Assembly: GCA_963791995.1 (NCBI GenBank) | Contig: CAWBUQ010000016.1 | Coordinates: 39,535 to 103,534 of the forward strand | From: an uncultured Acidimicrobiaceae bacterium | GTDB taxonomy: Bacteria; Actinomycetota; Acidimicrobiia; Acidimicrobiales; RAAP-2 | Direction: 5' to 3' | DNA length: 64,000 nt | Part shown: one piece after another, positions 1 to 64,000 of the stretch | How the letters are laid out: each line of letters starts with the position of its first letter | Numbering within the stretch: position 1 is the first letter of the stretch | The notes under the pieces: generated by a model | The model's input: the letters and a program-made list of their open reading frames with translations, nothing else | Database searches by the model: none | Told to the model about the DNA's origin: nothing | Translations under genes and position numbers: made by a program

Positions 1-1241
<1,241 letters not shown>

Positions 1242-1447
1242 GGGCGTCCTTTTGTAATGCCGTAATGGAAAACAACCTCTGACTGGTCAACCATATGGGT
1301 GCGGGGCTGATTCCCGTTCAGGGTCCCCGGCCCCCGGACGAGGCCCGGCGGCCGGGCGGGGCAGCCATGACCTGGGAGTTTGCGTGGCCGACGGAGGGAC
1401 GCGGGGGCGGGGCTGCCGCGACGGGGCCGGGCTGTCTACGCTGGCGG

Positions 1448-1774
1448 GATGGGTGTGAAGGCCAGCACCGAGGGAGCGCCCGAGCCAGGAGCGGCGGGAT
1501 CGACGACGCTGGCGCCGGCCCGGCCCAGCCCGACCTCGATGACGGCGACCACGACCGCATGGCCCACATCGTGCTGGAGGGCTACACGCCCAAGGAGGGC
1601 GACGAGTTCGTCTCGACCGGGCCGAGCGTGGTCGAGGGCATCGTGACGGGAACGGCGGTGCGGGCCCTGTGCGGCAAGGAGTGGGTGCCTGGACGCAATC
1701 CCTCGCGCTACGGCCTGTGCCCCACCTGCAAGGAGATCGCCGAGGGAATGGGGTGGAAGATCCCGACCTCGTGA
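1448..1774 (+). CDS. DUF3039-family small protein (start uncertain, probably one frameshift near the N-terminus)
   Basis: C-terminal DDGDHDRMAHIV..VRALCGKEWVPGRNPSRYGLCPTCKEI matches the DUF3039 pattern as I remember it. The conserved core is 1556-1774. The N-terminus is in another frame. Confidence 0.6.
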   Translation, partial: DGCEGQHRGSARARSGGIDDAGAGPAQPDLDDGDHDRMAHIVLEGYTPKEGDEFVSTGPSVVEGIVTGTAVRALCGKEWVPGRNPSRYGLCPTCKEIAEGMGWKIPTS

Positions 1775-1984
1775 ATGGGCCACGCGCCGGCGTGCGGCGG
1801 CCGATGCACCTGAACCGGGGCTGAGCCCGAGCAGGCGCCCCGAGCACGCGTCCCAGATGGAGTGGGCGGCGGCGTGGCGCCCCGCTACCGTGCGGCCCAT
1901 CGCCTGTCGGCGCAGCGACGCCGGCGGGCGGCGCAACGATTGAGCGAGGCCTGCGCCCGGCGCCGGCCGATCGAAGGGAGCACG

Positions 1985-3118
<1,134 letters not shown>

Positions 3119-3140
<22 letters not shown>

Positions 3141-4051
3141 GCGGCCGCGGCCACGCCGCCCCGCTGGGTCCAGAGGCGGCGGCAGCGGCGGCAGCGGGAG
3201 GCCACGGCCTGCGACAGCGCCCTCACGGCGCAAGGAGGCCGGCGCTGGCCTATCTCCTGCTCCTCCCGGCCATGGTGCTCTTCGGCGTCTTCTCCTTCTA
3301 TCCCTTCTTCCGCAACTTCAAGCTGATGCTGTACCAGACGCCCCCGGTGCCCGGGCTCCCGTCGCACTACGTCGGGCTGCACCAGATCATGCCCGACCAT
3401 CACCTCGACGCAGTTCACCCAGAGCCTGGTGACGACCCTCATCTTCGTCGTGCTGGTGGTCCCGATCTCGCTCATCGCGGGCCTCGCGCTGGCCGTGGCC
3501 GCGCACCGCAAGCTCAAGGGCATGAGCGTCTACCGGATGATCTTCTCCTCCACGGTGGTGAGCTCGGTCGCCGTGGCCTCGGTCGTCTTCGGCACCCTGC
3601 TCAATCCCGTGGTCGGCCTCCTGCCCTGGCTCGGCATCAACCCGACCCCGCCCGCGCTCGAGAGCTCGACGTGGGCCCTGCCCGCGGTGGCGCTGATCAC
3701 CGATCTGGCAGTTCCTCGGACTGTCCTTCATCATCATGTCGGCCGGTCTGTCCGTCGGTACCCGACGAACTGCTCGAGGCGGCGCGCATCGACGGCGCCG
3801 GCGCCTGGACGCGGTTCTGGCGCATGACGGTGCCGCTGCTCTCCCCCACCATCTTCTTCGCCGTGGTGGTGAGCACCATCTACGCCTTCCAGGCCTTCGG
3901 CGCCATCGACATCCTCATCGGTGACACCAACGCCGTGCGCCTGCACACCAACGTGCTCATCTACAACATCGTCACCACGCTGCAGATCGAGAACAACCCC
4001 GGCGCGGCCGCCATCATGGCGACGGTCCTCTTCCTCATCATGCTGGGCTGA
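3119..4051 (+). CDS. Sugar ABC transporter permease (MalF/UgpA-like), frameshifted as assembled
   Basis: LAYLLLLPAMVLFGVFSFYPF.., EAA-loop region ..DELLEAARIDGAGAWTRFWRMTVPLL.. Fragments lie in ORFs 2909-4051 and 3429-3827. Confidence 0.8.
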
Positions 4052-4090
4052 CCCTGCTGCAGATGCGCTTCTTCGAACGGCGGGTGAGCT

Positions 4091-5004
4091 ATGCCCGCTG
4101 AGGCCGCCGCCGTGCATGGCGACGAGGCAGGCCACGACCACGAGCGCCGTCGAGGACGTCAGCGACGCCGCGTACCACCGGCCGCGCGGCGGCTGCGCAC
4201 CATCGGCAGCTACGCGCTGCTGACCGCGGGGGCCATCATCGTGCTGTTCCCCATCTACGTGACGATCGTCAACTCGCTGCTCGTGCCCGACCAGCTGGTC
4301 CAGCAGACCGCCGCCCCTCTTCCCGACCGACCCGCAGTGGCACAACTACGTCACGGCCTGGACGTCGGGCTCCATGTCCAAGTACATGGCGACCTCGGCC
4401 ATCATGACCGTCGCCATCGTGGCGGGGCAGCTCGTGACGTCCATCCTGGCCGCCTACGCCTTCGCCTTCCTGCGCTTCCCCTTCAAGCGCACGCTGTTCG
4501 TCGTCTGCCTGGCCACGCTGATGATCCCGCTCGAGGTCACGTTCATCACCAACCTCGACACCGTCACGCACCTTGCACTGGTTCAACACCTACGAGGGAC
4601 TGGCCGTCCCCTTCCTGGCCACCGGCTTCGGCATCTTCCTGCTGCGCCAGGCGTTCCTGCAGATCCCGCGCGACCTCCAGGAGGCGGCCCAGCTCGACGG
4701 CTACGGGCATCTGCGCTTCATGACCCGGGTGGCGGTGCCCCTGGCCCGCCCGTCGCTGGCCGCCCTCGGCGTGTTCTCCTTCCTCGCCGCCTGGAACCAG
4801 TACCTGTGGCCCCTCGTCTCGACCGGCGGCCAGGCGCCGCTCAACACGGTCCAGATCGGCCTCAAGCAACTCCTCGGGACCCAGGTCTCGCAGATCCCCG
4901 TCTCGCTCGCCGGTGCGGTCATCGCGTTCGTGCCGCTGGTGATCCTGCTCCTGGTCTTCCAGAAGCAGCTGGTGCGCAGCCTGACCGCCGGCGCGGTCAA
5001 GTAG
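4091..5004 (+). CDS. Sugar ABC transporter permease (MalG/UgpE-like), frameshifted as assembled
   Basis: ..LLTAGAIIVLFPIYVTIVNSL.., ..LQEAAQLDGYGHLRFMTRVAVPLARPSL.. Fragments lie in ORFs 4091-4723, 4374-.. and 4573-5004. Confidence 0.8.
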
Positions 5005-5084
5005 GCGCCGTCGAGGTCACGCGCCCGCACGAGCGGGCCGGGGCGGTGCGCGGCGGCGGCGTGCCGGGTGCTAGGCAATGGAGC

Positions 5085-6493
5085 ATGCGGACCACTCGCT
5101 TCACCCGACTCGTCGCCGCGGCCTCTGGTCGTGACCTCGGCCAGCGACCGCCACCGCGGCCGCGGTGGCCACGGCCGGCGCACCGGCGGCCGGCGCCGCC
5201 AGCCTCCCGAGCTGCAACCTCAAGGCGCTGCCGAGCCACAAGGGCGTGGTGAAGATCACCTTCTGGAACTCCATGGTGCAGGCGAACGGGCAGACGCTGG
5301 CCGCCATCACCAACGCCTTCAACTCGTCGCAGACCAAGGTGCACGTGACGCTGGTCAACCAGGCCAGCTACGACGACACCTGGCAGAAGTACGAGGCCGG
5401 CCTGACCAACGGGCAGCTGCCCGACGCCGTGCAGCTCGAGGACCAGCGCACCCAGGCCGCCATCGACACCCAGTCGTTCCTGCCCGTGCAGTCGTGCATG
5501 AACGCGGCCAAGTACTCGACCAGCGACTACCTGGCCCGGCCGCTCAACTACTGGAAGGTGAACGGCGTCGCAGTGGGCCCTCCCCTTCGCCGTCTCGGCG
5601 CCGATCGTCTATTACAACGAGAACGCCTTCACCAAGGCCGGCCTCAACCCGACCGACCCGCCGGCCACGCTCCCCCAGATGGTGAGCGACGCCAAGGCGC
5701 TCAAGGCCTCGGGCAGCGGCATGGGGCTCGTCCTCGACCCGTGGCACCTCGAGACCTGGCTGGCCTCGGCCAACACGCTCTTCGTGAACAACAAGAACGG
5801 CCGCAAGAGCCGGGCCACCAAGGGCGTGTTCAACAACAAGACGTCCGTGTCGATCTTCAGCCAGCTCAGCCAGCTCGTGCGCTCGGGCGACGCCACGACC
5901 AACCCGTCGCACGGGCCCGGACGAGTACGACAACCTGCTCGGCATCGGAAGCGGCAAGTACGGCATGACGATCGAGACGTCGGCCGCGCTGGGCACGGTG
6001 ACCAAGCTGCTGGCGGGCGGCCAGTACGCCAACGTGAAGCTGGGCATCGGGCCGTTCCCGGTCTACAGCTCTTCGGTCAAGGGCGGGATCGAGCCGGGCG
6101 GCTCCGGGCGTGTACATCTCGAACAAGGTGCCCGCCATCGAGCAGGCCGCCGCCTGGACGTACCTCTCCTACATCTGCAACACCCAGAGCCAGGCCACCT
6201 GGGCCGCCGGCACCGGCTACATCCCGGTGCGCAAGTCCTCGGCGCAGACGGCGACGGTGCAGCACCTCTGGACCACCGACCCGGGCTACAAGGTGGCCTA
6301 CAACGAGATCAACAACGGCGCGAACGACCCCGCGACCCAGGGCTCGGTCATCGGCCCCTACGCCGACGTGCGCACCGACGTGGTGAACGCCGAGATCTCC
6401 ATGTACACCCAGGGCGTGTCGCCGTCCAAGGCGGTGTCGACGGCGCAGAACAACGTCAACCAGACGCTCTCGAACTACAACAGCCGGCTCTGA
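5085..6493 (+). CDS. Sugar ABC transporter substrate-binding lipoprotein (family 1 SBP), about 5 frameshifts as assembled
   Basis: MRTTRFTRLVAAAS.. signal with a possible lipobox (SLPSC), then KITFWNSMVQANGQTL.. to ..NNVNQTLSNYNSRL*. Pieces lie in ORFs 5165-, 5679-, 5965- and 6110-6493. Confidence 0.8.
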
Positions 6494-6496
6494 GCG

Positions 6497-6553
6497 GGCG
6501 AGGGCCGGCTCCTTGGCCGGCTCCTCGGCCGGCTCCCCGGCCGGCCCTCGCCG
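6497..6553 (+). repeat. 12-bp tandem repeat (GGCCGGCTCCNN, about 3.5 copies) enclosed by a 13-bp inverted repeat. Possible terminator or REP-like element.
   Basis: ggcgagggccggc (about 6498-6510) pairs with gccggccctcgcc (about 6541-6553). Between them: ggccggctcctt ggccggctcctc ggccggctcccc ggccgg. It lies directly after the SBP stop at 6493. Confidence 0.45.
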
Positions 6554-6716
6554 GCCTCGCACACGGCCACGCCTGAGCAGGCGGCGCGACGTGCGGCCCG
6601 CAAGGGCCGAAAGTCACACCACCCGGGGATACCGCCATTGCCGGCGACGCGGTTGGGTACGATCGCTACACGGGCTTGGTCCTTACCGTGCCGGTCGGGG
6701 CACGACGTGGAGGGAA

Positions 6717-7753
6717 ATGGCATTGGCGATGGATGACCTGAACGGTACTGGCAGCGTCACCGCGTCATGTTCGAGCACGCGACCGAGGGCATGCTCTTCG
6801 CGGCCCCCGACGGGCACGATCACGGCGGCCAACCCTGCGGCCTGCGCCATGCTCGCCATGACGGACGAGGAGCATCTGCCTGCCTCGGCTGTGACGGCCT
6901 GATCGACCAGGAGGACCCGCGCTGGCAGATCGCCGTGGCCGAGCGGGACCGCAGCGGGTCCGCGGTGGCGCTGAGCCGGCTTCGTCGCGGGCGACGGCCG
7001 CTACGTCGAGCTCGAGACCACGACGCGGCTCTTCGTCAGCGGCGGACGGCGATCGTCCTGCGTCTTCAACATGCTGCGCGACGTCAGCAGCCGCATCGAG
7101 ATCGAGCGCGAGATGGAGGAGGTCAGCGCCCGCCTGCTGGCGATCTCCCGCACCGACGAGCTGACCGGCTTCCAGAACCGGCGCGGGCTCGCTGGCCGCC
7201 GGGACGAAGTTGCTCCAGATCGCCGACAGCCAGTCGAGCCGACGTCGACGCGCTCTTCGTCGACGTCGGGCAACGTCAAGGAGCTCAACGACACGCTCGG
7301 CCATCAGGCCGGCGACGCCGCGCTCCAGGCCGTCGCCCGCGCGCTCGCCGTGGCCTTCCGCAAGGTGGACGTGCTCGCCCGCATCGGGGGCACGACGTTC
7401 CTGGCGCTGGCGCCCAATCTCGGTGAGACCGAGCGCGACGTCGTGACCGGCCGCATCCTCGAGCACCTGGCGGCGCCCGGCACGACCGAGTTCGTCGGCG
7501 CCCCGATCGAGCGTGTCCTTCGGGTGGACCACCCGTCCGGCCGGGGACCGCTGTCACGCTCGAGGAGCTGGTGGCCCGCTCCGACCGGGCCATGCTCGAG
7601 GCCCGCGACGCCCGGCGGGCGGCTGTCGCGGCCCACTTCTCCGGCTTCTCCGGCCACGCCGCCGCGGCTGAGCTCGCCCACCCGGCGACCCGCCGTCGGA
7701 GGCCCTTTGCGCAGGTCAGCCCCGTCTGCGACCCTCTGGGATCCTATTCCTGA
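6717..7753 (+). CDS. PAS-GGDEF domain protein with degenerate GGTTF active-site motif, frameshifted as assembled
   Basis: GGAGG 5 nt before ATG 6717. PAS-like FEHATEGMLFAAPDG..; GGDEF domain LFVDVGNVKELNDTLGHQAGD..FRKVDVLARIGGTTFLAL. Confidence 0.75.
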
Positions 7754-7798
7754 CTAATTCGACTGGATTTAGCAATCCGCGTGTATTAGGTTAGCCGG

Positions 7799-8844
7799 AT
7801 GCACCGAACGAACACTCACCTCTCCGCGCCCCGGCGCACCCGCGCACGTGCGCTCCGGTCGCCGCGTCGTCGCCGTCGGGACCGTGACGCTGGCCGGCCT
7901 GGCCTTCAGCGCCCTGCCCGCCGGCGCCTCAGGGCGGCACCGTCAGCCTGGTCGCCTACTCGACGCCCAAGCCGGCCTACACCGTGCTGGCCGCCGACTT
8001 CGCCAAGACCAAGGCCGGGGCGGGCGTGACCGTCTCGCCCTCCTTCGGGCCCTCGGGCACCCAGGCCACCTCGGTGGTCGACGGGCTGCCGGCCGACGTC
8101 GTCAACTTCTCGCTCGAGCCCGACATGGGCAAGGTCGTCAAGGCCGGCCTGGTCTCGAGCAGCTGGGCCACGAGACGCCGACCAAGGGCATGGTCACCGA
8201 CTCCATCGTGTCCTTCGTCGTGCGCCCCGGGAACCCCAAGCACATCACCACCTGGGCCGACCTGGTGAAGTCCGGCGTGTGCGGTCGTCACGCCCAACGT
8301 GTTCAGCTCGGGCAGCGCGAAGTGGAACATCATGGCGGCCTACGGGGCCGAGCTGAAGCAGGGCAAGACACCCGCCCAGGCGCAGGCCTACCTGGCCAAG
8401 CTGCTGCACCACACGGTCGCCCAGCCGACCAGCGCCAGCGCCGCCCTGCAGACGTTCCTCTCGGGCCAGGGCGACGTCCTGCTCGACTACGAGGACGACG
8501 CGCTCTACGCCAAGAAGCAGGGTGAGGCGGTCCAGGTCGTCACGCCACCGCAGACGATCCTGATCCAGAACCCGATCGCGGTGACCAAGACCGCCAGCCC
8601 GGCGGCCAAGGCGTTCGTCTCCTACCTGCTCTCCCCCGCCGGCCAGACGGTGTGGGGCCAGCAGGGCTACCGCCCGGTCCTGCCCTCGGTGGCGGCGAAG
8701 TTCAACTTCCCCAAGCCGAAGACCCTCTTCACCATCGACAGCCTGGGCGGCTGGACGGCGGTGAACACGAAGTTCTTCGACCCCGAGACTGGCATCGTGG
8801 CCAAGGTCGAGCAGTCGCTTGGCGTCTCCACGTCGAGCGGGTAG
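7799..8844 (+). CDS. Sulfate/thiosulfate ABC transporter substrate-binding protein, frameshifted as assembled
   Basis: ..VSLVAYSTPKPAYTVLAADFAKTKAGAGVTV..SFGPSG.., ..SGSAKWNIMAAYGAE.., ..IQNPIAVTKTASPAAKAFVSYLLSPAGQ.. Alternative GTG start at 7848. Confidence 0.8.
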
Positions 8845-8871
8845 CGGGTCCGAACGGACTCGGTGGGCAGC

Positions 8872-9784
8872 GTGAGCGCATCGGTCGCCGACCTGGGTCT
8901 CCCGGGCGGCGAGCCACGTCCGCGCCCACGGCCGGCCGGGCCGGCGGCGGGGGTGCGCCGTCCCCCCTCGGCGCGCCCCCCGCCCTGACGCGGCGGGCGC
9001 CGTCGCCACCGCGGCGGCCCGGCGCTGGCCGTCACCTACCTGTCGCTGCTCGTCCTCCTGCCGCTCGCCGCCCTCCTCACCAACGCCTTCAGCAGCGGCT
9101 GGAGCGCCTTCTGGACCGCGGTCACCCACCCGAGGCGGTGGCCGCCCTCGAACTGACGCTGGCCGTGTCGGCCATCGTGGCGGTCGTCAACTCCATTGCC
9201 GGCCTGGCCATCGCCTTCGTGCTCGTGCGCGACGACTTCCGGGGCAAGGCGCTGGTCGAGCGCCGTCATCGACCTGCCCTTCGCGCTGCCGACCATCGTG
9301 GCCGGCCTCACCCTGCTCGCGCTCTACGGCGTCGAACAGTCCGTTCCACGTCAACCTGGCCGGCACCCAGCTCGGCATCGGCGCCGCGTTGCTCTTCGTG
9401 ACCCTGCCCTTCTGCGTCCGCAGCGTCCAACCGGTGCTGGCCGAGCTCGACGCGGAGATCGAGGAGGCCGCCGCCTCCCTCGGCGCCAGCCCGCGCCAGG
9501 TGCTCTGCGCCGGGTCGTGCTGCCGAGCATCCTCCCCGCGGTCCTCGCCGGCGCCGGCCTGGCCTTCGCCCGTGCCGTGGGCGAGTTCGGCTCGGTCGTG
9601 CTGATCTCGGGCAACCTGCCCTTCAAGACCGAGGTCGCGTCCTCCTAGATCTACAGCCTCTTCCAGAGCGGCGACCTCCCGGCGGCGAGCGCCGTCTCCG
9701 TCGTGCTGGTCGCCATCTCGCTGCTCGTGCTCCTCGGCATCGGCTGGGCCCGCCGCCGCTTCGACATCTCCGGAGTCGGTGTGA
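8872..9784 (+). CDS. cysT: Sulfate ABC transporter permease CysT (several frameshifts and an in-frame TAG at 9646-9648). Both ends approximate.
   Basis: ..[19 protein letters not shown].., ..[21 protein letters not shown].., ..[13 protein letters not shown].., ..[32 protein letters not shown].. Confidence 0.65.
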
Positions 9785-10604
9785 AGCGCTCCCGCTGGCG
9801 CCTGCCGCTGCGCTACGCCGTGCTCGTCTACCTGGCCCTGCTGGTCGTCCTGCCCGTCGGGACGGTGTTCTACCGCGCCTTCCAGCACGGGCTCGGCACG
9901 GCGTGGGATGCGCTCACCGCGCCGGACGCCCTGCACGCGCTGTGGCTCACGCTGCTCGTCGCCGCTCATCGCCGTCCCGCTCAACACCGCCTTCGGCGTC
10001 GGGGTCTCGCTCATCCTGGCCCGCCACCGCTTCCCCGGCGCCTGGCTGCTCGACGCGCTCGTCGACATCCCCCTCGCCATCTCGCCCGTCGTCATCGGGC
10101 TCGGGTCTGATCCTCGTCTACGGCAAGACGGGCTGGTTCGGCAACTGGCTGGCCGCCCGGGGCATCACGGTCATCTTCTCGTTGCCCGGCATCATCATGG
10201 CCTCGGCCGCGGTGTCGCTCCCCTACGTGGTGCGCGAGGTGCTGCCGGTGCTCCAGGAGATCGGCACCGAGCAGGAGCAGGCGGCGCGCACGCTCGGCGC
10301 CCGGCCGCTGGCCGTGTTCTGCCGCATCACCCTCCCCAACATCCGCCGCGGCCTGGCCTACGGGATCACGCTGACCACCGCCCGGGTCCTCGGCGAGTTC
10401 GGCGCGGTGGCCATCGTCTCGGGCGACATCGCCGGCAAGACCCAGACGCTGACCCTGTTCATCTCCAACAGCATCGAGAACCTCGAGCCCGAGAGCGCCT
10501 ACGTCGGCGCGGTGGCCCTGTGCGTCGCCGCCCTCCTGGTGCTCACGATGCTGACCGTGACCGACCGCCGACGGGCCGACTGGCACACCAGGGCCACGCC
10601 GTGA
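9781..10604 (+). CDS. cysW: Sulfate ABC transporter permease CysW (2 frameshifts as assembled)
   Basis: GTG 9781. ..[14 protein letters not shown].., ..[50 protein letters not shown].. Stop 10602-10604 overlaps the cysA start (GTGA). Confidence 0.8.
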
Positions 10605-11665
10605 GCATCCGCGTCGAAGGCATCACCAAGCACTTCGGGGACGCGGTCGCGCTCGACGACGTCTCGCTCGAGGTGGAGTCCGGCTCGCTCACCGCCCTGC
10701 TCGGGCCGAGCGGCGGCGGCAAGTCGACCTTGCTGCGCATCATCGCCGGGCTCGACACGCCCGATACCGGCACGGTGCGCATCGAAGGCGAGGACCTGAC
10801 CGGCACGCCGGCGCGCAGTCGCGGCGTGGGCTTCTGCTTCCAGCACTACGCGCCGTTCCGCCATCTGACGGTGCGCCGCAACGTGGCCTTCGGCCTCGAG
10901 ATCCGGCGGCGGCCCAAGGCCGAGATCAAGGCCCGGGTCGACGAGCTGCTCGAGCTGGTCGGGCTGGCGCATCTCGGCGACCGCTACCCCTCACAGCTCT
11001 CGGGCGGCCAGCGCCAGCGCATGGCGCTGGCCCGAGCGCTGGCCATCGAGCCCAAGGTGCTCCTGCTCGACGAGCCCTTCGGCGCGCTCGACGCACAGGT
11101 GCGCACGCAGCTGCGCCAGTGGCTGCGCGACCTGCACGACACGCTGCACGTGACGACGGTGTTGGTGACCCACGACCAGGAGGAGGCCATGGAGGTGGCC
11201 GACCGGCTGGCGATCATCAATCACGGCCGCCTCGAGCAGGTGGGCACGCCCGCCGACATGTACGACCACCCGGCCAACGAGTTCGTGCTGACCTTCCTCG
11301 GCCCGGCGACGCGACTCGGCGGGCAGTGGGTGCGCCCGCACGACCTGGCACTGCATCGCGACGAGGGCGGCCGGCCCGAGCCCGGCGCCGTGCCCGGCAC
11401 GATCACGCGGGTGACGCATCTCGGTTTCGAGGTCAAGGTCGACGTCGCCCTCGACGACGGTGCGTGCTGGGTGCAGCTCAGCCGCGGCACGGCGGCCGAC
11501 CTGGGCCTCGCAGCGGGCCAGCGGGTCTGGGTGGTGCGGACCGACACGCCGGCGCCCGCGGAGGCGGCAGAGGCGCCGGCAGGAGAACTCGAAGTCCTGG
11601 CGACCCCGGCGCCGGTCGACGGCGGACGCGTGACGTCGGGCGCGGCGGGGTCCGGGTCCGCCTGA
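10601..11665 (+). CDS. cysA: Sulfate ABC transporter ATP-binding protein CysA (intact)
   Basis: [14 protein letters not shown].., Walker [10 protein letters not shown], signature [14 protein letters not shown], Walker [13 protein letters not shown]-terminal TOBE-like domain. Confidence 0.9.
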
Positions 11666-11675
11666 GCCCTCGGGC

Positions 11676-13790
11676 TCAGCCCGTCTGGGGGTGCGTCGGC
11701 GTCGAGCCGTCCGCGTTCACGATGTCGAAGCCGTCGGGGATGGTGAGCTGCCCCGGACCCGTGCCCGCCACGTCGGGCGTGCCGTACTGCCAGACCAGGG
11801 CCTGGGTCGTGGGATCGATGGCCGCCATGCGGTTGCGGTAGTCGTCGTTGGCCATGAAGACGCCGCTCGGGAGGCGCTCGACGAGCGAGGGCTGGTTGAG
11901 CCGGTTGATGCCGCGTCGGGGCCCGGTACTGGTAGAGGATCTGGCCCGCCCGGTTGAACTCGACGATCCCGCCCGGGTTCTCGTAGTCCGCACACAGGTA
12001 GAGGTCAGGCCCGAGCTGCTGGGGGTCAGACGGGTAGCCGATGGCGAGGTGGGTCGTCCACACCAGCGAGCCGGTCGGCGTGTACTCGCTGATGTAGGAG
12101 CCGCTGGTCTCGGACACCAAGAAGTTCCCGTCGGCGAGCGGCGTGTCGCCGTTGGGGCCGCCGATGGATGTCGGCGGGTTGTGCACGCACGACCCCGTCG
12201 TCCCGATCTGGTGCACGATCGACCCGCCCGGGCTGATGACGAGGATCCGGCAGTTGTCGGCGTCGGCCACCGTCACGTCGCCGTTCTTCAACAGGTAGGC
12301 GTCGTCGGGCTCGTGGAGGTACCCGGGTGACGAACCAGGCTGGCCGGCGTGCCCGTAGCTCCACAGCAGCTTGCCGCTCGGGTAGCGCGATCTTGACGAT
12401 GGTCTCGTTCTCCTCCTGGTTCGAGATGATGGCGGTGCCGTGGTCGACGAAGAAGGCGTCGTCGGGGAAGTAGAAGCCACCGGGTCCCGGCGGCGGCGGC
12501 ATGGACGGCGGGTTCGGATACGTCCATACGACGGTGCCGGTGTCGTCGAGCGAGCAGCAGCCGGTTGTTGCCGCGGTCGGCGATGAGCAGCTTCTCACCG
12601 AAGTACGGCGAACCCGCGCCCGGCGCACCCGCGGTGCCGAACGTGATGTTGGGCGGCAGCATCTGCACCGACGCCGCCGGCGTGGCGCCGCTCTCGCCGC
12701 CGAGCGAGCCAGGCCGTGTCCCCCACGACGGCGATGGCCGCGTTGGAGACCGGTGCCAGCAGGTGCCCGGCCACCAGCATCCGGTCCGAGTGCGGGTCGA
12801 AGGCGTAGATGGTGGCGCTGTCGGCCGACCCGCTGGTGCCGCCGGCGACGTAGATCACGCCACCGAGCGTCACGGCCGACGCCCCGAGCAGCGGCTGGGG
12901 CAGGTGGCCGATCAGCGTGATCCGTCCCGTAACGGTGTCGACCCGCTGGATCGCGTTGACCGCGCCCGCCCCCGCCGCCGACCTGCTCGCCGCCGAAGAC
13001 GTAGATGACCCGGCCGAGCGCGGCCACGGCCGGGTAGCGCACCGGCACCGGCAGCGCGCCGACGTCGCGGAACCTGCGCGCCGTCGGTCGTGGCGAGCAC
13101 CTCGGGGTCAGCGCGGGTCCCGTCGTACCCGCCGATCACGTAGGCCGTGCCCCCGATCGTGACCGCCGCGGCGTCCGAGCGCGGTTGCGGCAGCTGCCCC
13201 GCGACGCTCGCCGCCACGGACGCGCCGCCCGAGACCAGCGGTCCGAGGGGGAGGGACTGCACGGCGCCGACCGTCGTCGCCGCACCGCCGCCGAAGAGGA
13301 GCACGCGGCTGCCCACCACTGTGCCGGCCGCATCGTGGGTGGCCGTGACCAGGGAGCCGGCCGGTGCGGACGTGCCCCCCGGGACCCCGACGCTGACGAC
13401 GCTCGCGCTCGACGAGAGTGCGGATGTCAGCCCGCCCAGGGCGACGACCTTGCCCCCGCCGGGCGCAGCGACCGCCACCGCACGGCTCGTTGGTTGCGCC
13501 AACTGCCACGGGAGGAGGCCCGACTCGATCGCGGCCGCGGCCGCCGTCGCCGCGGGGGTATGCGCCGACGCCGTACGCGGGTGCCCCCGCGGGTCCGAGG
13601 TCGATGCGCCATTGGCGTCGTGGGCAGGGGGATGCCCGGCGGGAGAAGACCCGCGGCTCACGACGGCGACGACGACGCCGGCGACCACCACGATGGCGAG
13701 GCCCGCGGTGAGGACGCTGCGTCGGCGTCGCTGCTCCGTTCGGCTCCGGCGAGCGGACGTGGCCTGGCTCGGGCCGGGGGGAATGCTCAC
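11676..13790 (-). CDS. Membrane-anchored Kelch-repeat plus arylsulfotransferase-like beta-propeller protein, multiple frameshifts as assembled
   Basis: N-terminal TM VLTAGLAIVVVAGVVVAVV. Kelch-like GGKVVALGG / VLLFGGG / AYVIGGYDG / IYVFGGE / IYVAGGTSG. Then NNRLLLLDDTGTVVWTYP.., ..VSETSGSYISEYTPTGSLVWT.., ..AIDPTTQALVWQYG. Confidence 0.65.
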
Positions 13791-13892
13791 AGCAGAAGGA
13801 AACTCTGCTCGGGCGCCGGGTCTCCGGCAACCGCCTCAGGTCTAGTGCGACGACGCCTGCTCCATCCCAAGGTCGGATTGACCAGGCTGGAC

Positions 13893-15631
13893 TCAGGCAG
13901 GGTTACGGTGTGCTGGGAGGAGCCGCTTGGCGTCGCGCTCGGCGTCGAGCACGCTGTCGAGTCGGGAGAGCTCGCCGGGCGCGTCCGCCACACGGTTGTG
14001 CCGCTCTTCGGGGTCCAGCGTCAGGTTGTGCAACTCGAATACTGGTTCGGCCGCCGGCCCCAGCATGGGGTTCGCGGCGATGCCGTGCGCGGCGTGCCAG
14101 TCGTCGAGGCGCTCGTAGTAGTGGTTCAGCTTCCACAACTCGGCTGACCCGTCCGCGCCGCTCGGGAGCTCGGCGATCACCGACTCGACGCGGCGACGGG
14201 TTCGACACGGCTTCGAACGCTTCGCCGTTGAAGAGCCCGTTCTGGGTCAGGCCCCGCGAGACGTCGTCCTCGGTCATGAAGTAGATCGGTGCGGATGCCG
14301 CTTCGGCCGGCGTCGATCCCCCGATCACCGCGCTGAGGTCCCGACCGGGCAGCGGTCGCGCCTCGTCGTGGTGCACGGACACGCCCGCGCTCGCCCGCTC
14401 CACGTCGATCCCGGCCAAGCCGAGCAGGGTCGGGACGAGGTCGACGTGGCTCGTGGGGAAGGTGACCCCGCCGTCGATACGGGCGACGCCGGGTCCCTTG
14501 ACGATGAGGGGCACGCGGATCGCCTCGTCGAACGCGTTGTACCACTTCTGCACCATCCCGCCGTGGGCGCCGCCCAGGTCGCCGTGGTCCGAGGTGAACA
14601 CGATGACGGTGTCGTCCGCCATGCCCGACGCCTCGAGCGCCTCGAGCACGCGGGCGATGGCGCGGTCGACCAATGTGTGCAAGTAGTAGTAGAGGCGGCG
14701 GTACGCCAGGTCGGGCGGCTGGTCGTAGAGGATCTTCGGCCACACCGCTTTCCACTGCTCCTGACACGCGGGGCGACCCGCGAACGAGTCGCGCTGCGAG
14801 GGCGCCTCCTCGACGTCTGGCACGCTGTCGTCGGGCGGCGGCGGCATCGACAACAGGTACTCCCAGCCGAAGCCGGCGAACGCGATGTCGTGCGGGTTCA
14901 CGAAGGAGGCCACCGTCAGCCACGGCCCGTCGGCACGCGCCGCGGCCAGCTCGTCGAAGAGCTCGACCACCTGCGTGGCGAAGACGCCGTCACGCACCAC
15001 ACCCGCATCGGCGCGTGCCGCGCCGTGCGGCTCGCGCCCGATCCACCCCGCGAACCCGTAGGGATCGAGGCGGTCCGCTCTACGGTACGCGTCGACGTTC
15101 GCCGGGACAGGGTTGCCGTCCGCGTCCGACGTCATCAACGACTCGTGGGTACCCGGAATCGTCAGGTCGGCGTGCGAGATGTGCCACTTGCCGCGGTAGT
15201 GCGTGCGGTAGCCGCCGGCGCGGAACCAGTCCCCGAGGGTGGGGACCGAGTCGGGGTCGAGCCAGTGCATGCCCGAATCGGTGGCCTGCTTGGCCAGGCC
15301 GTCGGTCTGCGACGACCCGTGCAGGGACGGGTACTGCCCGGTGAACAGCGTCGCCCGGCTCGGCAGACAGGCGGTGGACCCGGCGTAGTGACGGTGGAAC
15401 TCGAGGCCTCCGCTGCGGAGGGCCTGCGCGCGCGCCGAGGTGGTCGCGACGGAAACCGGCCACCGAGTCGGACTCGTAGGGGGGCGGGTAGCGCTCCTCG
15501 TCGGTCATGATCACAAGGACGTTCGGACTGTCCACTCGGGTCTTCCACTCCTCCGGGTCGCGCTCGGGCGAATGCGGGAGGCAGAACCTAGGAGATCGCC
15601 TCCATCGTCGCACGTCACCCGGTCCGCCCAT
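13893..15631 (-). CDS. Cys-type sulfatase (formylglycine-dependent), 2 frameshifts as assembled
   Basis: NVLVIMTDEE.., FGly motif C-L-P-S-R-ATLFTG (15355-15369), ..VIVFTSDHGDLGGAHG.. A possible longer Tat-like start (MGLRRVAARRRF, 15787) needs further frame corrections. Confidence 0.8.
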
Positions 15632-16197
15632 TCGGCCCTGGCCCAGGTCGGGCCGGTCGCCGGCGGCAACAGGGAATGCCCGCCGGTCGTCCGTCCCGCC
15701 TGCGACGACAACACAGACACAACCTGGTCCTGCACGCGCCCTCTCGGTCCGAAAACGACGGCGCGCCGCCACGCGCCGCAGGCCCATCGTGACCCGTTCT
15801 CCCAGCCCAGAGTGCATCTTTGGCGACTGTCTCGACCGTCTCCTGACCGTCCAGGGCAGACCCCTCACCGGGGCCGCCAGGGCGAGACATGCACTACACA
15901 CGCATGGGACAGGGAATCCCTAGCGTGTGCAGGCGATGAACCAGGCGGACCGCACTGTCGCGGGAACGACGAGGGCACTGCCCCGGCACGTCCCCACGGC
16001 GCGTCGCGCCTGCACCCTGGTCCCGCCCACCCCCTCCCTCGCCCCCCACCGGCGAGGCCGGCCGTGACCGACATCGCCTCCGACCCGGCCGCCGCCGCGG
16101 CAGCCGAGCTGCAGAACGCAGCAGCCTCGACGGCACCGACACCGCCCAGGGCGACACGTCCACGGCGGGCGCCGGCGGCGCGATCCAGAAGCGGGCG

Positions 16198-17591
16198 ATG
16201 CGCGGCGCCTCGTTCCTCTTCGGACGCGAGGCCATCGGATCGGTCGTGCGCCTCATCGGCGTGATCATCACCGTCCGCATGATCGGCCCGAGCAACTACG
16301 GCGTGTTCACCGCGGCGGCCGCCTACGTCGCGGTCATCGTGACCATCTGCCAGATGGGGTCAGAGGTCTTCCTCATCCGTGCCCACGAACAGCCCACCAA
16401 GCGGCTGAACAACGAGATCTTCACGTTGCTGCTGGTGACCTCGGTCGCATTGAGCGTCGTCGCGCTCGGCTTGACGTTCGTGCTGGCGCCTCTCATCAAG
16501 CCCGCGGGCACCCTCGTGCCGCTACGCGTGTTGCTCCTCTGCGTGCCGATCAACGCGCTGTGGGCACCAGCCCAGGCGCACATCGAGCGTGCCTTCGACT
16601 ACAAGAAGATGGGCATCCTCGAGCTCGGTGGCGACATCGTCCTCTACGCCGTCGCCGTGCCGTTGGCCCTCTTGCACTTCGGCGCCTGGTCGCTCGTCGC
16701 CGGCTATTTCGCCTGGCAGACCTTCCTGCTCGTCGGAAGCCTGCTCCTGTCGGGCCTGCGGCCGCGCCTGGCGTGGTCGACCAAGACGGCCAAGGACGTC
16801 ATCCGCCACGGCACCTCGTATTCGACCTCCATGCTGTTCGTCAACCTCGTCTTCGTGGTCCCCCCGATCGTCGTCGGGACGTTCGTCGGTGCGGCCGGCG
16901 TCGGCTACGTGTCGTTCGGGCGCAACCTCGTCAACACGGTCGGGTTCGCCAAGCGCGCCGCGTACCGCCTGGGCATCGTCACCATGGCCCAGATCAACCG
17001 CGACGACCCCAAGCTGTTCCGTCAGGGCCTCGAGCGCGGCGCCTTCTTGCTCACGCTGGCGCTGGGCGTGTCCCTTCGCCATCTTCGGACTGGGCGCGCA
17101 CTGGATCGTCCCCGCCCTCTTCGGACACGAATGGGCCGCCGCACTGCCGATCTTCTGCCTCCTCGCGCTGGGCTGGGTGCTCAACTCCATCGGGTCGGTC
17201 GAAGCCTCCCTCTTCTATGCGCTCGGGAAGAACACGGTGGTGGCGGTCGGACAGGGCCTCCAGGTGCTCTTCTTGTTCGTGCTCTCGATCCCGCTGGTCA
17301 AGTACTGGGGCGTCAACGGCTTCGGCGTCGCCTCGCTGCTCGCCATGGTTGCCTTCGTCTACCCGGATCGGACAGCTGCGCAAGCTCGCCACCTACTCCA
17401 TGGCCGCGACGATCGCGGTCTCGCTGATCCTCGCCCCCTCCATGTTCCTGCCGATCTTCCCGCCCTGGATCGGCCTGGTCCTCTTGCTGCCCTGGGTGCT
17501 GCTCTTCGTGGTCAAGTCGCTCCGGGAGCAGATCTTCGGGGTGCTCGACTCCCTCCGCTCGTCACTCCGGCGCAAGGTCGCAGTGGCATGA
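16198..17591 (+). CDS. Wzx/MOP-superfamily polysaccharide flippase (2 internal frameshifts as assembled)
   Basis: MRGASFLFGREAIGSVVRLIGVIITVRMIGPSNYGVF.. and about 12 predicted TM segments, pieced from ORFs 16198-, 16589- and 16560-17591. Possible upstream GTG at 16064. Confidence 0.75.
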
Positions 17592-18082
17592 CAGACGTCG
17601 TGACACCCCCTTCCTGCCGGGTCGGCGTGGACCTCGCCACCGTCGCCGACGTCGAGTCGGCCCTGGCTGCGCACGGGGAGCGCTACCTCCGGCGGGTCTT
17701 CACCCCCCATGAGCTGGACTGTTGTCGCAGGTCCGGCGGCTGGTCGGCCGAATCGCTCGCCGCCCGCTTCGCCGCCAAGGAGGCCACCATCAAGGTGCTC
17801 CAGCCCAGGGCCAACCAACCCGATTGGAACAGTATGGAAGTGCGGCGCCGCTCTGACGGCTCCTGCACCATGACCCTTTCGCGCACTGCGGCCGAGATGG
17901 CCGAGGCGGCCGGCATCACCGCGCTGTCGCTCAGCATGAGCCACGAGGGCGAGCAGGCCGCGGCGGTTGTGTTCGCCTTGTGCGGCCCGCCGCCCGGGAC
18001 CGCCCTCAGCCTCTCCGGCGGCGTCACGCCGGGACGAATCGAATTCGCAGCATGGAAAGAAAGGAAACCAGCAGATGCCTGA
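17588..18082 (+). CDS. 4'-phosphopantetheinyl transferase, AcpS type
   Basis: ATG overlaps the flippase stop (ATGA). VGVDLATVADVE..RVFTPHE..LAARFAAKEATIKVL..SLSMSHEGEQAAAVV is the holo-ACP synthase pattern. Confidence 0.8.
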   Translation: MTDVVTPPSCRVGVDLATVADVESALAAHGERYLRRVFTPHELDCCRRSGGWSAESLAARFAAKEATIKVLQPRANQPDWNSMEVRRRSDGSCTMTLSRTAAEMAEAAGITALSLSMSHEGEQAAAVVFALCGPPPGTALSLSGGVTPGRIEFAAWKERKPADA

Positions 18083-18347
18083 GCCCGCGCACCCCAACGA
18101 GGCGCGAGTCCGTTCCACGTTGGTCGAGCACGCCCGCCTGCCCGTGGACGTCGAGACGCTCCAGGTCTATGACGACTTGTTTCAAGCCGGGATGACCTCG
18201 CACGCCAGCGTCAACGTGATGCTTGCCCTCGAAGAGGAGTTCGACATCGAATTCCCCGAGGAGATGCTCCAGAAGTCGACCTTCGAGTCGATCGAAGCGA
18301 TCTGCTCGTCGATCGCCAGCCTCAGCACGATTGGAGACCCAGTATGA
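18075..18347 (+). CDS. Small carrier protein (ACP/PCP-like, 90 aa)
   Basis: ATG 18075 overlaps the PPTase end by 8 nt. DDLFQAGMTSHASVNVMLALEEEFDIEFPEE has a carrier-protein helix II with candidate Ppant Ser42 (18198-18200). Confidence 0.75.
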   Translation: MPEPAHPNEARVRSTLVEHARLPVDVETLQVYDDLFQAGMTSHASVNVMLALEEEFDIEFPEEMLQKSTFESIEAICSSIASLSTIGDPV

Positions 18348-19506
18348 GCTCGACAAAACTGCACGGCCACGAGGCCGCGGCGCGAGCGGCGACGATCGCC
18401 GCCGAGGTGACGGCGCCAGCGGCCGACGACGTCGACACCCGCTCTCGATTCCCCTTCGAGACCTTCGAGGCGCTCCAGGCCGACGGCCTCCTGGCCACGC
18501 TGGTCCCGATCGAGTTCGGGGGCATCGGCGCCACGCTGTCCGAGGCGGGTGACACCGTGACCGAGCTCGCCAAGGCCTGCTCCTCGAGCGGGATGATCCT
18601 GGCCATGCACCACCTCCAGGTGGCCTGCGTGGTCCGCCACGGGCAGAACGAAGCACTCCGGCAATTCCTGGCTGAGATCGCCAACGAGCAGTTGCTGCTG
18701 GCCTCGGCCACCACCGAGGTGGGCGTAGGCGGCAACACGCGCGAGAGCATCTGCGCCATTCAGCCGCACGAGCAGGGTTTCGAGCTGCAAAAGGCGGCGG
18801 GCGTCATCTCCTACGGCTCCTACGCCGACGCGGTGCTGGCGACAGCTCGGCGCAACGAGGACGCGCCGGCCAGCGACCAGGTGCTGGTCGTGTGTCGCGC
18901 CCCCGGCCTCAGCCTCGAGCAGACGGGCCAGTGGAACACGCTCGGCATGCGCGGCACCTGCAGCCCCGGCTTCGCACTGCGGGCCACGGGGTCCATGGAC
19001 ATGATCCTGCCGGTCGGCTTCGGCGAGGTCTCCGAGCGGACCATGCTCCCGGTGTCGCACATCCTGTGGGCCTGTGTCTGGCAGCGGCATCGCGTCGGCG
19101 GCCGTCGAGCGCGCCCGATCCATGGTCCGGGCCGAAGCCCGCAAGAACGTCGACGTGCTGCCCAAGGGCGCCCCGGCGCTGGCCGAGCTCCTGCTCCAGC
19201 AGCGCCAGCTCGAGGCCTTGGTCCAGGACGCCCTCGACGAATTCGACCGGCTCGATGCCTCGCCGCGTGCCGGCGTGCCCATGTCGTTCACCATCGCCAT
19301 GAACACGCTGAAGGTCGCGGCATCGCGCCTCGTCGTCGAGATCGTCTCGGGCGCTCTCATGCTCTGCGGAATGGCCGGCTACTCCCACGGCACGCCGTAC
19401 AGCCTGGGACGCCAGCTCCGCGACTCCTACAGCGCCGACGGTGATGATCAACAACACGCGGATCCTCGCCGACAACGCCCACATGCTCACGATCTCAAAG
19501 GGGTAG
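18344..19506 (+). CDS. Acyl-CoA dehydrogenase-family flavoprotein (2 frameshifts as assembled)
   Basis: ATGA overlap with the carrier gene. ..FPFETFEALQADGLL..ELAKACSSSGMILAMHH..ATTEVGVGGN..NTLGMRGTCSPGF..GYSHGTPYSLGRQLRDSYSA.. Confidence 0.8.
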
Positions 19507-19509
19507 ACG

Positions 19510-20412
19510 ATGACTGACACCACTGCTTTCGGCTCGGCTCTCGTCGAAAAGGGCCTGCTGTTCCCGACCGGGATCCTCGGCGTGCTGGGCCGCTCCCAGC
19601 AGTACGCGGACATCGCGGCCGGGCTCAACTCGATCGTCGACGCCTGGGGCGTCGAGCTTGGCGCGACGGGCATCCAGTTCCCGCCCATCGTGAACAAGGC
19701 GACGTTCGAGGAGACCAACTACGTCCAGTCCTTCCCCGACCTCATGGGGGCGATCCACGTCTTCACCGGCGGCAACAAGGAGCACGCGGAGCTCCTGCGG
19801 CGTTCGGAGTCGGGCAAGGACTGGTCGGACATGCTCGAGATGGCCGACGTGTTCCTGGCCTCTGCGGCCTGCCACCCGGTGTACCCGATGTGCACGGGCA
19901 CGCTGCCTGAGTCCGGGCGCTACTTCAACGTGTCGAGCTACTGCTTCCGTCACGAGCCGAGCGAGGACCCGGCGCGCATGCAGTCGTTCCAGATGCACGA
20001 GATCGTCTTCGTCGGCGACCCCGATGCGGCGCAGCAGCACCGCGACGCCGGGCTCGAGGTCGGCATCGACATCCTGCGCCGGCTCGGGCTCGAGATGGAC
20101 GTGATCGAAGCCAACGATCCCTTCTTCGGCCGCCTGGGCACCGCCATGGCCAAGGGCCAGAAGGAAGAGATCCTGAAACTCGAGGGCACGACGCCCATCG
20201 GGAGCCCCGACCACCCCGTGGCCATCATTTCGGGCAACTGCCACCGCGACCACTTCGGCACCCCGTTCTCGATCGAGACGGGGGATGGTGCGGTGGCCCA
20301 CAGCGCCTGTGTCGCCTTCGGCGTCGACCGGATCACGCTCGCCCTCTTGTACCATCACGGGCTCGACGTGAGCAGCTGGCCGGCCGAGGTCAAGGAGGCA
20401 TTGCGCTTGTGA
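19510..20412 (+). CDS. Truncated class-II aaRS homologue: amino acid:[carrier-protein] ligase type (SerRS-like catalytic core only)
   Basis: 300 aa with no tRNA-binding domain. Motif 2 YCFRHEPS (19945-19956), motif 3 ACVAFGVDRITLAL. Candidate Zn ligands C121 / E164 / C267, as in methanogen-type SerRS. Confidence 0.75.
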   Translation: MTDTTAFGSALVEKGLLFPTGILGVLGRSQQYADIAAGLNSIVDAWGVELGATGIQFPPIVNKATFEETNYVQSFPDLMGAIHVFTGGNKEHAELLRRSESGKDWSDMLEMADVFLASAACHPVYPMCTGTLPESGRYFNVSSYCFRHEPSEDPARMQSFQMHEIVFVGDPDAAQQHRDAGLEVGIDILRRLGLEMDVIEANDPFFGRLGTAMAKGQKEEILKLEGTTPIGSPDHPVAIISGNCHRDHFGTPFSIETGDGAVAHSACVAFGVDRITLALLYHHGLDVSSWPAEVKEALRL

Positions 20413-21407
20413 GGGTCCAGGTGCTCAATCTGGATCCGAGCACGTACGTCTCCCATCTCGTCCACGGCGACGAGCGGATGTGGCTCGAGTCGAACTGCGC
20501 GGCCGACCTCTGGATCGAGGTCCTGCACGGCGTCGGCCTCGAACCGCTCGCTGCCATGGGGTTCTTGCTCAGCGCCGGGTTCGACGGCGAGCAGTGGCGC
20601 ATGTTCAAGTTCTCCATGGAGGACGTGTGGCGGCTCTACGGGATCGACTGCTACGAGGTGAACCTCTGGCGCACCCTCCCGAACCACCTCGAGGACCACA
20701 TCGCCCTCGGCCGGATGATCACCATCGACGTCGACGCCTGGTGGCTACCCGACACCGAGGGGCTCACCTACAAGACCGCCCACCAGAAGACGACGGTGGC
20801 GGTCCAGATGATCGACGTGGAGGCCGGCCGCATCGGCTACTTCCACAACGGCGGCTACTACGAGCTCGGCGGCGAGGAGTACGAGCGGCTGATCGCTGAC
20901 GAGGCCGTGGCGGTCATCCCGCCCTACGCCGAGGCGATCGACCTCGAGCACCTCCGACGCGACGAGGACCTGCGGCCGCTGGCCCTCGAGCTCGCCCGTG
21001 AGCATTTCGCCCGCCGGCCCACGGCCAACCCGGTCAGCGAGATGCGCAAGCGTCTGGAGGGCGACCTCCCCTGGCTCGTCAGGGACGGGATCGACACATT
21101 CCACCGCTACGCCTTCGGGTCGATCCGCCAGTGCGGATCCAACGCGGAGCTGGCCGTGGACTACGTGCGCTGGCTGGCCGCCGGCCCGGGCGCTCCCGAG
21201 ACGAGCACCGCGTCCGAGCAGAGCTCCAGGAACGGCGACGCCGCCGCCGAGGCCTTTCTCACCGTCTCCAAGAAGGCGAAGGCGCTGGAGTTCCAACTCG
21301 CCCGCGTGCTGCGGGGCAAGCAGATCGCACTGGCGGAGGTGATGTCGGAGATGGAGTCCGCCTGGGAGGATGCCATCGAGGCCACAGCCGCCTTGCTCTA
21401 TGGCTGA
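20409..21407 (+). CDS. Conserved protein of unknown function (resembles DUF1839; family name from memory only)
   Basis: Intact 332-aa ORF. GTGA overlap with the ligase stop and an 8-nt overlap with the next gene. N-terminal ..WLESNCAADLWIEVLHG.. has a Cys/His pair. Confidence 0.6.
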   Translation: MRVQVLNLDPSTYVSHLVHGDERMWLESNCAADLWIEVLHGVGLEPLAAMGFLLSAGFDGEQWRMFKFSMEDVWRLYGIDCYEVNLWRTLPNHLEDHIALGRMITIDVDAWWLPDTEGLTYKTAHQKTTVAVQMIDVEAGRIGYFHNGGYYELGGEEYERLIADEAVAVIPPYAEAIDLEHLRRDEDLRPLALELAREHFARRPTANPVSEMRKRLEGDLPWLVRDGIDTFHRYAFGSIRQCGSNAELAVDYVRWLAAGPGAPETSTASEQSSRNGDAAAEAFLTVSKKAKALEFQLARVLRGKQIALAEVMSEMESAWEDAIEATAALLYG

Positions 21408-23892
21408 CCTGCTCGAGCACGCGGCCTGGTCGTGTGCTCGCACATCGCCGGGCCTCCTCGACGGGGCGGACCCTTCTGCGCTCGACGCGCTCGACTGGAT
21501 GCCCGCGTCCGTCCCGGGCACTGCGGCCGAGGCCCTCGCCGCCGTCGGCGCCCCCGACGTGGCGGACCATGACTACGACGCGGAGGACTGGTGGTTCCGC
21601 TGCCGCTTCCCCGGTGGGCCCGGGACCTGGCAGCTGCAGCTGCACGGCATCGCCACCCTGGCCGACGTCTGGGTCAACGGGTCCCAGGTGGCCCGGACCG
21701 AGAACATGTTCGTGCGCACCTCGGTCACGCTCGAGGGGCTGGGGGACGACAACGAGCTCGTCATCCGCTGCGAAGCGCTGTCCCCCGCCCTGGCGGTCAA
21801 ACGGCCCCGGCCGCGTTGGCGGACCACCCAGGTCGAGAACCAGGCGCTGCGCTGGTTCCGCACCACCCTCTTGGGCCGGATCCCCGGCTGGGCGCACACC
21901 CCCCGCACCGTCGGGCCGTGGCGGCCCGTTGCCGTCACCCAGGACAACGGCCCGCTGAACGGTGCCCTCGACACCTTCGTCCATGCGTCGTGCGATGGCG
22001 AGAGCGGCCGCGTCGACGTCGCCCTGCGCTTCGCGGGCGTGCCCGGCTGGGCCGAGGAGTCCGGCGACGGGGCGCCCGTGCTGGTCTGCCTGGGCCGCGA
22101 GGCCACCTTCGAGGTGGAGCACGAGGGCTCCGATGTGACGCTGCGCGCGTCGCTGCCCGTCACCGGGTTCGAACGGTGGTGGCCCCATACCCACGGCTCC
22201 CAGCCGCTCTACGAAGTCGGGCTGCGATTGGGCGGCGTGGTCCATCCCCTCGGGCGCGTCGGGTTCCGCACGGTGGAGGTCGACCGCTCCGACGGCGGCT
22301 TCACCTTCGTCGTCAACGGCGTCCCGATCTTCGTCAGAGGCGCGAATTGGTTCCCGCCCGATCCCGTCAGCCGGCACGCCGGCGACGACGAGGTGCGGCG
22401 GCGCCTGGGGCTCGCCCGCGAGGCCAACCTCAACATGGTGCGCATCCCGGGCACCACGGCCTACGCCGACCGATCGGTCCTCGACGCCTGCGACGAGCTC
22501 GGCCTGTTGCTCTGGCACGACTGCATGTTCGCCTTCATGGACTACCCCGACGACGAGGGGTTCGTCGCCGGCGTCCGCCAGGAGTTGCGCCAGGCCTTCG
22601 CCGACCTGTCCGGGCATCCGGCGCTGGCCATCGTGTGCGGGAACCAAGAAGTCGCCGAGATCGCCGCCATGAACGGTGGCGGCCAGACCGGCTTCGAGTC
22701 CGAGCTCTTCGACACCGTCATCCCCGCGCTGACCGCCGCGTTGCTGCCCGGCGTCGAGTTCGTGGCGTCGAACCCGGGGGGCGGCGACCCCGTCTACCGG
22801 CCCGACACCGGCGTGAGCCAGTACTTCGGTCTCGGGGGCTACCTGCGCCCGCTCAACGCGCTGCGCCGTGACGACGTGCGCTTCGCGGCGGAGTGCCTCT
22901 GTTACGCCACACCACCCGAACCAGAGGCCGTCACCCGGCTGGGCGGCGCCAACATCGCCGTGCACGACCCCACGTGGAAGGTGGGCATCCACCACGACCC
23001 GGGCCGGTCCTGGGACATGGACGACGTCCGCGCCTTCTACATGCGGGAGGTCTTCGGGGTCGACCCGCTGTGGGAGCGCTACTCCGATGCCGAGCGCGCG
23101 CTCGATCTGGGCCGGGCCACCAACGCCTTCTTGATGCAGTACGTCTTCACCGAGTGGCGCTGCAACGAGCGGGCCGGTGGCGGCCTGGTGCTCGGCCTCC
23201 ACGACCTGGCGCCGGGGGCGGGCTGGGGCCTATTGGACGTGACGGGCCAACCCAAGGCACCGTGGTACGCCATGCGACGAGTCTCGGAGCCGATCTGCGT
23301 CCTCCTCGTCGACGAAGGCCTGAACGGGCTGTGCGCCCACGTGTGCAACGACTCGGCAGAGGCCTTCAGCGGTGAGCTCGCCGTCGATCTCTACACCAAC
23401 GGCGAGACCCTGAGCACGCAGGCCGTCCGCCCGGTGAGCGTCAAGGCCCGGGGCGCCGAGATCGTCAATCTTTACAACCTCTTCGACGAATTCACCGACC
23501 TCAACTACGCCTACCGCTTCGGGCCGCCCACATATGACGTCATCGCGGTGACCCTCAAGGACACCGCGGCTTCGGTGGTCTCCGACTCCGTCCTGCTGCC
23601 TCTCGGCCAGGCCCGTCCACTCGAGGCCGACATCGGCCTGCGTGCCGTCGTGCACTCGGACGACTCGACCGGGGGTCCGCCCCAGGTGCACGTCACGACC
23701 CGTCGCTTCGCCCAGTGGGTCTCGGTGAACGCGCCGGGCTTCCGACCGTCGGACTCCTGGTTCCATCTGCCGCCCGGGTCCGAGCGCGTCGTCACGCTGC
23801 ACGACTGCGAACCGTCGCGCCCCGCGCGGGGCCGGGTGCGGGCGCTCAACTCCACGGTGGCGGCGGTGATACGACCCGAGGAGGACTCGTGA
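21400..23892 (+). CDS. GH2-family beta-mannosidase-like protein, no signal peptide
   Basis: Intact 830 aa. ..GIATLADVWVNG..VRGANWFP.., LLLWHDCMFAFMDYP, ALAIVCGNQEVAE (acid/base region) are GH2 beta-mannosidase/exo-glucosaminidase-like patterns. Confidence 0.8.
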   Translation: MADLLEHAAWSCARTSPGLLDGADPSALDALDWMPASVPGTAAEALAAVGAPDVADHDYDAEDWWFRCRFPGGPGTWQLQLHGIATLADVWVNGSQVARTENMFVRTSVTLEGLGDDNELVIRCEALSPALAVKRPRPRWRTTQVENQALRWFRTTLLGRIPGWAHTPRTVGPWRPVAVTQDNGPLNGALDTFVHASCDGESGRVDVALRFAGVPGWAEESGDGAPVLVCLGREATFEVEHEGSDVTLRASLPVTGFERWWPHTHGSQPLYEVGLRLGGVVHPLGRVGFRTVEVDRSDGGFTFVVNGVPIFVRGANWFPPDPVSRHAGDDEVRRRLGLAREANLNMVRIPGTTAYADRSVLDACDELGLLLWHDCMFAFMDYPDDEGFVAGVRQELRQAFADLSGHPALAIVCGNQEVAEIAAMNGGGQTGFESELFDTVIPALTAALLPGVEFVASNPGGGDPVYRPDTGVSQYFGLGGYLRPLNALRRDDVRFAAECLCYATPPEPEAVTRLGGANIAVHDPTWKVGIHHDPGRSWDMDDVRAFYMREVFGVDPLWERYSDAERALDLGRATNAFLMQYVFTEWRCNERAGGGLVLGLHDLAPGAGWGLLDVTGQPKAPWYAMRRVSEPICVLLVDEGLNGLCAHVCNDSAEAFSGELAVDLYTNGETLSTQAVRPVSVKARGAEIVNLYNLFDEFTDLNYAYRFGPPTYDVIAVTLKDTAASVVSDSVLLPLGQARPLEADIGLRAVVHSDDSTGGPPQVHVTTRRFAQWVSVNAPGFRPSDSWFHLPPGSERVVTLHDCEPSRPARGRVRALNSTVAAVIRPEEDS

Positions 23893-25707
23893 TGACCGGT
23901 GCGCCCGTCCCGACGGACCCCGCCACTGCGGCTGCTCCTGCCACCCCGACCACCCCGGCCAGCGTGCGGGCGACGCCGGTCTACTTCGGTCCACAGGAAA
24001 GGCCGCTCTTCGGCTGGGTCCACCAACCGGCCGACGGGCTCTCCCGCGGCACGGTCATCATGTGCGAGCCCCTGCTGCGCGAGTACATCAGTGCGCACTA
24101 CACCTTTCGTGTCCTGGCCGAGGCCCTGGCCGCTCGAGGCATCACGGCCATCCGCTTCGACTACGACGGCACCGGCGACTCGGCGGGCGACGACTCCGAT
24201 CCGGGTCGGATCGACGCCGCGGTGGCCTCCATCGGGCACGCCGTCGATCTGGCGCGGAGCCTGGGCCCGACTCGGCTCGCCCTCATCGGCATGCGCCTCG
24301 GCGCGTTGCTGGCGTCCAAGGCCGTCGAACACGACACGTCGATCTCCGAGCTCGTGCTCTGGGATCCCTGCGGCTCGGGACGCGACTTCCTGCGGGCGCA
24401 GTCAGCCCTCTTCCGGATGCGCTACGGGAAGGCAAAACGAGAAGACGGCAGCACGGAAGTTCCCGGTTTCGTGCTCTCGACCCAGACCGTCGAAGAACTG
24501 TCGGCGCTGGCGGCACCCACCTCGCTCCCTTCGATCGAGCACGCGCTGATCCTCGATCGCTCCGACCGCCCCGCGTCAGGGACCTTCGGCGTCGACGAGA
24601 GCCGGATCGAACGCCTCGAGGCGACCGGTCAAGCCGGGCTCATGGACATCGAGCCTTTCTTCAACACAGTGCCGTCCACGGCGATCGAGAGCATCGCCGA
24701 CTGGTTCGACGGGGTCTTTCCGACCGAGCGTGCCGCGCGAGTCGCAACCGGCAACCGACGCCATTACGGTGCGAGCCAAAGACGGATCCCGGGTCAGCGA
24801 GCGCGTCGTCACGCTCGGGCCGCACGACTTGTTCGGGATCCTGGCGACCGGCGATGCCGAGCCGACCGGCCCACCGGTTCTGTTCCTCAACAGCGGGAGG
24901 GATCCCCACACGGGCCCCAACCGGATGTGGGTCGACCTCAGCCGGGAATGGGCCGCGTTGGGCTTCCCCTGTTACCGCTTCGACCTCAGTGGCCTCGGGG
25001 ACAGTCCGGTCCGCCCCGGGCAGGTACCCAACCGCGTCCGGGTGGCCGAGGCGTTCGACGACGTGGTCGATGCCGTGGCCGACGTGGTGGGTGGCCCGTC
25101 GAACGGCCGGCCCGACGGCGCGTCGGACGGCGCGTCGGACGGCGAGGTCGCACCCGTCGTGCTGGCCGGGCTGTGCGCCGGTGCCTACCAGGTGCTCGAG
25201 AGTGCGATCGATCTGCGCCCGCGGTCGGTCCTCTCGGTCAACCCGATCCTGCGGTTCCAGCCGTGGGAGGTCGATCTGGGCGGGCCGATGGACCCGCGAC
25301 GACGGTTCTGCAAGCCCGCCGGCAGCCTGCGCCAGACCTACCGGGCGCTGCCGTCGTGGAAGATCCTGCGACTGGCCCGCGCTCGCTACCTCACCTTCGC
25401 CGGCAGGCTCTCACGTCAGCGCACATCGATCGACTGGCTCGAGGAGGCAGCCGCGCAGGGGACTGACATTCTGTGCATCTGTGGAGAAGAAGAGGCGGTG
25501 CCCTTCTTCGAAGGCGTGTCGGCCGATCGCACGACGGTGGAAGACGAGCGCTGCCGGCTCCAGGTGATCCCTGGTCTCGACCATGGGCTCATGATGGCCG
25601 GGGACCGCGTGCAGGTCGCCTCCCTCCTCACCGCGCACATCTCATCGCTGTTCCCTCACGGCGCGACAACGGCTCGGACCGACACGTCGCAGCCGTCGAA
25701 CTCGTAG
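23889..25707 (+). CDS. Tandem (two-domain) alpha/beta-hydrolase-fold protein, 1 frameshift near 24760
   Basis: GTGA overlap with the GH2 stop. Domain 1: RFDYDGTGDSAGD.. with box G-M-R-L-G (24288-24302, no nucleophile). Domain 2: RFDLSGLGDSP.. with box G-L-C-A-G (25168-25182). Confidence 0.7.
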
Positions 25708-25756
25708 TCGCGCCCGCGATCGGAATGCTCAGACACCGAAGCGCGTTGTTCTGTAG

Positions 25757-26326
25757 GTGGACTACCGGCTCCTCCTGATTTCGGGCAGCCTGCGTGAAGG
25801 CTCGACCAATACGGCCGCGCTGCGATCGATCCAAGCGGCGCCGCCGCGTGGCGTGCACGCCTCCTTCTACGACGAGCTGGCCGGCCTGCCCGCCTTCAAC
25901 CCCGATCTCGACACCGGCGCACCGCCACCCGAGGTCGACCGCCTGCGAACCCGCATCCATCGTTCGGACGCGCTCGTGTTCTCGACACCAGAATACGCAG
26001 GAGCCCTCCCGGGGTCGTTGAAGAACCTGCTCGATTGGACCATCGGCGATGAAGACGCCGACTCCGTCTACGAGAAACCAGTTGCATGGCTGAACGCCTC
26101 GCCACGAGGTGCCGCGGGCGCGCACGCGGAGCTGCGAACCGTCCTCGGGTACGCGGACGCCACCATCGTCGAAGCGGCGTGCATGACAGTGCCGGTGACG
26201 CAGGCCATGCTGGGCACCGACGGCCTGGTGAAGGATCCCGCCGCCCTCGACCAGATGCACACGATGCTGCAGCGCCTGACGGCGCGACTGGCATCAGTCT
26301 CGGGCTCGGGGTCGCCTCGGCCCTAA
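25757..26326 (+). CDS. NAD(P)H-dependent FMN reductase family protein
   Basis: LLLISGSLREGSTNTA..ALVFSTPEYAGALPGSLKNLLDW is the FMN_red pattern. It starts 49 nt after the hydrolase gene on the same strand. Confidence 0.8.
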   Translation: MDYRLLLISGSLREGSTNTAALRSIQAAPPRGVHASFYDELAGLPAFNPDLDTGAPPPEVDRLRTRIHRSDALVFSTPEYAGALPGSLKNLLDWTIGDEDADSVYEKPVAWLNASPRGAAGAHAELRTVLGYADATIVEAACMTVPVTQAMLGTDGLVKDPAALDQMHTMLQRLTARLASVSGSGSPRP

Positions 26327-26934
26327 CTCGTGGCGAGCGTGCCGGGATCGCCGGGATGACCGAGCTCGCGGCCATCGAGCGCACTGAGCACACCGACAAC
26401 ACCGAGCACACCGAGGTGCTCGAGGCCCACATAGCCGGCCCACCCGTCCGTCAACTGGCCGGACTGCAGCCGCCGATGAAACTCCTCCGCTGACACGAGG
26501 ATCGCCTCACAGAACTCCTCCGAGGGGTCCAGTTCCGGTTCGCGTACCCTCCGGCAGTCCATGGCGACCGCCGCCCATTTGCGTCGCGTGATGTTGGCGC
26601 CCTGCCAGGTATGGCCGATCACCGTCAGGTCGCCCACGTATCCGGTCTCTTCTGCCAATTCCCGACGCGCCGCTTCGAGCGGTGACTCGCCGTCACCGAG
26701 CTCCCCTCCGGGCAATTCGTCGAGCATGCAGGCGGGACCCGGACGGAACTGGCGCGCCAGGATCATCTGTCCGTCCTCGGTGACGGCGACCACCGCGACG
26801 GCATCGCGCGTCGTCATGACGTCCCAGTCGACGTCGGCGCCGTCGGGCATGCGGTAGGTCTTGGTCACGACCTCGATCCATCCGTTCGGACCACGTCGCT
26901 GCCCGATCAATTTCCAGGGTTGCGCTTCGGACAT
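26323..26934 (-). CDS. NUDIX hydrolase
   Basis: Nudix box GGELGDGESPLEAARRELAEETGY. Start taken at MSEAQPWKL (26934). Confidence 0.8.
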   Translation of the reverse strand: MSEAQPWKLIGQRRGPNGWIEVVTKTYRMPDGADVDWDVMTTRDAVAVVAVTEDGQMILARQFRPGPACMLDELPGGELGDGESPLEAARRELAEETGYVGDLTVIGHTWQGANITRRKWAAVAMDCRRVREPELDPSEEFCEAILVSAEEFHRRLQSGQLTDGWAGYVGLEHLGVLGVVGVLSALDGRELGHPGDPGTLATS

Positions 26935-27137
26935 CTGACCCTTTCGCGAGGTACTGCACGGCAGACCATCAGTCTCCTGGGTGCCGCCGGACATGACAAA
27001 ACGAGCGAGGCTTTCGCTCGAGCGGCGACACGACCACGACGCCGTCGTCCGCCTCGCCCTGCGGGAACGAAGCAGCGCGCGGCCGCGTGCGGGCGTGTGC
27101 GAGGATGTCGGGGTCCGGCGATGCAGAGGGGGCTGGA

Positions 27138-28865
27138 ATGGCATCGATTCGATTCGTTCGCGTGCTGTGCAGTGTCGCGCTGCTGGCGGGCCTGTTCACC
27201 GTTGTGACCGCTGCCGTGACGCCTGTTCTCGCCTCGGGCGGGACCCCCGTCCCTGGCGCTCCGAACTGCCCGATGTTCCCCGCCGACAACGTGTGGAACA
27301 CGCCCATCACCAACTTGCCGGTCGATTCGCATTCCGCCGCGTGGCTGGCCAGCATGGACGCCGGCTCGACCAACCTGCACCCCGACTTCGGGCCGTCGGG
27401 TGATCCTGCAAATCCCTATGGCATGCCGTACACGGTTGTCGCACCTAACCAACCCTTCGTCAGCGTGGCGTTCCAGTACGGGAGCGAGAGCGACCCCGGG
27501 CCGTACCCGCTCGGGGCGAACACGCCGATCGAAGGAGGGCAGAGTTCGACCGGTGATCGCCACGCCCTCATGGTGGACCCGAGCACCTGCACGCTCTACG
27601 AGCTCTACGACGCGCACTACAACGCCTCGGGATCGACGGCCGGGTCTGGCGCCATCTGGAACCTCAACTCCAACGCCCTGCGCCCGGCGGGGTGGACCTC
27701 TGCTGACGCGGCGGGTCTGCCCATCCTGCCCGGACTGGTCCGCTACGACGAGGTCGAGTCGGGCAGCATCACGCACGCCATCAGGATGACCGCGGAGACG
27801 ACCGACACCAGCTACGTCTGGCCGGCGCGGCACGAGGCGGGATCGAGCTCGAACTCCAACCTGCCGCCGATGGGAGCCCGATTCCGGCTGAAGGCCAGCT
27901 TCAACATCAGCGGGTTCTCGCCCCAGGCCCAAGTGGTGCTCCGGGCGATGCAGCAGTACGGACTGATCCTCGCCGACAACGGCAGCAACTGGTACTTCGG
28001 CGGTACCGCCGACCCGGCATGGCCACAATCGCTCGTCGACGAGTTGAAGGAGGTCCCGGCCAGCGAGTTCGAGGCGGTCGACGAATCGTCGCTCATGGTG
28101 AACCCGGACTCGGGCCAGGCTCGCAGCTTCCCTGGCCCGGTGACGGGCATCGCAGCACCGCCGTCGGGATCGGGGTACTGGCTCTCGGACGCCGAGGGTG
28201 CGGTCTCGGCGCACAACGTGGCGAGTGACGGCTCCATGGCGGGTACGCCGTTGAATGCGCCCATCGCCCACATCGTCTCGACTCCTGACGGCGGTGGTTA
28301 CTGGCTCGTGGCGGCCGACGGCGGCACGTTCGCTTTCGGCGATGCGGGATTCTTCGGTTCCATGGGCGGCACACATCTCAATGCGCCCGTCGTGAACATG
28401 GCCCCGACCCCGGACGGCCGTGGCTATTGGCTGGTGGCCAAAGACGGCGGCGTCTTCGCCTTTGGCGATGCGCCTTATTTCGGGTCCATGGGTGGCAGGC
28501 ACCTCAATGCGCCGATCGTGGGCATCGCCGCAGACCCACAGACGGGCGGATATTGGCTGGTGGCGTCCGACGGCGGGATCTTCGCCTACAACGCACCCTT
28601 CTATGGATCGACTGGCAACATCCACCTCCAGCAACCGGTGAACGGCATGACCACGGCATCCGGTGGGGGCGGGTACTGGATGGTGGCGTCTGACGGCGGG
28701 ATCTTCGCCTTCGGCCTCGCTCCATTCTGGGGCAGCACCGGGGCTATCCGCCTCAACGCGCCCGTGATGGGCATGGCCGAGGACGTGGCATCAGGGGGCT
28801 ACTGGATGGTCGGCTCCGACGGGGGCGTCTTCTCCTTCAACGCGCCGTTTTACGGTTCCGACTGA
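27138..28865 (+). CDS. Secreted protein: conserved N-terminal domain of unknown function plus six C-terminal repeats of about 40 aa
   Basis: GAGGGGG before ATG 27138. Signal peptide MASIRFVRVLCSVALLAGLFTVVTAAV. The ORF is intact. Confidence 0.8.
   Translation: MASIRFVRVLCSVALLAGLFTVVTAAVTPVLASGGTPVPGAPNCPMFPADNVWNTPITNLPVDSHSAAWLASMDAGSTNLHPDFGPSGDPANPYGMPYTVVAPNQPFVSVAFQYGSESDPGPYPLGANTPIEGGQSSTGDRHALMVDPSTCTLYELYDAHYNASGSTAGSGAIWNLNSNALRPAGWTSADAAGLPILPGLVRYDEVESGSITHAIRMTAETTDTSYVWPARHEAGSSSNSNLPPMGARFRLKASFNISGFSPQAQVVLRAMQQYGLILADNGSNWYFGGTADPAWPQSLVDELKEVPASEFEAVDESSLMVNPDSGQARSFPGPVTGIAAPPSGSGYWLSDAEGAVSAHNVASDGSMAGTPLNAPIAHIVSTPDGGGYWLVAADGGTFAFGDAGFFGSMGGTHLNAPVVNMAPTPDGRGYWLVAKDGGVFAFGDAPYFGSMGGRHLNAPIVGIAADPQTGGYWLVASDGGIFAYNAPFYGSTGNIHLQQPVNGMTTASGGGGYWMVASDGGIFAFGLAPFWGSTGAIRLNAPVMGMAEDVASGGYWMVGSDGGVFSFNAPFYGSD
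28173..28862 (+). repeat. Six tandem coding repeats (39-42 aa): GYW[LM]V..DGG.F.FG.A.F.GS.G...LNAP..G.A
   Basis: Repeat starts are read from the translation (GYWLSDAEG.., GYWLVAADGG.., GYWLVAKDGG.., GYWLVASDGG.., GYWMVASDGG.., GYWMVGSDGG..). A beta-propeller-blade periodicity is inferred. Confidence 0.7.
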
Positions 28866-29518
28866 GCCGCCTGGACCCTTCGAGGTGAGCCCGCCGGGGT
28901 CGCAAACTTCGATCCTGGGGCCCAGCGTCGAGCAGACGCACAGCCCTCACGCGCGATCGCGCCGCCGACTGGGTGGCCAGGATCGGGGTGTTCGCCGTGG
29001 CACCTCCGATCCTCGTCTACGCCATTCCCGGCTATCCGAACACCTACTACAACGAAGGCATCAACGAGATCTTCGGGTCGGCATCCTCCTCAACGAAGCC
29101 TCGGTCATCGGCGTGCTCGTGGCGCTGGCCGGCACTCTGCTGCACACGTAGCAGGCAGACAGAGGGCGACGGGTCAGCGCCGGCGCTGTGCAATCGACCG
29201 CGCCGGTTTGACGCACGTCCGAATATGACAGCGCGTGCCAGCGCACATATCTGAATGATGGACCGTACAATATGTACGGAAATCGGAAAATGTCCCCACA
29301 CTCCAATCGATGGGTGTACCATCACCTCCATGGAGCACGTCTACGCGGAGAGCTGCCGGGCGCACCGGTACTCAGAAGGTCTCACCGGCCTTCTGATGTC
29401 GCGCGGACGCGCCATGGCCCAGACCTTGAAGGCCCAATCCTTCGGTTGGGTCTCGATCGACCCCCGGGAGGTGCCCTCAACGGCATAACTAGGACTTATA
29501 TACGTCCAGTTCGTTGAG

Positions 29519-29548
29519 GAGCCGCTTCCGAAAGGGGGCGGCTCTTTT
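29519..29548 (+). terminator. Rho-independent terminator-like hairpin
   Basis: gagccgc (29519-25) / gcggctc (29538-44), 12-nt loop, followed by tttt (29545-48). Confidence 0.5.
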
Positions 29549-29591
29549 CTATTCCTGGGCCAGATGCGGAACTGAATAGTCAAACACTCGA

Positions 29592-29663
29592 AGGGGTGTA
29601 GTCCAGCGGAACGGACAGCCGGCTCCAACCCGGCGGACCTGGGTTCTACTCCTGCCACCCCTG
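29592..29663 (+). tRNA. tRNA-Trp(CCA), non-canonical T arm
   Basis: Acceptor AGGGGTG/CACCCCT, D arm GTCC/GGAC, anticodon stem GCCGG/CCGGC, loop CTCCAAC. T stem weak (CTGGG/CCTGC), T loop TTCTACT. Confidence 0.6.
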
Positions 29664-29789
29664 CAGGGCGAAGCCATGTCCTTTTTGCCTAAATGGGCAA
29701 TTGAACCACCGTACATTGACAACTAAATAGTACCCAAGATTGGGGATCGGAGCCACGTCTATTGGCGCGGCGACACCGACCGATCCCGC

Positions 29790-29873
29790 CCCGGTGACCT
29801 CTGTTGGCTAGAGGAGCGCGGCCGTAACCCGCGCGGCATTGTGCCTGCGGTCGTTCGATTCGACCCACCGGGA
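29790..29873 (+). tRNA. tRNA-Tyr(GTA), class II, C33
   Basis: Acceptor CCCGGTG/CACCGGG, anticodon stem CGCGG/CCGCG, loop CCGTAAC, long variable arm GGCA-ttg-TGCC, T arm GGTCG-TTCGATT-CGACC. Confidence 0.6.
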
Positions 29874-29877
29874 CCCT

Positions 29878-29953
29878 GGGCCCATGGCACGAGTGGTAGT
29901 GCACCTCGTTTGCAGCGAGACGCGTGCCGGTTCGAGCGCGGCCGGGTCCACCA
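29878..29953 (+). tRNA. tRNA-Ala(TGC) with G3:U70 and encoded CCA
   Basis: Acceptor GGGCCCA/CGGGTCC (G3:U70, A7.C66), D arm GCAC-GAGTGGTA-GTGC, loop TTTGCAG, T arm GCCGG-TTCGAGC-GCGGC (G53.G61), 3' ACCA. Confidence 0.65.
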
Positions 29954-30036
29954 CGCGGGCGGAAAAGGAAGACGCGCTGGGCTCAGACCCCGGTGGGCTC
30001 ACGCCCGTGAGAGTTCGACTCGCTCCGCTGGTACCA
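29950..30036 (+). tRNA. tRNA-Leu(CAG), class II, imperfect acceptor stem, encoded CCA
   Basis: D region GCGGAAAAGGAAGACGCG, anticodon stem CTGGG/CCCGG, loop CTCAGAC, variable arm GGGC-tcac-GCCC, T loop TTCGACT, 3' CGCTGGT-A-CCA. The 5' ACCACGC pairs only 4 of 7. Confidence 0.5.
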
Positions 30037-30037
30037 G

Positions 30038-30111
30038 GCGCCTCTAGCTCAGTTGGGAGAGCGATGGACTCTTAATCCATGCCGTCGGGGGGTCGAGTCC
30101 CTGGGGGCGCA
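30038..30111 (+). tRNA. tRNA-Lys(CTT), T loop lacks T54
   Basis: Acceptor GCGCCTC/GGGGCGC, D arm GCTC-AGTTGGGA-GAGC, anticodon stem ATGGA/TCCAT, loop CTCTTAA. T region GGGGG-GTCGAGT-CCCTG. Confidence 0.65.
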
Positions 30112-30199
30112 CTCGGCCGGAGTCATCCGGTCACACGCGTGGCTTCCACCCACGAGTAATGGGGGCGGTACCCATTGACCCCTCCATTCACGCAACCGC

Positions 30200-30269
30200 T
30201 CGGGAGTCGTCCAACGGCAAGACGCAAGGTTTGGTCCTTGAGATGAGGGTTCGACACCTTCCTCCCGAA
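30200..30269 (+). tRNA. tRNA-Gln(TTG)-like (or Pro TGG) with a 6-nt anticodon loop as assembled
   Basis: Acceptor TCGGGAG/CTCCCGA (U1:A72 as in bacterial tRNA-Gln), D region GTCCAACGGCAAGAC, anticodon stem CAAGG/CCTTG, loop TTTGGT, T arm GAGGG-TTCGACA-CCTTC. Confidence 0.5.
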
Positions 30270-30478
30270 CCGCCAGAAAGGAGGCGATTCAATGCGACAC
30301 AATCGGTTGAAGCTCGTCGTTCCCGACGACGCAGCAAAGAATGAGACGGAAGACGCGACCGAGTTCGTCGTAGGACCGGCGACGCCGGGTCCTTCTGCGG
30401 CGCGCCTTCGTCTCGTCGAGCGACGACGATGGACCGTTTCCGGACGGACGCGGCGTGACCAACTGTCGCTCGAGAATT

Positions 30479-30551
30479 GCCGGCCGGGCCCAACGGGATG
30501 GGCACTGGCTTTGTAACCCAGTCGATCCGGGTTCGAGTCCCGGGGCCGGCT
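30479..30551 (+). tRNA. tRNA-Thr(TGT)
   Basis: Acceptor GCCGGCC/GGCCGGC, D arm GCCC/GGGC, loop TTTGTAA (one C.C at the stem end), T arm CCGGG-TTCGAGT-CCCGG. Confidence 0.8.
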
Positions 30552-30554
30552 CGA

Positions 30555-30626
30555 GGTCATGTAGCTCAGTTGGGAGAGCGCGCGCCTGAAACCCTCGAGG
30601 CGATGGATCGAGACCACCCATGACCA
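30555..30626 (+). tRNA. tRNA-Phe(GAA)-like, poor anticodon stem and A54 T loop (possibly a pseudo-tRNA)
   Basis: Acceptor GGTCATG/CATGACC, D arm GCTC-AGTTGGGA-GAGC, loop CTGAAAC but the stem pairs 3 of 5. T region GATGG-ATCGAGA-CCACC. Confidence 0.45.
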
Positions 30627-30631
30627 CTTCG

Positions 30632-30706
30632 GGACACATAGCTCAGCGGCAGAGCGCCGGCACGACACGCCGGAGGTCGGGCTTTCGAAACGCCCTGTGT
30701 CCACCA
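30632..30706 (+). tRNA. tRNA-Val(GAC), C33, encoded CCA
   Basis: Acceptor GGACACA/TGTGTCC, D arm GCTC/GAGC, anticodon stem CCGGC/GCCGG, loop ACGACAC, T arm GGGCT-TTCGAAA-CGCCC, 3' A-CCA. Confidence 0.7.
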
Positions 30707-30715
30707 GTCATCTGA

Positions 30716-30787
30716 CGGCCCGGAGTCAGGCGGTGACGACGCCGCTCTGATACAGCGGAAGGCCTCGTTCGACACGGGGCGGGCCGA
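30716..30787 (+). tRNA. tRNA-Ile(GAT)
   Basis: Acceptor CGGCCCG/CGGGCCG, 3-bp D stem GTC/GAC, anticodon stem CCGCT/AGCGG, loop CTGATAC, T arm CCTCG-TTCGACA-CGGGG. Confidence 0.7.
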
Positions 30788-30792
30788 CCCGA

Positions 30793-30864
30793 GCATCCGT
30801 AGCTCAACGGCAGAGCGCCACGTTCACATCGTGGAAGTCGAAGGGTCAGCACCTCCCGGATGCA
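30793..30864 (+). tRNA. tRNA-Val(CAC), unusual T loop GTCAGCA
   Basis: Acceptor GCATCCG/CGGATGC, D arm GCTC-AACGGCA-GAGC, anticodon stem CCACG/CGTGG, loop TTCACAT, T region GAAGG-GTCAGCA-CCTCC. Confidence 0.65.
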
Positions 30865-30887
30865 CGTGGGCGCAGGCGTCCCCACTT

Positions 30888-30960
30888 GGTGGATGGAGCC
30901 GGATGGAGAGGCGGGTGGTCGTGGACCGCCCAGCAGGGAGTTCGATTCTCCTCATTCACC
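30888..30960 (+). tRNA. tRNA-His(GTG) with G-1:C73, C33
   Basis: G-1 (30888) plus acceptor GTGGATG/CATTCAC and discriminator C, anticodon stem GGTGG/CCGCC, loop TCGTGGA, T arm GGGAG-TTCGATT-CTCCT. Confidence 0.7.
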
Positions 30961-30984
30961 CGGGTCTTATGACCCGCAACGCAA

Positions 30985-31057
30985 CGCAGCGGGGAGGGAT
31001 GGTGACCTCACGGGTCTCATAAGCCCGAAGATCTCCGGTCAGTACGGAGCGCTGCGA
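30985..31057 (+). tRNA. tRNA-Met(CAT) (elongator Met or Ile2 type), unusual T loop GTCAGTA
   Basis: Acceptor CGCAGCG/CGCTGCG (C1:G72 paired, so not initiator-like), D arm GAGG/CCTC, anticodon stem CGGGT/GCCCG, loop CTCATAA, T arm CTCCG-GTCAGTA-CGGAG. Confidence 0.75.
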
Positions 31058-31102
31058 CTAGGGCCGGAGCACTCGTGCACTCGTGTCGCTTTGGGATACC
31101 TC

Positions 31103-31175
31103 GCCGGTGATGCTCGGGTGGCTGAGCGCCCACCTCGTACGCGGGAGCGCGAGAGTTCGACACTCTCCACCGGCT
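31103..31175 (+). tRNA. tRNA-Thr(CGT)
   Basis: Acceptor GCCGGTG/CACCGGC, D arm GCTC-GGGTGGCT-GAGC, loop CTCGTAC (stem with one A.C), T arm GAGAG-TTCGACA-CTCTC. Confidence 0.75.
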
Positions 31176-31460
31176 CTGGGCGGAGTCACCGCAAGCCCGA
31201 CTCGTGCACTTCGTGGGTGAACCCGGACCGATCTGGCGCACTGTTTGGTTGTCACTGTGAGCTGCATCGGGTCGCGAGCCCCAAGGGGGACGTCGGGACA
31301 GAACCGACTTCGTGCTGACCGAGGGTGGGACTGGGGACTCCGACGCGCAGACTTCGGATTCGATACCCGAAGGCTCTGGCAGGACCGGAGAGTGGCGAGG
31401 GCCGCGCTGTCCCGTGCTCGAACTCGTGGATCCTCGTAGGAGTGTGCCCCAGATCGGGTT

Positions 31461-33131
31461 TTGCCCCCGGTTACCATGCGGGGATGGCGCGCGGCATCGG
31501 GACCGTCTGATGCCGCGGGCCGCCCGAAGCGGCCGAGGCTGTCTCGGTGGCCCAACGCGCAGGCAACGGTCGCGGCTGGCTCGTCACGCGCTTGGCCTCA
31601 TGAGTATCAGCGCTTTCATCCTCGCGGACTGTCGCGGCTCCAAGTGGCGCGGGGACCGCGATTCACGTCCAAGAGCACCACCACGACGACGGTCCGGGCC
31701 GGCCAGCCGGTGGTCACGCCCGGCCACAGCACGACCAAAGGCCCGATCGGCACCAACCCCGCCAAGGCCCAGGGCGTCAAGCTCACCATTCTCAGTGGGT
31801 TGCTCCAAGGCGAGCCCATTTACAACGGAGACTTCGCGGACCCCTACGCCCTCTACGACGGAGACACCGTGTACACCTACGCAACCGGCACGACCGATGG
31901 TCCGGACGCGAAGGCGGCACACATCCCGGTCATCGCCATCACACGTTCGACCGGCTTCGCTGGGCACTATCTGGGCGACGCCCTCCCCACGCTGCCCAAG
32001 TGGACCGTGTCCGGCTACCAGTGGGCTCCGTCGGTGTGGGCACGGCCCGATGGGACCTTCGTCATGTACTACTCGACTCCGGCCACCAACCCGATCAATT
32101 GCATCTACAAGGTGACCAATCCGGGGTGCACCGTCACGACGAACGGACCGAATACGGCGATGTGCGTTTCCCGCGCCACCAGCACGAGCCCCTCCGGCCC
32201 GTTCGTCGACGACTCCTCCTCTCCGTTCATATGCCCCTACCAACAGGGCGGCGCGATCGATCCCAGCATCTACATTCGCTCCGACGGCACCCCGTGGCTG
32301 CTCTGGAAGAGCGATGGCGACTGCTGCAACCAGCCCACGTACATCTACTCCCAGCAGCTCTCCTCAGACGGGCTCTCCACGGTCGGACTACCCCATCTCC
32401 TCATTGGCGCCACCCAGGCGTGGGAGGGTGGCCTGGTCGAGGCACCTTCCATGATCAAGGAGGGATCTGTCTACTGGCTCTTCTACTCAGCCAACCTTTG
32501 GGGGACGCCCGACTACAGCATCGGCATCGCGGCGTGTACGTCAGTCACCGGCCCTTGCGCCAAGCCGCTCGATCGGGCGTGGCACACGAGCACCAACAAC
32601 GCGTTAGGTCAGGGGTACGGCGGGTCGGAGTTCTTCCAGACCGGAACCCTGATCTGGATGGTGCATCACGGGCTCGTCCCAGGAGAGACGGGCAACTACG
32701 CGGAGAGGCGTCTCTACGTCGACCTCGTGGTCTTCCCTCCGAGCGGGCTGCCCGAGGTGGCTGCCCGCGCACCCGCTGCTGCGATGGCCGATGCCGAGCT
32801 CTACTACGAGGACCCCAGCCTCCCGAAACAGCCCCAGAAGGCCTACACCCACCTGGTTTCAACCGTCCCGGTCCCGGGAGCGTTCGCCGGCGTCAGCGCT
32901 CAGAAGGCCATCGGCTTGGGCGAGTTGGCGTGCACCGGGCTCTCCCACCACGACGATTCATCGCAGCTCGTCGCTTCGCTCTCTGATCGCGGCCTGGACG
33001 ACTTCGAGTCCTACGTCGTGACGGAGTTCGCGGCCCAGTACCTGTGCCCGAAGGACACGCTGCAGGAATCGTCCGACATGCACCAAGCGCTTCTCACACG
33101 TCCCGGCCCCCGAGGATCAGCTAGCCGTTGA
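31461..33131 (+). CDS. GH43-family glycoside hydrolase with a C-terminal Cys-pair (DUF732-like) extension. Start uncertain.
   Basis: GDFADPYALYDGDTVYTY.., YQWAPSVWARPDGTFVMYYS, GGAIDPSIYIRSDGTPWLLWKSDG, VEAPSMIKEGSVYWLFYSANLW are five-bladed propeller GH43 patterns. No clear signal peptide in frame. Confidence 0.8.
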   Translation: MPPVTMRGWRAASGPSDAAGRPKRPRLSRWPNAQATVAAGSSRAWPHEYQRFHPRGLSRLQVARGPRFTSKSTTTTTVRAGQPVVTPGHSTTKGPIGTNPAKAQGVKLTILSGLLQGEPIYNGDFADPYALYDGDTVYTYATGTTDGPDAKAAHIPVIAITRSTGFAGHYLGDALPTLPKWTVSGYQWAPSVWARPDGTFVMYYSTPATNPINCIYKVTNPGCTVTTNGPNTAMCVSRATSTSPSGPFVDDSSSPFICPYQQGGAIDPSIYIRSDGTPWLLWKSDGDCCNQPTYIYSQQLSSDGLSTVGLPHLLIGATQAWEGGLVEAPSMIKEGSVYWLFYSANLWGTPDYSIGIAACTSVTGPCAKPLDRAWHTSTNNALGQGYGGSEFFQTGTLIWMVHHGLVPGETGNYAERRLYVDLVVFPPSGLPEVAARAPAAAMADAELYYEDPSLPKQPQKAYTHLVSTVPVPGAFAGVSAQKAIGLGELACTGLSHHDDSSQLVASLSDRGLDDFESYVVTEFAAQYLCPKDTLQESSDMHQALLTRPGPRGSASR

Positions 33132-35174
33132 CAGCCTCGCTCGGCCGTTGCGGCTCGGGGGCCGCCAACGTGCCCGTCTGCAGACGCCCGCTCGACTGAA
33201 GCCGAGCGCGGGTTGCCACCACATGGCAGTACTCGACGAGAGCGGTGCGATCAGCATCTGTGCCGCGGCGTCACGGTCCCGCCGACTCGCCAACGGTTGG
33301 ACGCCACTCGATCGGCTACGACATTCCGTCACCATCAGCATGAGGTGCGTCGACTGCGTACGGCCATCGACGAGGGGCAAATCGAGACTCAGCTCGGCCT
33401 GGGACCCGCGCTCGATGGCGACCGGGCTCACCAGGCCGACACCGCCCGTCGTGAGGTCCACCACTCTCACGATGCGGTCGCCGACCACGCCGGCGAGACT
33501 CCCCGGAGCCCGGTACTGGTGGCGAAGTTGCCGGCGCTCACTGACCTTCGCCAGCGCGGTCGCCGTCAACCCCAGCTCCCAGAGCCCCAGCGCCAGACCG
33601 ATCACGAGCGGGGCGGTGCCGAGTGTGGGCAGCGGGACGAGACCCGCCACGGCGAGTCCCCGCAGGACCAGGGCGGCGGCCAGCACAACAGCGATCCCCA
33701 TGACGAGCCGGAGCTGGCTCAGCGCCCGCCATCCTCCGTCGTCGATACCGTCTTTCGGGGTCACCTTGAAGGTAGAGGACGTCGGGCCGAACAGCGACAA
33801 CGCGGCCAAGGCGAAGATCTCCATCGTCAACAGCATCGTGTAGGTGCCGTCCCACAGGCTGGCGCGCCCTCGACAGAGCAGGGCCGAGGCCGCCATGTCG
33901 AGGGCGATCCACGGCAGCCAGAACATGAGGAACCCGCTGAGCGTTGCGTGCATCGGCAGCTGCCCACTGATCAACATGATCGTCAGAACGGCCAGAAGAC
34001 CTAACCGTTGAAGGGGGACGAAATACGCCAGCAGCGACGAGAGGTAACTGACCCGCTGGGACGGCGACAGGTGGCGCGCCACCAGTGGATTCTCGGGAGT
34101 CTTGAAGACCGCCAGATTGCCGCGTGCCCAGCGGTCTCTCTGCAAGAGATAGGACGACAGGTCGTGGGGCGCCAGACCCTGTACGAGGGTCTCGTTGTGA
34201 AAGCGCGTCTTCCATCCGCGCCCGTGCATCTTGATGGTGGTGTGGAAGTCCTCCGCGATGGTCTGTGTCGCCACTCCCCCCACCTCGACGAGCGCGGCGC
34301 GCCGGATCACCGCCGCAGAGCCGCACCAGAAGACGCCGTTGTGTCGATCCTTCCCGGGCAAGATCACCTCGAAGAACATGCTCTGGTCGTGCTTGCCGGT
34401 GGCAAAATGCTGGAACGAGTCCTGGTTGCTGAAATCATGCGGGGTCTGGACGACGGCCACGTCGGAGTCGTCGAAGTAGCCCACGGTCGCGTCGAGGATG
34501 TCGGGCTGAGGCACGTGGTCGGCATCGAGCACGAGGAGCAGGTCGCCGTTGAGGACCTTCAAGGCGTGGTTGATGTTGCCGGCCTTGGCGTGTGTGTTGT
34601 CGGGCCGGGTGACGTAGCGCGCCCCGAATCGATTCGCCAGCTGACGCACCGTCTCACGACGACCGTCGTCGAGGATCCAGGTCACATGTGGGTACGTGAT
34701 GCGGGCACACCCGAGCAGAGTGGCTTCGAGCACGTCCATGCCCTCGTCGTAGGTGCAGACGACGACGTCCACGCTGTGAGACTGCTCGATCTGGGGCCGC
34801 GTGGACTTCGGAATGCGCCACGACAAGAAGCAGAAGCTGGCCAGCATCAACCAGCCGAACAACTCGCAGGCGAACAGCAGCACGAAGAGAGCCGGTTCCG
34901 TGTGCTCCCACGTGTCGATGACCCGCCATCCCAGGTACACGCCGCCCCAGAGGACTGCGAACAAGGCAACGACACGGATGAAGATCTCGTTCCTCAACCA
35001 CTTAGGTGCGACGGGGGCACGGGGTGCTGCATGTCTCACATCCAATGAATCGACAACGGGGGTGAGGGAATTGAGGCCCAGTTGCGCAGTTGGTTCCTGG
35101 GCTCGGACTGTTGTGAACCAGTTGACCGTTTCTTGTTGATTGTGCGTTGTTCGAGCGCTTATCAGCCGCGTCAT
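33117..35174 (-). CDS. Cellulose-synthase-like processive GT2 (BcsA-like) with C-terminal PilZ domain
   Basis: VVVCTYDE, ILDDGRR, LVLDADH, VFWCGSAAV, TIAEDFHT, LLQRDRWARG (QxxRW), multiple TMs. PilZ motifs RRQLR and DLTTGG. Confidence 0.85.
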   Translation of the reverse strand: MTRLISARTTHNQQETVNWFTTVRAQEPTAQLGLNSLTPVVDSLDVRHAAPRAPVAPKWLRNEIFIRVVALFAVLWGGVYLGWRVIDTWEHTEPALFVLLFACELFGWLMLASFCFLSWRIPKSTRPQIEQSHSVDVVVCTYDEGMDVLEATLLGCARITYPHVTWILDDGRRETVRQLANRFGARYVTRPDNTHAKAGNINHALKVLNGDLLLVLDADHVPQPDILDATVGYFDDSDVAVVQTPHDFSNQDSFQHFATGKHDQSMFFEVILPGKDRHNGVFWCGSAAVIRRAALVEVGGVATQTIAEDFHTTIKMHGRGWKTRFHNETLVQGLAPHDLSSYLLQRDRWARGNLAVFKTPENPLVARHLSPSQRVSYLSSLLAYFVPLQRLGLLAVLTIMLISGQLPMHATLSGFLMFWLPWIALDMAASALLCRGRASLWDGTYTMLLTMEIFALAALSLFGPTSSTFKVTPKDGIDDGGWRALSQLRLVMGIAVVLAAALVLRGLAVAGLVPLPTLGTAPLVIGLALGLWELGLTATALAKVSERRQLRHQYRAPGSLAGVVGDRIVRVVDLTTGGVGLVSPVAIERGSQAELSLDLPLVDGRTQSTHLMLMVTECRSRSSGVQPLASRRDRDAAAQMLIAPLSSSTAMWWQPALGFSRAGVCRRARWRPPSRNGRARLSTAS

Positions 35175-35604
35175 TCACGAACCCGGCGGCCGTTGCCTCC
35201 TCACCCAGCTCCAGGGCACGAACGTTGTGCGCGACGTCGCCTCTTCTTCGTCGGTCGACACCGCCGTTGAGTGGTTCGCAGGCACGCGGTGGATCCATAG
35301 AGCGAGATCCCGTGCATCGGCAGCGCCCGTTCCCGTGCACCGCCCTCAAGACCGTCTTGACCAGTGACGAAAGTCATAGGTGCCCCCCGTTGAGCAGCCG
35401 CTACGCCGCACGACGACACACGGTCCGCACCGAGGCCATCCAGAAGATCGCTGGGCTCCGCGAAGCGTTGACTCGAGTCGTCCGCTCACGGGGTGGGATG
35501 CCGGCGGTGGTGGCTTCGGCGCGCCGCCTCTCGACACCCATTCCGATGGGCCGACCGACTCAACGGAGCCCGTTGCGGCGCGGCCCAAGACGCGGTGGAC
35601 GTGG

Positions 35605-36210
35605 ATGATCGGGCTGCTGACGTTCACCACCTTCGCCGTCGGCGGCGTCTTCGGTGCGCAAGCCGCGTTCTCGTCGCCGAATGGCACCATGCAGTCGCAT
35701 GGCACCGCTCACCTGGCACGGTTCGTCACACCGACTTCCGTCACGACCTCGACGACCACTTCGAGTACGACCACCACAACAACGACCGCGCCCGCACCGG
35801 TTCAGGCCGCGCCACCAACGACTGCTCCGGCACCTCCCCCAGCGCCAGCTCCAGCACCGACGGCCGCCGTCGTGCCGGCGGCACCGCCTGCGGTACCGGC
35901 CTTCGGCCAGGCGACGGCGTGGGGGTGCCCGGCGGCCCTTGCGTACCTGCAGGCGTACGCAGCACCAGGCTTCGCCTTGTCATGCCCCGGTTACGCCCTT
36001 GGCCACGAGGCAATGACGTGCGTGCACAGCACGCCGCAGTACCCGAACGCCTGTCCCAACGGTCCGACGATCGACATCTCCGACGCCTGCCCGCAGGCCT
36101 ACATGAACGAGACGGCGAACTCGTGGTATCTGACCGGCCAGCTCGCCACCGAGCAGCAGAAGTACGGGGTGTCCTACGCCTCCATCGACCCCTTCGGAGC
36201 GTGCCCCTAA
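35605..36210 (+). CDS. Secreted/anchored protein: TM or signal, Thr/Pro-rich linker, 8-Cys C-terminal domain (unknown function)
   Basis: MIGLLTFTTFAVGGVFGAQA.., TTSTTTSSTTTTTTTAPAPVQAAPPTTAPAPPPAPAPAP.., then ..WGCPAAL..LSCPGY..MTCVH..NACPN..DACPQ..FGACP*. The start could be further upstream. Confidence 0.6.
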   Translation: MIGLLTFTTFAVGGVFGAQAAFSSPNGTMQSHGTAHLARFVTPTSVTTSTTTSSTTTTTTTAPAPVQAAPPTTAPAPPPAPAPAPTAAVVPAAPPAVPAFGQATAWGCPAALAYLQAYAAPGFALSCPGYALGHEAMTCVHSTPQYPNACPNGPTIDISDACPQAYMNETANSWYLTGQLATEQQKYGVSYASIDPFGACP

Positions 36211-36334
36211 GGGTTCCGAAACAGCGGCTTCTTGAACTTCGGCCTCCATGGAGAGGTTTCTCCGGAGACCTTTGACCTCTCGAACCAGCAAGAGAGCGGC
36301 TTGCGAGATACAACCGTCCGAGACATCGCTCAGA

Positions 36335-38114
36335 TCACTCGGCCGGTAGGCGCCACCCCACGAGTGCAGCACGCAGACGCTTCAGAGGTGCCTTGGGAGT
36401 TCTGTCCATGCGCACCAAGCCGTTGGTCTCTTGAAACGTGTCGGTGAGTTGCGTCCAGCAGTATCCCGAAATCACCGGGCTGTACAAGACCGCTCGACAA
36501 ATGTCGCAGACTTGCTCGAGCCACGATTCGATCGTGGGGGCATTGCCGTAGCCATAGGCGTCAGGTGCTTCCTCGGCGAGCATGATGCCACCGCATTCCG
36601 ACAGGACGATTGCCCGCGACTCGGCGTCGAACTCGTCAAGGGCCAACGTCCGTATTTCAGGGCCCAGGCCATCGAATAACTCGCCGACACTCTGAGCAGA
36701 CGCGTACCGCGAGGTGAGCGCCGCCGCATCCTGCATGTAGTCGTGAATACCGATCACGTTTCCACCCCACGTCTCCCAGCCGTCGTTTGCGCTGATGAGA
36801 CGGTGCGGGTCGAGTGCCATCGTCAGATTCGTGAGCCCTCGCAAGGCCGCACGGTGTTGCTCGTTGTGAGTGAGATCTGGAAACCCCCACGATTCATTGA
36901 CTGGAACCCACGCGATGATCGACGGATGGTTGCAATCTCGAGAGATGACGCGCATCCACTCGGTCGTCAAGGCGACGACCGTACTGCGGCGAGAACTCGT
37001 GGGCACTGGGGAGTTCTTCCCAGACGAGAACCCCAAGTTCATCGCAGAAAGCAAGCCAGCGCGGATCCTCGATCTTCTGATGTTTGCGAACACCATTGAG
37101 GCCCAGCTCCTTGACCAATTCGACATCTCGGCGCAGTGCCGCCACGTCGGGAGCAGTGAGTCCGCTGTCAGGCCAGTATCCCTGGTCAAGAGCCATCCGA
37201 AGGGTGAGCAGCTCACCATTCAGCCATATGCGTCCACGCTCAACCGCGACGGAGCGGATCCCCACATAGCTTTCGACCGCGTCGGTCTCACTTCCGGTGA
37301 CGTACTCGATGGAGGCATCAATCAGAGTGGGCCGATCGGGGCTCCAGAGAAGGCCCGCCGGATCCTCTGTCGCGGCGGATTGCAGGTTGAATGTTCGGGC
37401 TACTTGGACGCTCTGGTCGCGCACGCCCTTCACAGCGATCTGGTCGTCGATCAATGGCCTCGTGCCCTGAAACAGCCGCACTCGCATGAAATCCCCAGGG
37501 CGTGGATCTCCTTGAATTTCTGCTCTCAGTGATACGGACGGCCCATCGATATCTGATGTCCAGTCGAGCTGCGCGATGTAGGTCCTCGGAGTCCATTCCA
37601 GCCACACCGACTGCCAAATCCCAGTGGTGCGGCTGTACCAGATCTCGTGCGGCTTCGATGTCCAATCCTGCTTCCCGCGTGGAAGACCTTTCCTCCTCGG
37701 GAAGTCATCCGCCCGCACCACAATTTCGAGCTCATCTGCCTCAGACACAGCGTGACTGATGTCGACAGCAAATGGAGTGTGTCCTCCCTCGTGGGAGCCA
37801 ACCATCTCCCCGTTGACCCAAACCCAGGACGCCCAATCGATCGCTCCGAAGTGAAGGATGACCCTCTTCTCAGATGGATGATCGACCGGCGGCCGCCACA
37901 TCCGGCGGTACCAACACCGGCTCAGATCTCCAGTGAACTTGACGCCACTGAGCACCGTTTCGGGACAGAAGGGCACCAGGATGCGTGCGTCGAAGTCCAC
38001 ATCAGAGGGGTGCTGCCACCCGCTGTCGGGATCCACTGCAAAATCCCACGACCCGTCGAGGCTCTCCCACGTGGAGCGCCGAAGAAGGGGACGCGGAAAT
38101 TGTTCGTCTCGCAT
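36335..38114 (-). CDS. GH2-family glycoside hydrolase (beta-galactosidase/glucuronidase-like), 1 frameshift near 36960
   Basis: ..VILHFGAIDWASWVWVNGEMVGSHEGGHTPF..; ..GLNGVRKHQKIEDPRWLAFCDELGVLVWEE..; ..NHPSIIAWVPVNESWG..; ..SECGGI.. (ORFs 36894-38114 and 36335-37219). Confidence 0.8.
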
Positions 38115-38589
38115 TCGGAGGTCCCATCGTGTTGGTGGATGTTTCCCCTAAGCTTGCCCGTGCCAGAAGGGAGCGGGTAATGCCCCTGGTCACAGGCTCG
38201 AACCCTCAAGCAAGCTGGCCCGCTCTGGGCAGCGCGTCATGCAGGGTCTCGCATATCCACCTGCCCGGATCTTGGGTCTGGGTCTGCCGTGAAGGGCTGA
38301 ACGTGAGCGTCTTCGCGCCATGGGCAAGGGCGGGGAGATTCGCCGACCGCATCCTGGACGCGGGAGGCCGATAACGACGCCGGCCTTTTGGCCGAATGAA
38401 CCCAGAACTTTTCCAATTCGGCAGCACACGCCTAGCCATCGGGCGGCTGATTGAAACCATGGTTGGATTCTCCGGGACGGGGTAAAGACAACCAAAGCGC
38501 AACGGAAGCCATAGAGGCGTGTCTACAAGGATCGCTCCCGCCGCGCGGATGACCGGCAACTACTGCCGTAAAGGATGGTATGAGACGCC

Positions 38590-39219
38590 ATGTGGCGAGG
38601 TGTCTACGCGCCAGTCTCGGCGCTACTTCTCGTGGTCACTTTGGGCACATTCGGGGTTCCCGCCGGTGCCAAAAGCGCCCAGAGCGATCTTCAGGCGAAG
38701 GCGCTGTCCATTTCCGATATGCCGAGCGGGTGGACCAAGGACAGGTCGCCCCAAGCTGCCAACCTTTCGAGTCTCGGGGGCTGCCTCAAGGAATTGGCCG
38801 ACCCCAAGAAGCCCGCTGGCCTTTTCCAGGTGGCTGTGGCATTCGGCCTTCATTCCCTGCCCGCACTCGAGGAGGTTCTCGACACAGGCAAGACGGCGCA
38901 AACCCGCTACGACAAGTCCATTGAGGTACTGAGCAACTGCACCACGGTGCGCATCACGAGGAACGGAAAGACGTTCACTTGCTCAGTGGACGCGATGACC
39001 TTTCCAGCGATTGCCGATTCGTCCTCGGCGTACAGCATTTCCCTCACGGCCGAGGGTGTCTCCATCGACATCGACATCATCTACTTCCGTCTTGGAAACA
39101 TTTACGGCAGCTTGAGCTACGAGAACTTCTCACCCGCCGAGGGCACGGTCGAAGACTTCGTCGATGAGGCCGTGAGCAAGGTTGAAGGCAGCCCCATCAA
39201 GACAGCGGTGAGCAGTTGA
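38590..39219 (+). CDS. Secreted hypothetical protein
   Basis: Signal-like N-terminus MWRGVYAPVSALLLVVTLGTFGVPAGA. Intact 209-aa ORF in an AT-richer stretch. No family recognised. Confidence 0.55.
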   Translation: MWRGVYAPVSALLLVVTLGTFGVPAGAKSAQSDLQAKALSISDMPSGWTKDRSPQAANLSSLGGCLKELADPKKPAGLFQVAVAFGLHSLPALEEVLDTGKTAQTRYDKSIEVLSNCTTVRITRNGKTFTCSVDAMTFPAIADSSSAYSISLTAEGVSIDIDIIYFRLGNIYGSLSYENFSPAEGTVEDFVDEAVSKVEGSPIKTAVSS

Positions 39220-39370
39220 GTCGGCCGAGGGCGAAGACGCGAGTTAGCCGGCACGATCCCTCTTCAGACTGACAACGTCTGCCACAAACGGACGCATTCA
39301 CTGGCACTGGACCCGCGCAGCTGGAAGACAATCTTGGTTGAGCGCTGGCAGTCCGGGACCGCGTCGAAGC

Positions 39371-39697
39371 TCAGGCCTCTGGAGGCTCCTCGACAGCGCC
39401 CGGGGGCAAGGTGCCGGTGGCGGCCTCCCAGCCGATAGCGGCGAGGCGGGCAGTCATCACCTTGGTGATGCCGAGGCCGATGCCCGCTGCGGCAGCCCAC
39501 AGCAGTGCGTCGGGCCACGAGAATCGAGCGTCGGTGAGGTCAAACGGCGTAGCCGGGGCAGTGTCCTTACTGACGGCCTTATACGTGGCCCGGATGAGTT
39601 TCCGAGCGAGCAGCCCACCCAACATGCCGGTGACCACCGAGACAACTTTCCACGCCCGCTCACGGCCGGCCGTGTCGGGCGCTTGATGAACGGTCAC
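39371..39697 (-). CDS. Small membrane protein, DUF4235-like
   Basis: ..AWKVVSVVTGMLGGLLARKLIRATYKAV.. and a C-terminal TM ALLWAAAAGIGLGITKVM. Family name from memory. Confidence 0.55.
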   Translation of the reverse strand: MTVHQAPDTAGRERAWKVVSVVTGMLGGLLARKLIRATYKAVSKDTAPATPFDLTDARFSWPDALLWAAAAGIGLGITKVMTARLAAIGWEAATGTLPPGAVEEPPEA

Positions 39698-40094
39698 CCC
39701 AGCAATCTACTAACCGCCTGGGATTGATGCCCACGCTCGGAGTCGGCGTCTGGAAACCGATTCCATAGCCCGAGCGGCGGTCGGGTGCAGCGGGGCTCGT
39801 CTTCGCGTCGTCAGGGATGTTGGGCACCGCAGGCTGAGAGCTCCCCTTCGCCCTTCGCCCATTTCCGCGCCCGGCTCCGTAGACGCTCCCGTGAGTCCGT
39901 CGACATCGACAATCCGTTGCCGACTGCACGGGAGGACTCCAGCCAATGAATGAGCATCCATCTGAAGAGGCGAGCCGAGATGCCGGTTACCGATGCGGAC
40001 CGCCGCTTCAGGTTCCGATGGCCCAGGGAATGCCGGCAGCTCTCAGATGGAAACGGCGGGGTCATCGGGCTACTACCGCCGGTGAGAGCGAAAA

Positions 40095-40170
<76 letters not shown>

Positions 40171-40361
40171 CCCCGGAATGTGAAGCAAAGGGTCCAAGAA
40201 CAGCCCCCGAACGTTAGCAGCGAGCCAATGGGCTGACGGCTCCCGAAGCGCCTCAGAGAACGCCCCTGAGGAGGGCTCTTGGAGACGGCGGCCCGCCCGT
40301 CTGGCGCTTCCAGCCGGCGCAGACCGGGCAGACCGAAGCGTCATTCCCGTAACCTTCGACC

Positions 40362-41844
40362 ATGACGATCAACACCGCCGTACCCATCCGCCACGCCGAC
40401 CGCTTCTTCATCGGCGGGAAGTGGGTCGAGCCCTCGTCCTCCGACGTCATCGAGGTCATCGACTCGTCGACCGAGGAGCCCTACTTCAGCGTCGCCGAGG
40501 CCCGCGAGGCCGACATGGCCCGGGCGGTCGACGCCGCCCGCGAGGCCTTCGACCGCGGGCCGTGGCCCAGGATGACGCACGCCGAGCGGGCCGAGTACCT
40601 GCGGGCGATCGGCGAGGGCCTGCGGGGCAAGGCCGACGAGGTCGGCCAGCTGTGGCCCCGCGAGTCCGGCGCACTGCACCTCATCGCCCAGCACACCGCC
40701 CCCGGCATGGCCGGCGTCTTCGACTTCTACGCCGGCCTGGCCGACACCTTCCCCTTCGAGGAGCGGGCGCAGCCGACCATGGGCGGCGAGTTCGGCCTGC
40801 TGGTCCGCGAGCCGGTCGGCGTGGTCGGGGCGATCATCCCGTGGAACGCACCGCTCGGCCTCATCTCCTACAAGATCGCCCCCGCCCTGCTCGCCGGATG
40901 CACGGTCGTCCTCAAGTCCTCGCCGGAGGCTCCCGGCGCCGCCTACCTCTTCGCCGAGATCGCCGAGGACATCGGCTTGCCGCCGGGCGTGCTCAACGTC
41001 GTGACGGCGGACCGCGAGGTCTCCGAGCTCCTGGTGCGCAACCCCGGCGTCGACAAGATCACCTTCACCGGCTCCACCGCGGCCGGCCGTCGCATCGCCT
41101 CGCTCTGCGGTGAGCGGATCGCCCGCTGCACGCTCGAGCTCGGCGGCAAGTCGGCCGCGGTGATCCTCGACGACATGGACCTGCAGGCAGGCCGCCAGCG
41201 CCATCTCGGGCGCCGAGTGCTTCCTCTCGGGGCAGGTCTGCTCCTCGCTGACCCGGCTCATCGTCAGCCGCTCCCGCCACGACGAGTTCGTCGAGGCGCT
41301 GGCCGGCACCTTCTCCCAGGTCAAGGTCGGCGACCCCTTCGACGCGCAGACCCAGATGGGGCCCGCTCGCCATGGACCGCCAGCGCGACCGGGTCGAGGG
41401 CTACATCGCCAAGGGTGTGGCCGAGGGAGCGAAGCTGGCGACGGGCGGTGGCCGCCCCAAGGACCTCGAGCGTGGCTACTACATCGAGCCGACCGTCTTC
41501 GGCAACGTCGACAACCACTCGACCATCGCCCAAGAGGAGATCTTCGGTCCGGTCCTCAGCGTGATTCCCGGCCGACGACGAGGAGCACGCCGTCGACCCT
41601 CGCCAACGACACGATCTACGGCCTCAACGCCTCGGTCTTCACCAACGACGTCGACCGGGCGCGCCAGGTCGCCGGCCAGCTGCGCTCGGGCACCGTCGGC
41701 CACAACGCCTTCCGCACCGACTTCGGCATGGCGTTCGGCGGCTTCAAGCAGTCGGGCATCGGCCGAGAGGGTGGGACCGAGGGTCTGCTGCCGTTCCTCG
41801 AGACCAAGACCGTGATCCTCAACGGCGAGCCCAGCGGCTCCTAG
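40362..41844 (+). CDS. NAD(P)-dependent aldehyde dehydrogenase, 3 frameshifts as assembled
   Basis: ..[11 protein letters not shown].., ..[11 protein letters not shown].., ..[11 protein letters not shown].., ..[10 protein letters not shown].., ..NASVFTND.. are spread over ORFs 40362-, 41372- and 41356-41844. Confidence 0.85.
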
Positions 41845-41849
41845 AGAGC

Positions 41850-41867
41850 GCCGCCAGCCCCGGCGGC
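41850..41867. terminator. GC hairpin between convergent ALDH and rpoD genes
   Basis: gccgcc (41850-55) / ggcggc (41862-67), 6-nt loop. No T-tract. Confidence 0.3.
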
Positions 41868-41878
41868 ACGTCCGCGGA

Positions 41879-43321
41879 CTAGGACTCTTCGAGGTAGTCC
41901 CGCAGTAGGTGCGCGGCGTCGGGGCGGCGCAGCTTGGCCAGGGTCTTGGACTCGATCTGGCGCACCCGCTCGCGGGTGACGCCGAACTCCTTGCCCACTT
42001 CTTCGAGGGTGCGGATCTTGCCGTCGTCGAGCCCGAAGCGCAGACGGACGACGTCCTGCTCGCGCTCGGAGAGGTGACCGAGCGCCTCGCGCACCGCGGC
42101 GTCGAGCAGTGAGCGCGTCGCCGCGTCGTCGGGCACGACCGCGCCGCGGTCCTCGATCAGATCGGACAGGTTGAAATCGTCCTCGTCGCCGACCGGCTGC
42201 TCGAGCGACACCGTGTCCTGGTTGATGCGCAGGATCTCGCGCACCCGTTCGATCGGCAGTTCGACGCGCAGCGCGACCTCTTCGATCGTCGGCTCGCGCC
42301 CGAGCTCTTGGAGGAGCTGACGCTGCGCCCACACGACCTTGTTGATGGTCTCGACCATGTGCACGGGGATCCGGATGGTGCGCGCCTGGTCGGCGATGGC
42401 CCGCGTGATGGCCTGACGGATCCACCACGTCGCGTAGGTCGAGAACTTGAAGCCCTTGGTGTGGTCGAACTTGTCGACCGCGCGCATCAGGCCGAGGTTC
42501 CCCTCCTGAATCAGGTCGAGGAACGCCAGCCCGCGGTTGCGGTAGCGCTTGGCGATCGAGACCACGAGGCGGAGGTTGGCCTCGATCAGCTCGTCCTTGG
42601 CCTTGAGGCCCTTGCGCATGAGGCGCCGGTTGCGCGTCTGCTCCTCGGGGCTGAGGAGGTCCGAGGCCGGTCCGCCCTCTTCCTCGGCCAGCTCGTGGGC
42701 GGCCAGCCGGCCCGCGGCGAGGTTCCCCGCCTCGATCGTCTGGGCGATCTCCACCTCGAGCTCGGCGTTGAGCAAGCGGGACCCGGCCGATCTCCTTGAG
42801 ATAGGTGTGGACGGGGTCCTCTGCGCTGCCCCCGGACTCGCTCGAACTGGCCCGCCGGCCGCTGGCGTCGCGCCGGGCGGGCGCCCGGGCGCTCCCGTTG
42901 GTGCTGCCGTTCGTTCGATTGCCCGCGCGTGCTCGAGGGTTCCTTGTGCGGCACCACCTCGACGATCGGGATCCTCTTCTTCGTCTTCGACGAGCGCGAC
43001 ACCTTCAGCCGTCACGCAGTCGATCAGCGCGGTGAGGACCTCGGGCGTGAGCTCGACGGTGTGGAGCGCCTCGATCAGCTCCGCCTGCGTCAGCTGTCCT
43101 TTGACGCGCCCGGCCGCGAGCACCGCTTCGAACTCGAGCTGCGAGATGCCGGGTGGCAGCGCGCCGAGACCGATCGGCGTCACCGACGCGTCAGTCGACG
43201 GCACACCACCGGGAGCAAACGCAGACGAGGGTGACGTGCGCGCATCGGTCGGCGACACATCAGACGCGGGACGCGCATCCAGATTCTCGTCGTCGATCAC
43301 GCTTGCCGTCTCTTCGCTCAC
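41879..43321 (-). CDS. rpoD: Primary RNA polymerase sigma factor (sigma-70 group 1), at least 1 frameshift near 42790
   Basis: ..[84 protein letters not shown].. GTG 43321 overlaps the dnaG stop (GTGA). Confidence 0.9.
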
Positions 43322-45243
43322 TCTCGCACGTCCAACTCGGTCTCCCCTCGATCCCTGCTGACTAACCAAGCTACCAACCGATCGGCCGCGTCGTGTCCGG
43401 CGTCGGATTCGTCGAGTTGGTCCAGCCAGAGGCGCACTTGTGCGGTCTCGTGCCGCGCGTGGACTGCCACGTGTCGGCGCCGGCCCGCGACTCCGACCTC
43501 GATCTCGGTCATGGCGCGACGGGCCGCCCCGCGCAACAGCACGGCAACCACCGAGTCCACCGGGTCCCCCAAATTCGGGGTCGCCCGACATCGGCTCTTC
43601 GACTATGACGCGTCGCAACAGGCTGGCCACCTCCGGTGACGCGGACTCCACCGCTTCGTGCACGCTGTCACTCTCCAGCAGCGCCGCAAACGCCTGGCGT
43701 TGCAGCGCATCGGCGAAGAGCACGACATGCACTCGATCTGCTACTTCTTCGGGCCGGTGCACCGCCAGCTTGAGCGCCTCGAGCCCAGGCCCAGGTCGCA
43801 GGGCTGCAGCCTGGGCCATTCCCGCTGCCGAGTCGTCGGGGCCGTAGCTGTCGCCGTCGTCCTCGGGGTACTCCGACGGCGGTGGTTCGTCGCCGCGCGA
43901 GGACCGCTTGCGGCGTCCCGGTGCGCTCTCGACGGGAGGGTGCGCGCGGAGATACTCGAGTCGCTCGCGCAGCTTCGCCGCGTCGACCCGGCAGCGATCG
44001 GCCAGCTGCATGACGTACTGGTCGCGCACCAGATCGTCGGGGTGCTCGGCAACCGCGGTGAGCGCGGCCTCGGCCGCCCGGGCCCGCCCCTCGGCCGTCG
44101 TGAGGTTGCCGGTCCCGAGCATGCGGTCGACGCGGAACTGGAGGAAGGGCCGGGCCTCGCGGATCGCCGTGGCCAGCGCGCCGGGGTCGCGTCCGGGCCA
44201 GGTCACCGGGGTCGCTCCCGCCGGGCAGGTCCGCCACCACGACGTCGACCTCGTGCTTGCGCTCCCACTCGTAGACGCGCGACGTCGCGCTCTGGCCGGC
44301 CGCGTCGGCGTCGTAGGCGAGCACGATGCGCTTGGCGAAGTTGCGCAACAGCGTGAAGTGCTCCTCGGCCAGCGCGGTCCCGCACGTCGCCACCGCCCAC
44401 GGCGCGCCGGCCTGGAAGCACCCGATGACGTCGGTGTAGCCCTCGCACACGACGACCTCGCCCTGCGCGATGATGCCGCTGCTTGGCCCAGTTGAGCGCG
44501 TAGAGCGTGCGCCGCTTCGAGTAGATCGGCGACTCCTGTGAGTTCTTGTACTTCGGCTCCGGCCGCTCCGGCGGTGCCGCCCCGGGTCGCGCCGGGAGGA
44601 TGCGCCCGCCCAACGCGACGGGTCGTCCCGACGGATCGCAGATGGGGAACAGGATGCGCCCGCGGAAGAAGTCCTGTTGCCGGCCGCGCCGGTTGACGAA
44701 GCCGAGCCCGGAGTCCGAGAGCACCTTTTCGGGCAATTTCAGGGCTTTGGCCAAGGCGTCCCAGTCGTCGGGAGCCCAGCCGAGACGGAACTGGCGCACC
44801 ACGGCGCCGTCGTAGCCACGCGAGCGCAGGTAGTCGCGCGCCGGGCCGGCGTCGGGCGCGGAGAGCAGGCGGTCGTGGTACCACGTCACGGCGCGCTCCA
44901 TGGCGTCGAGCAGTTCGGAACGCCGCTTGTGGTCGCGCCCCATCTCGGCGTCTTCGTGCAGCGTGATCCCCGCCCGGTCGGCGAGGAAGCGCACCGCGTC
45001 GACGAAGTCGAGGTGGTCCATGGCGCGCACGAAGCTGATGGCGTCGCCCGAGGCGTGGCAGCCGAAGCAGTAGTAGAAGCCCTCTTCCGCATTGACACTG
45101 AAGGAGGGCGTCTTCTCGGTGTGGAAGGGACACAGGCCGCTCCAGCGCCGACCCACCTTCTTCAGTGCGGCGTGCTCGCTGATCAGGCCGACGATGTCGG
45201 TGGCCGCCCGGACCTGCGCGACCTCCTCGTCCGGTATCCCCAC
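43318..45243 (-). CDS. dnaG: DNA primase DnaG, about 4 frameshifts as assembled
   Basis: [23 protein letters not shown].., zinc finger [30 protein letters not shown] ..[20 protein letters not shown].. Alternative ATG at 45285. Confidence 0.85.
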
Positions 45244-45298
45244 ACCCCGACGGTACCGCGGCGTTGTCGCCGGCCCGGCCGGCACCTACGTTCTGGCG

Positions 45299-45529
45299 AT
45301 GGCTGTCACCATCTACGGCGTCTGCGCCCTGACCTTCATGATGGGCATGTACGCCCTCGAGGCGCGCGGCCGGGCGTTCATCTTGGCCTTCGCGCTCGGG
45401 TGCGCCCTGTCGAGCTCCTACGGCTTCTTGTCCGGGGCCTGGCCTTTCGGCGTGGTCGAGGCCGTCTGGACCCTCATCGCGCTCCGGCGCTACGTCCTCG
45501 CCGGACGCCCGCAACAGTCGGCGCCCTGA
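45299..45529 (+). CDS. Small two-TM membrane protein
   Basis: [62 protein letters not shown].. Only the 3' part of ORF 45092-45529 looks coding; the rest is antisense to dnaG. Confidence 0.5.
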
Positions 45530-45641
45530 GTGCCCGGAGTGCGGAGTGCCCTGAGGCTTCTGGTCGGGACCGGGTGCGGATGCCGGGACCGGGTGCGGAT
45601 GCCGGGACCGGGGTCTCCTCCCCGAGCTCCCCGCTCCCCCG

Positions 45642-48321
<2,680 letters not shown>

Positions 48322-48408
48322 CGGGCCTCCTTGCCCTGGACGGCCGGCCGCGCGTGGTCGCGGCACTGCGCTCATCACCCGTCCCGACCTGGGACGAGCC
48401 AAGCCAGC

Positions 48409-48942
48409 CTACTTTCCCTGCGGCTTTCCCTCGGGCGGCTCATCCCCGGTTTTCGACGGGTCGGCGCCCCTGTCCCACTCGTCACCGATGCCGCGCACCT
48501 GGTGCTGGAAGACCTCCTTGGCCTGGCGCATGTAGTCACGCACGATCGCCAGCTCCTCGAGCGCGAAGCGCTGCGAGACCCGGCGCATCTCGTCTGCAAC
48601 AGGGCGCTGCAGATCGGAGAGCCTGTCCTGCGCCTCGGGCACGATCTCGACCCACACCCGGCGGCGGTCCTCGGTGTCGCGCCGCCGGGTCACCATGCCC
48701 GCCGCCTCGAGCCGGTCCAGAATGAAGGTCACCGCGCCGGTGGTCAGGGCCGCCTCCTCGGCGAGGTGGCCCGCGGTGATCGGCCCCAGTCGGCCAATAA
48801 GGTCGAGACAGCGCATGTCGGTCCGACTCAGCTTCAGCGTCTTGGCCAGGCCACCCTCGAACTCGCTCGCCGCGCCCAGGTACCCCATGATCTCGCTGCG
48901 CAGCTGCTGGCCCAGCTCCGACCGCGACCATTGTCTTGACAC
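48409..48942 (-). CDS. MarR-family transcriptional regulator (start uncertain)
   Basis: Winged HTH ..LSRTDMRCLDLIGRLGPITAGHLAEEAALTTGAVTFILDRLEAAGMVTRRRDTEDRRRVWVEI.. Confidence 0.8.
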   Translation of the reverse strand: MSRQWSRSELGQQLRSEIMGYLGAASEFEGGLAKTLKLSRTDMRCLDLIGRLGPITAGHLAEEAALTTGAVTFILDRLEAAGMVTRRRDTEDRRRVWVEIVPEAQDRLSDLQRPVADEMRRVSQRFALEELAIVRDYMRQAKEVFQHQVRGIGDEWDRGADPSKTGDEPPEGKPQGK

Positions 48943-48949
48943 GTAAATA

Positions 48950-48964
48950 ACTTTAGCACTAAGT
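48950..48964. promoter_or_regulatory. Imperfect palindrome in the AT-rich MarR/ABC divergent intergenic region (candidate operator)
   Basis: ACTTTAG-ca-CTAAGT within acgtaaataactttagcactaagtttctttgtta, the only AT-rich stretch locally. Confidence 0.3.
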
Positions 48965-48974
48965 TTCTTTGTTA

Positions 48975-50036
48975 ATGGCAATTTCTCCGACAGCTTCTCT
49001 GGCCGTGGAGGCCCACGATCTGGTCAAGGTCTTCCCCCGCGGCAACGTGCGGGCGCTCGACGAGGTCTCCATCGCCGTCGAGACCGGGACCGTGCTCGGC
49101 CTCTTGGGCCCGAACGGCGCCGGCAAGACGACGGCGGTGCGCATCCTCTCGACCATCCTCGAGCCCGACTCTGGCACCGCCACCATCTTGGGCCACGACG
49201 TCGTCAAGGAGCCCGAGGTGGTGCGGCGCCTCATCGGACTGGCCGGCCAGTACGCCACCGTCGACGAGAACCTGACCGGTCGCGAGAACATCTACATGGT
49301 CGGACGGCTCACCCACCTCAGCCGCAAGACCTCGACCATGCGGGCCGTCGAGCTCTTGGAGGTCTTCGGCCTCTCCGACGCCGGCGACCGCGTCCTCAAG
49401 ACCTACTCGGGCGGGATGCGGCGCCGCCTCGACCTGGCCGCCGCCCTCGTCGCCAGTCCCCCGGTCCTCTTCTTGGACGAGCCGACCACCGGCCTCGATC
49501 CCCAGAGCCGCCAGGACCTGTGGGGCGTGATCGAGGAGCTGGTGCGCGAAGGCACGACGGTCCTGCTCACCACCCAGTACCTCGAGGAGGCCGACCGCCT
49601 CGCCCGGGACATCGTGGTGATCGATCACGGCCACGTGATCGCCGAAGGCACGCCGGCCGAGCTCAAGGCCGACCTCGGCACCTCGGTGGTCTCGGTGACG
49701 CTCGGCACTCGTGAGATCGTGGCGACCGCGCTGAGCTTGCTCGCCCCCCTCACCGCCAAGGAGCCCGTCGTCGACAACGCCACGGTGGAGCTGACGGTCG
49801 AGAACGGTCCTGCGGTCGGCGCCGAGGTCCTGCGCGCCCTCGACGCCGCCCAGATCCCCGTCAGCGGGTTGGCGCTGCGCGAGCCCAGCCTCGACGACGT
49901 CTTCTTGAGCCTCACCGGACACAAGACCGAAGCCGAGACCGACGACGAGCGGACGGCCCGCAAGAGCGCAGGGCGCCGACGCGCCGCCGCCGCCGCCGAC
50001 AGCGACGGCACGACTGACGGAAAGGACGCCGCATGA
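48975..50036 (+). CDS. ABC transporter ATP-binding protein (DrrA/ABC-2 exporter type)
   Basis: Walker A GPNGAGKTT, signature YSGGMRRRLDLAAAL, Walker B LFLDEPTTGLD, C-terminal DrrA-like domain. Intact. Confidence 0.85.
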   Translation: MAISPTASLAVEAHDLVKVFPRGNVRALDEVSIAVETGTVLGLLGPNGAGKTTAVRILSTILEPDSGTATILGHDVVKEPEVVRRLIGLAGQYATVDENLTGRENIYMVGRLTHLSRKTSTMRAVELLEVFGLSDAGDRVLKTYSGGMRRRLDLAAALVASPPVLFLDEPTTGLDPQSRQDLWGVIEELVREGTTVLLTTQYLEEADRLARDIVVIDHGHVIAEGTPAELKADLGTSVVSVTLGTREIVATALSLLAPLTAKEPVVDNATVELTVENGPAVGAEVLRALDAAQIPVSGLALREPSLDDVFLSLTGHKTEAETDDERTARKSAGRRRAAAAADSDGTTDGKDAA

Positions 50037-50854
50037 CGACGGTCGCACTCCCCCAGCTCAAAGAGCAGACGGCGATGGCCGGCGGCGGCCGGCTGAGCTG
50101 GGCCCTGCAGGACACGTTGACGGTCACGTGGCGGAACCTCAAGGCGCTGATGCGGACCCAGGAGCAGGTGTTCTTCGCGGCGGTGCAGCCGATCATGTTC
50201 ACGCTGCTCTTCGTCTACGTCTTCGGCGGCGCCATCCACACCTCGGTCCCCTACGTCGACTACCTCATCCCGGGCATTTACGTGCAGACCGTCGCTTTCG
50301 GCGCGGTGACCACCGCCGTCGGCCTCTCCGAGGATTTGTCCAAGGGACTGATCGAGCGCTTCCGGGCGCTGCCGATGGCCCGCTCGGCCGTGCTCGGGGG
50401 ACGCACGACGGCGGACCTGGTGCGCAACGTCTTCGTGGTCCTCCTCATCACCGCGGTCGGCTTCGCCGTCGGCTTTCGCATCTCGACCAACTTCGGCCTC
50501 TTCCTCCTGGGCGCGCTGATCGTGTTGCTCTTCAGCTACACGCTCTGCTGGGGCTTCGCCACGGTCGGACTCTCGGCGCCCAATGCCGAGACGGCGCAGA
50601 CGATGGTGTTCCCGATCCTCTTCCCCTTCATCTTCGCCTCGTCGGCCTTCGTCCCGGTGAGCGCCATGCCGGGCTGGCTCCAGGCGTTCGCCCAACACCA
50701 ACCGGTGACCCAGGTGGTCGACGCCGCCCGCTCGCTCATGGTGGGCGGGACGCTGCAGGACACGCGCGCCGTGTGGGCGGCCCTGGCATGGTGCTTCGGA
50801 CTCCTGATCGTCCTGGCGCCGCTGGCGGTCCGCAAGTACCGCAAGGTCGCCTGA
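50033..50854 (+). CDS. ABC-2 type transporter permease (DrrB-like)
   Basis: ATGA overlap with the upstream ATPase gene. Six TM segments, ..GLIERFRALPMARSAVLGGRT.. Confidence 0.85.
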   Translation: MTTVALPQLKEQTAMAGGGRLSWALQDTLTVTWRNLKALMRTQEQVFFAAVQPIMFTLLFVYVFGGAIHTSVPYVDYLIPGIYVQTVAFGAVTTAVGLSEDLSKGLIERFRALPMARSAVLGGRTTADLVRNVFVVLLITAVGFAVGFRISTNFGLFLLGALIVLLFSYTLCWGFATVGLSAPNAETAQTMVFPILFPFIFASSAFVPVSAMPGWLQAFAQHQPVTQVVDAARSLMVGGTLQDTRAVWAALAWCFGLLIVLAPLAVRKYRKVA

Positions 50855-50889
50855 GCGACCGCCCCCGCTCCCGCCACTCCTCGCCCGGT

Positions 50890-52237
50890 CTACGCCTCGC
50901 CGGTGCGGCGGCGCAGTTCGGCCACCAGTCCGTCGATGGGCACGCGCACCTGCTCGGTCGTGTCGCGGTCACGCACCGTCACCGCGTTGTCCTCGAGCGA
51001 GTCGAAGTCGACGGTCACGCACCACGGCGTGCCCACTTCGTCCTGGCGGCGGTAGCGCTTGCCGATGCCCTGCGTCACGTCGTAGTCGCACATGAAGTGG
51101 GGCTGGAGGGCCTTGAGGACCTAACGGGCCAGCGGGCTCGAGCGTGTCCTTCTTCGACAGCGGCAGGACCGCCACTTGATAGGGCGCCAGGCTCCAGTGC
51201 AGGCGCAGCACCGTGCGCGGCTCTCCCCCGACCTCGTCCTCGGTGTAGGCCGCGAGCAAGAAGGCCATCATGGTGCGGGTGGCGCCGGCCGCCGGCTCAA
51301 TCACATAGGGCGTGTAGCGCTCGTTCGCCTGTGTGTCGTAGTAATCGAGCTTCTCCCCCGATGCCTTGGCGTGCGCCGTCAGGTCGTAGTCGCCGCGGTT
51401 GGCGATCCCCTCGAGCTCGTCCCAGCCCCAGGGGAAGAGGAACTCGACGTCGGCCGTGCCGAGTGAGTAGTGCGACAGCTCGCTCTGCTCGTGGTGGCGC
51501 AGCCGCAACTGGTCGGCCGGGATGCCAAGGCGCAGGTACCAGTCCATGCGCTCCTTGAGCCAGTACTCGAACCACGTCGGCGCCTCGTCGGGCGGGACGA
51601 AGTACTCGAGCTCCATCTGCTCGAACTCGCGGGTGCGGAAGACGAAGTTCTGCGGCGTGATCTCGTTGCGGAAGGACTTGCCGACCTGGGCGATGCCGAA
51701 CGGCGGCTTCTTGCGCGTCGTGCCGAGCACGTTGGCGAAGTTGGTGAACATGCCCTGGGCGGTCTCGGGCCGCAGGTAGGCGATGTGGCCCTCGTCCTCG
51801 ACCGGACCGGCATGGGTCTTGAACATCAGGTTGAAGGCCCGGGCCTCGGTCAGGTCGTGCGAGCCGCAGTTGGGGCAGACGCCCTGAATCTTGTCGGCTC
51901 GCCAGCGCTCGTGGCAGTTCTTGCAGTCGACCAGGGGGTCGGTGAAGGTGGCCAGGTGGCCCGAGGCCTCCCAGACGGCCGGCGGGCCGAGGATGGCCGC
52001 GTCGAGCCCGACCACGTCGTCGCGCTCTTGGACCATGGCGCGCCACCACGCGTTCTTGACGTTGCGCAGCATGTTGACCCCGAGCGGGCCGTAGTCGTAG
52101 GTGGAGCGGAAGCCGCCGTAGATCTCGGCCGACGGGAAGATGAAGCCCCGGTGGCGGCAGAGGCGCACCACCTTCTCCATCAGGTCGTCGGGGGCATCTT
52201 CGCTCGGCCCGGCGCCGGCCGTGTCGGTCTCTGTCAT
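50890..52237 (-). CDS. glyQS: Glycine--tRNA ligase (alpha2 GlyQS type), 1 frameshift near 51100
   Basis: ..[20 protein letters not shown].., ..[12 protein letters not shown].., ..[10 protein letters not shown].., ..[11 protein letters not shown].., C-terminal anticodon-binding ..[19 protein letters not shown].. Confidence 0.9.
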
Positions 52238-53323
52238 CGGTGCAGGTTACCGGAGCCGATTCTGGCGCTGACCTCGTTGGCCAGGAGGCGACCCCGCACC
52301 GTGAGCACGGCCCGGTCCCCCTCGCGCCGCACCAGTCCCTCGAGCCCGGACGGATCGTCCAACGCGTCCCCATGGCACCCCACGGCGCGTGCGCAGCGCG
52401 AGGGTGAGCGCCTCGAACTCGCGCTGATCCGCCGTGAGCTCCTCGCGTCCGGCCTCGGGCGAACGACCAGCGGCCACCGCGTCGATGTAGCGGTCCGGCG
52501 TGCGGACGTTCCACCAGCGGACGCCGTCGCCGTGCGAGTGCGCCGCCGACCCGATGCCCACGTAGTCGCCCTGCTCCCAGTAGAGGTGGTTGTGCGCGCA
52601 CTCGTGGCCGGGCCGGGCCCAGTTGGAGATCTCCTCCCACTCGTACCCGGCGGCGCCGAGAAGAGCGTCGGCCAGCTCGTAGCGGCGGGCCTCGGTGTCG
52701 TCGTCGGGGTGGCGCGTCGCGTCGCGGGCGAGCGGCGTCCCCGGCTCGACCGTCAAGCCGTACGCACTGAGGTGCGGCGGCGGGTGCTCGAGGGAGAGGA
52801 CGCTCTCGAGGGTGGCCACCCAGTCGGCGTCGCTCTCGGTGGCGGCACCGAAGATGAGGTCGAGGTTCCACGTTGCGAAGCCGGCCGCGGCGACCGCGCC
52901 GGCAATGCGCTCGGCGGCGTCCGGGACCACACGCCGGCCGAGACCGACGAGGACGTGGTCGTGCGTCGACTGCAGCCCGAAGGAGACGCGGGTGACCCCG
53001 GCGCGCCGGTAGGCGCCGAGGTGCGCGTCGTCGGCGTCCTCGGGATTGCACTCGACGGTGACCTCCGCCTCGGGCGCGCGCGGGATGGCCTCGAGGATGC
53101 GGCACAAGGTATCGGGATGGAGGCGGGACGGCGTCCCCCCTCCGAAGAAGACCGAGGTCGGCAGCGCGAGGTCGGCTTCCCCGAAGACGCGCTGCACATC
53201 GAGGACGCACGCGTCGGCGTAGCGCTCCATGAGATGGTCGCGGTCGGTGTAGGTGGCGAAGGCGCAGTAGTCGCAGCGCTCCCGGCAGAACGGGACGTGG
53301 ACGTAGACGCCGAACGCGCTCAA
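52234..53323 (-). CDS. hemW: Radical SAM heme chaperone HemW / HemN-like, 1 frameshift (extra C in cccc 52368-52371)
   Basis: TTG start. YVHVPFCRERCDYCAF (CxxxCxxC), ..FFGGGTPS.. Removing one C restores ..PWDALDDPSGLEGLV..RGRLLANEV..* ending in ATGA with the glyQS start. Confidence 0.8.
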
Positions 53324-54054
53324 AGGCCGGCGGAGGAACGCACCGAGCGGAGGCGGCGGTCGAGGTGGACCTCCATCGCCTCGGTGGCCAGCTCGGCGAC
53401 CTCGTCGGCGCCGGGCGGCGGCGGCGGGCGCAGCACCGAGGCCAGGTCGCCGCCGAGGATGCGGCGCAGCAGGCCCAGCGCGGCCGGGCTCATGGGACGC
53501 CCGCTGCGGTGGGCGCGGCAGAGCGTGCCCCCCGCCACGAGGTCGAACGCCACCAGCTCGACGGTGCCGTCGGGCTCGCCGCAGGCGGCGCACTCGCTCA
53601 GCACGGGGCCCGCACCTTCGAGGACGAGCGCCTTCAAGAAGAACGCCGGTGCGAGGAGGGTCGAGTCGGACGCGTCGTCGGCCAGCGCGCGCAGCGCGCC
53701 GACCAGCATGGAGTACAGGCGCGGGTCGGGGTGGCGCTCCTGGGCCATCTGGTCGGTCACCTCGAGCAGCGACATGCCGCGCGCGATGCGCGCCAGGTCC
53801 TCGCGCACCGTGCGGAAGGCGTCGACCACCTCGACCTGGTTGACGATGTCGAGGTCGCCCCTCCCCTGCCACAGCAACAGGTCGACGTGTGTCAACGGCT
53901 CGAGCCGCGCCCCGAACTTCGACGTGGTCTTGCGCACGCCCTTGGCCACGGCGCGCACCTTGCCGTGTCGCTCGGTGAGGAAGACGATGATCTTGTCGGC
54001 CTCGCCGAGGCGGTAGGTGCGCAGGACGACACCCTTGTCGCGAAAGAGGCTCAT
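53320..54054 (-). CDS. recO: DNA repair protein RecO
   Basis: MSLFRDKGVVLRTYRLGEADKIIVFLTERHGKVRAVAKGVRK.., Zn motif ..CAACGE....LCRAH.. Intact. Confidence 0.85.
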   Translation of the reverse strand: MSLFRDKGVVLRTYRLGEADKIIVFLTERHGKVRAVAKGVRKTTSKFGARLEPLTHVDLLLWQGRGDLDIVNQVEVVDAFRTVREDLARIARGMSLLEVTDQMAQERHPDPRLYSMLVGALRALADDASDSTLLAPAFFLKALVLEGAGPVLSECAACGEPDGTVELVAFDLVAGGTLCRAHRSGRPMSPAALGLLRRILGGDLASVLRPPPPPGADEVAELATEAMEVHLDRRLRSVRSSAGL

Positions 54055-54416
54055 GCGCCACCGGCGCCGGGGCTGCCTCCACTGCCGACGGAGGGTCGTT
54101 GCGACGGGCGCAGTGCAGGGTCGAGCGGGCAGTAGCGCTCGCCCTGGCGCGCCGCCTCGGCGGTGGCCCGGCGGGCGTCGGCGGCGCGGTCGGCCGCCCG
54201 GTCGTGCGCCTCTTGGGCCGGCCGGTTTCGCTCCTGTACCGCGGCGTAGTGGGAGCGCCGGCCATAGAGGAGGTTGCCCGCCCCGATCAGCGCGACGATC
54301 GCGACCACCACGATCACCACGGTGCGCAGGCCATAGGGCCCGCCCACGACGACGACGATGGCGAAGGCAGTGAGCAGGGCGATCCCGACCGCCACGGCGA
54401 TCCGGCTGAAGGTCAT
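54051..54416 (-). CDS. Small membrane protein (hypothetical)
   Basis: Two TM segments (IAVAVGIALLTAFAIVVVVGG, VVIVVVAIVALIGAGNLL). ATGA overlap with the recO start. Confidence 0.45.
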   Translation of the reverse strand: MTFSRIAVAVGIALLTAFAIVVVVGGPYGLRTVVIVVVAIVALIGAGNLLYGRRSHYAAVQERNRPAQEAHDRAADRAADARRATAEAARQGERYCPLDPALRPSQRPSVGSGGSPGAGGA

Positions 54417-54444
54417 AGGACCCCCCATTCTCGCATCCCGAGCC

Positions 54445-55203
54445 TCAGGGCGTGACGGCGCCGAAGCGGCGCACCCGCCGCTGGAACTCCATCACCGCCT
54501 CGTAGAGGTGGCGGCGCCGCATGTCGGGCCACAAGACATCGGGGAACACCAGCTCGCTGTACGCGATCTCCCAGAGCAAGAAGTTCGAGATGCGCGTCTC
54601 CCCCGACGTCCGCACCACCAGGTCGGGGTCGGGCATGTCGGGGAAGTAGAGGTGGCGTCGGATGGCCTTCTCGTCGACCTTGCTGGCCGGGACGCCCTCG
54701 GCGACCAGGGCGCGCACAGCGTCGACGATCTCGGCGCGGCCCCCGTAATTGAAGGCCATCGTCATGACCATGCGGTCGTTGTGCTTGGTCAGCTCGATCG
54801 ACTCGTCCATGCGCTTGAGCACCCGGCGAGGCACCCGCCAGTCGCGCCGGCCCGCGAAGCGGATCTGCACCCCCTTTTCGTTGAGCTCGTCGCGCCGGCG
54901 CATCAGCAGCGACTGGTTGAAGTTCATGAGGTAGCGCACCTCGTCGGGCGGGCGCCGCCAGTTCTCGGTCGAGAAGGCGTAGAGGGTGATCCACTTGATG
55001 CCGATCTCGAGAGCGCCGTTGACGACATCGAGCAGCGCGGTCTCCCCGGCGGCGTGGCCTTCGGTTCGCGGCAGCCCACGGGCGCTGGCCCAGCGACCGT
55101 TGCCGTCCATGACGCAGCCCACATGGGTGGGCACCCGGTCCAGGTCGAGCTCGGGCGGGATCGGATCCGGTGCGCCGTCGAGGTCGTGGGCCGTCGAGGT
55201 CAC
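54445..55203 (-). CDS. uppS: Isoprenyl (undecaprenyl/decaprenyl) diphosphate synthase, cis-prenyltransferase
   Basis: HVGCVMDGNGRWA.., GHAAGETALLDVV.., ITLYAFSTENWRRP.., ..RTSGETRISNFLLWE.. Confidence 0.9.
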   Translation of the reverse strand: MTSTAHDLDGAPDPIPPELDLDRVPTHVGCVMDGNGRWASARGLPRTEGHAAGETALLDVVNGALEIGIKWITLYAFSTENWRRPPDEVRYLMNFNQSLLMRRRDELNEKGVQIRFAGRRDWRVPRRVLKRMDESIELTKHNDRMVMTMAFNYGGRAEIVDAVRALVAEGVPASKVDEKAIRRHLYFPDMPDPDLVVRTSGETRISNFLLWEIAYSELVFPDVLWPDMRRRHLYEAVMEFQRRVRRFGAVTP

Positions 55204-55312
55204 ACGCCGAACCTACCCCGTCCGCCCCTTTCCCAGGTTGGTCCCAGTGCGCTCCGAGGATTTCTGGGCGACAATGGCGGCGCCGTTTTGGCGAGGGCAA
55301 GGAGGGTGCGAG

Positions 55313-55981
55313 ATGGCACAACAAGGCTCGACGGGGTTCGGGGGCGGAGAACGCCCCGACACCGGGGACATGATTTCGGTCCACAAGGCGCTGCGAGGCT
55401 CGCTGGGCAGCGGCCTGCAGCGCGTGCGCGACGTGGGCCCCGACGACGCCGAGCGGCGTGCGCTCATCGCCGACTACTACGACAACATTTTGTGGTTCCT
55501 CGACGTCCACCACAACGGCGAGGAGGAGCTGGTGTTCCCCCTTATCCGCGAGCGCTGCCCCGACAAGGCGGCCCTGGTCGACTCCATGGAGTCCCAGCAC
55601 CACGAGGTGGTGCAGTTGTTGAAGGACACCGGCGTGTCCCGGACGGCCTGGGCAGCGGGCGACACCGGCATCCAAGCCGAGCTGGCCGACCAGCTCCAGG
55701 CGCTGTACGACGCCACGGTGGCCCATCTCGACCAGGAGGAGGCCAACCTCCTCCCCCTGTGCGGCGACTACCTGACTCCCGAGGAGTGGGGTGCCCTGCC
55801 GGGGCACGCGCTCAGCCAGTATCGAGGGGACAAGGTCTGGCTCGTCCTCGGGCTGATCATGGAGCAGCGGACACCCGACGAGCAGGCGCAGATGCTGGCG
55901 TCGATGCCGCCGCCGGTCAGCGACATGTGGAAGGCCATGGGTTCCGACGCGTTCACGAAGCTGGCGGCGGAGGTGGGCTGA
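55313..55981 (+). CDS. Hemerythrin (HHE cation-binding) domain protein
   Basis: AAGGAGG before ATG 55313. ..HKALR.., ..FLDVHHNGEEELVFPLI.., ..HHEVVQLL.., ..HLDQEEANLLPL.. Confidence 0.7.
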   Translation: MAQQGSTGFGGGERPDTGDMISVHKALRGSLGSGLQRVRDVGPDDAERRALIADYYDNILWFLDVHHNGEEELVFPLIRERCPDKAALVDSMESQHHEVVQLLKDTGVSRTAWAAGDTGIQAELADQLQALYDATVAHLDQEEANLLPLCGDYLTPEEWGALPGHALSQYRGDKVWLVLGLIMEQRTPDEQAQMLASMPPPVSDMWKAMGSDAFTKLAAEVG

Positions 55982-56093
55982 GCTGGGGTCCGCTCCACCA
56001 TCGAGGCAGGCCACGGTTGCACCGGCGGGCCATCATGGTCGTGGAGGTCCGAGACCTCGCGGACACCGCTGGTGGATCGGCGGGGTCGCCTCC

Positions 56094-56624
56094 ATGGTTC
56101 TCGTGGGCTTCTACGGCCCCTGTGGGATCTCAGATGCCAGCGCTTCTTCCGCCGCTGTCGGCACGCCGAAGAACCCCCAGATCCTCACCTGTTACGAGGA
56201 AGCCACGCAGTTCACCGGCAGCCTGCCCCAGGTCGGGCCCCATGACATCGGATTCGGCGCGGGGTATTTTCCGAATGCGCGCGGGCTGGCGACGATGCAT
56301 CCGCCCAACCGGGGCCAAGAGGCCCGACTCACCGGTTACAAGCTCCCTCCGGTAGTCGACCCGGGAGCCACCGTGACCATGACGATCTCGCCTGGTGCGC
56401 GGTCCTACGTGGTGCAACAGAACTCCTGGTCGCCCCCTCGAGGGAGCGTGTCGGTCACATACCGAGCCTGTTCGCACAAGCCCGGCTTCTTTCCCCAGAG
56501 TTTCCGCTTCACCGATGGTCGGCCACGGGGCTGCGTTCCCCTCGACGTGCGGGTCGGCGGGCAGCGCAGGACGAGCCACATCGTTCTCTCGTTCTTTGCC
56601 GGACGGTGCAGAACTTCGTTCTGA
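56094..56624 (+). CDS. Hypothetical protein (weak call)
   Basis: 176-aa ORF in an AT-richer stretch. No recognisable family. The start and even its coding status are uncertain. Confidence 0.3.
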   Translation: MVLVGFYGPCGISDASASSAAVGTPKNPQILTCYEEATQFTGSLPQVGPHDIGFGAGYFPNARGLATMHPPNRGQEARLTGYKLPPVVDPGATVTMTISPGARSYVVQQNSWSPPRGSVSVTYRACSHKPGFFPQSFRFTDGRPRGCVPLDVRVGGQRRTSHIVLSFFAGRCRTSF

Positions 56625-56806
56625 ACCCGATCCGGCAGCAGTGCGTGCCCCACGGCAATCCGTGGCCGACGACGCCGCGGGACCAACCGGCGTGGACCTC
56701 CGACGCTCTTTTGAGGCACGGGAGCGGTGGCCGCGTCGCCGGGCGCCCTGAAGTCAGGACGAAGGTCCCTGCCTGCCCAGAACAAGGTCCCTAACTGCCC
56801 GAGGGA

Positions 56807-57484
56807 GTGACTCGTCACACTCATCCTTGTGACAGGTCCGCCGTCGGCACCGATGGAGGGCAGGCATCCCTTCCGCGGCGGAGCCCGACGCTCGATTTGT
56901 ATTGGATTCCCTTGGGGGCGGGCGCCCACGTGGTGCGCGCGAGCGGCAGGGCCTACGAGCGTTGGTCGGCCTTCATGCCGCTCCGATCACGACAAGACCT
57001 CTTTCACTCCGCTCTCATTGCGGTCGTCGATGGCGCGTCGGTCGTCATGGAGATGACGCCCATTCCCGATTCCCTTGGGCGGACGGAGCGAGGAGTCGTT
57101 GCCGAGGGCCCGGTCGGCTGCAGGCCCGCTGGCCACCTCCGGCTCTTCCGCTACGAGATCCGGAGCTGGAGCGGCAGTGTAATTCCCGACCTTGCCAGCG
57201 CGGTCAACAGCCCGGTTCACCTCTCATCCGACGCCGACGTCATCACGCGGGCGCTCGCCCTGGTGCCATCGGTTCCCACGCCAGTTTGGGGCCGCGACGC
57301 GCTCCCTACGGGCGAGATGTGGAACTCCAACTCGGTTGTCGCCTGGATTCTGACCCGCACCGGCCTTGTGCAGATCGCTGGCCGGCCCCCGCACCATGGG
57401 AGAGCCCGGGGTTGGGATGCGGGAGTGACGGTGGCAACGCGGCAGCTGGGCGCAGCACCGGTTGAGAGCCGAGTCGCGCCATGA
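56807..57484 (+). CDS. Conserved hypothetical protein
   Basis: ..LDLYWIPLGAGAHVVRASGRAYE..ALIAVVDG..MEMTP..NSNSVVAWILTRTGL.. ATGA overlap with the next ORF. Confidence 0.5.
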   Translation: MTRHTHPCDRSAVGTDGGQASLPRRSPTLDLYWIPLGAGAHVVRASGRAYERWSAFMPLRSRQDLFHSALIAVVDGASVVMEMTPIPDSLGRTERGVVAEGPVGCRPAGHLRLFRYEIRSWSGSVIPDLASAVNSPVHLSSDADVITRALALVPSVPTPVWGRDALPTGEMWNSNSVVAWILTRTGLVQIAGRPPHHGRARGWDAGVTVATRQLGAAPVESRVAP

Positions 57485-57913
57485 GTCGCGCGACGAGGCG
57501 CGCGCTCGCCAGGGACCATGCCCTCGTCGGCTTGGAGTGTTTCACGGGCATTACCTCCCTTGCCGGCGGGTTGATTCGGGCGGCGCGCTCGGACGGTTCG
57601 TTGTTACGGGCCACGCTGTCGGCACTGGACGGGAGTCCGTTCTCGAATTGGCGTGTGCCGGGCCGCAGAATGGCGACGACGACACTTGCCTCGTGCACGC
57701 GAACTCTCGATCTTCGCCGGAGTGGGGCTGATCGTCTTCGAGTTCACGGAGCTGGTCTGGATCGGATTTCAACCGCTCGAGGCCGTCTTCGGGATCGTCG
57801 GAGCCGCTGTCACCGTTCTCGCGCTTCGTCAGGGATCGTCCGTGCCTCAGACCTCGGACGACGCGGAGGAAGTGCGCACAATGCCGACACCCGTGAGGAG
57901 TGCGAAGCCATGA
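57481..57913 (+). CDS. Hypothetical membrane protein, frameshifted near 57660
   Basis: ..LVGLECFTGITSLAGGLI.. then, in another frame, ..SIFAGVGLIVFEFTELVWIGFQPLEAVFGIVGAAVTVLAL.. ATGA overlaps at both ends. Confidence 0.4.
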
Positions 57914-58395
57914 GCACCATGAAGGAAGCCGCCCGGGAATTCTTGACCCATAAGAGGGTCGCAGTGACAGGAGTGTCGAGAACTCCCAAGAATCACGGCA
58001 GCAACGTCGTGTACAAGCGTCTTCGTGACCGGGGTTATGAGGTGTTCGCCGTCAATCCCAACGCCCAGGAAGTCGAGGGTGACGCCTGTTACCGCGACCT
58101 GCATTCGATTCCCGGCGGCGTGGACTGGGTGGTGATCGCCACGAGACCCGAGACGGCGGAGAAGACGGTGCACGAGTGCGTCGAACTTGGCATCGACCGG
58201 GTGTGGATGCACCACGCCCTCGGAGCGGGGAGCGTGTCACCGGAGGGCGCTGAGTTCGGCCGGCAGCATGGAACGACCGTCATTGCTGGAGGCTGCCCAT
58301 GCATGTTCGACCCCACCGCGGACCCGGGACACAAGGTGATGAGAGTCATGTGCTCGCTCACGGGAGCCGTGCCGCGCCACGTCGAGACAGGCTGA
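57910..58395 (+). CDS. CoA-binding domain protein (YccU/YneT-like)
   Basis: ..KRVAVTGVSRTPKNHGSNVVYKRLRDRGYEVFAVNPN..VDWVVIATRPE..GIDRVWMH.. Confidence 0.75.
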   Translation: MSTMKEAAREFLTHKRVAVTGVSRTPKNHGSNVVYKRLRDRGYEVFAVNPNAQEVEGDACYRDLHSIPGGVDWVVIATRPETAEKTVHECVELGIDRVWMHHALGAGSVSPEGAEFGRQHGTTVIAGGCPCMFDPTADPGHKVMRVMCSLTGAVPRHVETG

Positions 58396-58425
58396 TTCGA
58401 TGGTCCTCGGTCGCGGACGTGACGC

Positions 58426-58899
58426 ATGAGCCTGAGGATCGGCAGCATCGGCTATGTAATCGCCTTTTCGTTGACCGGACTGCTCCTGTATGCCCTCCAA
58501 CTGGTGCCCAACATCATCTGGCTCGCCATGCCGCCGGCCAACGACGTACTCAAACACAACAGTTCTCCCCATGCAGGCCTCAACCTCGTCGAACAGGTCT
58601 TCGGCATCGCGACGGTCGCCCTGCTCATCATCGTGATCACCAGGTCTGGGACCGAGGGCCGCAACAGCTCCTTGTTGCTGGTCTGCGCCGCCGTCTTCTT
58701 GGCGGCGTACTACGCAGCCTGGGTTCTCTACTACCAGGGGAACGTCTCGTCCTGGCTGCTCGTGATCGGCATTGCCGCCATGCCGCCCCTCTACTTCTTG
58801 TTCGTGGCGGGCTGGATGAAGGATTACCTTGCGCTCGTCCCCTGCGTCATCTTCGGGACTGCCCACGTCGCGATCACGTGGTCGAACTACGTACGTTAG
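58426..58899 (+). CDS. Hypothetical integral membrane protein (about 5 TM)
   Basis: Intact 157-aa ORF with hydrophobic segments IGYVIAFSLTGLLLYAL, VFGIATVALLIIVI, LLLVCAAVFLAAYYAAWVLY, WLLVIGIAAMPPLYFLFVAGW. Confidence 0.55.
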   Translation: MSLRIGSIGYVIAFSLTGLLLYALQLVPNIIWLAMPPANDVLKHNSSPHAGLNLVEQVFGIATVALLIIVITRSGTEGRNSSLLLVCAAVFLAAYYAAWVLYYQGNVSSWLLVIGIAAMPPLYFLFVAGWMKDYLALVPCVIFGTAHVAITWSNYVR

Positions 58900-59051
58900 G
58901 GCTCCGCCCATCTCTCAGATGCACCCCGCGAGCACTCGAGCGTCGGGTCGACGCCGTTCCGCCGGGATGGTGCCGCGCTCTGCATGCGCCGATCGCCAAG
59001 AAGCGCCGGCTCCGAGACGCTGGACTGGGACATTTTGCGTAGACCCGCCAC

Positions 59052-61277
59052 GTGGCCGCAGGGGTCGTGGTCCGCGGGCATGATCGGTGTGTGGAGGAGA
59101 GCTGGGAGGGCCCCGAAGAATTCGACGAGCTTGACGTCTTCGAGTCCGCGGGAGGATCGGCAGAAGACGCCCGCCAGGCCGGAGACGACGCTGTCGCCGG
59201 GCTCGACAAGATCACGGCACAGATGCCGGGCGGCGAGCACCGCCCCGAGCAACAGGAGATGTGCCGCGCTGTCGCCGAAGCGGTGGCCACCCGCACCCAC
59301 CTCGTCGTCCAGGCCGGGACGGGAACCGGCAAGTCCCTCGCCTACCTCGTTCCCCTGGCTCTCGCGGGCGCCAAGACGGTCGTCGCCACGGCCACCAAGG
59401 CGCTGCAGGACCAGCTTGCCGAGAAGGACCTGCCCCAGGTCGACTCGGGCCTCGGCCTGCCCGCGCCGCTGGACTTCGCCGTGCTCAAGGGCCGCAGCAA
59501 CTACATCTGCCGCCAGCGGGTGGCCGAGGTGGGCTCGGGCGGGGTCCAGGCCGAGCTCGGCGACCAGGGTGGACGGGCCGACGAAGCGGAGACGGCGGGC
59601 GGCATGGATGGGCCCGATGCCGGGTCGGGTTCGGGGTCGGGATCCGGATCGAGGACAGGCTCGGGATCCGGGTCCGGTTCGGCCGACGAGCCCGATGCGC
59701 CGCCCGAGGGCCTGGTCGAGGAAGTGCGGGCGCTGGTCGCCTGGTCCCAAAAGACCCGGAGCGGCGACCGGGCCGACCTGAGCTTCGAACCATCCGACCG
59801 GGCCTGGAACATGGTCAGCGTCGGCCCGCGGGAGTGCCCGGGCGCCTTCAACTGCCCCGAGGGCGGGCGCTGCTTCGCCGAGGGGGCCCGCGACCGTGCC
59901 TCGGCCGCCGACATCGTCGTCGTCAACACCCACCTCTACGGCGCGCACCTGGCCAGCGGTGGGGTCGTGCTGCCCGAGCACGACGTCGTCGTCTTCGACG
60001 AGGCCCACGAGCTCGAAGAAGTCATGACGGCGAGCCTGGGCGTCGAGCTGACGCCCGGCCGGTTCCGCTCGCTCGTCACGGCGGCCCGCTCGCTGGTCGA
60101 ACAACGCGACGCCGACCAGCTCGAGGCACTGGGCGCGTACGGCGAGCAGCTGGCGGCGCTGCTGGGCGACCGGGTCGGGACCCGCGTCCTCAACGACGAG
60201 GGACGGGTGGCAGCCGAGGATCGCGAGCTGGCCGAGCTGCTGGTGCGCGCCGGCGAGCTGACCCGGCGGGTCATCGACGCGCTGCGCCGGACCGGTGCGC
60301 AGCGCTCCTTCCTGCCCGACGACGGTGCGGCCAAGGGCAGCGGTGGCGGCGGCGAGGCCGATCCAGATCGATCGAGCCGCAAGACCCGCACCCTGCAGGC
60401 GGCCGCACACCTGGCCGAGGACCTGCACCGCCTCGTCTCGCGCACCGACGGCGAGGTCGCCTGGGTCGACGGCACGCGGCGCAACGTGCGGCTGCGGCTC
60501 TCCCCCATCGACGTTGGACCCGTGCTGGCGGGGATGCTCTGGGGCGAAGTCACCTCGGTGCTGACCAGCGCGACCATCCCGCCGCGCATCGTCGAGCGGG
60601 TCGGTCTGGAGAACTTCGCCACCGAGGAGCTCAACGTCGGCAGCCCGTTCGACTACCGCTCGCATGCGCTGCTCTACGTGGCCCGCCATCTTCCCGATCG
60701 GCGGGCGCCCGGCGCCGAAGAGGCGCTGCACGAGGAGCTGGCGCTGTTACTCGAGGCGGCGGGCGGGCGCACGCTTGCCTTGTTCACCAGCCGGCGCGCC
60801 ACCGAGGCCGCCGCCGAGGCGCTCGCACCCGAGCTCCCCTACACGCTGCTCCAGCAGGGCGACCTGCCCAAGGGACGACTGCTCGAGCAGTTCGCGCAGG
60901 ACGAGACCTCGTGCCTCTTCGCCACCCTCGGTTTCTGGCAGGGCGTCGACATCCCCGGGCGCGCGCTGTCCCTCGTCACCATCGACCGGCTTCCCTTCCC
61001 GCGGCCCGACGACCCGCTGCTCCAGGCGCGGCGGGACCGGGTGGGCGGTCGCGCCTTCTCGCTCGTCGATCTCCCCCGGGCCGCAACGCTGCTGGCGCAG
61101 GGTTCGGGGCGCCTCATCCGCACGGCCGAGGACCGTGGTGTCGTCGCCGTGCTCGACCCCCGGCTGGCCACCGCCTCCTACCGCGGGGTGCTGCTGGCCA
61201 CGCTCCCCCCGATGCGGCGCTCGGTCGACCGCTCAGAGGTCGAGTCGTTCCTGCGGCGGGCCCTCGAGGATCAATAG
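59052..61277 (+). CDS. dinG: DinG/XPD-family ATP-dependent helicase with Fe-S Cys cluster and a (GS)n insert
   Basis: ..LVVQAGTGTGKSLAYL.., Cys set C..(RECPGAFNCPEGGRC), DEAH box VVFDEAHEL, C-terminal ..GSGRLIRTAEDRGVVAVLDPR.. The exact start is uncertain. Confidence 0.85.
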   Translation: MAAGVVVRGHDRCVEESWEGPEEFDELDVFESAGGSAEDARQAGDDAVAGLDKITAQMPGGEHRPEQQEMCRAVAEAVATRTHLVVQAGTGTGKSLAYLVPLALAGAKTVVATATKALQDQLAEKDLPQVDSGLGLPAPLDFAVLKGRSNYICRQRVAEVGSGGVQAELGDQGGRADEAETAGGMDGPDAGSGSGSGSGSRTGSGSGSGSADEPDAPPEGLVEEVRALVAWSQKTRSGDRADLSFEPSDRAWNMVSVGPRECPGAFNCPEGGRCFAEGARDRASAADIVVVNTHLYGAHLASGGVVLPEHDVVVFDEAHELEEVMTASLGVELTPGRFRSLVTAARSLVEQRDADQLEALGAYGEQLAALLGDRVGTRVLNDEGRVAAEDRELAELLVRAGELTRRVIDALRRTGAQRSFLPDDGAAKGSGGGGEADPDRSSRKTRTLQAAAHLAEDLHRLVSRTDGEVAWVDGTRRNVRLRLSPIDVGPVLAGMLWGEVTSVLTSATIPPRIVERVGLENFATEELNVGSPFDYRSHALLYVARHLPDRRAPGAEEALHEELALLLEAAGGRTLALFTSRRATEAAAEALAPELPYTLLQQGDLPKGRLLEQFAQDETSCLFATLGFWQGVDIPGRALSLVTIDRLPFPRPDDPLLQARRDRVGGRAFSLVDLPRAATLLAQGSGRLIRTAEDRGVVAVLDPRLATASYRGVLLATLPPMRRSVDRSEVESFLRRALEDQ

Positions 61278-62236
61278 CCGAGACGGTCGAGCATCTCGGC
61301 GCTGTTCTGCCAGCGCTTCTCCACCTTCACGTGCAGGTCGAGGTACGCCCCCTCGGGCAGCGCCTCGCGCACGGCGATGCCCACGGCCTTGAGGACCTCG
61401 CCGCTCTTGCCGATGACGATGGCCTTCTGCGAATCGCGCTCGACGATCACCTCGACCCGGATGTACGGGCCTTCCCATTCGGTGACCCGGCAGGTGATGG
61501 CGTGGGGCAATTCGTCCCGGGTCTTGGCCAGCAGCTGCTCACGGACCAGCTCGGCGACCCAGAGCGCCTCTGGTGTGTCGGTCACCACGTCGGGCGGGAA
61601 GAACGGCGGCCCCTCGGGGAGGGAGCCGATCAGGAACGAGACGAGCTCGGCAACGCCGTCGCCGGTGCGGGCCGACACCGGGAAGTACTCCACGTCTGGG
61701 AGTTCCCCGAGCGCCTCGACCGCCTTGACCGCCTCGGCCAGTCGCTCCAGCAACTGGCTCGAGCCGGAACGGTCCACCTTGTTCACGACCACGATCAGCC
61801 GGGGCGGCCGGTCGGTGTCGGGATCGTCGGGATCGTCGGGATCGTCGGGTTCGTCGGGGACGCTGGCGCCGCCGGCGCCGCTCCGGGTCTCTCGCTGCAC
61901 CTGCTGGGCCGCTCGGGCCAGCACGGTCCGGTCGCCCGGTCCGATGGCCGCCGTGGCGTCGACCAGCGCCATGATCACGTCGACGTCGTGCAGGGCGTCG
62001 GTGGCGGTCTCGTTGAGCCTGGTGCCGAGCGTGCTGCGCGGCTTGTGGATGCCCGGCGTGTCGACGAAGACGACCTGAGCGTCGGCGTCGGCGTCGTGAA
62101 GGACGCCGAGGATCCGGTGCCGGGTCGTGTTGGGCCGCGAGGAGGTGATCGCAACCTTGGTGCCGACCATGGCGTTGACGAGGGTCGACTTGCCGACGTT
62201 GGGGCGGCCCACCACCGCTACGAAACCGGAGCGCAC
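61271..62236 (-). CDS. era: GTPase Era with an acidic Pro/Asp insert
   Basis: G1 GRPNVGKST, G3 DTPG, G4 NKVD, KH domain ..QKAIVIGKSGEVLK.. Intact. Confidence 0.9.
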   Translation of the reverse strand: MRSGFVAVVGRPNVGKSTLVNAMVGTKVAITSSRPNTTRHRILGVLHDADADAQVVFVDTPGIHKPRSTLGTRLNETATDALHDVDVIMALVDATAAIGPGDRTVLARAAQQVQRETRSGAGGASVPDEPDDPDDPDDPDTDRPPRLIVVVNKVDRSGSSQLLERLAEAVKAVEALGELPDVEYFPVSARTGDGVAELVSFLIGSLPEGPPFFPPDVVTDTPEALWVAELVREQLLAKTRDELPHAITCRVTEWEGPYIRVEVIVERDSQKAIVIGKSGEVLKAVGIAVREALPEGAYLDLHVKVEKRWQNSAEMLDRLGY

Positions 62237-62241
62237 CTCGC

Positions 62242-63627
62242 TCAGCCCCCGCTTCGGGAGGCGTCGCCCGTGCGGCCGGCGCGGGCGTCGCGCCCGTTGT
62301 CGCCGGCCTCGTGCTCGTCAGCGTCGTGGCCCGAGCCTGTCCGCTCAATCCGGACCCGGCCGATGCGCCGGCCGCGCACGTCGACGGCGGTCAGGCGGAA
62401 CCCGTCGACCTCGACCGAGTCGCCGTTGTCGGGGACACGCCCGACGGCGTCGAGCATGAGGCCCCCGACGGTGTCCCAGGTACCGTGGGGCAGCTCGGCG
62501 CCGAGCAGCTCGTCGGCGTCGTCCACCGAGTAGAGCGCACTCACCTCGATCGATCCGTCCTCGTGGCGCTCCACGGTCGGCGTTTCGACGTCGAATTCGT
62601 CGACGATGTCGCCGACCAGCTCCTCGAGCAGGTCCTCGAGGGTGATCAGCCCGGCCGTGCCGCCGTACTCGTCCACGACGACCGCCATGTGGAACTTCTC
62701 CTCCTGCATCTCGCGCAAGAGGTCCGAGACCTCCTTGGACTCGGGGATGAACTTGGCCGGCCGCATGCTGTGGCGCACCGACTGGCCGGCCTTCCCGACG
62801 CGCTCGGCCCGCACCAGGTCCTTGGCGTAGGCGATGCCGATGATGTCGTCGATCCCGTTCTCCTCCACCGGGATGCGGCTGTAGCCCGCGCCGAGCGCCG
62901 CCTCCAGCGCGTCGCGCACAGTGGCGTCGTGCTCGACCGTCACCATGTCGGGCCGCGGCGTCATGACCTCGCGCGCCACGGTGTCGCCGAAGTCGATGAT
63001 GGAGTGGATGAAGGTGCGCTCGTCCTTCTCGATCACGTTCTCCTCGTGGGCGACGTCGGCCATGGCTTTGAGCTCGGAGTCGGTGATGTAGGAGTGGTGC
63101 ATGTTCTCCTGATCGTCGCCGCCCACCCCGATGATCAGGTTGGCCAGGCCGATGAGGACAGCCGAGAGCCAGCGGATCGGCGGGAAGCGGATCAGCGTGC
63201 TGACGATCGGCGCGCTCAGCAGCGCGGCGCGCTCGGAGTGTTGCACCGCCCAGTTCTTCGGGACCGCCTCGAAGAACACGAAGATCACCACGACTTCGAA
63301 CACGATGCCGAGCACGACGCCGAGCCCGCCGAAGAGATGTTCGGCCACGATGCCCACGAGCGTGGCCGACACCAGCTGGCAGATCAGGACCAGCAGCAAA
63401 ATGGGGTTGAGGAACCGGGCCGGGCTGTCGACCAGCCGGGCCAGCTGGCGGGCGCCGCGCTTCTTCTCGTCGACCAGTGACTTGGCCTTGATCCGGGTCA
63501 TCCGCACCAGGCTCGTCTCGGCCATGGCCAAGACACCCGAGCCGGCCAGCAGCACGGCGATCACGATGATGAGGATGACGTCCTCGGCGTGGAAGCCGGA
63601 CGCAGCCAGTAAGGCGGAGTCGCTCAC
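62242..63627 (-). CDS. Hemolysin-family / CNNM (DUF21)-CBS pair-CorC_HlyC transporter-associated protein
   Basis: N-terminal 4-TM DUF21, CBS pair ..VAREVMTPRPDMVTV.., C-terminal ..FRLTAVDVRGRRIGRVRIE.. Intact. Confidence 0.9.
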   Translation of the reverse strand: MSDSALLAASGFHAEDVILIIVIAVLLAGSGVLAMAETSLVRMTRIKAKSLVDEKKRGARQLARLVDSPARFLNPILLLVLICQLVSATLVGIVAEHLFGGLGVVLGIVFEVVVIFVFFEAVPKNWAVQHSERAALLSAPIVSTLIRFPPIRWLSAVLIGLANLIIGVGGDDQENMHHSYITDSELKAMADVAHEENVIEKDERTFIHSIIDFGDTVAREVMTPRPDMVTVEHDATVRDALEAALGAGYSRIPVEENGIDDIIGIAYAKDLVRAERVGKAGQSVRHSMRPAKFIPESKEVSDLLREMQEEKFHMAVVVDEYGGTAGLITLEDLLEELVGDIVDEFDVETPTVERHEDGSIEVSALYSVDDADELLGAELPHGTWDTVGGLMLDAVGRVPDNGDSVEVDGFRLTAVDVRGRRIGRVRIERTGSGHDADEHEAGDNGRDARAGRTGDASRSGG

Positions 63628-64000
63628 GTCTCCTGGCCCACCCGGTAGAAGCGCCGCAGCAGCTGCTGCTCCAACACCTCCATCCGTTCGGCCTCGGCGT
63701 CGTTCTGGTGGTCCATCCCGAGCAGGTGGAGGAGACCGTGCACGACCAGAAGCGCCACCTCGTCGTCCAGGCTCACCTCGTGCTCCACTGCGTTGCGGGC
63801 GGCGACCGTCGGGCAGATGACGACGTCGCCCAGCAGCGAGAGGGTGCCCTCCTCGGGCGAGGTCCCCGGGCCGCTCCCGCCGAGGTCGGGCGAGCGCCCC
63901 GAGGGTCCGGGCTCGTCCTCTATGGGAAAGGACAGCACGTCGGTGGGACCGCTCTTGCCGAGGAACTGCTCGTTGAGGGCGGCGATCGCCGCCTCGTCGA
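63624..64000 (-). CDS. ybeY: rRNA maturation RNase YbeY (5' end beyond the window)
   Basis: Metal motif HGLLHLLGMDH. Upstream ..DVLSFPIEDEP.. The frame stays open to position 64000. Confidence 0.85.
   Translation of the reverse strand, partial: DEAAIAALNEQFLGKSGPTDVLSFPIEDEPGPSGRSPDLGGSGPGTSPEEGTLSLLGDVVICPTVAARNAVEHEVSLDDEVALLVVHGLLHLLGMDHQNDAEAERMEVLEQQLLRRFYRVGQET

Follow-up and report, generated by a model that had tools for sequence, protein, structure and literature searches.

An aminoacyl-tRNA synthetase (aaRS)-like enzyme that loads a carrier protein is the centre of a real head-to-tail operon of eight genes in the stretch of 64,000 nucleotides analysed here (the window). The operon includes a Wzx-type flippase and thus gives a testable clue to the role of carrier-protein aminoacylation. 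In our reading, it encodes a thiotemplated system for aminoacyl transfer that is coupled to the export of polysaccharide. Aminoacylation of a glycan is the best-supported version of its function, at a probability of roughly 45%, because the corresponding variant in Acidimicrobiales relatives sits inside Wzx/Wzy polysaccharide loci beside c-di-GMP enzymes.

All eight genes lie on the forward strand. The flippase and 4′-phosphopantetheinyl transferase (PPTase) genes share an ATGA (17588-17591), the PPTase and carrier-protein genes overlap by 8 nt (ATG at 18075, TGA at 18080-18082), and a second ATGA (18344-18347) links the carrier-protein gene to that of an acyl-CoA dehydrogenase (ACAD)-like flavoprotein. 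The stop codon of the latter (TAG, 19504-19506) is separated by the 3-nt spacer ACG from the ligase start (ATG, 19510). Farther downstream, the ligase and DUF1839 genes are joined by GTGA (20409-20412), the DUF1839 and GH2 genes by an 8-nt overlap (ATG at 21400, TGA at 21405-21407), and the GH2 and hydrolase genes by GTGA (23889-23892). All seven junction positions reported in the first-pass annotation were exact. As the same geometry (4, 8, 4, gap of 3, 4, 8, 4) is present in the relatives L001 and L002, it is conserved and not due to chance. Upstream, a divergent intergenic region (15536-16197), the presumed promoter region, separates the operon from a sulfatase gene on the reverse strand. 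This region showed no coding signal in a GC3 plot and no family in an Rfam scan, and a consensus promoter scan of it was uninformative. On the other side, a gene for an NADPH-dependent FMN reductase (25757-26326, forward strand; PF03358, 4e-27) begins 49 nt past the hydrolase stop (25707 to 25757), as annotated before. It is adjacent to the conserved system but outside it: a homologue near the cassette was found in none of 83 loci.

The ligase (19510-20412) comprises the class II aaRS catalytic core only. It passed the amino acid--[ACP] ligase model NF005479 (377.5 bits, cut-off 357), matched Bll0957 (3MEY) at 7.4e-67 and retains the Zn ligands Cys121, Glu164 and Cys267, whose columns are invariant in alignment A1. 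Weak matches to class II core and SerRS models are all that would recall a genuine tRNA-charging synthetase, an explanation of negligible probability. With 300 aa, the protein has no tRNA-binding domain and covers only SerRS positions ~306-504; it reached 59 bits on the SerRS model against a cut-off of 611, and a genuine GlyRS is encoded elsewhere in the window. We therefore reject a tRNA-charging function, given the bare catalytic core and the score above the cut-off of the carrier-protein ligase model. Studied homologues of the ligase load Gly or Ala, and Bll0957, ~45% identical and solved with its carrier protein, is presumably among those for which loading has been shown. Carrier-protein loading by such homologues is documented in a 2022 review. 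The cognate carrier protein (90 aa, 18075-18347) scored 98.5 bits on NF005480 (cut-off 72). Its best PDB matches are aminoacyl carrier proteins (4H2W_C, 3.7e-15; Atu2571, 1.2e-14), whereas similarity to the ACPs of fatty acid synthases is far weaker (~4e-3). At least 90% of 80 sequences retain the phosphopantetheine-bearing Ser42 (18198-18200). The AcpS-type PPTase (17588-18082; PF01648, 1e-15) reached 77.6 bits on TIGR00556 (cut-off 45.35). Its gene adjoins that of the carrier protein in 28 of 57 loci, including loci from Actinomycetota, Gemmatimonadales (L042) and Myxococcales (L048), and in none of the Pseudomonadota loci among them.

The flavoprotein (18344-19506) has an ACAD fold, with PF02771 and PF00441 matching on two frame segments. 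An Asn (19450-19452) replaces the catalytic Glu of MCAD-type enzymes, and the motif M..N.RI is conserved across 68 sequences. Among solved structures, KijD3 (4e-14) and DszC come nearest, with true ACADs on the same level, and by these comparisons the protein is equally near to amine N-oxygenases or DszC-type monooxygenases and to true dehydrogenases. The 332-aa protein encoded at 20409-21407, an intact gene previously listed as unknown, can be assigned to DUF1839 (PF08893, 1.7e-95). Its AF2 model (pLDDT 93.8) has a papain-like N domain and a helical C domain, with an invariant Cys at a helix N-terminus; the invariant residues are C30 (20496-20498), D109, D115, H125 and H146. Foldseek returned AziU3/U2 (2e-6) and CtaG (1.4e-5), both at a TM of ~0.5, as the only significant PDB matches. 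DUF1839 and CtaG are alike in structure alone (TM ~0.5, identity 8-13%), and no sequence similarity to the CtaG/BtrH/AsbE class was detectable. Members of this class are carrier-protein-dependent transacylases, of which BtrH, from the pathway of the aminoglycoside butirosin, and AsbE act on free acceptors (PMC12865890). From the model, DUF1839 is predicted to be a papain-like cysteine transacylase of this kind. It co-varies with the GH2 protein: both occur in 40 loci, DUF1839 alone in two and GH2 alone in none.

The GH2 protein (21400-23892) resembles beta-mannosidases (PDB 5N6U, 2.1e-46; BtMan2A, 1e-34). It retains the acid/base Glu417 and the nucleophile Glu498, the motifs GNQE and AAEC aligning with the catalytic Glu residues, each of which is at least 90% conserved in 52 sequences. 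Judged by eye, it has no N-terminal hydrophobic signal, in keeping with a cytoplasmic location. The last gene (23889-25707) encodes a tandem alpha/beta-hydrolase (Pfam Hydrolase_4 and Abhydrolase_6). At the nucleophile elbow of its N half, Arg136 (GMRLG) aligns with the Ser of solved homologues; the C half contains Cys149 (GLCAG, 25174-25176) together with a His (25582-25584) that is conserved. Both G-x-R-x-G and G-x-C-x-G are conserved. The protein combines a dead N half with a C half that uses a Cys nucleophile. An intact relative matched hydr2_PEP with its N half (4e-21) and hydr1_PEP with its C half (1e-17), both below cut-off.

A 2023 classification paper proposed a role in fatty acid or phospholipid processing on account of the ACP and ACAD neighbours. 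Apart from these two annotations, the proteins speak against such a lipid or acyl-chain module, which we consider very improbable. Loading falls to an amino-acid ligase and not to an acyl-ACP synthetase, the carrier protein is of the aminoacyl type, the catalytic base of MCAD-type enzymes is missing from the ACAD-like protein, and DUF1839 is invariably partnered by GH2.

The first gene (16198-17591) encodes a Wzx-type (MOP/PST) flippase whose first frame segment matched Polysacc_synt_3 (2e-30) and Polysacc_synt (4e-14); its start may lie upstream of 16198. Matches such as these bore out the first-pass annotation in its identification of the flippase, PPTase, carrier protein, ACAD-like flavoprotein, ligase, GH2 protein and tandem hydrolase. 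What it did not mention is that not every gene is a single open reading frame. Three of the eight, those of the flippase, the ACAD-like protein and the hydrolase, are broken and require five frame corrections, which were located by a GC3 frame plot, the frames of tblastn HSPs and blastn gaps against three relatives (L001, L002 and L004). The flippase gene spans three frames (16198 to ~17070, to ~17370, to 17591) that align as three collinear HSPs with the intact 512-aa protein of L001. Three frames are also used by the ACAD-like gene (18344 to ~19084, to ~19436, to 19506), and two by the hydrolase gene (23889 to 25707), with the break in the inter-domain linker at ~24722-24760. At four of the five disruptions, the flippase breaks among them, the window has one base more than each of the three relatives. 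The genes of the ligase, DUF1839, the GH2 protein, the PPTase and the carrier protein are all intact, and positions 19438-22540 align without a gap, at 99.65% identity, with L088, an independent contig.

These breaks are most likely assembly indels and not signs of decay, because dnaG and other flanking genes are similarly broken. If they were real mutations, the system would be non-functional in this organism; that all five are single-base or short indels outside long homopolymers would fit this scenario, yet it is improbable. The essential dnaG gene itself runs through three frames and is fused in frame to a sigma-70 gene, and the sulfatase (two breaks) and Kelch (at least five) genes are more densely disrupted than the operon. 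Past every break GC3 stays at ~0.9 and similarity to relatives at 66-88%. The ~99% identical contigs L001 and L002, from two samples, differ in which gene is broken, the hydrolase gene in L001 and the flippase gene in L002, which likewise argues for assembly errors.

The order carrier protein, ACAD, ligase, DUF1839, GH2 and, in part, hydrolase is kept in Actinomycetota, Alpha- and Betaproteobacteria, Gemmatimonadota, Myxococcota and Planctomycetota. The cassette is less novel than first assumed, as the core neighbourhood (GH2-DUF1839-ligase-ACAD-ACP) already appears in the supplement of PMC10318531 (2023); a product or acceptor has been established for none of its members (PMC9437257). In the Acidimicrobiales variant, this core cassette is extended by a Wzx flippase and by a PPTase of its own. 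In relatives, the block of flippase, PPTase, carrier-protein, ligase and hydrolase genes directly follows genes for Wzy, a priming phosphoglycosyl transferase (PGT) and glycosyltransferases (GTs). Examples are WecG/GT4, GT2, Bac_transf, Wzy_C, Wzx, PPTase, carrier protein, ACAD, ligase, hydrolase (L089); GGDEF, Wzy_C, Wzx, PPTase, carrier protein, ligase, hydrolase (L090); and GT4, GT2, Bac_transf, Wzy_C, PPTase and onward (L003). Among 119 ORFs flanking actinomycetotal cassettes, GT4 (8), GGDEF (8) and Wzy_C (5) are enriched, next to four GH26, and in Rhodococcus opacus a GAF-GGDEF-EAL protein is encoded directly upstream. The glycan link drawn by the first-pass annotation thus gains from the Wzy/PGT/GT context of relatives. 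It is tempered by the rarity of the flippase, present in 13 of the 83 loci retrieved from relatives, and by the absence from the window of homologues of the relatives' Wzy, PGT and GT4 genes.

Most cassettes, including every one from Proteobacteria, have no flippase, and glycan enrichment around the proteobacterial ones is slight. An alternative product would be a small diffusible metabolite, for instance an aminoacyl- or oxidised-aminoacyl-glycoside made by an NRPS-independent, thiotemplated route and exported by the MOP protein or, in Phyllobacterium, by an MFS protein. There, an MDR-family MFS transporter and a LuxR regulator are encoded just upstream; Azospirillum has the six genes in isolation with no glycan genes nearby; and the cassette is often borne on plasmids or megaplasmids in rhizobia, Azospirillum, Burkholderia and Mycetohabitans. 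Moreover, CtaG, AsbE and BtrH, whose fold DUF1839 resembles, come from secondary-metabolite pathways. We nevertheless rate this explanation as rather unlikely. The six genes are not accompanied by scaffold-building enzymes, the Acidimicrobiales block is inserted co-directionally among Wzy/PGT/GT genes, and repeated GGDEF/EAL neighbours suggest matrix regulation. The operon's transporter, finally, matches polysaccharide-type MOP families and not MATE.

Under glycan aminoacylation, the AcpS-type PPTase would modify Ser42 and so turn the carrier protein into the holo form, as family membership and the conserved Ser suggest. The ligase would use ATP at its Zn site to activate a small amino acid and pass it to the carrier protein as a thioester. 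The ACAD-fold flavoprotein, an optional module, would oxidise the tethered aminoacyl group. Judging from fold and co-variation, DUF1839 might take up the acyl group on Cys30 and donate it to a sugar at an amine or hydroxyl; this acceptor would be handled by the obligate partner of DUF1839, the catalytically competent cytoplasmic GH2 beta-glycosidase. A cytoplasmic glycoside hydrolase is nevertheless not easily placed in a pathway of decoration. The tandem hydrolase, with its Cys-His C domain and dead N domain, may be a second acceptor of the acyl group from the carrier protein, and in minimal flippase-PPTase-carrier protein-ligase-hydrolase loci it would be the sole offloading candidate; it could also be a proofreader instead of a transfer enzyme. 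By analogy with the relatives' loci, the flippase would then carry the decorated lipid-linked unit over the membrane.

Several known systems share parts of this scheme. To our knowledge, hydrolases 1 and 2 of the exosortase A (PEP-CTERM) system always co-occur near an AMP-forming ligase (TIGRFAMs notes). Their models, TIGR03100 and TIGR03101, are the best matches of the C (hydr1_PEP) and N (hydr2_PEP) halves of the tandem hydrolase. Here, however, scores are far below cut-off, the halves are fused in one protein with Arg and Cys at the nucleophile positions, and no exosortase context was seen. DltABCD follows a common logic, in that a dedicated carrier protein of ~80-90 aa receives a small amino acid from an ATP-dependent ligase, and it decorates an envelope polymer by D-alanylation of teichoic acids. 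The two systems have no homologous components: our ligase is an aaRS core and not an adenylating enzyme of the DltA type, the DltC model (cut-off 68) gave the carrier protein only 19.8 bits, neither an MBOAT (DltB) nor a DltD is among the eight genes, and the proposed transfer would be cytoplasmic, before flipping. For the AHBA side chain of butirosin (BtrI/BtrJ/BtrK/BtrO/BtrV/BtrH), a carrier-protein-tethered amino acid is modified by a flavoenzyme with a separate flavin reductase, and a papain-like transacylase moves it to an amino sugar. The loading enzyme and flavoenzyme of our operon are of other families, and the flavin reductase adjoining it is not conserved in the 83 loci.

DUF1839 shares with CtaG, BtrH and AsbE the bipartite fold, the nucleophilic Cys starting the first helix of the papain-like domain and a gene position adjoining a carrier protein and its loading enzyme (PMC12865890). 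It differs in its non-canonical triad, which PMC10318531 gives as C(T/S)H in place of Cys-His-Asp, in a loading enzyme that is an aaRS homologue and not an ATP-grasp or AMP-ligase, and in its GH2 partner. Also related are the pairs Bll0957-Bsr0959 from Bradyrhizobium and Atu2573-Atu2571 from Agrobacterium (PDB 3MEY, 4H2S-4H2Y, 2JQ4), which have the same type of carrier protein and a ligase ~45% identical to ours that passes the same curated model and has the same Zn triad. In the known system as in ours, an ACAD gene separates the carrier-protein and ligase genes. As the neighbour of bll0957, bll0958, is an ACAD, the studied ligase belongs to the same cassette. Unlike these pairs, the operon presented here is joined to a dedicated PPTase and a Wzx-type flippase.

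The eight genes of the operon run on the plus strand from 16198 to the hydrolase stop at 25707, in a window of about 70% G+C whose closest relatives are metagenome-assembled Acidimicrobiales genomes. All seven junctions claimed in the first-pass annotation were recovered at their coordinates: an ATGA at 17588-17591 between the genes for the Wzx flippase and the PPTase, an 8-nt overlap at 18075-18082 between PPTase and carrier protein, an ATGA at 18344-18347 before the ACAD-like flavoprotein, the triplets TAG, ACG and ATG across 19504-19512 before the ligase, a GTGA at 20409-20412 before the DUF1839 protein, an 8-nt overlap at 21400-21407 before the GH2 protein and a GTGA at 23889-23892 before the tandem hydrolase. 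Identical overlaps and gaps occur in two relatives, L001 and L002, whose ligases are 83% identical to that of the window. As the junction geometry recurs there, tight coupling is a conserved feature of the operon. The full eight-gene order was also found in L001, L002, L004, L013 and L026.

Nine plus-strand genes lie within 16198-26326, the last of which, an FMN reductase gene, is separated from the hydrolase stop by 49 nt. This reductase was considered as a two-component monooxygenase partner in the system and rejected, being absent from every relative's locus examined. On the minus strand, a NUDIX-domain gene (26323-27144) converges on the reductase gene, with which it shares the final 4 nt of the latter, and an ORF of 592 aa at 27087-28865 (plus strand) matched no Pfam or NCBIfam model. 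Further downstream, an array of 12 tRNA genes occupies 1.5 kb of the plus strand (29592-31058) in a part of the window with lower G+C (0.60-0.66). Its order is Trp, Tyr, Ala, Lys, a malformed one, Thr, Phe, Val, Ile, Val, His and Met, and the malformed tRNA at 30200-30271 is defective in its anticodon loop. Upstream, a sulfatase gene and a large Kelch-repeat gene (11679-15535, minus strand) diverge from the operon, an arrangement common only to the closest relatives L001 and L002. An Rfam scan of the leader for a c-di-GMP or glycine riboswitch returned one sub-threshold sRNA match, located inside the sulfatase gene, and a promoter and terminator consensus scan of the leader region was uninformative.

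Although the junctions stood as described, the first-pass annotation had overlooked breaks in three of the reading frames. These were located by a GC3 frame plot and by tblastn with intact relatives. The flippase gene is spread over three frames with switches near 17070 and 17370, so that its reading frame is not intact, and the ACAD-like gene likewise over three, with switches near 19084 and 19436. In the gene for the tandem hydrolase there are two frames, and the change between them falls in the linker joining its domains, at about 24722-24760. Aligned with L001, L002 and L004 at the nucleotide level, the window has one surplus base at each of ~17070, ~17370, ~19084 and ~19436. Similar damage is found outside the operon: tblastn detected two frame changes in the sulfatase gene and at least five in the upstream Kelch gene, and dnaG, the essential primase gene, within 41879-45778 (minus strand), is spread over three frames. 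Its Zn ribbon and DNAG_N domains lie at 44203-45285 and Toprim at 43668-44450, and the long ORF of this minus-strand stretch holds DnaB_bind; dnaG is fused in frame to an entire sigma-70 gene with regions 1.1, 2, 3 and 4. The split dnaG and its fusion to sigma-70 point to pervasive indel errors in the assembly.

Real decay of the operon would be the rival explanation of the broken frames. It is unlikely in view of the damage outside the operon, of the differing sets of broken genes in L001 and L002, two contigs with ~99% identity that stem from separate samples within one long-contig (0.3-1.1 Mb) series of metagenome assemblies, and of a GC3 of ~0.9 and a similarity to relatives of 66-88% that are sustained past each break. 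Thus, the frame breaks, including the two in the flippase gene, are probably assembly indels. An independent 3.1-kb contig (L088), retrieved by a look-up of the exact ligase sequence, is 99.65% identical and gap-free over 19438-22540, where the window is intact; it begins 2 nt beyond the last break of the ACAD-like gene. Exact-sequence look-ups with the DUF1839 protein, the carrier protein and the PPTase gave no recorded match. The idea that the split hydrolase represents two real genes was also rejected, since the reading frame of the N-terminal half stays open for ~240 further codons, at low GC3, and relatives have one fused protein of 545-616 aa.

The centre of the operon is a ligase of 300 aa encoded at 19510-20412. 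It scored 377.5 bits against the curated amino acid--[ACP] ligase model (cut-off 357), spanning positions 19-316 of the 318 in the profile, and aligns with the solved Bradyrhizobium ligase Bll0957 at 7.4e-67. Its residues Cys121, Glu164 and Cys267, invariant in 13 relatives, align with the zinc ligands of Bll0957, which we take to be C131, E176 and C279 after mapping through a 20-residue tag offset. A true tRNA synthetase at this position, a finding that would have refuted the first-pass assignment, is very unlikely. The protein does align with the methanogen-type SerRS model, but at positions ~306-504 only and with 59 bits where the cut-off demands 611; it consists of the class II aaRS catalytic core and is devoid of tRNA-binding and anticodon-binding domains. 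Moreover, a genuine glycine--tRNA ligase is encoded at 50969-52237 on the minus strand (NF003211, 511.7 bits, cut-off 312), and the housekeeping class II enzyme is thus separate from the aaRS-like ligase. The adjoining carrier protein of 90 aa passed model NF005480 (98.5 bits, cut-off 72) and carries the conserved phosphopantetheine serine at Ser42. Its best PDB matches, 4H2W chain C (3.7e-15) and Agrobacterium Atu2571 (1.2e-14), are aminoacyl carrier proteins that partner amino acid:carrier protein ligases, whereas FAS ACPs were matched at only ~4e-3. The PPTase is of the AcpS type (PF01648; TIGR00556, 77.6 bits, cut-off 45.35). Primary papers on homologues reportedly name Gly or Ala as the amino acid loaded by such ligases. 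For homologues it was shown that the amino acid is activated and thioesterified to the holo carrier protein, and the biological role of the ligases has been stated as unknown (PMC9437257).

A scan for relatives of the ligase, with one genome per species, yielded at least 591 loci. The proteins of the window were compared by tblastn with 80 loci that were kept, and patterns were counted in the 57 with enough flank. A carrier protein was found in 57/57 of these, the ACAD-like protein in 47, the hydrolase in 44, the DUF1839 protein in 43 and the GH2 protein in 42. DUF1839 and GH2 occurred together in 40 loci, DUF1839 alone in two and GH2 alone in none. The core cassette of carrier protein, ACAD-like protein, ligase, DUF1839 and GH2, with or without the hydrolase, is present in Acidimicrobiales, Rhodococcus, Mycobacterium, Williamsia and Micrococcales, in Rhizobium, Azospirillum, Phyllobacterium and Methylovirgula, on megaplasmids of the Burkholderia group, and in Gemmatimonadales, Myxococcales and Planctomycetales. 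The neighbour of bll0957, bll0958, is an ACAD, which places the biochemically studied ligases within the core cassette. The flippase was restricted to 13 loci, all in metagenome-assembled genomes labelled Acidimicrobiales or Acidimicrobiaceae or merely Actinomycetota or Actinomycetes, and the FMN reductase, sulfatase and Kelch genes were not conserved past the nearest relatives. Six further loci contain a short form composed of flippase, PPTase, carrier protein, ligase and hydrolase, without the ACAD-like, DUF1839 and GH2 genes. All six cassette genes had already been named by NCBI's pipeline, and a GH2-DUF1839-ligase-ACAD-ACP neighbourhood is given in the PMC10318531 supplement. Both the ligase-carrier pair and the six-gene cassette had been recognised before, as objects with no assigned function. 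What emerged from the present analysis is a variant with a dedicated PPTase and a Wzx-type flippase within Wzx/Wzy loci, together with a modelled CtaG-like fold of DUF1839 and the Arg/Cys make-up of the tandem hydrolase.

The ACAD-like protein carries both ACAD domains. At the position that we equated by eye with the Y-E-G-T motif of MCAD-type enzymes it has I-N-N-T; the second Asn is conserved among 68 sequences, and the residue equated with the catalytic Glu is not. Its nearest solved structures are the amino-sugar N-oxygenase KijD3 (4e-14) and DszC-type monooxygenases, with true ACADs level. Acting on an aminoacyl thioester, it could catalyse oxidation of the amine, hydroxylation, or dehydrogenation at Cα-N or Cα-Cβ.

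The 332-aa protein that had been listed as unknown belongs to DUF1839 (1.7e-95). In an alignment of 37 sequences Cys30, Asp109, Asp115, His125 and His146 are invariant. The confident AlphaFold model (pLDDT 93.8) comprises an alpha/beta domain (1-180) and a helical part (189-331). Foldseek aligned this model with CtaG at E 1.4e-5 to 1.7e-4 (probability 1.00, TM 0.48-0.53), and AziU3/U2 and CtaG were its sole PDB matches with E below 0.07 (E 2e-6 to 2e-4, TM ~0.5). A relaxed Pfam scan (E up to 10) returned PF08893 only, with neither BtrH_N nor DUF6005, and sequence and profile searches against the PDB gave no match. As there is no sequence-level match to families of the CtaG class, the link to DUF1839 is one of fold and context only. 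An earlier classification had assigned DUF1839 to the papain-like superfamily; it modelled a displaced C(T/S)H site, as opposed to the canonical Cys-His-Asp triad, and noted a distant connection with DUF6005, a family from the AsbE context (PMC10318531). CtaG is a papain-like ligase that passes an acyl group from one carrier protein via its own Cys to an amine, and its homologues BtrH, from the pathway of the aminoglycoside butirosin, and AsbE transfer carrier-protein-bound acyl groups to free acceptors (PMC12865890). A solitary DUF1839 gene was found on the conjugative plasmid p3 of Rhizobium sp. NZLR1 (L085, 9968-10954). It lies between a ParB-domain gene and hypotheticals, near the tra region, without ligase, carrier protein or GH2 genes, a hint that the fold has been put to another, unrelated use.

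The GH2 protein is a beta-mannosidase homologue with the five-domain GH2 architecture (5N6U, 2.1e-46 over residues 32-703). In the alignment, the catalytic residues correspond to Glu417 (GNQE) and Glu498 (AAEC), each of which is kept in at least 90% of 52 sequences; by eye, the protein has no signal peptide. The Ser of the G-x-S-x-G elbow is absent from both halves of the tandem hydrolase. The N-terminal half reads GMRLG, with an Arg (at least 90% conserved) at the nucleophile position, aligned with the Ser of solved lipases, and the C-terminal half reads GLCAG, with an invariant Cys and a conserved His near the C-terminus. Fold searches with the tandem hydrolase retrieved generic lipases, feruloyl esterases and one thioesterase and were not discriminating. 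Lipid processing, a reading to which the ACP and ACAD annotations might lend themselves, is unlikely alongside an amino-acid ligase, a carrier protein of the aminoacyl type, an ACAD-like protein without the MCAD-type Glu and the steady pairing of GH2 with DUF1839.

The flippase matched Polysacc_synt_3 (PF13440, 106.5 bits, 2e-30) and Polysacc_synt (PF01943, 53.1 bits), both in excess of the cut-off, and the NCBIfam MOP flippase equivalog only under its cut-off. The first-pass annotation had proposed aminoacylation of an envelope glycan. This interpretation found support in the Wzx/Wzy context of relatives, but not in the window itself: genes for Wzy, the priming phosphoglycosyl transferase (Bac_transf) and glycosyltransferases accompany the cassette in L003, L089 and L090, whereas tblastn with the Wzy, priming transferase, glycosyltransferase, GH26 and TIG homologues of relatives found none in the 64-kb window. 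In L089 the order is WecG/GT4, GT2, Bac_transf, two unknowns, Wzy_C, Wzx, PPTase, carrier protein, ACAD, ligase and hydrolase. L003 contains GT4, GT28-like, GT2, GT4, Bac_transf, Wzy_C and PPTase genes, followed by carrier protein, ACAD, ligase, DUF1839, GH2 and hydrolase, with a GH26 gene downstream, and L090 reads GGDEF, Wzy_C, Wzx with a faint GGDEF tail, PPTase, carrier protein, ligase and hydrolase. Among 119 ORFs flanking the cassette in 32 Actinomycetota loci there were eight GT4-type, eight GGDEF, five Wzy_C and four GH26 genes, and three each for epimerases, GT2 and DegT. We judge these counts to be far above those in a random gene sample, an expectation that is our own judgement and not a measured background.

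Genes for c-di-GMP turnover recur beside the cassette in Rhodococcus, Acidimicrobiaceae and Mycetohabitans, encoding GGDEF, EAL and GAF-GGDEF-EAL proteins and the Wzx with a faint GGDEF tail (L032, 5981-7822; L090, 1-672 and 5296-9322; L086, 20289-20969). In Rhodococcus opacus, a GAF-GGDEF-EAL protein is encoded directly upstream of the cassette. On the megaplasmid of the fungal endosymbiont Mycetohabitans rhizoxinica (L086), a gene for a 413-aa 'acyltransferase' (6067-7308) lies ahead of the six-gene cassette, and a gene of the LTA-synthase family (18212-20224) follows within 3 kb, another envelope-related context. In the window, a gene for a cellulose-synthase-like processive GT2 (33117-35174, minus strand; TIGR03030 CelA, 386 bits, under the cut-off of 699) is abutted by a GH43 gene (31461-33131, plus strand). 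The pair, 5-9 kb downstream of the operon, may be a synthase-type glucan locus.

We propose that the operon directs thiotemplated transfer of an aminoacyl group onto a sugar acceptor, followed by export through the flippase, and assign this whole model a probability of roughly 45%. The PPTase would prime the carrier protein, and the flavoprotein would oxidise the residue tethered to it. Cys30 of DUF1839, working with the GH2 enzyme, might then accept the acyl group and hand it on to an amine or hydroxyl carried by a sugar. A second thioester acceptor would be the Cys-type half of the tandem hydrolase, and the decorated lipid-linked unit would be exported by the flippase. In the short form, the hydrolase would be the only candidate for offloading in the conserved block, although unannotated ORFs are also present in those loci. 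Were the hydrolase no more than a proofreading thioesterase, the short form would amount to futile cycling.

The leading alternative is that a small metabolite is made along the same thiotemplated lines and exported. All characterised carrier-protein transacylases of the CtaG class (CtaG, BtrH and AsbE) belong to secondary-metabolite pathways, and the Phyllobacterium cassette is preceded by an MFS drug-type exporter gene and a LuxR gene. Proteobacterial flanks are mostly unrelated, and the Azospirillum cassette stands alone. Next to the Wzx/Wzy loci of the actinobacterial relatives, we regard a metabolite as the product as rather unlikely. Transfer to a glycan precursor, our preferred reading, might extend beyond this operon: amino acid:carrier protein cassettes would then constitute a widespread cytoplasmic, Dlt-independent route by which a small amino acid, or its oxidised derivative, is attached to lipid-linked repeat units ahead of Wzx flipping, with DUF1839 and the Cys half of the hydrolase as transferases. 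This generalisation is a tentative one and somewhat doubtful.

Amino acid:carrier protein ligases are solved and biochemically characterised aaRS paralogues, and the locus and its relatives offer a concrete hypothesis for their role, built on a cassette within Wzx/Wzy loci (in one lineage), a member with a transacylase fold and a hydrolase with a putative Cys nucleophile. If true, it would provide the first biological role for an aaRS paralogue family that has been without one since 2010 and an enzymatic route for amino-acid substituents on bacterial glycans; confirmation would establish both a novel way of decorating glycans and a novel use for the catalytic core of aaRS enzymes. Cultured carriers of the cassette, such as Rhodococcus opacus, Azospirillum, Rhizobium and Mycetohabitans, make the hypothesis testable.

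Several known systems invite comparison. The Dlt system employs a DltA-type ligase, DltC, the MBOAT protein DltB and DltD, whereas all eight operon genes fall in other families; against the DltC model, whose cut-off is 68 bits, the carrier protein reached 19.8. The halves of the tandem hydrolase match the exosortase A hydrolase pair, hydr2_PEP and hydr1_PEP, well under the cut-offs, an intact relative's protein scoring 64.4 bits on TIGR03100 (cut-off 168.45) and 75.6 bits on TIGR03101 (cut-off 202.75). The CtaG/BtrH/AsbE class combines a papain-like alpha/beta domain with a helical bundle, residues 1-181 and 188-309 in CtaG (PMC12865890), and the DUF1839 model is likewise bipartite. In this class the first core helix begins with the nucleophilic Cys, and in the AlphaFold model of DUF1839 Cys30 is equivalently placed, opening helix 30-41.

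Follow-up and report, generated by a model that had tools for sequence, protein, structure and literature searches.

A predicted amino acid:[carrier protein] ligase of an uncultured Acidimicrobiaceae bacterium in a conserved operon with a polysaccharide flippase gene

The family of amino acid:[carrier protein] ligases was described by Mocibob and colleagues, in PNAS in 2010 and in Structure in 2013. Bradyrhizobium japonicum has Bll0957, the glycine:[carrier protein] ligase 1, which is represented by PDB entries 3MEY, 3MF1, 3PZC and 4H2S and has Atu2573 and Bll6282 as relatives. The characterised relatives of the ligase studied here activate glycine (Bll0957 and Atu2573) or alanine (Bll6282). 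According to two reviews, characterised members of the family do not aminoacylate tRNA (PMC5370406, PMC9437257), and the biological role of the family was still unknown in the later of these, from 2022 (PMC9437257). In seryl-tRNA synthetases (SerRS) of the methanogen type, a set of Cys/Glu/Cys residues holds the active-site zinc ion (PMC7373986).

The window analyzed here, i.e., the whole stretch of 64,000 nucleotides from an uncultured Acidimicrobiaceae bacterium, contains a predicted ligase of this kind in an operon of eight genes and 9.5 kb. Stop and start codons of neighboring genes overlap or nearly abut, and the operon is translationally coupled. Its genes are, in order:

16198 to 17591, plus strand: Wzx/MOP-family polysaccharide flippase, first gene of the operon (Pfam Polysacc_synt_3, E = 2e-30; Polysacc_synt)
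17588 to 18082, plus strand: AcpS-type 4'-phosphopantetheinyl transferase, PPTase (Pfam ACPS, E = 1e-15)
18075 to 18347, plus strand: aminoacyl carrier protein, ACP, 90 amino acids (Pfam PP-binding; NF005480)
18344 to 19506, plus strand: flavoenzyme of the acyl-CoA dehydrogenase (ACAD) fold (Pfam Acyl-CoA_dh_N and Acyl-CoA_dh_1, on two frames)
19510 to 20412, plus strand: predicted amino acid:[carrier protein] ligase, 300 amino acids, ATG start
20409 to 21407, plus strand: DUF1839 protein, 332 amino acids (Pfam PF08893, E = 2e-95)
21370 to 23892, plus strand: GH2 (beta-mannosidase-like) protein, 840 amino acids (Pfam Glyco_hydro_2_N2, E = 4e-16)
23892 to 25707, plus strand: tandem alpha/beta-hydrolase with two hydrolase domains (Pfam Hydrolase_4 and Abhydrolase_6, on both halves)

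The ligase open reading frame cannot be extended N-terminally because an in-frame TAG lies two codons upstream of its ATG. The protein scored 377.5 bits (E = 4e-113) against the NCBIfam equivalog NF005479 (PRK07080), above the cutoff of 357, with residues 4–299 matching model positions 19–316 of 318. Residues 17–299 were aligned with Bll0957 from the PDB (E = 7e-67), and a BLASTP comparison of the two proteins gave 40% identity over 277 amino acids (E = 1e-77), so that the similarity to the family is far above chance. The score of 18.3 bits against the Pfam class-II core model stayed under the gathering score of 29.3, which is typical of this divergent lineage. Against the SerRS equivalogs NF002120 and TIGR00415, the protein reached only 59.2 bits (cutoff 611) and 49.9 bits (cutoff 489.55), respectively, and matched only about positions 306–504 of 518. 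The sequence-only reading had described a class-II catalytic core of 300 amino acids with motifs 2 and 3, and the reading frame and both motifs are present. Sequence comparison and structural modeling together indicate that the gene very probably encodes an amino acid:[carrier protein] ligase, built on a class-II aminoacyl-tRNA synthetase (aaRS) catalytic core of methanogen-type SerRS descent. The interpretation as an amino acid:[carrier protein] ligase had been put forward from the sequence, and it is supported by every proposed check that was run: the protein aligned end to end with Bll0957 and with methanogen-type SerRS in the catalytic core only, and the structure prediction, given below, agreed.

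No match to the ligase reading frame was found with the GlyRS equivalog models of NCBIfam, in agreement with the earlier view that it is not the housekeeping glycine enzyme. A glyQS-type gene elsewhere in the window had been named as the normal one:

50890 to 52237, minus strand: glyQS-type GlyRS (NF003211, 511.7 bits, cutoff 312)

This GlyRS gene is real, and its strand can now be added, but it is not normal in the sense of being intact, since a frameshift lies at about 51120–51134. Frameshifts are also frequent in the ligase operon, where five were found within 9.5 kb by comparison with intact orthologues: two in the Wzx gene, two in the ACAD-like gene and one in the hydrolase gene, corresponding to about one indel per 1.9 kb. 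The Wzx gene is spread over three frames, with breaks at about 17070 and 17390, and a tblastn search with the intact orthologue of 528 amino acids from an Acidimicrobiales relative (locus L019) returned three HSPs in frames 1, 2 and 3. The ACAD-like gene carries two 1-nt frameshifts, at about 19079 and 19437, and has an extra A in TGGC[A]GCGGC compared with its orthologues, which are intact in loci L002, L013, L014, L016, L017 and L019. Likewise, the tandem hydrolase is present as two reading frames here owing to a frameshift at about 24757, the point at which the two tblastn HSPs obtained with the L019 hydrolase (frames 3 and 1) join; the orthologues of L019 and L014 are intact single genes of 578–596 amino acids with two matched stretches each.

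The earlier description of the assembly as error-prone therefore holds, whereas the weight given to the intact ligase reading frame does not: a frame of 0.9 kb would escape indels by chance in about 60% of cases, and its intactness is thus not evidence of selection. One may ask whether the operon is a decaying relic in which the frameshifts of the Wzx, ACAD-like and hydrolase genes are real and an intact ligase is left without a working pathway. The five breaks in genes whose orthologues are intact would fit this, as would the first ACAD indel, an A inserted outside a homopolymer. However, the single-copy essential GlyRS gene in the same window is equally frameshifted, which points to consensus (sequencing) errors, and the nearest relatives, which are long-read assemblies of metagenome-assembled genomes (MAGs), show similar scattered frame breaks (e.g., L003, L005, L010 and L011). 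The GC3 of 0.93 of the ligase gene together with its high amino-acid conservation further argues for purifying selection in the lineage, and we consider decay of the operon unlikely.

The catalytic motifs of the class-II core could be located in the ligase. Motif 1 lies around FPPIV (residues 57–61), motif 2 is YCFRHEPS (residues 144–151; fRxE at 146–149, with R147 and E149), and motif 3 is ACVAFGVDRITLAL (residues 266–279, with R274). Cys121, Glu164 and Cys267, which had been pointed out as a possible zinc site, are found at these positions and align with zinc-site residues of both Bll0957 and archaeal SerRS, namely with Cys151, Glu196 and Cys299 of the PDB chain of Bll0957, Glu164 and Cys267 with Glu375 and Cys481 of the M. 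barkeri SerRS chain, and Cys121 with Cys319 of M. kandleri SerRS. Judged by sequence alignment and by superposition of the model, the three residues are putative zinc ligands. The published ligand numbers, C131/E176/C279 for Bll0957 and C306/E355/C461 for M. barkeri SerRS, agree with these alignments only if both PDB chains bear a 20-residue tag. All six residues (C121, E164, C267, R147, E149 and R274) are invariant in 55 homologues of 54–86% identity. This bears on the idea of an aaRS paralogue that, like HisZ, has lost catalysis and serves in regulation or as a scaffold. Although aaRS-like proteins that lack domains sometimes lose catalysis (PMC9437257), the invariance of Arg and Glu in motif 2, of Arg in motif 3 and of the three putative zinc ligands, and their identity with the residues of the active Bll0957, make a loss of catalysis most improbable.

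The AlphaFold2 (AF2) model of the ligase is a single domain with a pLDDT of 92 and a pTM of 0.90. In Foldseek searches, it matched seven Bll0957 entries, including the complex with the carrier protein, over the full length with TM scores of 0.92–0.94 and an rmsd of 1.7–2.0 Å. Methanogen-type SerRS structures followed next, in their catalytic half only, with TM scores of 0.78–0.82 when normalized to the query and of about 0.5 when normalized to the target. Since the model covers Bll0957 fully and only about half of the SerRS chains, the N-terminal tRNA-binding domain is absent, and the earlier remark that the protein has no room for an N-terminal coiled coil or an anticodon-binding domain is borne out. 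The ligase is a free-standing catalytic core, probably homodimeric and probably zinc-containing. Between motifs 2 and 3, residues of about 207–220 (GRLGTAMAKGQKEE) can be aligned gap-free to GRVGQMKAVSQKQQ of Bll0957, and it is in this stretch alone that the chains of 3MEY and 4H2W differ. The model shows a helix here, at a lower pLDDT of 73–81. Judging from PDB titles, the segment corresponds to the loop that was swapped in an engineered Bll0957 (4H2W) and probably binds the carrier protein.

In principle, a truncated synthetase could still be directed toward tRNA, charging a tRNA or tRNA-like acceptor in trans or feeding a transferase as VlmL does, which supplies aminoacyl-tRNA to a transferase in valanimycin biosynthesis. 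The SerRS lineage of the ligase, an array of 12 tRNA genes 9 kb downstream and the label "seryl-tRNA synthetase" that JGI pipelines attach to the family could be read in this way. However, the protein lacks a tRNA- or anticodon-binding domain and covers only the catalytic half of SerRS, its scores fall far under the SerRS equivalog cutoffs, and a carrier protein and a PPTase are encoded in the same operon. Unrelated genes lie between the tRNA array and the operon, and the array was not seen flanking related loci. Considering also that the characterised members are reported to lack tRNA aminoacylation (PMC5370406, PMC9437257), we give a tRNA-directed function hardly any credence.

The reading of the ligase as an enzyme that loads a carrier protein is in line with the genes upstream of it. 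A carrier-protein gene two genes upstream had been predicted from the sequence, and it proved to be real. The ACP scored 98.5 bits against the NCBIfam equivalog NF005480 (PRK07081; cutoff 72), and in the PDB it is most similar to the aminoacyl carrier proteins that serve amino acid:[carrier protein] ligases (4h2w_C/Atu2571, E = 4e-15; 4h2s_C, E = 2e-4). The phosphopantetheine attachment serine is Ser42, the first serine of GMTSHAS and part of a GxxS motif, which aligns with the second serine of GLSSFAS. The ACAD-like gene lies between the ACP and ligase genes, and the AcpS-type gene directly precedes that of the ACP. The PPTase scored 77.7 bits against TIGR00556 of NCBIfam (cutoff 45.35), its gene is kept at the same position in loci L001–L011, L016 and L019, and the enzyme would convert the apo to the holo form of the carrier protein.

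The gene order of the operon recurs, in whole or in part, in other genomes. The order flippase, PPTase, ACP, ACAD, ligase, DUF1839, GH2 and hydrolase was found again in Acidimicrobiaceae MAGs, the segment from ACP to hydrolase in Azospirillum and Mycetohabitans, ACP-ACAD-ligase-DUF1839 in Rhizobium and acpS-ACP-ACAD-ligase in Priestia. The ACAD-ligase pair extends to the characterised Bll0957, whose gene adjoins bll0958, named "acd". In the Acidimicrobiales relative L019, whose ligase is 73% identical, the genes lie directly downstream of Bac_transf, Wzz, Wzy and Wzx genes, and the homologue of Tsukamurella is embedded in an EPS cluster. The DUF1839 and GH2 genes are missing in 3 of the 11 Acidimicrobiaceae loci as well as in L019, Priestia, Tsukamurella and Bradyrhizobium. 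No ACP, ACAD or DUF1839 gene was found near the homologue of Caulobacter sp. S45 (40% identity), and the cassette is therefore not universal. In Bradyrhizobium, a protein of 294 amino acids encoded after the Bll0957 orthologue was considered as a hidden DUF1839 and rejected (no Pfam match, hhalign probability 0.1). The added value of the locus lies in this context more than in the ligase itself, as the conserved operon hints at the purpose of the family.

Among the remaining genes, the Wzx stop codon overlaps the start of the PPTase gene as ATGA (4 nt), and the match of Wzx to the NCBIfam MOP flippase model is weak. The GH2 gene is present in 8 of the 11 Acidimicrobiaceae loci, and its orthologues at the same cassette position in Azospirillum and Mycetohabitans are annotated as GH2 or beta-mannosidase; by eye, no obvious signal peptide was seen in the GH2 protein. 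The tandem hydrolase weakly matched the model of the exosortase-A-associated hydrolase 1. At the gathering threshold, Rfam returned tRNAs only and no riboswitch upstream of the operon that would hint at an amino acid, and a scan for promoters and terminators between 15200 and 27000 was uninformative. An NADPH-dependent FMN reductase gene at 25757–26326 might have supplied the reductase for a two-component monooxygenase of the ACAD fold, but this candidate was dropped because it is not conserved beside the cassette in any related locus.

The ACAD-like protein stayed under the cutoff of every NCBIfam equivalog and resembles true ACADs about as closely as it does oxygenases of the ACAD fold (DnmZ, KijD3, DszC and SfnB). 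It lacks the canonical catalytic Glu and may act on the carrier-bound aminoacyl group. To our knowledge, no DUF1839 protein has been characterised. The AF2 model of the one encoded here has a pLDDT of 94 and a bipartite architecture, and the invariant residues, derived from 60 homologues, comprise a Cys at a helix N-terminus and a His. Comparison of the DUF1839 profile with PDB sequences gave no relevant match at the sequence level, only designed coiled coils (E ≥ 0.1). At the level of structure, Foldseek matched the model to AziU3/U2 and CtaG (E = 1e-5 to 4e-4) with TM scores of 0.42–0.55 and 8–13% identity. CtaG stands for a class of transacylases (PMC12865890), and the papain-like class has a C-(T/S)-H triad in swapped positions instead of Cys-His-Asp (PMC10318531). 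The CtaG/BtrH/AsbE class shares with DUF1839 the invariant Cys at a helix N-terminus, the invariant His and the co-location of the gene with those of a carrier protein and its loading enzyme, and the likeness is one of fold only. From the model, we infer that DUF1839 could be a papain-like, carrier-protein-dependent transacylase that off-loads the tethered group.

Taken together, these observations can be assembled into a pathway model that is weaker than the family assignment. By homology with Bll0957, a small amino acid would be bound via the zinc site C121/E164/C267, activated with ATP to the aminoacyl-adenylate using R147 and E149 of motif 2 and R274 of motif 3, and transferred to the phosphopantetheine thiol of the carrier protein, not to tRNA. 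Priming of the carrier protein, on Ser42, would fall to the AcpS-type PPTase encoded in the same operon. Judging from gene neighbors and fold predictions, the tethered thioester would then be modified by the ACAD-fold flavoenzyme, which may oxidize or N-oxygenate the tethered Gly, Ala or similar amino acid. DUF1839 might take over the group by a Cys-acyl-enzyme ping-pong mechanism of the CtaG/BtrH type and pass it to an acceptor, for which the most likely candidate, on the same grounds, would be a sugar or lipid-linked repeat unit belonging to a surface polysaccharide of the Wzx/Wzy-dependent type. Wzx would subsequently flip the decorated lipid-linked repeat unit, and the GH2 protein and the tandem alpha/beta-hydrolase may, judging from their place in the operon and their folds, act on the same glycan. 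On this reading, the ligase would load the carrier in a widespread, thiotemplated module for the decoration of glycans (AcpS, ligase, ACAD, DUF1839 and Wzx), a proposal that we make tentatively and consider less likely than not.

With the ligase assignment unchanged, the cassette could instead make a soluble small molecule, such as a dipeptide-like, N-acyl or NRPS-independent product, with the adjacent Wzx being incidental or serving export. The acpS-ACP-ACAD-ligase genes on a Priestia plasmid lie beside those of a DMT transporter, an ATP-grasp ligase, an alanine permease, an alanine racemase and Ddl, a set that resembles small-molecule or peptide chemistry; in Rhizobium, the cassette consists of just four genes with IS elements on either side, and the Bradyrhizobium locus has aminotransferases and no glycan genes. 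The structural relatives of DUF1839, CtaG and AziU2/U3, all belong to natural-product pathways, as do the further relatives BtrH, AsbE and MllDE (PMC12865890). However, the flippase and PPTase genes overlap by 4 nt, the flippase is syntenic in 8 of the 11 Acidimicrobiaceae loci, and L019 has a full set of priming transferase, Wzz, Wzy and Wzx directly upstream. The Tsukamurella ligase sits among glycosyltransferases, the conserved cassette includes a GH2 gene in each of three bacterial classes, and BtrH itself acylates a sugar, i.e., an aminoglycoside (PMC10318531). We regard a small-molecule product as less likely than not.

If the glycan-decoration model is true, the cassette common to Acidimicrobiia, Alpha- and Betaproteobacteria would represent a new way, independent of NRPS, of equipping surface polysaccharides with amino-acid-derived substituents. 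The conserved cassette, the DUF1839 prediction and the embedding among Wzx/Wzy genes provide a concrete and testable hypothesis for an amino acid:[carrier protein] ligase pathway. Since the cassette occurs in the cultivable and tractable Azospirillum, Rhizobium, Agrobacterium and Mycetohabitans, it can be tested without the uncultured Acidimicrobiaceae source. As a single gene the ligase matters little, since it belongs to a family described in 2010 and can be annotated automatically. It is a further member of that family and ordinary within it, and its close relatives have already been named by PGAP; the feature picked out by the sequence-only reading accordingly belongs to an established, PGAP-annotated family. 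A practical lesson is that some pipelines (e.g., those of JGI) still call such ligases seryl-tRNA synthetases.

Compared with the known systems, the ligase is closest to Bll0957, with which it shares the length class of about 300–330 amino acids, the lack of a tRNA-binding domain, the motifs and Cys/Glu/Cys positions, the NCBIfam equivalog (at 40% identity and TM scores of 0.92–0.94) and the adjacent genes for a dedicated carrier protein and an ACAD-like protein. It differs in the phylum of its host (Actinomycetota, class Acidimicrobiia) and in an N-terminus that is shorter by about 15–25 residues, and its operon goes beyond the Bll0957 locus in containing AcpS, DUF1839, GH2, the tandem hydrolase and the upstream Wzx gene, whereas Bradyrhizobium has the 294-amino-acid protein without a Pfam match in place of DUF1839. 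The ACP is closer to Atu2571 (E = 4e-15) than to the partner of Bll0957 (E = 2e-4). The methanogen-type SerRS (M. barkeri, 2CIM/2CJ9; M. kandleri, 3W3S) have the core fold, motifs 2 and 3 and the Cys/Glu/Cys positions in common with the ligase at only 16–20% identity, with an N-terminal tRNA-binding domain that the ligase lacks and with the tRNA 3' end as acceptor, whereas a phosphopantetheine thiol is predicted for the ligase. The D-alanylation of teichoic acids by DltA/DltC is a functional analogue only: DltA is an adenylating enzyme of the ANL superfamily and not homologous to class-II aaRS, DltC-type carrier proteins are weak matches to the ACP of the window, and the Dlt system has no flavoenzyme, papain-like transferase or GH2 protein. 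Its logic is nevertheless that of the proposed pathway, in which a stand-alone ligase would charge a small dedicated carrier protein with a small amino acid for delivery to a cell-surface polymer, the glycan destination of the ligase pathway being a conjecture from its context.

The ligase ORF lies where the sequence-only reading had placed it (19510-20412, + strand, 300 codons, ATG start). A purine-rich AAAGGGG stands a few bases 5' of the ATG, and since an in-frame TAG precedes this ATG by two codons, the ligase cannot be the C-terminal piece of a longer protein. Its GC3 of 0.93, in a region of 67-70% GC, is what a genuine gene of this genome shows. Among the NCBI curated models, NF005479, 'amino acid--[acyl-carrier-protein] ligase', was matched at equivalog level and essentially over the full length (377.5 bits, cutoff 357, E 4e-113), while two methanogen-type SerRS models were matched over the C-terminal catalytic part only and far under cutoff. 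The score to the generic class-II core model of Pfam was under the gathering threshold. [quoted passage not shown]

An AlphaFold2 model of the ligase made from 55 homologues was confident (pLDDT 92, pTM 0.90) and superimposed on the Bll0957 crystal structures with TM 0.92-0.94 and rmsd 1.7-2.0 Å over ~295 residues. Comparison with methanogen-type SerRSs gave TM 0.78-0.82 when normalised by the query and ~0.5 when normalised by the target. Because the model covers only the catalytic half of SerRS, the tRNA-binding domain has no counterpart, as had been claimed from the length of the ORF. Both the original observation and its interpretation are right, but rather than a discovery the protein is one more member of a family that is already known and can be annotated automatically.

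The residues named earlier as a zinc triad, C121, E164 and C267, are present and, in HMMER alignments, pair in the Bll0957 chain with Cys151, Glu196 and Cys299. In the same type of alignment, E164 and C267 fall opposite Glu375 and Cys481 in the SerRS chain from M. barkeri, and C121 opposite Cys319 in that from M. kandleri. We take the zinc ligands to be C131/E176/C279 in Bll0957 and E355/C461 in M. barkeri SerRS, which fits the alignments only if each recombinant chain carries a 20-residue tag. Motif 2 (YCFRHEPS, residues 144-151) and motif 3 (ACVAFGVDRITLAL, residues 266-279) were found as described, and the putative zinc residues, R147/E149 of motif 2 and R274 of motif 3 are invariant in the 55 homologues (54-86% identity). 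The segment differing between the engineered (4H2W) and native Bll0957 chains has a gap-free counterpart in the ligase and is taken to be the carrier-protein-binding loop.

The aa:CP ligase family is sizeable. More than 3800 sequences matched the ligase with E <= 1e-5 in a word-indexed search, 193 clusters at 50% identity were found with E <= 1e-30 among 1.84 billion representatives, and plasmid or chromid records with a match number 114, from Rhizobium, Azospirillum, Burkholderia, Mycetohabitans, Priestia and Streptomyces among others. NCBI correctly labels the close relatives 'amino acid--[acyl-carrier-protein] ligase'. Many JGI/IMG entries are labelled 'seryl-tRNA synthetase', a systematic mislabelling that could inflate counts of SerRS paralogues.

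Eight genes, from the Wzx flippase to the tandem alpha/beta-hydrolase, overlap or abut (for example ATGA and GTGA overlaps, a 3-nt gap) and form one translationally coupled operon, with these coordinates among them:
16198, Wzx flippase
18075-18347, carrier protein (ACP), with an AcpS-type PPTase gene directly upstream
18344-19506, + strand, ACAD-like protein
20409-21407, + strand, DUF1839 protein
25707, end of the tandem alpha/beta-hydrolase

The carrier-protein gene recognised in the sequence-only reading is real (Pfam PP-binding). Its 90-aa product scores above the NF005480 equivalog cutoff (98.5 bits vs 72), and Ser42 occupies the phosphopantetheinylation position. Its top PDB matches are 'aminoacyl carrier proteins' crystallised with Bll0957, namely Atu2571 (4H2W, 2JQ4; E about 1e-14 to 4e-15) and the Bll0957 partner (4H2S; 2e-4).

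Acidimicrobiaceae MAGs from the MFD series are the closest genomes. The following frameshifts were located by comparison with orthologues that are intact in a short-read Acidimicrobiales contig (L019) and in an Acidimicrobiaceae locus (L002).

Single-base frameshifts in the window
Wzx flippase, two: ~17070 and ~17390
ACAD-like gene, two: extra A at ~19079, second indel at ~19437
Tandem hydrolase, one: ~24757
GlyRS, one: ~51120-51134

The housekeeping glyQS-type GlyRS, encoded on the minus strand with its true end at 50890, is real (NF003211, 511.7 bits, cutoff 312) and is frameshifted too. Since this enzyme is essential, the most likely origin of the six frameshifts is error in the consensus of a long-read MAG. 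Any ORF-based reading of the window requires frame-aware comparison. The intactness of the ligase ORF, earlier offered as evidence, is none, because at this indel density it would escape by chance with a probability of ~60%.

The order flippase-PPTase-ACP-ACAD-ligase-DUF1839-GH2-hydrolase is found in the majority of the 11 Acidimicrobiaceae loci; DUF1839 and GH2 are missing from three. Azospirillum oryzae and Mycetohabitans endofungorum have ACP-ACAD-ligase-DUF1839-GH2-hydrolase in unchanged order, Rhizobium has ACP-ACAD-ligase-DUF1839, and Priestia has acpS-ACP-ACAD-ligase. On the Priestia megaterium plasmid (NZ_CP085444.1, 6148-14695), the ligase is followed by DMT transporter, ATP-grasp, alpha/beta hydrolase, alanine permease and alanine racemase genes, and a D-Ala-D-Ala ligase gene lies upstream; this gene content is suggestive of a product based on alanine in Bacillota. 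In Bradyrhizobium, the gene for a Bll0957 orthologue (89% identity) has an ACAD gene immediately upstream and an adjoining carrier-protein gene. The B. diazoefficiens gene bll0958 bears the annotation acd, and a phaR mutant has raised levels of its product and of Bll0957 alike (PMC10888616). Priming glycosyltransferase, Wzz, Wzy and Wzx genes immediately precede the gene of an Acidimicrobiales relative (73% identity), and a Tsukamurella homologue is embedded among EPS glycosyltransferases; none of these cassette or glycan neighbours was found near a Caulobacter homologue.

The ACAD-like protein, which accompanies the ligase in every form of the cassette, matched no characterised equivalog and resembles ACAD-fold oxygenases (DnmZ, KijD3-type amino-sugar N-oxygenases, DszC, SfnB) about as closely as it does true acyl-CoA dehydrogenases. 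Its orthologues (L002, 2305-3462; L013, L014, L016 and L017) have M-I-(N/G/S)-N-(D/T)-R at what is presumably the position of the catalytic Glu, which lies in Y-E-G-T in medium-chain ACAD.

The DUF1839 protein (PF08893, E 2e-95) has Cys30 and His146 invariant among homologues, and its confident model (pLDDT 94) is bipartite: an alpha/beta domain forms the N-terminal part and a helical domain the C-terminal part. A search against PDB sequences found no link to solved structures, and AziU3/U2 and CtaG were the sole significant fold matches (E 1e-5 to 4e-4, TM 0.42-0.55). CtaG is a papain-like ligase that passes a carrier-protein acyl group via its catalytic Cys to an amine; the study that places BtrH, AsbE and MllDE in its group reports the same bipartite architecture (PMC12865890). 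An independent survey assigned DUF1839 to the papain-like proteins, with a C-(T/S)-H triad, and guessed that it acts in glycan processing (PMC10318531). This uncharacterised family is predicted, with high confidence, to have the same bipartite fold, papain-like and helical, as the carrier-protein-dependent CtaG and AziU2/U3. Our literature search found no paper tying it to aa:CP ligases or to the class of CtaG.

Further features lie around the operon:
13903-15504 (-), 31440-33131 (+) and 33117-35174 (-), glycan-related genes (sulfatase, GH43 hydrolase with DUF732 tail, cellulose-synthase-like GT2)
25757-26326 (+), NADPH-dependent FMN reductase, directly after the operon
26997-28865 (+), 622-aa ORF
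29592-31058 (+), 12 tRNA genes within 1.5 kb

The FMN reductase could fit a two-component flavin monooxygenase, but none of the related loci examined has it in its flanks. The 622-aa ORF has coding-like GC3, no Pfam match and, by staggered tblastn matches to the Acidimicrobiaceae locus L006, an internally repetitive C-terminal half. The tRNA genes (Trp, Tyr, Ala, Lys, one with an aberrant anticodon loop at 30200-30271, Thr, Phe, Val, Ile, Val, His, Met) have Rfam scores low for tRNAs (32-53 bits) and lie in a lower-GC stretch (28-40 kb, 60-66% vs ~70%); they could represent an acquired island or a tRNA array of phage origin.

Homology identifies the ligase as an enzyme that would activate a small amino acid at its putative zinc site with ATP and load it onto the phosphopantetheine thiol of the carrier encoded in the same operon. 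From the conserved context and predicted folds, we suggest that the tethered aminoacyl group would be oxidised by the flavoenzyme and then off-loaded by DUF1839 onto an acceptor, probably a sugar of a Wzx/Wzy-dependent polysaccharide. According to a 2022 review, it is still unknown what biological role the aminoacylation of carrier proteins by these enzymes plays (PMC9437257). The residual value of the locus is this hypothesis, drawn from the whole cassette, for an orphan pathway; cultured bacteria bearing the cassette are the better place to test it. The mechanism proposed for the ligase has its basis in homology with Bll0957, which is both crystallised and biochemically characterised.

Follow-up and report, generated by a model that had tools for sequence, protein, structure and literature searches.

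Genes at the locus

The window, that is, the whole 64,000-nucleotide stretch of DNA analyzed here, holds a set of forward-strand genes in which a Wzx-type (MOP) flippase (15749-17570; Polysacc_synt_3), lying in three frames in the assembly and delimited by tblastn against the intact orthologue in genome G008, is followed by an AcpS-type phosphopantetheinyl transferase (17621-18082; PF01648 and TIGR00556). Next comes a 90-aa carrier protein (18075-18347), whose translation contains a PP-binding domain at 18138-18296 (PF00550, 30.3 bits, over the cut-off), and then a flavoprotein of the acyl-CoA-dehydrogenase (ACAD) fold (18344-19506; Acyl-CoA_dh_N), which contains two frameshifts and runs through frames 2, 3, and 1 when aligned to its G008 counterpart. 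An amino acid--[acyl-carrier-protein] ligase (aa:CP ligase, 19510-20412; NF005479, scoring 377.5 bits where the cut-off is 357), a DUF1839 (papain-like) gene, and a GH2-like gene (together 20409-23892; Pfam and synteny) precede the subject of this study, a tandem alpha/beta-hydrolase (23889-25707). The first-pass annotation had pointed out that paired alpha/beta-hydrolases accompany an ACP and a ligase in exosortase-associated EPS loci, and both are indeed found in the operon here, together with the phosphopantetheinyl transferase. With a ligase over its cut-off and a carrier protein beside it, the locus counts as an aa:CP ligase operon; it encodes one carrier protein only.

The tandem hydrolase is present in all ten ligase-bearing genomes, and in eight of nine relatives, as in the source genome, it lies within 8 kb of the ligase on one contig. 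Genomes G003, G007, and G009 carry the tandem hydrolase without the ligase. One could argue that the DUF1839 protein is the actual carrier-to-glycan transferase and that the tandem hydrolase serves another purpose, for example, as a CmaE-like carrier-to-carrier shuttle or a polymer-deacylating esterase. DUF1839 is a papain-like Cys/His protein, related in kind to the BtrH-type carrier transferases, and its gene is located here between those of the ligase and the hydrolase. A published survey also ties DUF1839 to an acyl-CoA-dependent processing of glycans (PMC10318531). However, the operons of G001 and G017 keep the ACP, the ligase, and, directly after the latter, the tandem hydrolase in a Wzz/Wzy/Wzx locus, and tblastn of those loci found neither DUF1839 nor GH2. 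The tandem hydrolase is therefore the sole candidate off-loader there, and the DUF1839 and GH2-like genes, being absent from both operons, are evidently accessory. Moreover, of 80 NRPS/PKS-type loci screened by tblastn (discussed below), only one yielded DUF1839, the operon has a single carrier protein, and the tandem hydrolase has no signal peptide, which makes a periplasmic esterase role unlikely. All in all, we consider it quite improbable that DUF1839 is the transferase.

Architecture of the tandem hydrolase

The whole gene was delimited by a GC3 frame plot and by comparison with intact fused orthologues of 580-600 aa, which are present in relatives. Its GTG start at 23889 shares bases with the stop codon of the preceding GH2-like gene, and the product is 605 aa long if an extra base at 24739 is skipped. 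As first proposed, the protein is a tandem alpha/beta-hydrolase, and profile searches identify its N half as hydr2_PEP-like and its C half as hydr1_PEP-like. The N domain (23889-24737; residues 1-283) was defined with TIGR03101, a PDB profile alignment, and the secondary structure of the model, and the C domain (24742-25704; residues 285-605) with TIGR03100, Abhydrolase_6 (Pfam, E = 1.4e-10), and alignment A3. The two halves resemble each other only distantly (BLASTP aligns 23 residues at the RFDxxGxGDS box, with E = 0.005), and the AlphaFold model of the tandem hydrolase reaches a pLDDT of 90.9 and a pTM of 0.90. As part of our best explanation, which we hold as a whole with moderate confidence, the tandem hydrolase would be a cytoplasmic single protein with two alpha/beta-hydrolase domains.

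Direct reading bears out the motifs reported in the first-pass annotation, namely the two elbows and the shared RFD(Y/L)(D/S)G(T/L)GDS pattern. The G-M-R-L-G elbow of the N domain (24288-24302, frame 0) comprises G134-M135-R136-L137-G138, with the Arg136 codon at 24294-24296, and the G-L-C-A-G elbow of the C domain (25168-25182, frame 1) comprises G427-L428-C429-A430-G431, with the Cys429 codon at 25174-25176. In the N domain, RFDYDGTGDS occupies 24153-24182 and the conserved box extends as A-G to 24188, giving RFDYDGTGDSAG (24153-24188), in which R89, F90, G94, D97, and G100 are invariant in alignment A1. The C-domain counterpart, RFDLSGLGDS (24976-25005), has its R, D, G, G, D, and S invariant in A3. 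In the aligned sequences, conservation of these motifs is far beyond chance.

The frameshift in the interdomain linker

The two domains are separated in the assembly by a +1 shift from frame 0 to frame 1, caused by an extra G at 24739 within a linker of about 14 residues, in a CGCGCG context. The break had been noted "around 24760"; the shift itself is real in the present assembly, and the alignment to L016, a 95%-identical contig, places it as a one-base gap at exactly 24739, about 20 nt away. The GC3 frame plot agrees, as the coding frame is 0 from 23889 to about 24740 and 1 onward to 25707. With the extra G removed, the translation reads ...TERAAQSQPATD..., where the Q agrees with the orthologues. 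These are unbroken, and the database holds at least 725 fused homologues. The first-pass annotation had allowed for two separate genes once the frameshift was resolved; the halves proved to form one gene.

An assembly indel is the likely cause, given that the extra G is absent from L016 and that neighboring conserved genes carry at least seven other frameshifts. The organism thus probably makes the intact fusion. Because sequencing reads did not cover 24676-25095, this assignment is a probable one. If the frameshift were real, the source organism would carry either a pseudogene or a pair of genes that arose by secondary splitting. That is how the assembly sequence reads, unfused pairs function elsewhere, and a GTG at 24730 is a possible start for the C half, for which gene callers give a 325-aa protein (P0240). 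Against this, the N half would read through about 240 codons of nonsense before ending at 25466, the extra G is missing from the closest relative, and GC3 is high in both halves. The frameshifts are, furthermore, scattered over neighboring conserved genes, and the window differs from L016 by 204 indels in 13.5 kb, of which 191 (94%) are 1-2 nt long, a long-read error signature. We therefore rate a genuine frameshift as rather improbable. In all likelihood the break is an artifact of assembly, and the gene should be annotated as encoding one protein.

The arginine elbow of the N domain

The claim that the first half is nucleophile-less stands: in the alignments, this half has lost its Ser and His along with the HG oxyanion motif, and no Ser, Cys, or Asp nucleophile, catalytic His, or HG motif was found when these were sought in the N domain. 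In a profile alignment to solved hydrolases, R136 falls on the Ser of GFSLG/GLSMG (GFSLG in 9pic_A), and in the AlphaFold model it lies between a strand and a helix, at the nucleophile-elbow position. The same profile alignment pairs the N-domain C-E-P with C-H-G of the solved hydrolases. The position of the His is taken by Gln248 (kept in 114 of 115 fused homologues), an equivalence read from the family alignment and the strand order of the model, not from the profile alignment.

R136 is retained in 114 of 115 fused homologues and is invariant in 20 of 20 hydr2-like sequences (alignment A4), including eight bona fide hydr2_PEP members over the TIGR03101 cut-off. Glu65 (24081-24083), likewise an invariant A4 column, completes the hydr2_PEP hallmarks, which are the Arg of [GA]-[LM]-R-x-G and a Glu after strand 3 (R136 and E65 both 20/20). 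Invariant charged residues are few in the hydr2-like family, being limited to Glu65, Arg136, and the Asp91 and Asp97 of the RFDxxGxGDS box. Judged by this conservation, Arg136 is an invariant, selected residue and not a product of decay. A role as docking domain, as suggested earlier, is plausible for the N domain; a carrier domain is joined to hydr2 in P0178, a T-domain-hydr2 fusion.

The predicted Cys-His site of the C domain

Among the 115 fused homologues, C429 is kept in 113 (Ser in the other two), H565 in 108, and E535 in 107. Cys429 and His565, as well as the G-L-C of the elbow, are invariant in all 24 hydr1-like sequences of A3, comprising fused, unfused, and bona fide hydr1_PEP proteins. 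The hydr1_PEP hallmarks, a G-L-C elbow and a (D/N)-H His, are thereby present (A3 columns G143, L144, C145, and H281). Profile alignment to solved hydrolases matches E535 to the Asp of their GSADE motif and H565 to their catalytic His. The candidate catalytic His565 (25582-25584) belongs to an L-D-H motif, and the candidate triad acid Glu535 (25492-25494) to a G-E-E-E after strand 526-531.

In the model, C429 lies between a strand and a helix, at the nucleophile elbow, and the triad order is the expected one, with C429 after strand 421-428, E535 after 526-531, and H565 after 555-559. Of the triad partners in question for the Cys, the His is thus borne out by alignment and model strand order. 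The acid is a Glu and is kept in the present clade only, as Glu535 is not conserved in the unfused relatives of A3. Cys429-His565 is the predicted active site, at canonical topological positions.

A conserved pair beside carrier proteins

On sequence comparison, the tandem hydrolase represents, in fused form, a conserved module of two genes, in which a hydr2-like (Arg) gene is followed by a hydr1-like (Cys) gene. Among 80 loci from many phyla, a biased sample in that they are the top matches to a single Marinobacter-type query, 77 have the Arg gene followed by the Cys gene, and in 57 the pair is preceded by an open frame of 1000 codons or more. Bona fide exosortase-A loci keep the same order, so that hydr1 stands beside a hydr2 partner in all these cases, fused here and adjacent there. 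Of 13 sampled upstream proteins, 12 are NRPS/PKS, from other phyla, that end in a PP-binding (T/ACP) domain; a carrier protein thus precedes the hydrolase pair in the settings seen, in 12 of 13 among the sampled megasynthase loci.

The kinship with exosortase-associated hydrolases 1 and 2 holds in part, as both models match but equivalog membership fails. The N domain matches TIGR03101 with 66.9 bits (2e-18), far below the cut-off of 202.75 and the 232-280 bits of bona fide members, and the C domain matches TIGR03100 with 35.4 bits (7e-9), against a cut-off of 168.45 and 340-360 bits for bona fide members. The tandem hydrolase was therefore rejected as an exosortase-A equivalog member. In the source genome (G000, 81% complete), no exosortase was found; the best match to the exosortase model PF09721 scores 17.8 bits, under the cut-off of 25.7. 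No biochemical data on a member of either hydrolase family were found in the literature searched.

Proposed function

Architecture, conservation of the hallmark residues, the relation of fusion to gene pair, and linkage to carrier proteins are observed; from these we infer a thioester substrate, a covalent Cys intermediate, an acceptor, and a role for the Arg domain. The reading that we favor, and hold to be somewhat probable, is that the tandem hydrolase off-loads the loaded carrier by means of its Cys, with the non-nucleophilic Arg domain as a partner. The aa:CP ligase would load an aminoacyl or acyl group onto the operon's 90-aa carrier protein, where the ACAD-fold flavoprotein might modify it first. 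Cys429, activated by His565 (and by Glu535 in this clade), would attack the carrier thioester to form an S-acyl-enzyme, which would then give up the group to an acceptor. The most likely one is the lipid-linked sugar unit exported by the adjacent Wzx, at one of its hydroxyls or amines; the alternative is water. The N domain may be an obligatory non-nucleophilic partner that binds the carrier or its phosphopantetheine or forms part of a composite pocket.

Glycan transfer is our inference, and hydrolytic release would be equally compatible with the sequence. A purely hydrolytic thioesterase would cleave the (amino)acyl-S-carrier to a soluble product or clear misloaded carrier, without glycan transfer. 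Such a role in release or proofreading would suit the pair's place after terminal T domains, which is that of a TE domain, and the structural neighbors, which include thiohydrolases and the DcsB thioesterase; in addition, no sugar-binding site is hinted at by the sequence. Among reviewed proteins, the C domain is structurally nearest to PKS thiohydrolases and polyketide transferases, and the nearest neighbors of the N domain include LuxD acyl-ACP transferases; the TM of these matches is only about 0.5. On the other hand, the module occurs within polysaccharide loci of the Wzx/Wzy kind and its Cys is invariant, while dedicated thioesterases are, to our knowledge, almost always Ser enzymes. Enzymes that keep a thioester intermediate for transfer, for instance PHA synthase and shuttles of the CmaE/SyrC type (precedents referenced in PMC8748450), typically have an invariant Cys. 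We consider the hydrolytic role unlikely and retain the Cys-dependent off-loader with transfer to an acceptor.

Tentatively, and with less confidence than the off-loading role itself, we suggest that the hydr2(Arg)/hydr1(Cys) pair is an unrecognized, widespread two-component off-loader, which could stand in for a TE after the terminal carriers of NRPS/PKS and acylate or aminoacylate sugars in polysaccharide loci, the invariant Arg-Glu pair of its "dead" half binding the carrier or phosphopantetheine. The locus links three gene groups without assigned function, namely the aaRS-like ligases, the exosortase-A hydrolases 1 and 2, and the pairs after TE-less NRPS/PKS. In each of these settings, a loaded carrier is followed by one and the same module of an Arg and a Cys hydrolase, which in the window is fused. 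The aaRS-like amino acid:[carrier protein] ligases were reportedly described in 2010; if the two-component off-loader is true, it would provide the first downstream step for this family. The tandem hydrolase is also a candidate enzyme for decorating the Wzx/Wzy-type polysaccharides of uncultured soil Acidimicrobiales with amino acids.

Comparison with known systems

The exosortase-A pair (TIGR03101 hydr2_PEP and TIGR03100 hydr1_PEP) consists of the same two kinds of hydrolase in the same order, with the elbows GLRxG and GLCDA, respectively, and a (D/N)H His, so that Arg, Cys, and His are common to both systems. According to the family descriptions, the pair also occurs in polysaccharide loci together with a carrier protein and an adenylating enzyme, as does the window protein. 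The pair forms two chains, whereas the window protein is fused; the loader of the pair is an acyl-CoA-ligase-type enzyme and not an aaRS-like aa:CP ligase; and the acid of hydrolase 1 is the Asp of G-x-D-L-T, in contrast to the Glu of G-E-E-E. Both models are hypothetical equivalogs.

The unfused NRPS/PKS-linked pairs (Marinobacter, Corallococcus, Gemmatimonas, Hyphomonas, and others) share the hallmark residues and the gene order and lie directly downstream of a carrier domain, the last domain of the megasynthase. They are, however, two genes, with 25-35% identity to the window halves. Some occur in loci with Acyl_transf_3, DegT, and GT2 genes. GrgF, DcsB, other fungal PKS-releasing thiohydrolases and polyketide transferases, and LuxD are also trans-acting alpha/beta-hydrolases that cleave acyl-S-ACP, but these are single-domain Ser enzymes (TM about 0.5 and 14-19% identity to the window domains).

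CmaE and SyrC are reported to have an alpha/beta-hydrolase fold and an active-site Cys. Together with CouN7, they are single-domain proteins without an Arg partner, and they are compared with the window protein here by fold and by reported action. The three are stand-alone enzymes that relay an (amino)acyl group taken over from a carrier-protein thioester (PMC8748450). Finally, the logic of the window operon is that of DltABCD (D-Ala on teichoic acids) and AlmEFG (Gly on Vibrio cholerae lipid A), in which a small amino acid is loaded by a ligase onto a dedicated carrier and passed to an envelope glycolipid or polymer (see the works cited in PMC11631085). DltA and AlmE are adenylate-forming, whereas the window ligase is aaRS-like, and where DltB is an MBOAT protein and AlmG is LpxL-like, the window has a tandem alpha/beta-hydrolase.

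One gene behind a broken reading frame

The tandem hydrolase, a 605-residue two-domain alpha/beta-hydrolase, is encoded at 23889-25707 of the window, which has a G+C content of 69% and forms contig C16 of a metagenome-assembled genome (81% complete, 23 contigs). Frame 0 gives a sensible protein from a GTG at 23889 to about residue 283, followed by Arg/Pro-rich nonsense up to a stop at 25466, and the sensible reading in frame 1 begins near 24740 and ends with the stop codon at 25705-25707. In a GC3 frame plot, third-position G+C stays at 0.8-0.9 in frame 0 as far as about 24720, and the signal then passes to frame 1. The near-relative contig L016 (95% identical here) has one G fewer within the run CGCGCG at 24734-24739; without the extra G, the window reads ...TERAAQSQPATD..., with a Gln that agrees with the SAQ of the orthologues. 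Among the 40 relatives searched, G008, G001, G017, G007, G002, and G036 carry both halves within one unbroken frame, the G008 orthologue being 66% identical over residues 18-592. A further intact orthologue lies within L001:1441-3456, on the minus strand. Fused homologues of about 560-620 residues number at least 725 in a large protein database; most come from Acidimicrobiales metagenome-assembled genomes, and they bear generic names such as alpha/beta fold hydrolase. The first-pass annotation had allowed for two separate genes once the frameshift was resolved; the intact fused orthologues and the L016 sequence without the extra G establish a single gene.

The extra G is very probably an assembly artefact. 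At least seven further frame changes occur in the window when compared with intact G008 genes, with one or more in each of three stretches: a cysA-like ATPase (9784-10595), the Wzx flippase (15749-17570), and the gene for the acyl-CoA-dehydrogenase-fold (ACAD-fold) flavoprotein (18158-19503). Against L016, we counted 204 indels over 13.5 kb of mostly coding DNA, 191 of them of 1-2 nt, a pattern that at the sequence level is best read as long-read assembly error and not gene decay. Since the assembly is this rich in single-base indels, any "pseudogene" in the window needs checking against relatives. Five soil-metagenome runs contain parts of the stretch; their contigs leave 24676-25095 uncovered.

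Domain anatomy and active-site positions

The initial observation, namely an Arg at the nucleophile elbow of the first half (G-M-R-L-G, 24288-24302) and a Cys at that of the second (G-L-C-A-G, 25168-25182), is confirmed with exact positions on re-reading, as is the RFDxxGxGDS box shared by both halves (24153-24182 and 24976-25005). A recent tandem duplication of one hydrolase was rejected: the halves differ in family, and their match to each other spans just 23 residues at E = 0.005. A confident AlphaFold model, computed from 113 homologues (pLDDT 90.9, pTM 0.90), shows a linker of about 14 residues between two alpha/beta-hydrolase domains, and the frameshift falls within this linker. A hydrophobic signal sequence was looked for at the N terminus and not found.

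In the profile alignment with solved Ser hydrolases, Arg136 of the N domain takes the place of the Ser in G-F-S-L-G or G-L-S-M-G, and C-E-P stands where these enzymes have C-H-G. The position of the catalytic His lies beyond the reach of this alignment; the family alignment and the strand order of the model place the conserved Gln248 there. With Ser, His, and the C-H-G motif all replaced, the N domain lacks every catalytic element of the fold, and the first half is indeed nucleophile-less, as had been claimed. We also considered an alternative Cys59/His70 active site in this domain and discarded it, because Hydrolase_4-type enzymes, which are conventional Ser hydrolases, have the same C...AH(R) (alignment with the solved hydrolase 9pic_A); Cys59 is, moreover, not conserved in bona fide exosortase-A-associated hydrolase 2 (hydr2_PEP).

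In the C domain, the candidate catalytic residues stand at canonical positions of the fold. In the model, Cys429 sits at the junction of strand 421-428 and helix 430-442, Glu535 comes three residues past the Gly that ends strand 526-531, and His565 follows strand 555-559; in the profile alignment, Glu535 pairs with the Asp of G-S-A-D-E and His565 with the catalytic His. Of the Cys/His/Asp triad considered for this domain, the candidate His is at the expected position, and the candidate acid is Glu535 instead of Asp. A tandem repeat of a 12-nt unit, GACGGCGCGTCG, at 25115-25147 encodes DGAS-DGAS-DGE. It falls in a C-domain surface loop modelled with low confidence (residues ~403-420), which exceeds its counterpart in the orthologues by 8-17 residues.

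Conservation and family placement

Of 115 fused proteins, 114 retain R136, 113 C429, 108 H565, and 107 E535. The nearest NCBIfam families are hydr2_PEP (TIGR03101, 2e-18) for the N half and hydr1_PEP, the exosortase-A-associated hydrolase 1 (TIGR03100, 7e-9), for the C half. Kinship with these two models holds as to nearest family, with both scores far under the cut-offs. All single-domain relatives of the N half have G-[LM]-R-x-G, and all those of the C half G-L-C-x-G and D-H.

The same signatures mark the exosortase families themselves. From the class holding a Rhodocyclales locus, we took eight bona fide (above curated cut-off) hydrolase 2 genes (232-280 bits), seven with a G-L-R-x-G elbow (motif search on tblastn hits) and the eighth with A-L-R-T-G (alignment). 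Each is adjoined by a hydr1-like gene with the elbow G-L-C-D-[AG]; the five that were scored are bona fide hydrolase 1 (340-360 bits), with W-G-L-C-D-A-A-S or L-G-L-C-D-G-A-S plus (D/N)-H-T-F-S. Joint alignments leave Arg136 and Glu65 invariant in 20 of 20 hydr2-like sequences, and Gly-Leu-Cys429 and His565 in 24 of 24 hydr1-like ones. The acid varies: the exosortase set has Asp and the fused clade Glu, and the other sequences have no fixed residue, so the conserved core is a Cys-His dyad. The window protein is thus the known but uncharacterised hydrolase 2/hydrolase 1 pair in fused form, with the order unchanged. A full-text literature search for TIGR03100 or TIGR03101 returned one paper, with annotation-level mention only.

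Genomic context in the window and its relatives

Upstream of the tandem hydrolase lie genes for a Wzx-type flippase (15749-17570), an AcpS-type phosphopantetheinyl transferase (PPTase; 17621-18082), a 90-residue carrier protein (18075-18347), the ACAD-fold flavoprotein (18344-19506), an amino acid:[carrier protein] ligase (19510-20412; NF005479, 377.5 bits, cut-off 357), DUF1839 (20409-21407), and a GH2-like protein (21370-23892). The GH2 neighbour might suggest a sugar-uptake operon with an esterase; this was dismissed, as the upstream genes are those for flippase, PPTase, carrier, ACAD-fold protein, and ligase, not for an ABC transporter. The gene order is kept in the relatives G008 and G002. 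Each of the ten genomes that encode the ligase also encodes the tandem hydrolase, and the two lie less than 8 kb apart on one contig in the window's genome and in eight of nine relatives; in the ninth, the fragmented assembly G036, they are on different contigs. Four relatives (G010, G011, G013, and G023) have the tandem hydrolase upstream of the ligase, at a distance of about 6 kb, instead of downstream, and several genomes have a second copy elsewhere.

An NADPH-dependent FMN reductase gene follows at 25757-26326. It was set aside as a conserved partner, being shared only with L016 and not with G008, G001, G017, or G002. The ACAD-fold protein also weakly matches the two-component flavin monooxygenases SfnB, DszC, and HsaA; given these matches and the reductase neighbour, a role as an FMNH2-dependent oxygenase that modifies the loaded carrier is conceivable.

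The gene pair in other phyla

A profile of the unfused hydr2-like protein finds at least 580 loci in species-representative genomes, among them Gammaproteobacteria, Betaproteobacteria, Alphaproteobacteria, Myxococcota, Gemmatimonadota, Chloroflexota, Nitrospinota, and others. In the best 80 of these, which are those nearest one query and not a random sample, a hydr1-like gene lies just downstream in 77, and an open frame of at least 1000 codons ends at the start of the pair in 57. Twelve of 13 scanned upstream proteins are an NRPS or PKS whose last domain is PP-binding, without a TE domain. The database protein P0178, a partial sequence of 340 residues encoded on a 2.2-kb metagenome contig, begins with the C-terminal end of an NRPS thiolation domain (FFELGGHS) and continues directly into a hydr2-like domain with the elbow G-V-R-L-G, which links the Arg domain physically to a carrier.

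A Gemmatimonadales metagenome-assembled genome (L087:1765-11606) has the whole PPTase-ACP-ACAD-ligase-DUF1839-GH2 operon, followed by two unfused hydr2-like/hydr1-like pairs, which suggests that the whole operon was transferred between phyla and that the fusion came later, in Acidimicrobiales. Elsewhere, Acyl_transf_3, DegT, and GT2 genes accompany the pair in a Marinobacter locus, a Gemmatimonas locus has an asparagine-synthase-type amidotransferase, and a FeeM-like N-acyl amino acid synthase (GNAT; L085:12959-13750, minus strand) lies beside a Corallococcus NRPS and hydr2/hydr1 cluster. Synthases of this kind have reportedly been linked to PEP-CTERM/exosortase loci. These observations from other phyla fit a carrier-linked pair.

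Proposed mechanism

Three kinds of loading system occur near the pair (acyl-CoA-ligase-type, NRPS/PKS, and aaRS-like ligase), and across them its constant neighbours are a phosphopantetheinyl carrier and each other, which makes off-loading by the Cys-His domain the simplest reading. This domain would take over the acyl or aminoacyl group from the carrier, hold it as a thioester intermediate, and then pass it to an acceptor, with the Arg domain as a putative obligatory, non-catalytic partner. The Wzx/Wzy setting suggests a lipid-linked sugar as acceptor; water is equally compatible with the sequence. DUF1839 remains a rival off-loader in the window: a context-based proposal assigns it an acyl-CoA-dependent role in glycan processing (PMC10318531). 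Neither DUF1839 nor GH2 was found in the loci of the relatives G001 and G017, in which the tandem hydrolase directly follows the ligase and WecG-type and initiating sugar transferases, Wzz, and Wzy are also present.

The first-pass proposal of a transferase off-loading the carrier onto a glycan, with a pseudo-enzyme half for docking, is borne out in part, namely in the non-nucleophilic first half, the Cys with His565, and the operon with carrier and ligase. The linkage to carriers across phyla opens the function to direct testing.

Comparison with known systems

The window protein is not a member of the exosortase-A hydrolase 2/1 equivalogs, and an exosortase above cut-off was not found in its 81% complete genome; yet it comes from the same stock as that pair and is predicted to work alike. 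Among reviewed proteins, the closest to it in structure are LuxD and PKS thiohydrolases and transferases that act in trans, with a TM of about 0.5, which is modest. CmaE and SyrC are said to combine an alpha/beta-hydrolase fold with an active Cys. Together with CouN7, they provide a precedent for stand-alone transferases that move groups off carrier proteins (PMC8748450).

Follow-up and report, generated by a model that had tools for sequence, protein, structure and literature searches.

The question raised by the locus at 29592-31176 of the 64-kb stretch of DNA analyzed here (hereafter the window), which comes from an uncultured member of the Acidimicrobiaceae, is whether its tightly packed tRNA genes represent an acquired supplementary set, a streamlined but working operon or a remnant in decay. 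The array itself is real. Thirteen same-strand tRNA genes in this interval are backed by ARAGORN and Rfam, which upholds the dense array described in the initial annotation, but the fourteenth cloverleaf reported there, Leu-CAG, was called by neither tool and is a pseudogene. With default settings, ARAGORN predicted 12 plus-strand tRNAs from 29592 to 31058 and a single further tRNA in the remaining 62 kb of the window, and Thr-CGT was added only at a relaxed threshold. When the gathering score of the Rfam model RF00005 (29 bits) was used as the cut-off for member calls, 10 of the 14 members passed with 32.2-53.2 bits, and the Leu remnant stayed below it, as did Tyr, His, Ile and Met. The Tyr and His genes matched weakly, and only to the clan-mate tRNA-Sec model, and Ile and Met had no Rfam match; all four were called by ARAGORN, which folded the latter two, and show family-wide conservation of 92-98%.

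All genes of the array lie on the plus strand, the 13 genes occupying 1585 bp at a density of 8.2 per kb. Spacers measure 0-44 nt except for three longer gaps of 125 nt (Trp-Tyr), 87 nt and 207 nt, where two gaps of 88 and 209 nt had originally been counted. Repeat finding revealed short similarities between tRNAs, with no repeated unit and no periodicity, and the codon-position GC signal is absent between about 28900 and 31450. As noticed before, the array region is richer in AT than its surroundings (GC 0.62-0.64 versus about 0.67-0.72 in the flanks). This lower GC was considered as evidence of transfer and discarded, as it is expected of non-coding RNA genes in a 70% GC genome.

Judging from related genomes, the window probably contains a copy, now degenerating, of a supernumerary tRNA/RNA-repair cassette of the L-array type that is conserved in Acidimicrobiaceae. 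A 20-nt probe from the tRNA-Met T arm led to 25 species-level metagenome-assembled genomes (MAGs) and a 20-mer core of a TTGACA-containing motif to 45 soil or peat metagenome contigs, and both sets share one cassette with the same parts. In its intact form this is a long tRNA operon with no periodicity. It begins with a structured leader RNA with a terminator, tRNA-Trp and the invariant TTGACA-containing motif, continues with 27-30 more tRNAs in fixed order (the whole set spanning 20 amino acids) and an embedded micro-ORF of 54 aa, and is followed by the RNA ligase RtcB, a DIP1984/DUF6847 protein and, 3' of DIP1984, a conserved non-coding tail of about 240-290 nt, whose RNA may have a tRNA-like T arm. 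Intact relatives carry 27-31 tRNAs per array, and one gene order with up to 31 slots is common to the 25 MAGs and the short-read metagenome contigs. Of 24 loci that could be assessed, 22 have RtcB directly 3' of the array, with 85-96% amino-acid identity, and DIP1984/DUF6847 comes next. Intact copies show signs of selection: the tRNAs are 90-98% identical across genomes, compared with about 60-65% for the Gln-Thr spacer, and substitutions from the consensus rarely break pairs in well-kept copies (28 substitutions and no broken pair in L031, 45 and 1 in L015, 75 and 4 in L018). All homologues that were found belong, without exception, to Acidimicrobiaceae/Acidimicrobiales MAGs or to soil and peat metagenomes. 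This intact family is a more interesting object than the window copy.

The array genes of the window are probably supernumerary rather than housekeeping, a conclusion supported by the coexistence of the two kinds of gene seen for Asn. Relatives carry an array tRNA-Asn beside the canonical tRNA-Asn, the two being 66-68% identical and the array copy having C33. The supplementary nature of the set, as initially proposed, is thereby supported, together with the finding that several relatives have no array at the syntenic locus: the cassette is absent there in L001 and L003-L006, and the genome of L006 carries it elsewhere (L022). Supernumerary status is further implied by this presence or absence and by independent decay among relatives. 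Arrays are reduced in L007, L030 and L023, and these reductions are independent events because each has lost a different subset. In the window, the housekeeping tRNA-Asn(GTT) was rightly described as canonical (ARAGORN; Rfam 69.9 bits), but it lies at 40105-40177 on the minus strand and not at 40095-40166. With an identity of 97-100% between genomes, it marks the vicinity of the cassette in several of them, the cassette lying a few kb from its 3' side also in L002, L028 and L047.

A promoter-like -10 hexamer, TACCAT (29317-29322), stands 7 nt 5' of the conserved leader start, and this column keeps TAnnnT in 15 genomes with varying inner bases (TACCAT, TATCAT, TACGAT, TAGCAT and TATTCT), which is consistent with a promoter role. 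A sigma-70 consensus scan found nothing. The structured leader RNA itself (29330-29548, plus strand) is conserved 5' of tRNA-Trp in 15 arrays and is closed by a predicted intrinsic terminator (hairpin 29519-29544 plus TTTT). RNAalifold proposed 81 pairs, with 96% of cells paired and compensatory changes at 7 pairs, and the covariation score exceeded that of all 500 shuffles; no Rfam family was above threshold for the leader. Reading the leader as a 52-codon ORF was rejected, since substitutions are flat by codon position (39/35/36) and the frame is interrupted in 6 genomes. In the window, neither the leader nor the -10-like box is damaged. Directly 3' of tRNA-Trp, a terminator scan detected a terminator-like hairpin with a T-run (29665-29690), conserved in the alignment, and the Trp-Tyr gap contains the AT-rich motif ACATTGACAACTAAATAGTAC(G/C)C(C/A)AGATTGGGGATCGG (29713-29750) with a perfect TTGACA. 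This motif, a putative internal promoter or operator, is nearly invariant in 15 genomes and more conserved than the tRNAs, and the window has two private substitutions within it.

Against the family, the oddities of the individual tRNAs fall into two classes. The identity elements quoted in the initial annotation (G3:U70 in Ala, G-1 and C73 in His, U1:A72 in Gln and the long variable arm of Tyr), the unusual T loops, C33 in some members and the restriction of encoded CCA to a few (Ala, Val-GAC and the Leu remnant) were all confirmed; what did not hold is the reading of most non-canonical features as possible decay, since the T loops GTCAGCA, GTCAGTA and ATCGARA as well as C33 are conserved across the family. 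C33 occurs in its GUN-anticodon tRNAs (His and Asn, plus many Tyr and Asp copies) and is also found in Val (Val-GAC), Glu and Leu. The real lesions are of other kinds: extensive deletions, private substitutions that break stems, the loss of Leu as a gene and a deletion in the Gln anticodon loop.

Among the members with such lesions, tRNA-Trp(CCA) (29592-29664; ARAGORN; Rfam 41.3 bits versus 53.4 for intact orthologues) has a private G-to-T change that makes its T loop TTCTACT, with one T-stem pair broken, where 14 of 17 family copies have TTCGACT. In tRNA-Ala(TGC) (29878-29953; 32.2 bits versus 43-46 in intact arrays), two pairs are broken relative to the family. The tRNA-Leu(CAG) pseudogene (29954-30037) lacks 6 nt of the acceptor/D region compared with the intact L002 orthologue, its 3' acceptor strand is mutated, and 4 of its pairs are broken. 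The next gene, tRNA-Lys(CTT) (30038-30112; 48.2 bits versus 61.6 intact), has the private T loop GTCGAGT in place of the family's TTCGAGC or TTCGAGT. The gene left as "Gln/Pro" by the initial annotation is indeed a tRNA, and its identity is tRNA-Gln(TTG) (30200-30271; ARAGORN), one T having gone from a T4 run so that the 6-nt loop TTTGGT replaces the family TTTTGGT. Of the 25 MAG loci, 15 have the 7-nt loop, as do all nine short-read contigs covering this tRNA, and the 6-nt loop is found in the window and L013 only; the shorter loop may be a homopolymer assembly error. In tRNA-Phe(GAA) (30555-30627; 46.5 bits versus 64.2 in three intact arrays), the T loop is ATCGAGA compared with ATCGAAA in the family, and three pairs are broken. 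Finally, tRNA-Thr(CGT) (31103-31176; 36.2 bits versus 42.8) has a private anticodon-stem mismatch.

Among the remaining members, the C33 loop form of tRNA-Tyr(GTA) (29790-29875; ARAGORN) is no private lesion because it is common to other family copies (8 of 18, plus 27 short-read contigs). Both tRNA-Thr(TGT) (30479-30552; 48.6 bits) and tRNA-Val(GAC), with its family-wide C33 (30632-30706; 53.2 bits), were called by ARAGORN, as were tRNA-Ile(GAT) with an atypical D arm (30716-30789; one base off the family consensus and 92.5% mean identity over 23 genomes), tRNA-Val(CAC) (30793-30865; 49.9 bits), tRNA-His(GTG) with C33 (30888-30961) and tRNA-Met(CAT) (30985-31058). The T loop GTCAGCA of Val-CAC is identical in 20 of 24 genomes and recurs in short-read contigs. 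The most conserved member is tRNA-Met, with 98% mean identity and the T loop GTCAGTA identical in all 26 copies.

Parts of the cassette other than tRNAs survive in the window in various states. The micro-ORF (30276-30458, plus strand; Shine-Dalgarno GAAAGGAGG at 30276-30284, ATG at 30292) is conserved as 51-58 aa in at least 20 arrays, with the pattern MRHNRLKLVVPED...LRLVDADEGxxPDDAA*, and its homologues were found in these tRNA arrays only; its product matched no Pfam, NCBIfam or PADLOC family. The window version is broken by two +1 indels, so that its C-terminal part is out of frame and the frame as read continues to 30516. A block-deletion junction, at which slots Pro-CGG to Gly-GCC were lost, is followed by a conserved spacer element (30133-30190, plus strand) with the anticodon-arm-like hairpin CGTGG-CTTCCAC-CCACG: window 29365-30135 aligns with L002 2700-3474, window 30133 onward aligns with L002 from 4748 onward, and a 55-nt spacer segment is 100% identical to L002. 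At this element in L027, relaxed ARAGORN calls a Gly-TCC tRNA. Scars of the deleted right half were detected at 31228-31352 (plus strand) by BLASTN against the 25 loci, comprising the leader 5' of RtcB (31228-31259), some 30 nt from the RtcB 3' end (31259-31288; a weak match with E about 6e-4 to two loci) and the conserved tail end (31301-31352). A tblastn search over the 64 kb detected no RtcB, DIP1984 or integrase.

Taken together with the lesions above, the losses are extensive: 17 of 31 tRNA slots, RtcB, DIP1984 and most of the tail are gone from the window, the internal deletions covering the Pro-to-Gly block, Leu-CAA, Leu-GAG and the right-hand genes. Lys-TTT is also missing, and its slot is absent in several other genomes too. 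Relative to the 28-29-tRNA array of L002, the window shows four collinear blocks of 76-92% identity split by deletions. It has 14 broken pairs over 14 slots (~1 per tRNA) versus 0-0.15 per tRNA in the best-kept copies, and Rfam scores are 6-18 bits under those of intact orthologues for 7 of 9 comparable tRNAs. With 25 private substitutions per 1022 nt, the window ranks sixth from the top among 26 genomes. Of the five that exceed it, L030, L007, L023 and L019 carry arrays that are reduced or heavily mutated, and the array of L011 is cut by the locus end. Most of the private substitutions of the window (21 of 25) hit otherwise invariant sites. Their excess may partly reflect a long terminal branch because the window has no close relative among the representatives, the best match being 96% identical over the tRNAs. 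Of the options first raised for this array, decay is favored by the deletions, broken pairs and private substitutions.

It is rather improbable that the window instead carries a streamlined and still functional supplementary operon, in which selection kept 11-13 tRNAs on the retained leader once RtcB and other parts became dispensable. Such streamlining would fit the retention of leader, -10-like box and internal motif, and the six of 14 slots that are clean, with Met, Ile and His 1-3 bases off the family consensus. It would also fit the private stem substitutions, 9 of 16 of which (56%) break a pair versus 83% expected under neutrality, although this lower fraction equally means that constraint on the window tRNAs is relaxed but not absent. 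However, lesions affect the other eight slots (including the dead Leu gene, three Phe pairs and the 6-nt Gln loop), the micro-ORF is frameshifted, the invariant motif has private changes, the deletions cut through RtcB and left fragments instead of a clean excision, and the retained tRNAs follow no obvious amino-acid or codon logic. The remnant may retain partial function, given the intact leader and the six tRNAs free of new lesions.

Recent acquisition of a phage or plasmid tRNA cluster, whether as the remnant of a prophage or as an island inserted at tRNA-Asn, was part of the original proposal and appears very unlikely. Flanking contexts differ among genomes, at least four of which have the cassette close to the 3' side of tRNA-Asn. 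A tyrosine-recombinase gene with a frameshift follows downstream in L009, and an ISL3 transposase adjoins the cassette in L002. But BLAST against phage and plasmid sequences gave generic single-tRNA matches only, two cassette-specific probes had no match in 2.9 million viral contigs, and an integrase accompanies just 1 of 25 loci. The window flanks encode proteins such as glycoside hydrolases, a Nudix hydrolase and a glycosyltransferase, with no integrase, phage structural or replication genes and no direct or att-like repeat of tRNA-Asn. The 70 homologous loci all belong to a single bacterial family or to the habitats of that family. Even less credible is an assembly or sequencing artefact, that is, a collapsed or chimeric repeat-rich tRNA region with long-read indel errors. 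Related assemblies are probably long-read: their contigs exceed 1 Mb, and several genes of L005 are split relative to L004, as is typical of indel errors. If the window assembly is long-read as well, the 1-nt indels in the Gln T-run and the micro-ORF could be consensus errors. The 6-nt Gln loop does lie in a T homopolymer, and it was seen in just two MAG loci and in none of the short-read contigs. The array tRNA paralogues, however, are too dissimilar for collapse, the 25 private changes are substitutions, long collinear homology flanks the deletion junctions, and other genomes show independent and different reductions.

For the degenerating-cassette explanation, gene linkage and analogy suggest that the intact cassette probably backs up and repairs the tRNA pool under certain conditions. 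The extra tRNAs, with their unusual anticodon and T loops, may be poor substrates for tRNA-cutting toxins, cleaved tRNAs would be resealed by RtcB, and the leader with its terminator would control when the module is expressed. The window remnant would no longer be a self-sufficient set because it covers 11-12 amino acids and has no ligase; it is presumably under relaxed selection, and at most a few intact members (Thr-TGT, Val-GAC, Ile, His, Met and Tyr) may be transcribed from the retained leader/promoter region. A bolder and rather doubtful proposal is that the intact relatives represent a kind of "tRNA backup and repair" operon not described before, spread throughout the Acidimicrobiaceae of soil and peat and equipped with a riboswitch- or attenuator-like leader, selected to sustain translation or to act as a decoy when toxins or defence nucleases cut housekeeping tRNAs. 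If this were true, the intact leader of the window remnant would still drive its expression, and the remnant would supply a subset of nuclease-resistant tRNAs.

Among known systems, L-arrays such as the trn operon of Anabaena sp. PCC 7120, described in 2021 with about 26-43 tRNA genes, are among the closest; cyanobacterial L-arrays neighbour rtcB, with co-induction under translational stress, and Actinobacteria are among the phyla with reported L-arrays (PMC8421152). The window array shows the single orientation, tight spacing and lack of periodicity that define them, and the cassette likewise includes some pseudogenes, has rtcB in its neighbourhood and probably adds redundant isodecoders to the host set (PMC8421152). 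L-arrays are further characterized by silence during normal growth and by a patchy occurrence among taxa that indicates horizontal spread (PMC8421152). In contrast to L-arrays, which are sprinkled across species, the cassette was found in one bacterial family, has RtcB and the DIP1984 protein physically fixed at the array 3' end in nearly all copies, possesses a conserved tail RNA, a micro-ORF within the array and a structured leader with terminator, and has no homing endonuclease; the window copy also differs in having 13 genes and no RtcB. A tRNA array unit was defined as at least 20 tRNA genes at two or more per kb (Tran et al. 2016; PMC5966550), and the window reaches this density but, with 13 genes and one pseudogene, not this number. 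The arrays of Mycobacterium chromosomes, plasmids and phages resemble the cassette in their actinobacterial host, 20-39 tRNAs at 2-9 per kb, all 20 isotypes, interspersed CDSs and structured non-coding RNAs, and GC near that of the host. Rather than RtcB/DIP1984, their associates are HNH endonucleases, tmRNA, RF-1 or Pth, as well as plasmids and prophages (Morgado and Vicente 2018; PMC5966550). They share no sequence similarity with the window array and have another gene order, and the window copy is below their 20-gene threshold.

RtcB joins RNA ends carrying a 3'-phosphate or 2',3'-cyclic phosphate to 5'-OH ends. Rtc RNA-repair operons, such as rtcBA with RtcR and rsr-yrlBA-rtcBA of Salmonella, respond to damaged tRNAs and, similar to the cassette, place RtcB beside tRNA-like or structured non-coding RNAs (PMC7790460). 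Unlike in these operons, no RtcA, RtcR or Rsr was seen adjoining the cassette, and Rfam YrlA had no match at threshold; in the 64-kb window, the RtcB gene is absent and ~30 nt of its 3' end remain. Phage T4 counters PrrC by Rnl1/PNK tRNA repair, its extra tRNAs being linked to an RNA ligase that mends cleaved tRNA, whereas the cassette, unlike T4 and phage clusters, is chromosomal and has RtcB as its ligase instead of Rnl/PNK. Similar to phage tRNA clusters, whose anticodon-loop changes are predicted to let them escape cleavage by anticodon nucleases (van den Berg et al. 2023; PMC10264068), the extra tRNAs of the cassette have altered anticodon loops with C33 in His, Asn, Val-GAC and many Tyr and Asp copies.

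ARAGORN at default settings called 12 tRNA genes on the plus strand of the 64-kb window (29592-31058), and a thirteenth, Thr-CGT (31103-31176), was called at a relaxed threshold. Thirteen of the 14 cloverleaves listed in the initial annotation were recovered in this way, and the remaining one, Leu-CAG (29954-30037), was called by neither ARAGORN nor Rfam. The T loops, identity elements, and C33 cases quoted there were all found in the sequence; the tRNA left as Gln or Pro is Gln, with an anticodon loop of 6 nt, and the long spacers number three (125, 87, and 207 nt) rather than two. The sole further tRNA called by default, a housekeeping tRNA-Asn, had also been noticed, with coordinates about 10 nt off and on the opposite strand, and lies at 40105-40177 on the minus strand. 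With the Rfam tRNA model (gathering score 29), ten array members scored 32-53 bits and the housekeeping tRNA-Asn 69.9 bits. Tyr and His gave a weak match to the related tRNA-Sec model only, and Ile and Met had no Rfam match, yet ARAGORN folded both as cloverleaves. No codon-position GC signal was detected in the window from about 28900 to 31450.

A 20-nt probe from the T arm of tRNA-Met, searched against a species-representative genome collection, retrieved 25 loci, all from Acidimicrobiaceae or Acidimicrobiales metagenome-assembled genomes of soil and peat, and a second probe, the invariant motif of the Trp-Tyr spacer, retrieved 45 JGI metagenome contigs from soil or peat. A single tRNA order of up to 31 slots, covering all 20 amino acids, is shared: slots 1-10 are Trp, Tyr, Ala, Leu-CAG, Lys-CTT, Pro-CGG, Gln-CTG, Asp, Arg-ACG, and Arg-CCG; slots 11-20 are Thr-GGT, Arg-CCT, Ser-GCT, Ser-CGA, Glu-TTC, Glu-CTC, Asn, Cys, Gly-GCC, and Gln-TTG, followed by a micro-ORF; and slots 21-31 are Thr-TGT, Phe, Val-GAC, Ile, Lys-TTT, Val-CAC, His, Met, Leu-CAA, Thr-CGT, and Leu-GAG. 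RtcB (85-96% identity) directly follows the last tRNA in 22 of the 24 assessable loci, and the gene for a DIP1984/DUF6847 protein comes next. PADLOC gave no defence-system match for RtcB, DIP1984, the micro-ORF, or their neighbours.

The window array is a reduced derivative of this conserved cassette, having lost 17 of the 31 slots as well as the protein genes. Neither RtcB nor DIP1984 occurs anywhere in the 64-kb window, and 3' of Thr-CGT there are only short scars (31228-31352), which derive from the RtcB leader, the 3' terminus of RtcB (about 30 nt), and the terminal part of the non-coding tail. At the related locus L002, where GH43 is 85% identical to that of the window, the array comprises 28 tRNAs (29 at the relaxed threshold) in the same order, and is followed by RtcB, the DUF6847 protein, an ISL3 transposase, and the housekeeping tRNA-Asn. 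The two loci align in collinear blocks with deletions between them (29207-30135, 30133-30789, 30793-31068, and 31081-31177 in the window). Compared with L002, Leu-CAG of the window lacks 6 nt and its 3' acceptor strand is mutated, and the Gln anticodon loop reads TTTGGT instead of TTTTGGT; Val-CAC, Met, and Phe have the same odd T loops at both loci. In another relative, L001 (GH43 89% identical), the array is absent at the syntenic locus. That a short array might be the ancestral state was rejected in view of the RtcB and tail scars together with the independent, different reductions found in other genomes.

The odd T loops and C33, which the initial annotation had considered as possible decay, are mostly conserved across the family. 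GTCAGCA was found in Val-CAC (20 of 24), GTCAGTA in Met (26 of 26), and ATCGAAA in Phe, Asp, and Glu-TTC; further conserved odd T loops were detected in Thr-GGT, Cys, and Gly. Similarly, C33 is conserved family-wide in Val-GAC, His, Asn, Glu-TTC, and Leu-CAA and is a common variant in Tyr, Asp, and Thr-GGT. These features recur in short-read assemblies and are therefore not long-read artefacts. In well-kept arrays, substitutions from the consensus largely spare the stems (28 substitutions with no broken pair in L031, 45 with one in L015, and 75 with four in L018), suggesting purifying selection on the folded tRNAs. Such structure-preserving evolution argues for use of the odd tRNAs, and this extends to members that carry C33 or G54/G58-type T loops or score low with covariance models.

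The suspicion that the window array may be decaying is, in turn, favoured by block deletions, loss of the ligase, 14 broken pairs, and a micro-ORF out of frame. The broken pairs are counted over 14 slots, of which only six are clean. Private substitutions amount to 25 over 1022 nt and hit otherwise invariant sites in 21 cases; 9 of the 16 in stems break a pair, compared with 83% expected under neutrality. In density of private substitutions the window ranks sixth of 26 genomes; of the five that exceed it, L030, L007, L023, and L019 have arrays that are reduced or heavily mutated, and L011 is truncated by the end of the locus. The closest representative is 96% identical over the tRNAs, and, as no close relative exists among the representatives, the terminal branch of the window is long. 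Seven of the nine comparable window tRNAs score 6-18 bits under their intact orthologues with Rfam, for example Phe (46.5 vs. 64.2), Lys-CTT (48.2 vs. 61.6), Gln-TTG (44.1 vs. 57.6), and Trp (41.3 vs. 53.4). The array bears inactivating or destabilising lesions. Single-base indels, such as those in the Gln T-run (about 30230) and the micro-ORF, may be consensus errors because the related assemblies, with very long contigs and split genes, look long-read; the 6-nt Gln loop was seen just in the window and in one other locus (L013).

Several non-tRNA elements accompany the tRNAs. Upstream of tRNA-Trp lies a conserved, structured leader RNA of about 220 nt (29330-29548), which ends in a strong intrinsic terminator and is preceded by a -10-like box (29317-29322). 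Its fold has 96% of cells paired and 7 compensatory pairs, and it may act as an attenuator or riboswitch-like leader for the array. Reading the leader as protein was rejected, as its 52-codon frame (29330-29488) shows no third-position bias, is interrupted in six genomes, and has no family match. The Trp-Tyr spacer contains an AT-rich motif of 38 nt (29713-29750) with a perfect TTGACA. This motif exceeds the tRNAs in conservation, being near-invariant in 15 genomes and 45 metagenome contigs, and carries two private substitutions in the window. It may be an internal promoter or operator; since a sigma-70 consensus scan found no promoter, promoter assignments stay inferential. The micro-ORF lies between Gln-TTG and Thr-TGT in every array (30276-30458 in the window; 3441-3605 in L009, for instance), has a strong Shine-Dalgarno sequence, and encodes 51-58 aa (about 54) with a conserved N-terminus (MRHNRLKLVVPED) and C-terminus (DEGxxPDDAA*). 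No homologue outside these arrays and no family match were found for it, and in the window it is frameshifted by two +1 indels at about 30405-30450, which leave the conserved C-terminal part out of frame. Downstream of the DIP1984 gene, a conserved non-coding tail of about 240-290 nt is present in L009 (6392-6650), L031, L029, and others, with a 7-bp closing stem, a T-arm-like hairpin (GGGGTTCAAATCCCC), and few covariations; the window retains a remnant at 31301-31352. The tail may serve RtcB as a tRNA-like or Y-RNA-like partner. Rfam gave no hit above threshold for leader or tail, only a 22-bit BjrC68 match over the terminator, and a YrlA identity was discarded because the YrlA matches were tRNAs.

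The initial annotation had considered a horizontally acquired set; an origin from phages or plasmids found no support. Phage and plasmid collections yielded just generic single-tRNA matches of 60-140 nt and no further similarity to the known arrays of such elements, and two cassette-specific 20-mers had no match in viral contigs. A prophage or island inserted at tRNA-Asn was rejected on account of the flanking genes, which include polysaccharide and glycoside enzymes, and of the lack of an integrase and of a direct, att-like repeat of tRNA-Asn in the window. The genes around the array, in a window of about 70% GC, encode a secreted repeat protein, a GH43-DUF732 protein whose homologues assign the window to uncultured Acidimicrobiales, a GT2 glycosyltransferase, a Nudix hydrolase, an FMN reductase, and similar functions, with no phage-like gene among them. 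Among the loci checked, an integrase neighbours the cassette in L009 only, and that gene is frameshifted. Flanks outside the cassette limits vary between genomes, and tRNA-Asn and RpoD occur near several copies (the window, L002, L028, and L047).

The window element fits the known kind described as long tRNA array or tRNA array unit and is rated as a degraded member of it: intact relatives reach the 20 tRNA genes that define such a unit and have RtcB, whereas the window copy has 13 tRNA genes and no RtcB. In relatives, the array Asn coexists with the housekeeping Asn of the same genome, to which it is 66-68% identical; the array tRNAs are probably diverged paralogues that exist beside a housekeeping set. 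Cyanobacterial L-arrays adjoin rtcB, share regulation with this gene, and are switched on under translational stress (PMC8421152), and anticodon-loop changes of phage tRNAs are predicted to allow escape from anticodon nucleases (PMC10264068). By these two analogies, the intact cassette may represent a conditional tRNA backup-and-repair module, in which the leader and terminator would gate expression, the array tRNAs would resist anticodon nucleases, and RtcB would mend cleaved tRNAs. The window remnant is probably under relaxed selection and, as a system, largely without function; its few intact tRNAs may still be transcribed.

Taken alone, the window copy is an ordinary outcome, a probably supernumerary tRNA array caught degenerating, which indicates that such arrays are dispensable and that their erosion proceeds by block deletions and loss of the linked ligase before point lesions follow. 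The main value lies in the family to which it pointed, which is conserved across 25 or more species of uncultured Acidimicrobiaceae and in 45 metagenome contigs from soil or peat, and in which a full tRNA set is tied to RtcB, the DIP1984 protein, two unannotated structured RNAs, and a micro-ORF. With its fixed RtcB-DIP1984 linkage, leader and tail RNAs, micro-ORF, and systematic C33, this family appears to have no description in the literature searched. Its copies, some intact, some partly decayed, and some dead, form a tractable natural series for asking what long tRNA arrays are for, and the family also yields a concrete prediction of nuclease-resistant array tRNAs and RtcB repair.

Anticodons vary at orthologous slots 24, 25, and 29 (e.g., in L009, L014, L018, L019, L020, L025, and L031): some genomes have TCT, CTC, CTT, or TTC in the Lys-TTT slot, L020 and L025 have GCT in the Ile slot, and L031 has CGA in the Leu-CAA slot, which reflects either anticodon remoulding or drift. 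In addition, a 55-nt spacer segment (30133-30190), 100% identical to L002, contains a hairpin that resembles an anticodon arm and carries TCC. A perfect 7-bp acceptor-like stem flanks the segment in L002, relaxed ARAGORN called it Gly-TCC in L027, and in the window the block deletion cuts into its 5' side. It may be a D-armless tRNA-like element.

Between GH43 and tRNA-Asn, the region 33117-40100 appears to be a variable island in decay, with lower GC (0.60-0.67) and weak coding signal, and is missing at the syntenic loci of relatives. On its minus strand are a GT2 cellulose-synthase-like gene and a truncated GH2 fragment (36894-38114). An aldehyde dehydrogenase ORF (40362-41564) matches just about the first 276 of roughly 480 profile positions and is likely truncated or decaying; its L001 orthologue is likewise short (340 aa). 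Upstream of the array, 27087-28865 encodes a 592-aa secreted protein with 126-nt tandem coding repeats (GGYWLVASDGGIFAFG-type), paralogues of which lie beside the cassette in L018, L027, and L029. In the short-read contig L047, a 726-aa protein with a PD-(D/E)XK / REase-ARP nuclease domain (806-2986) is encoded between the housekeeping tRNA-Asn and the cassette.
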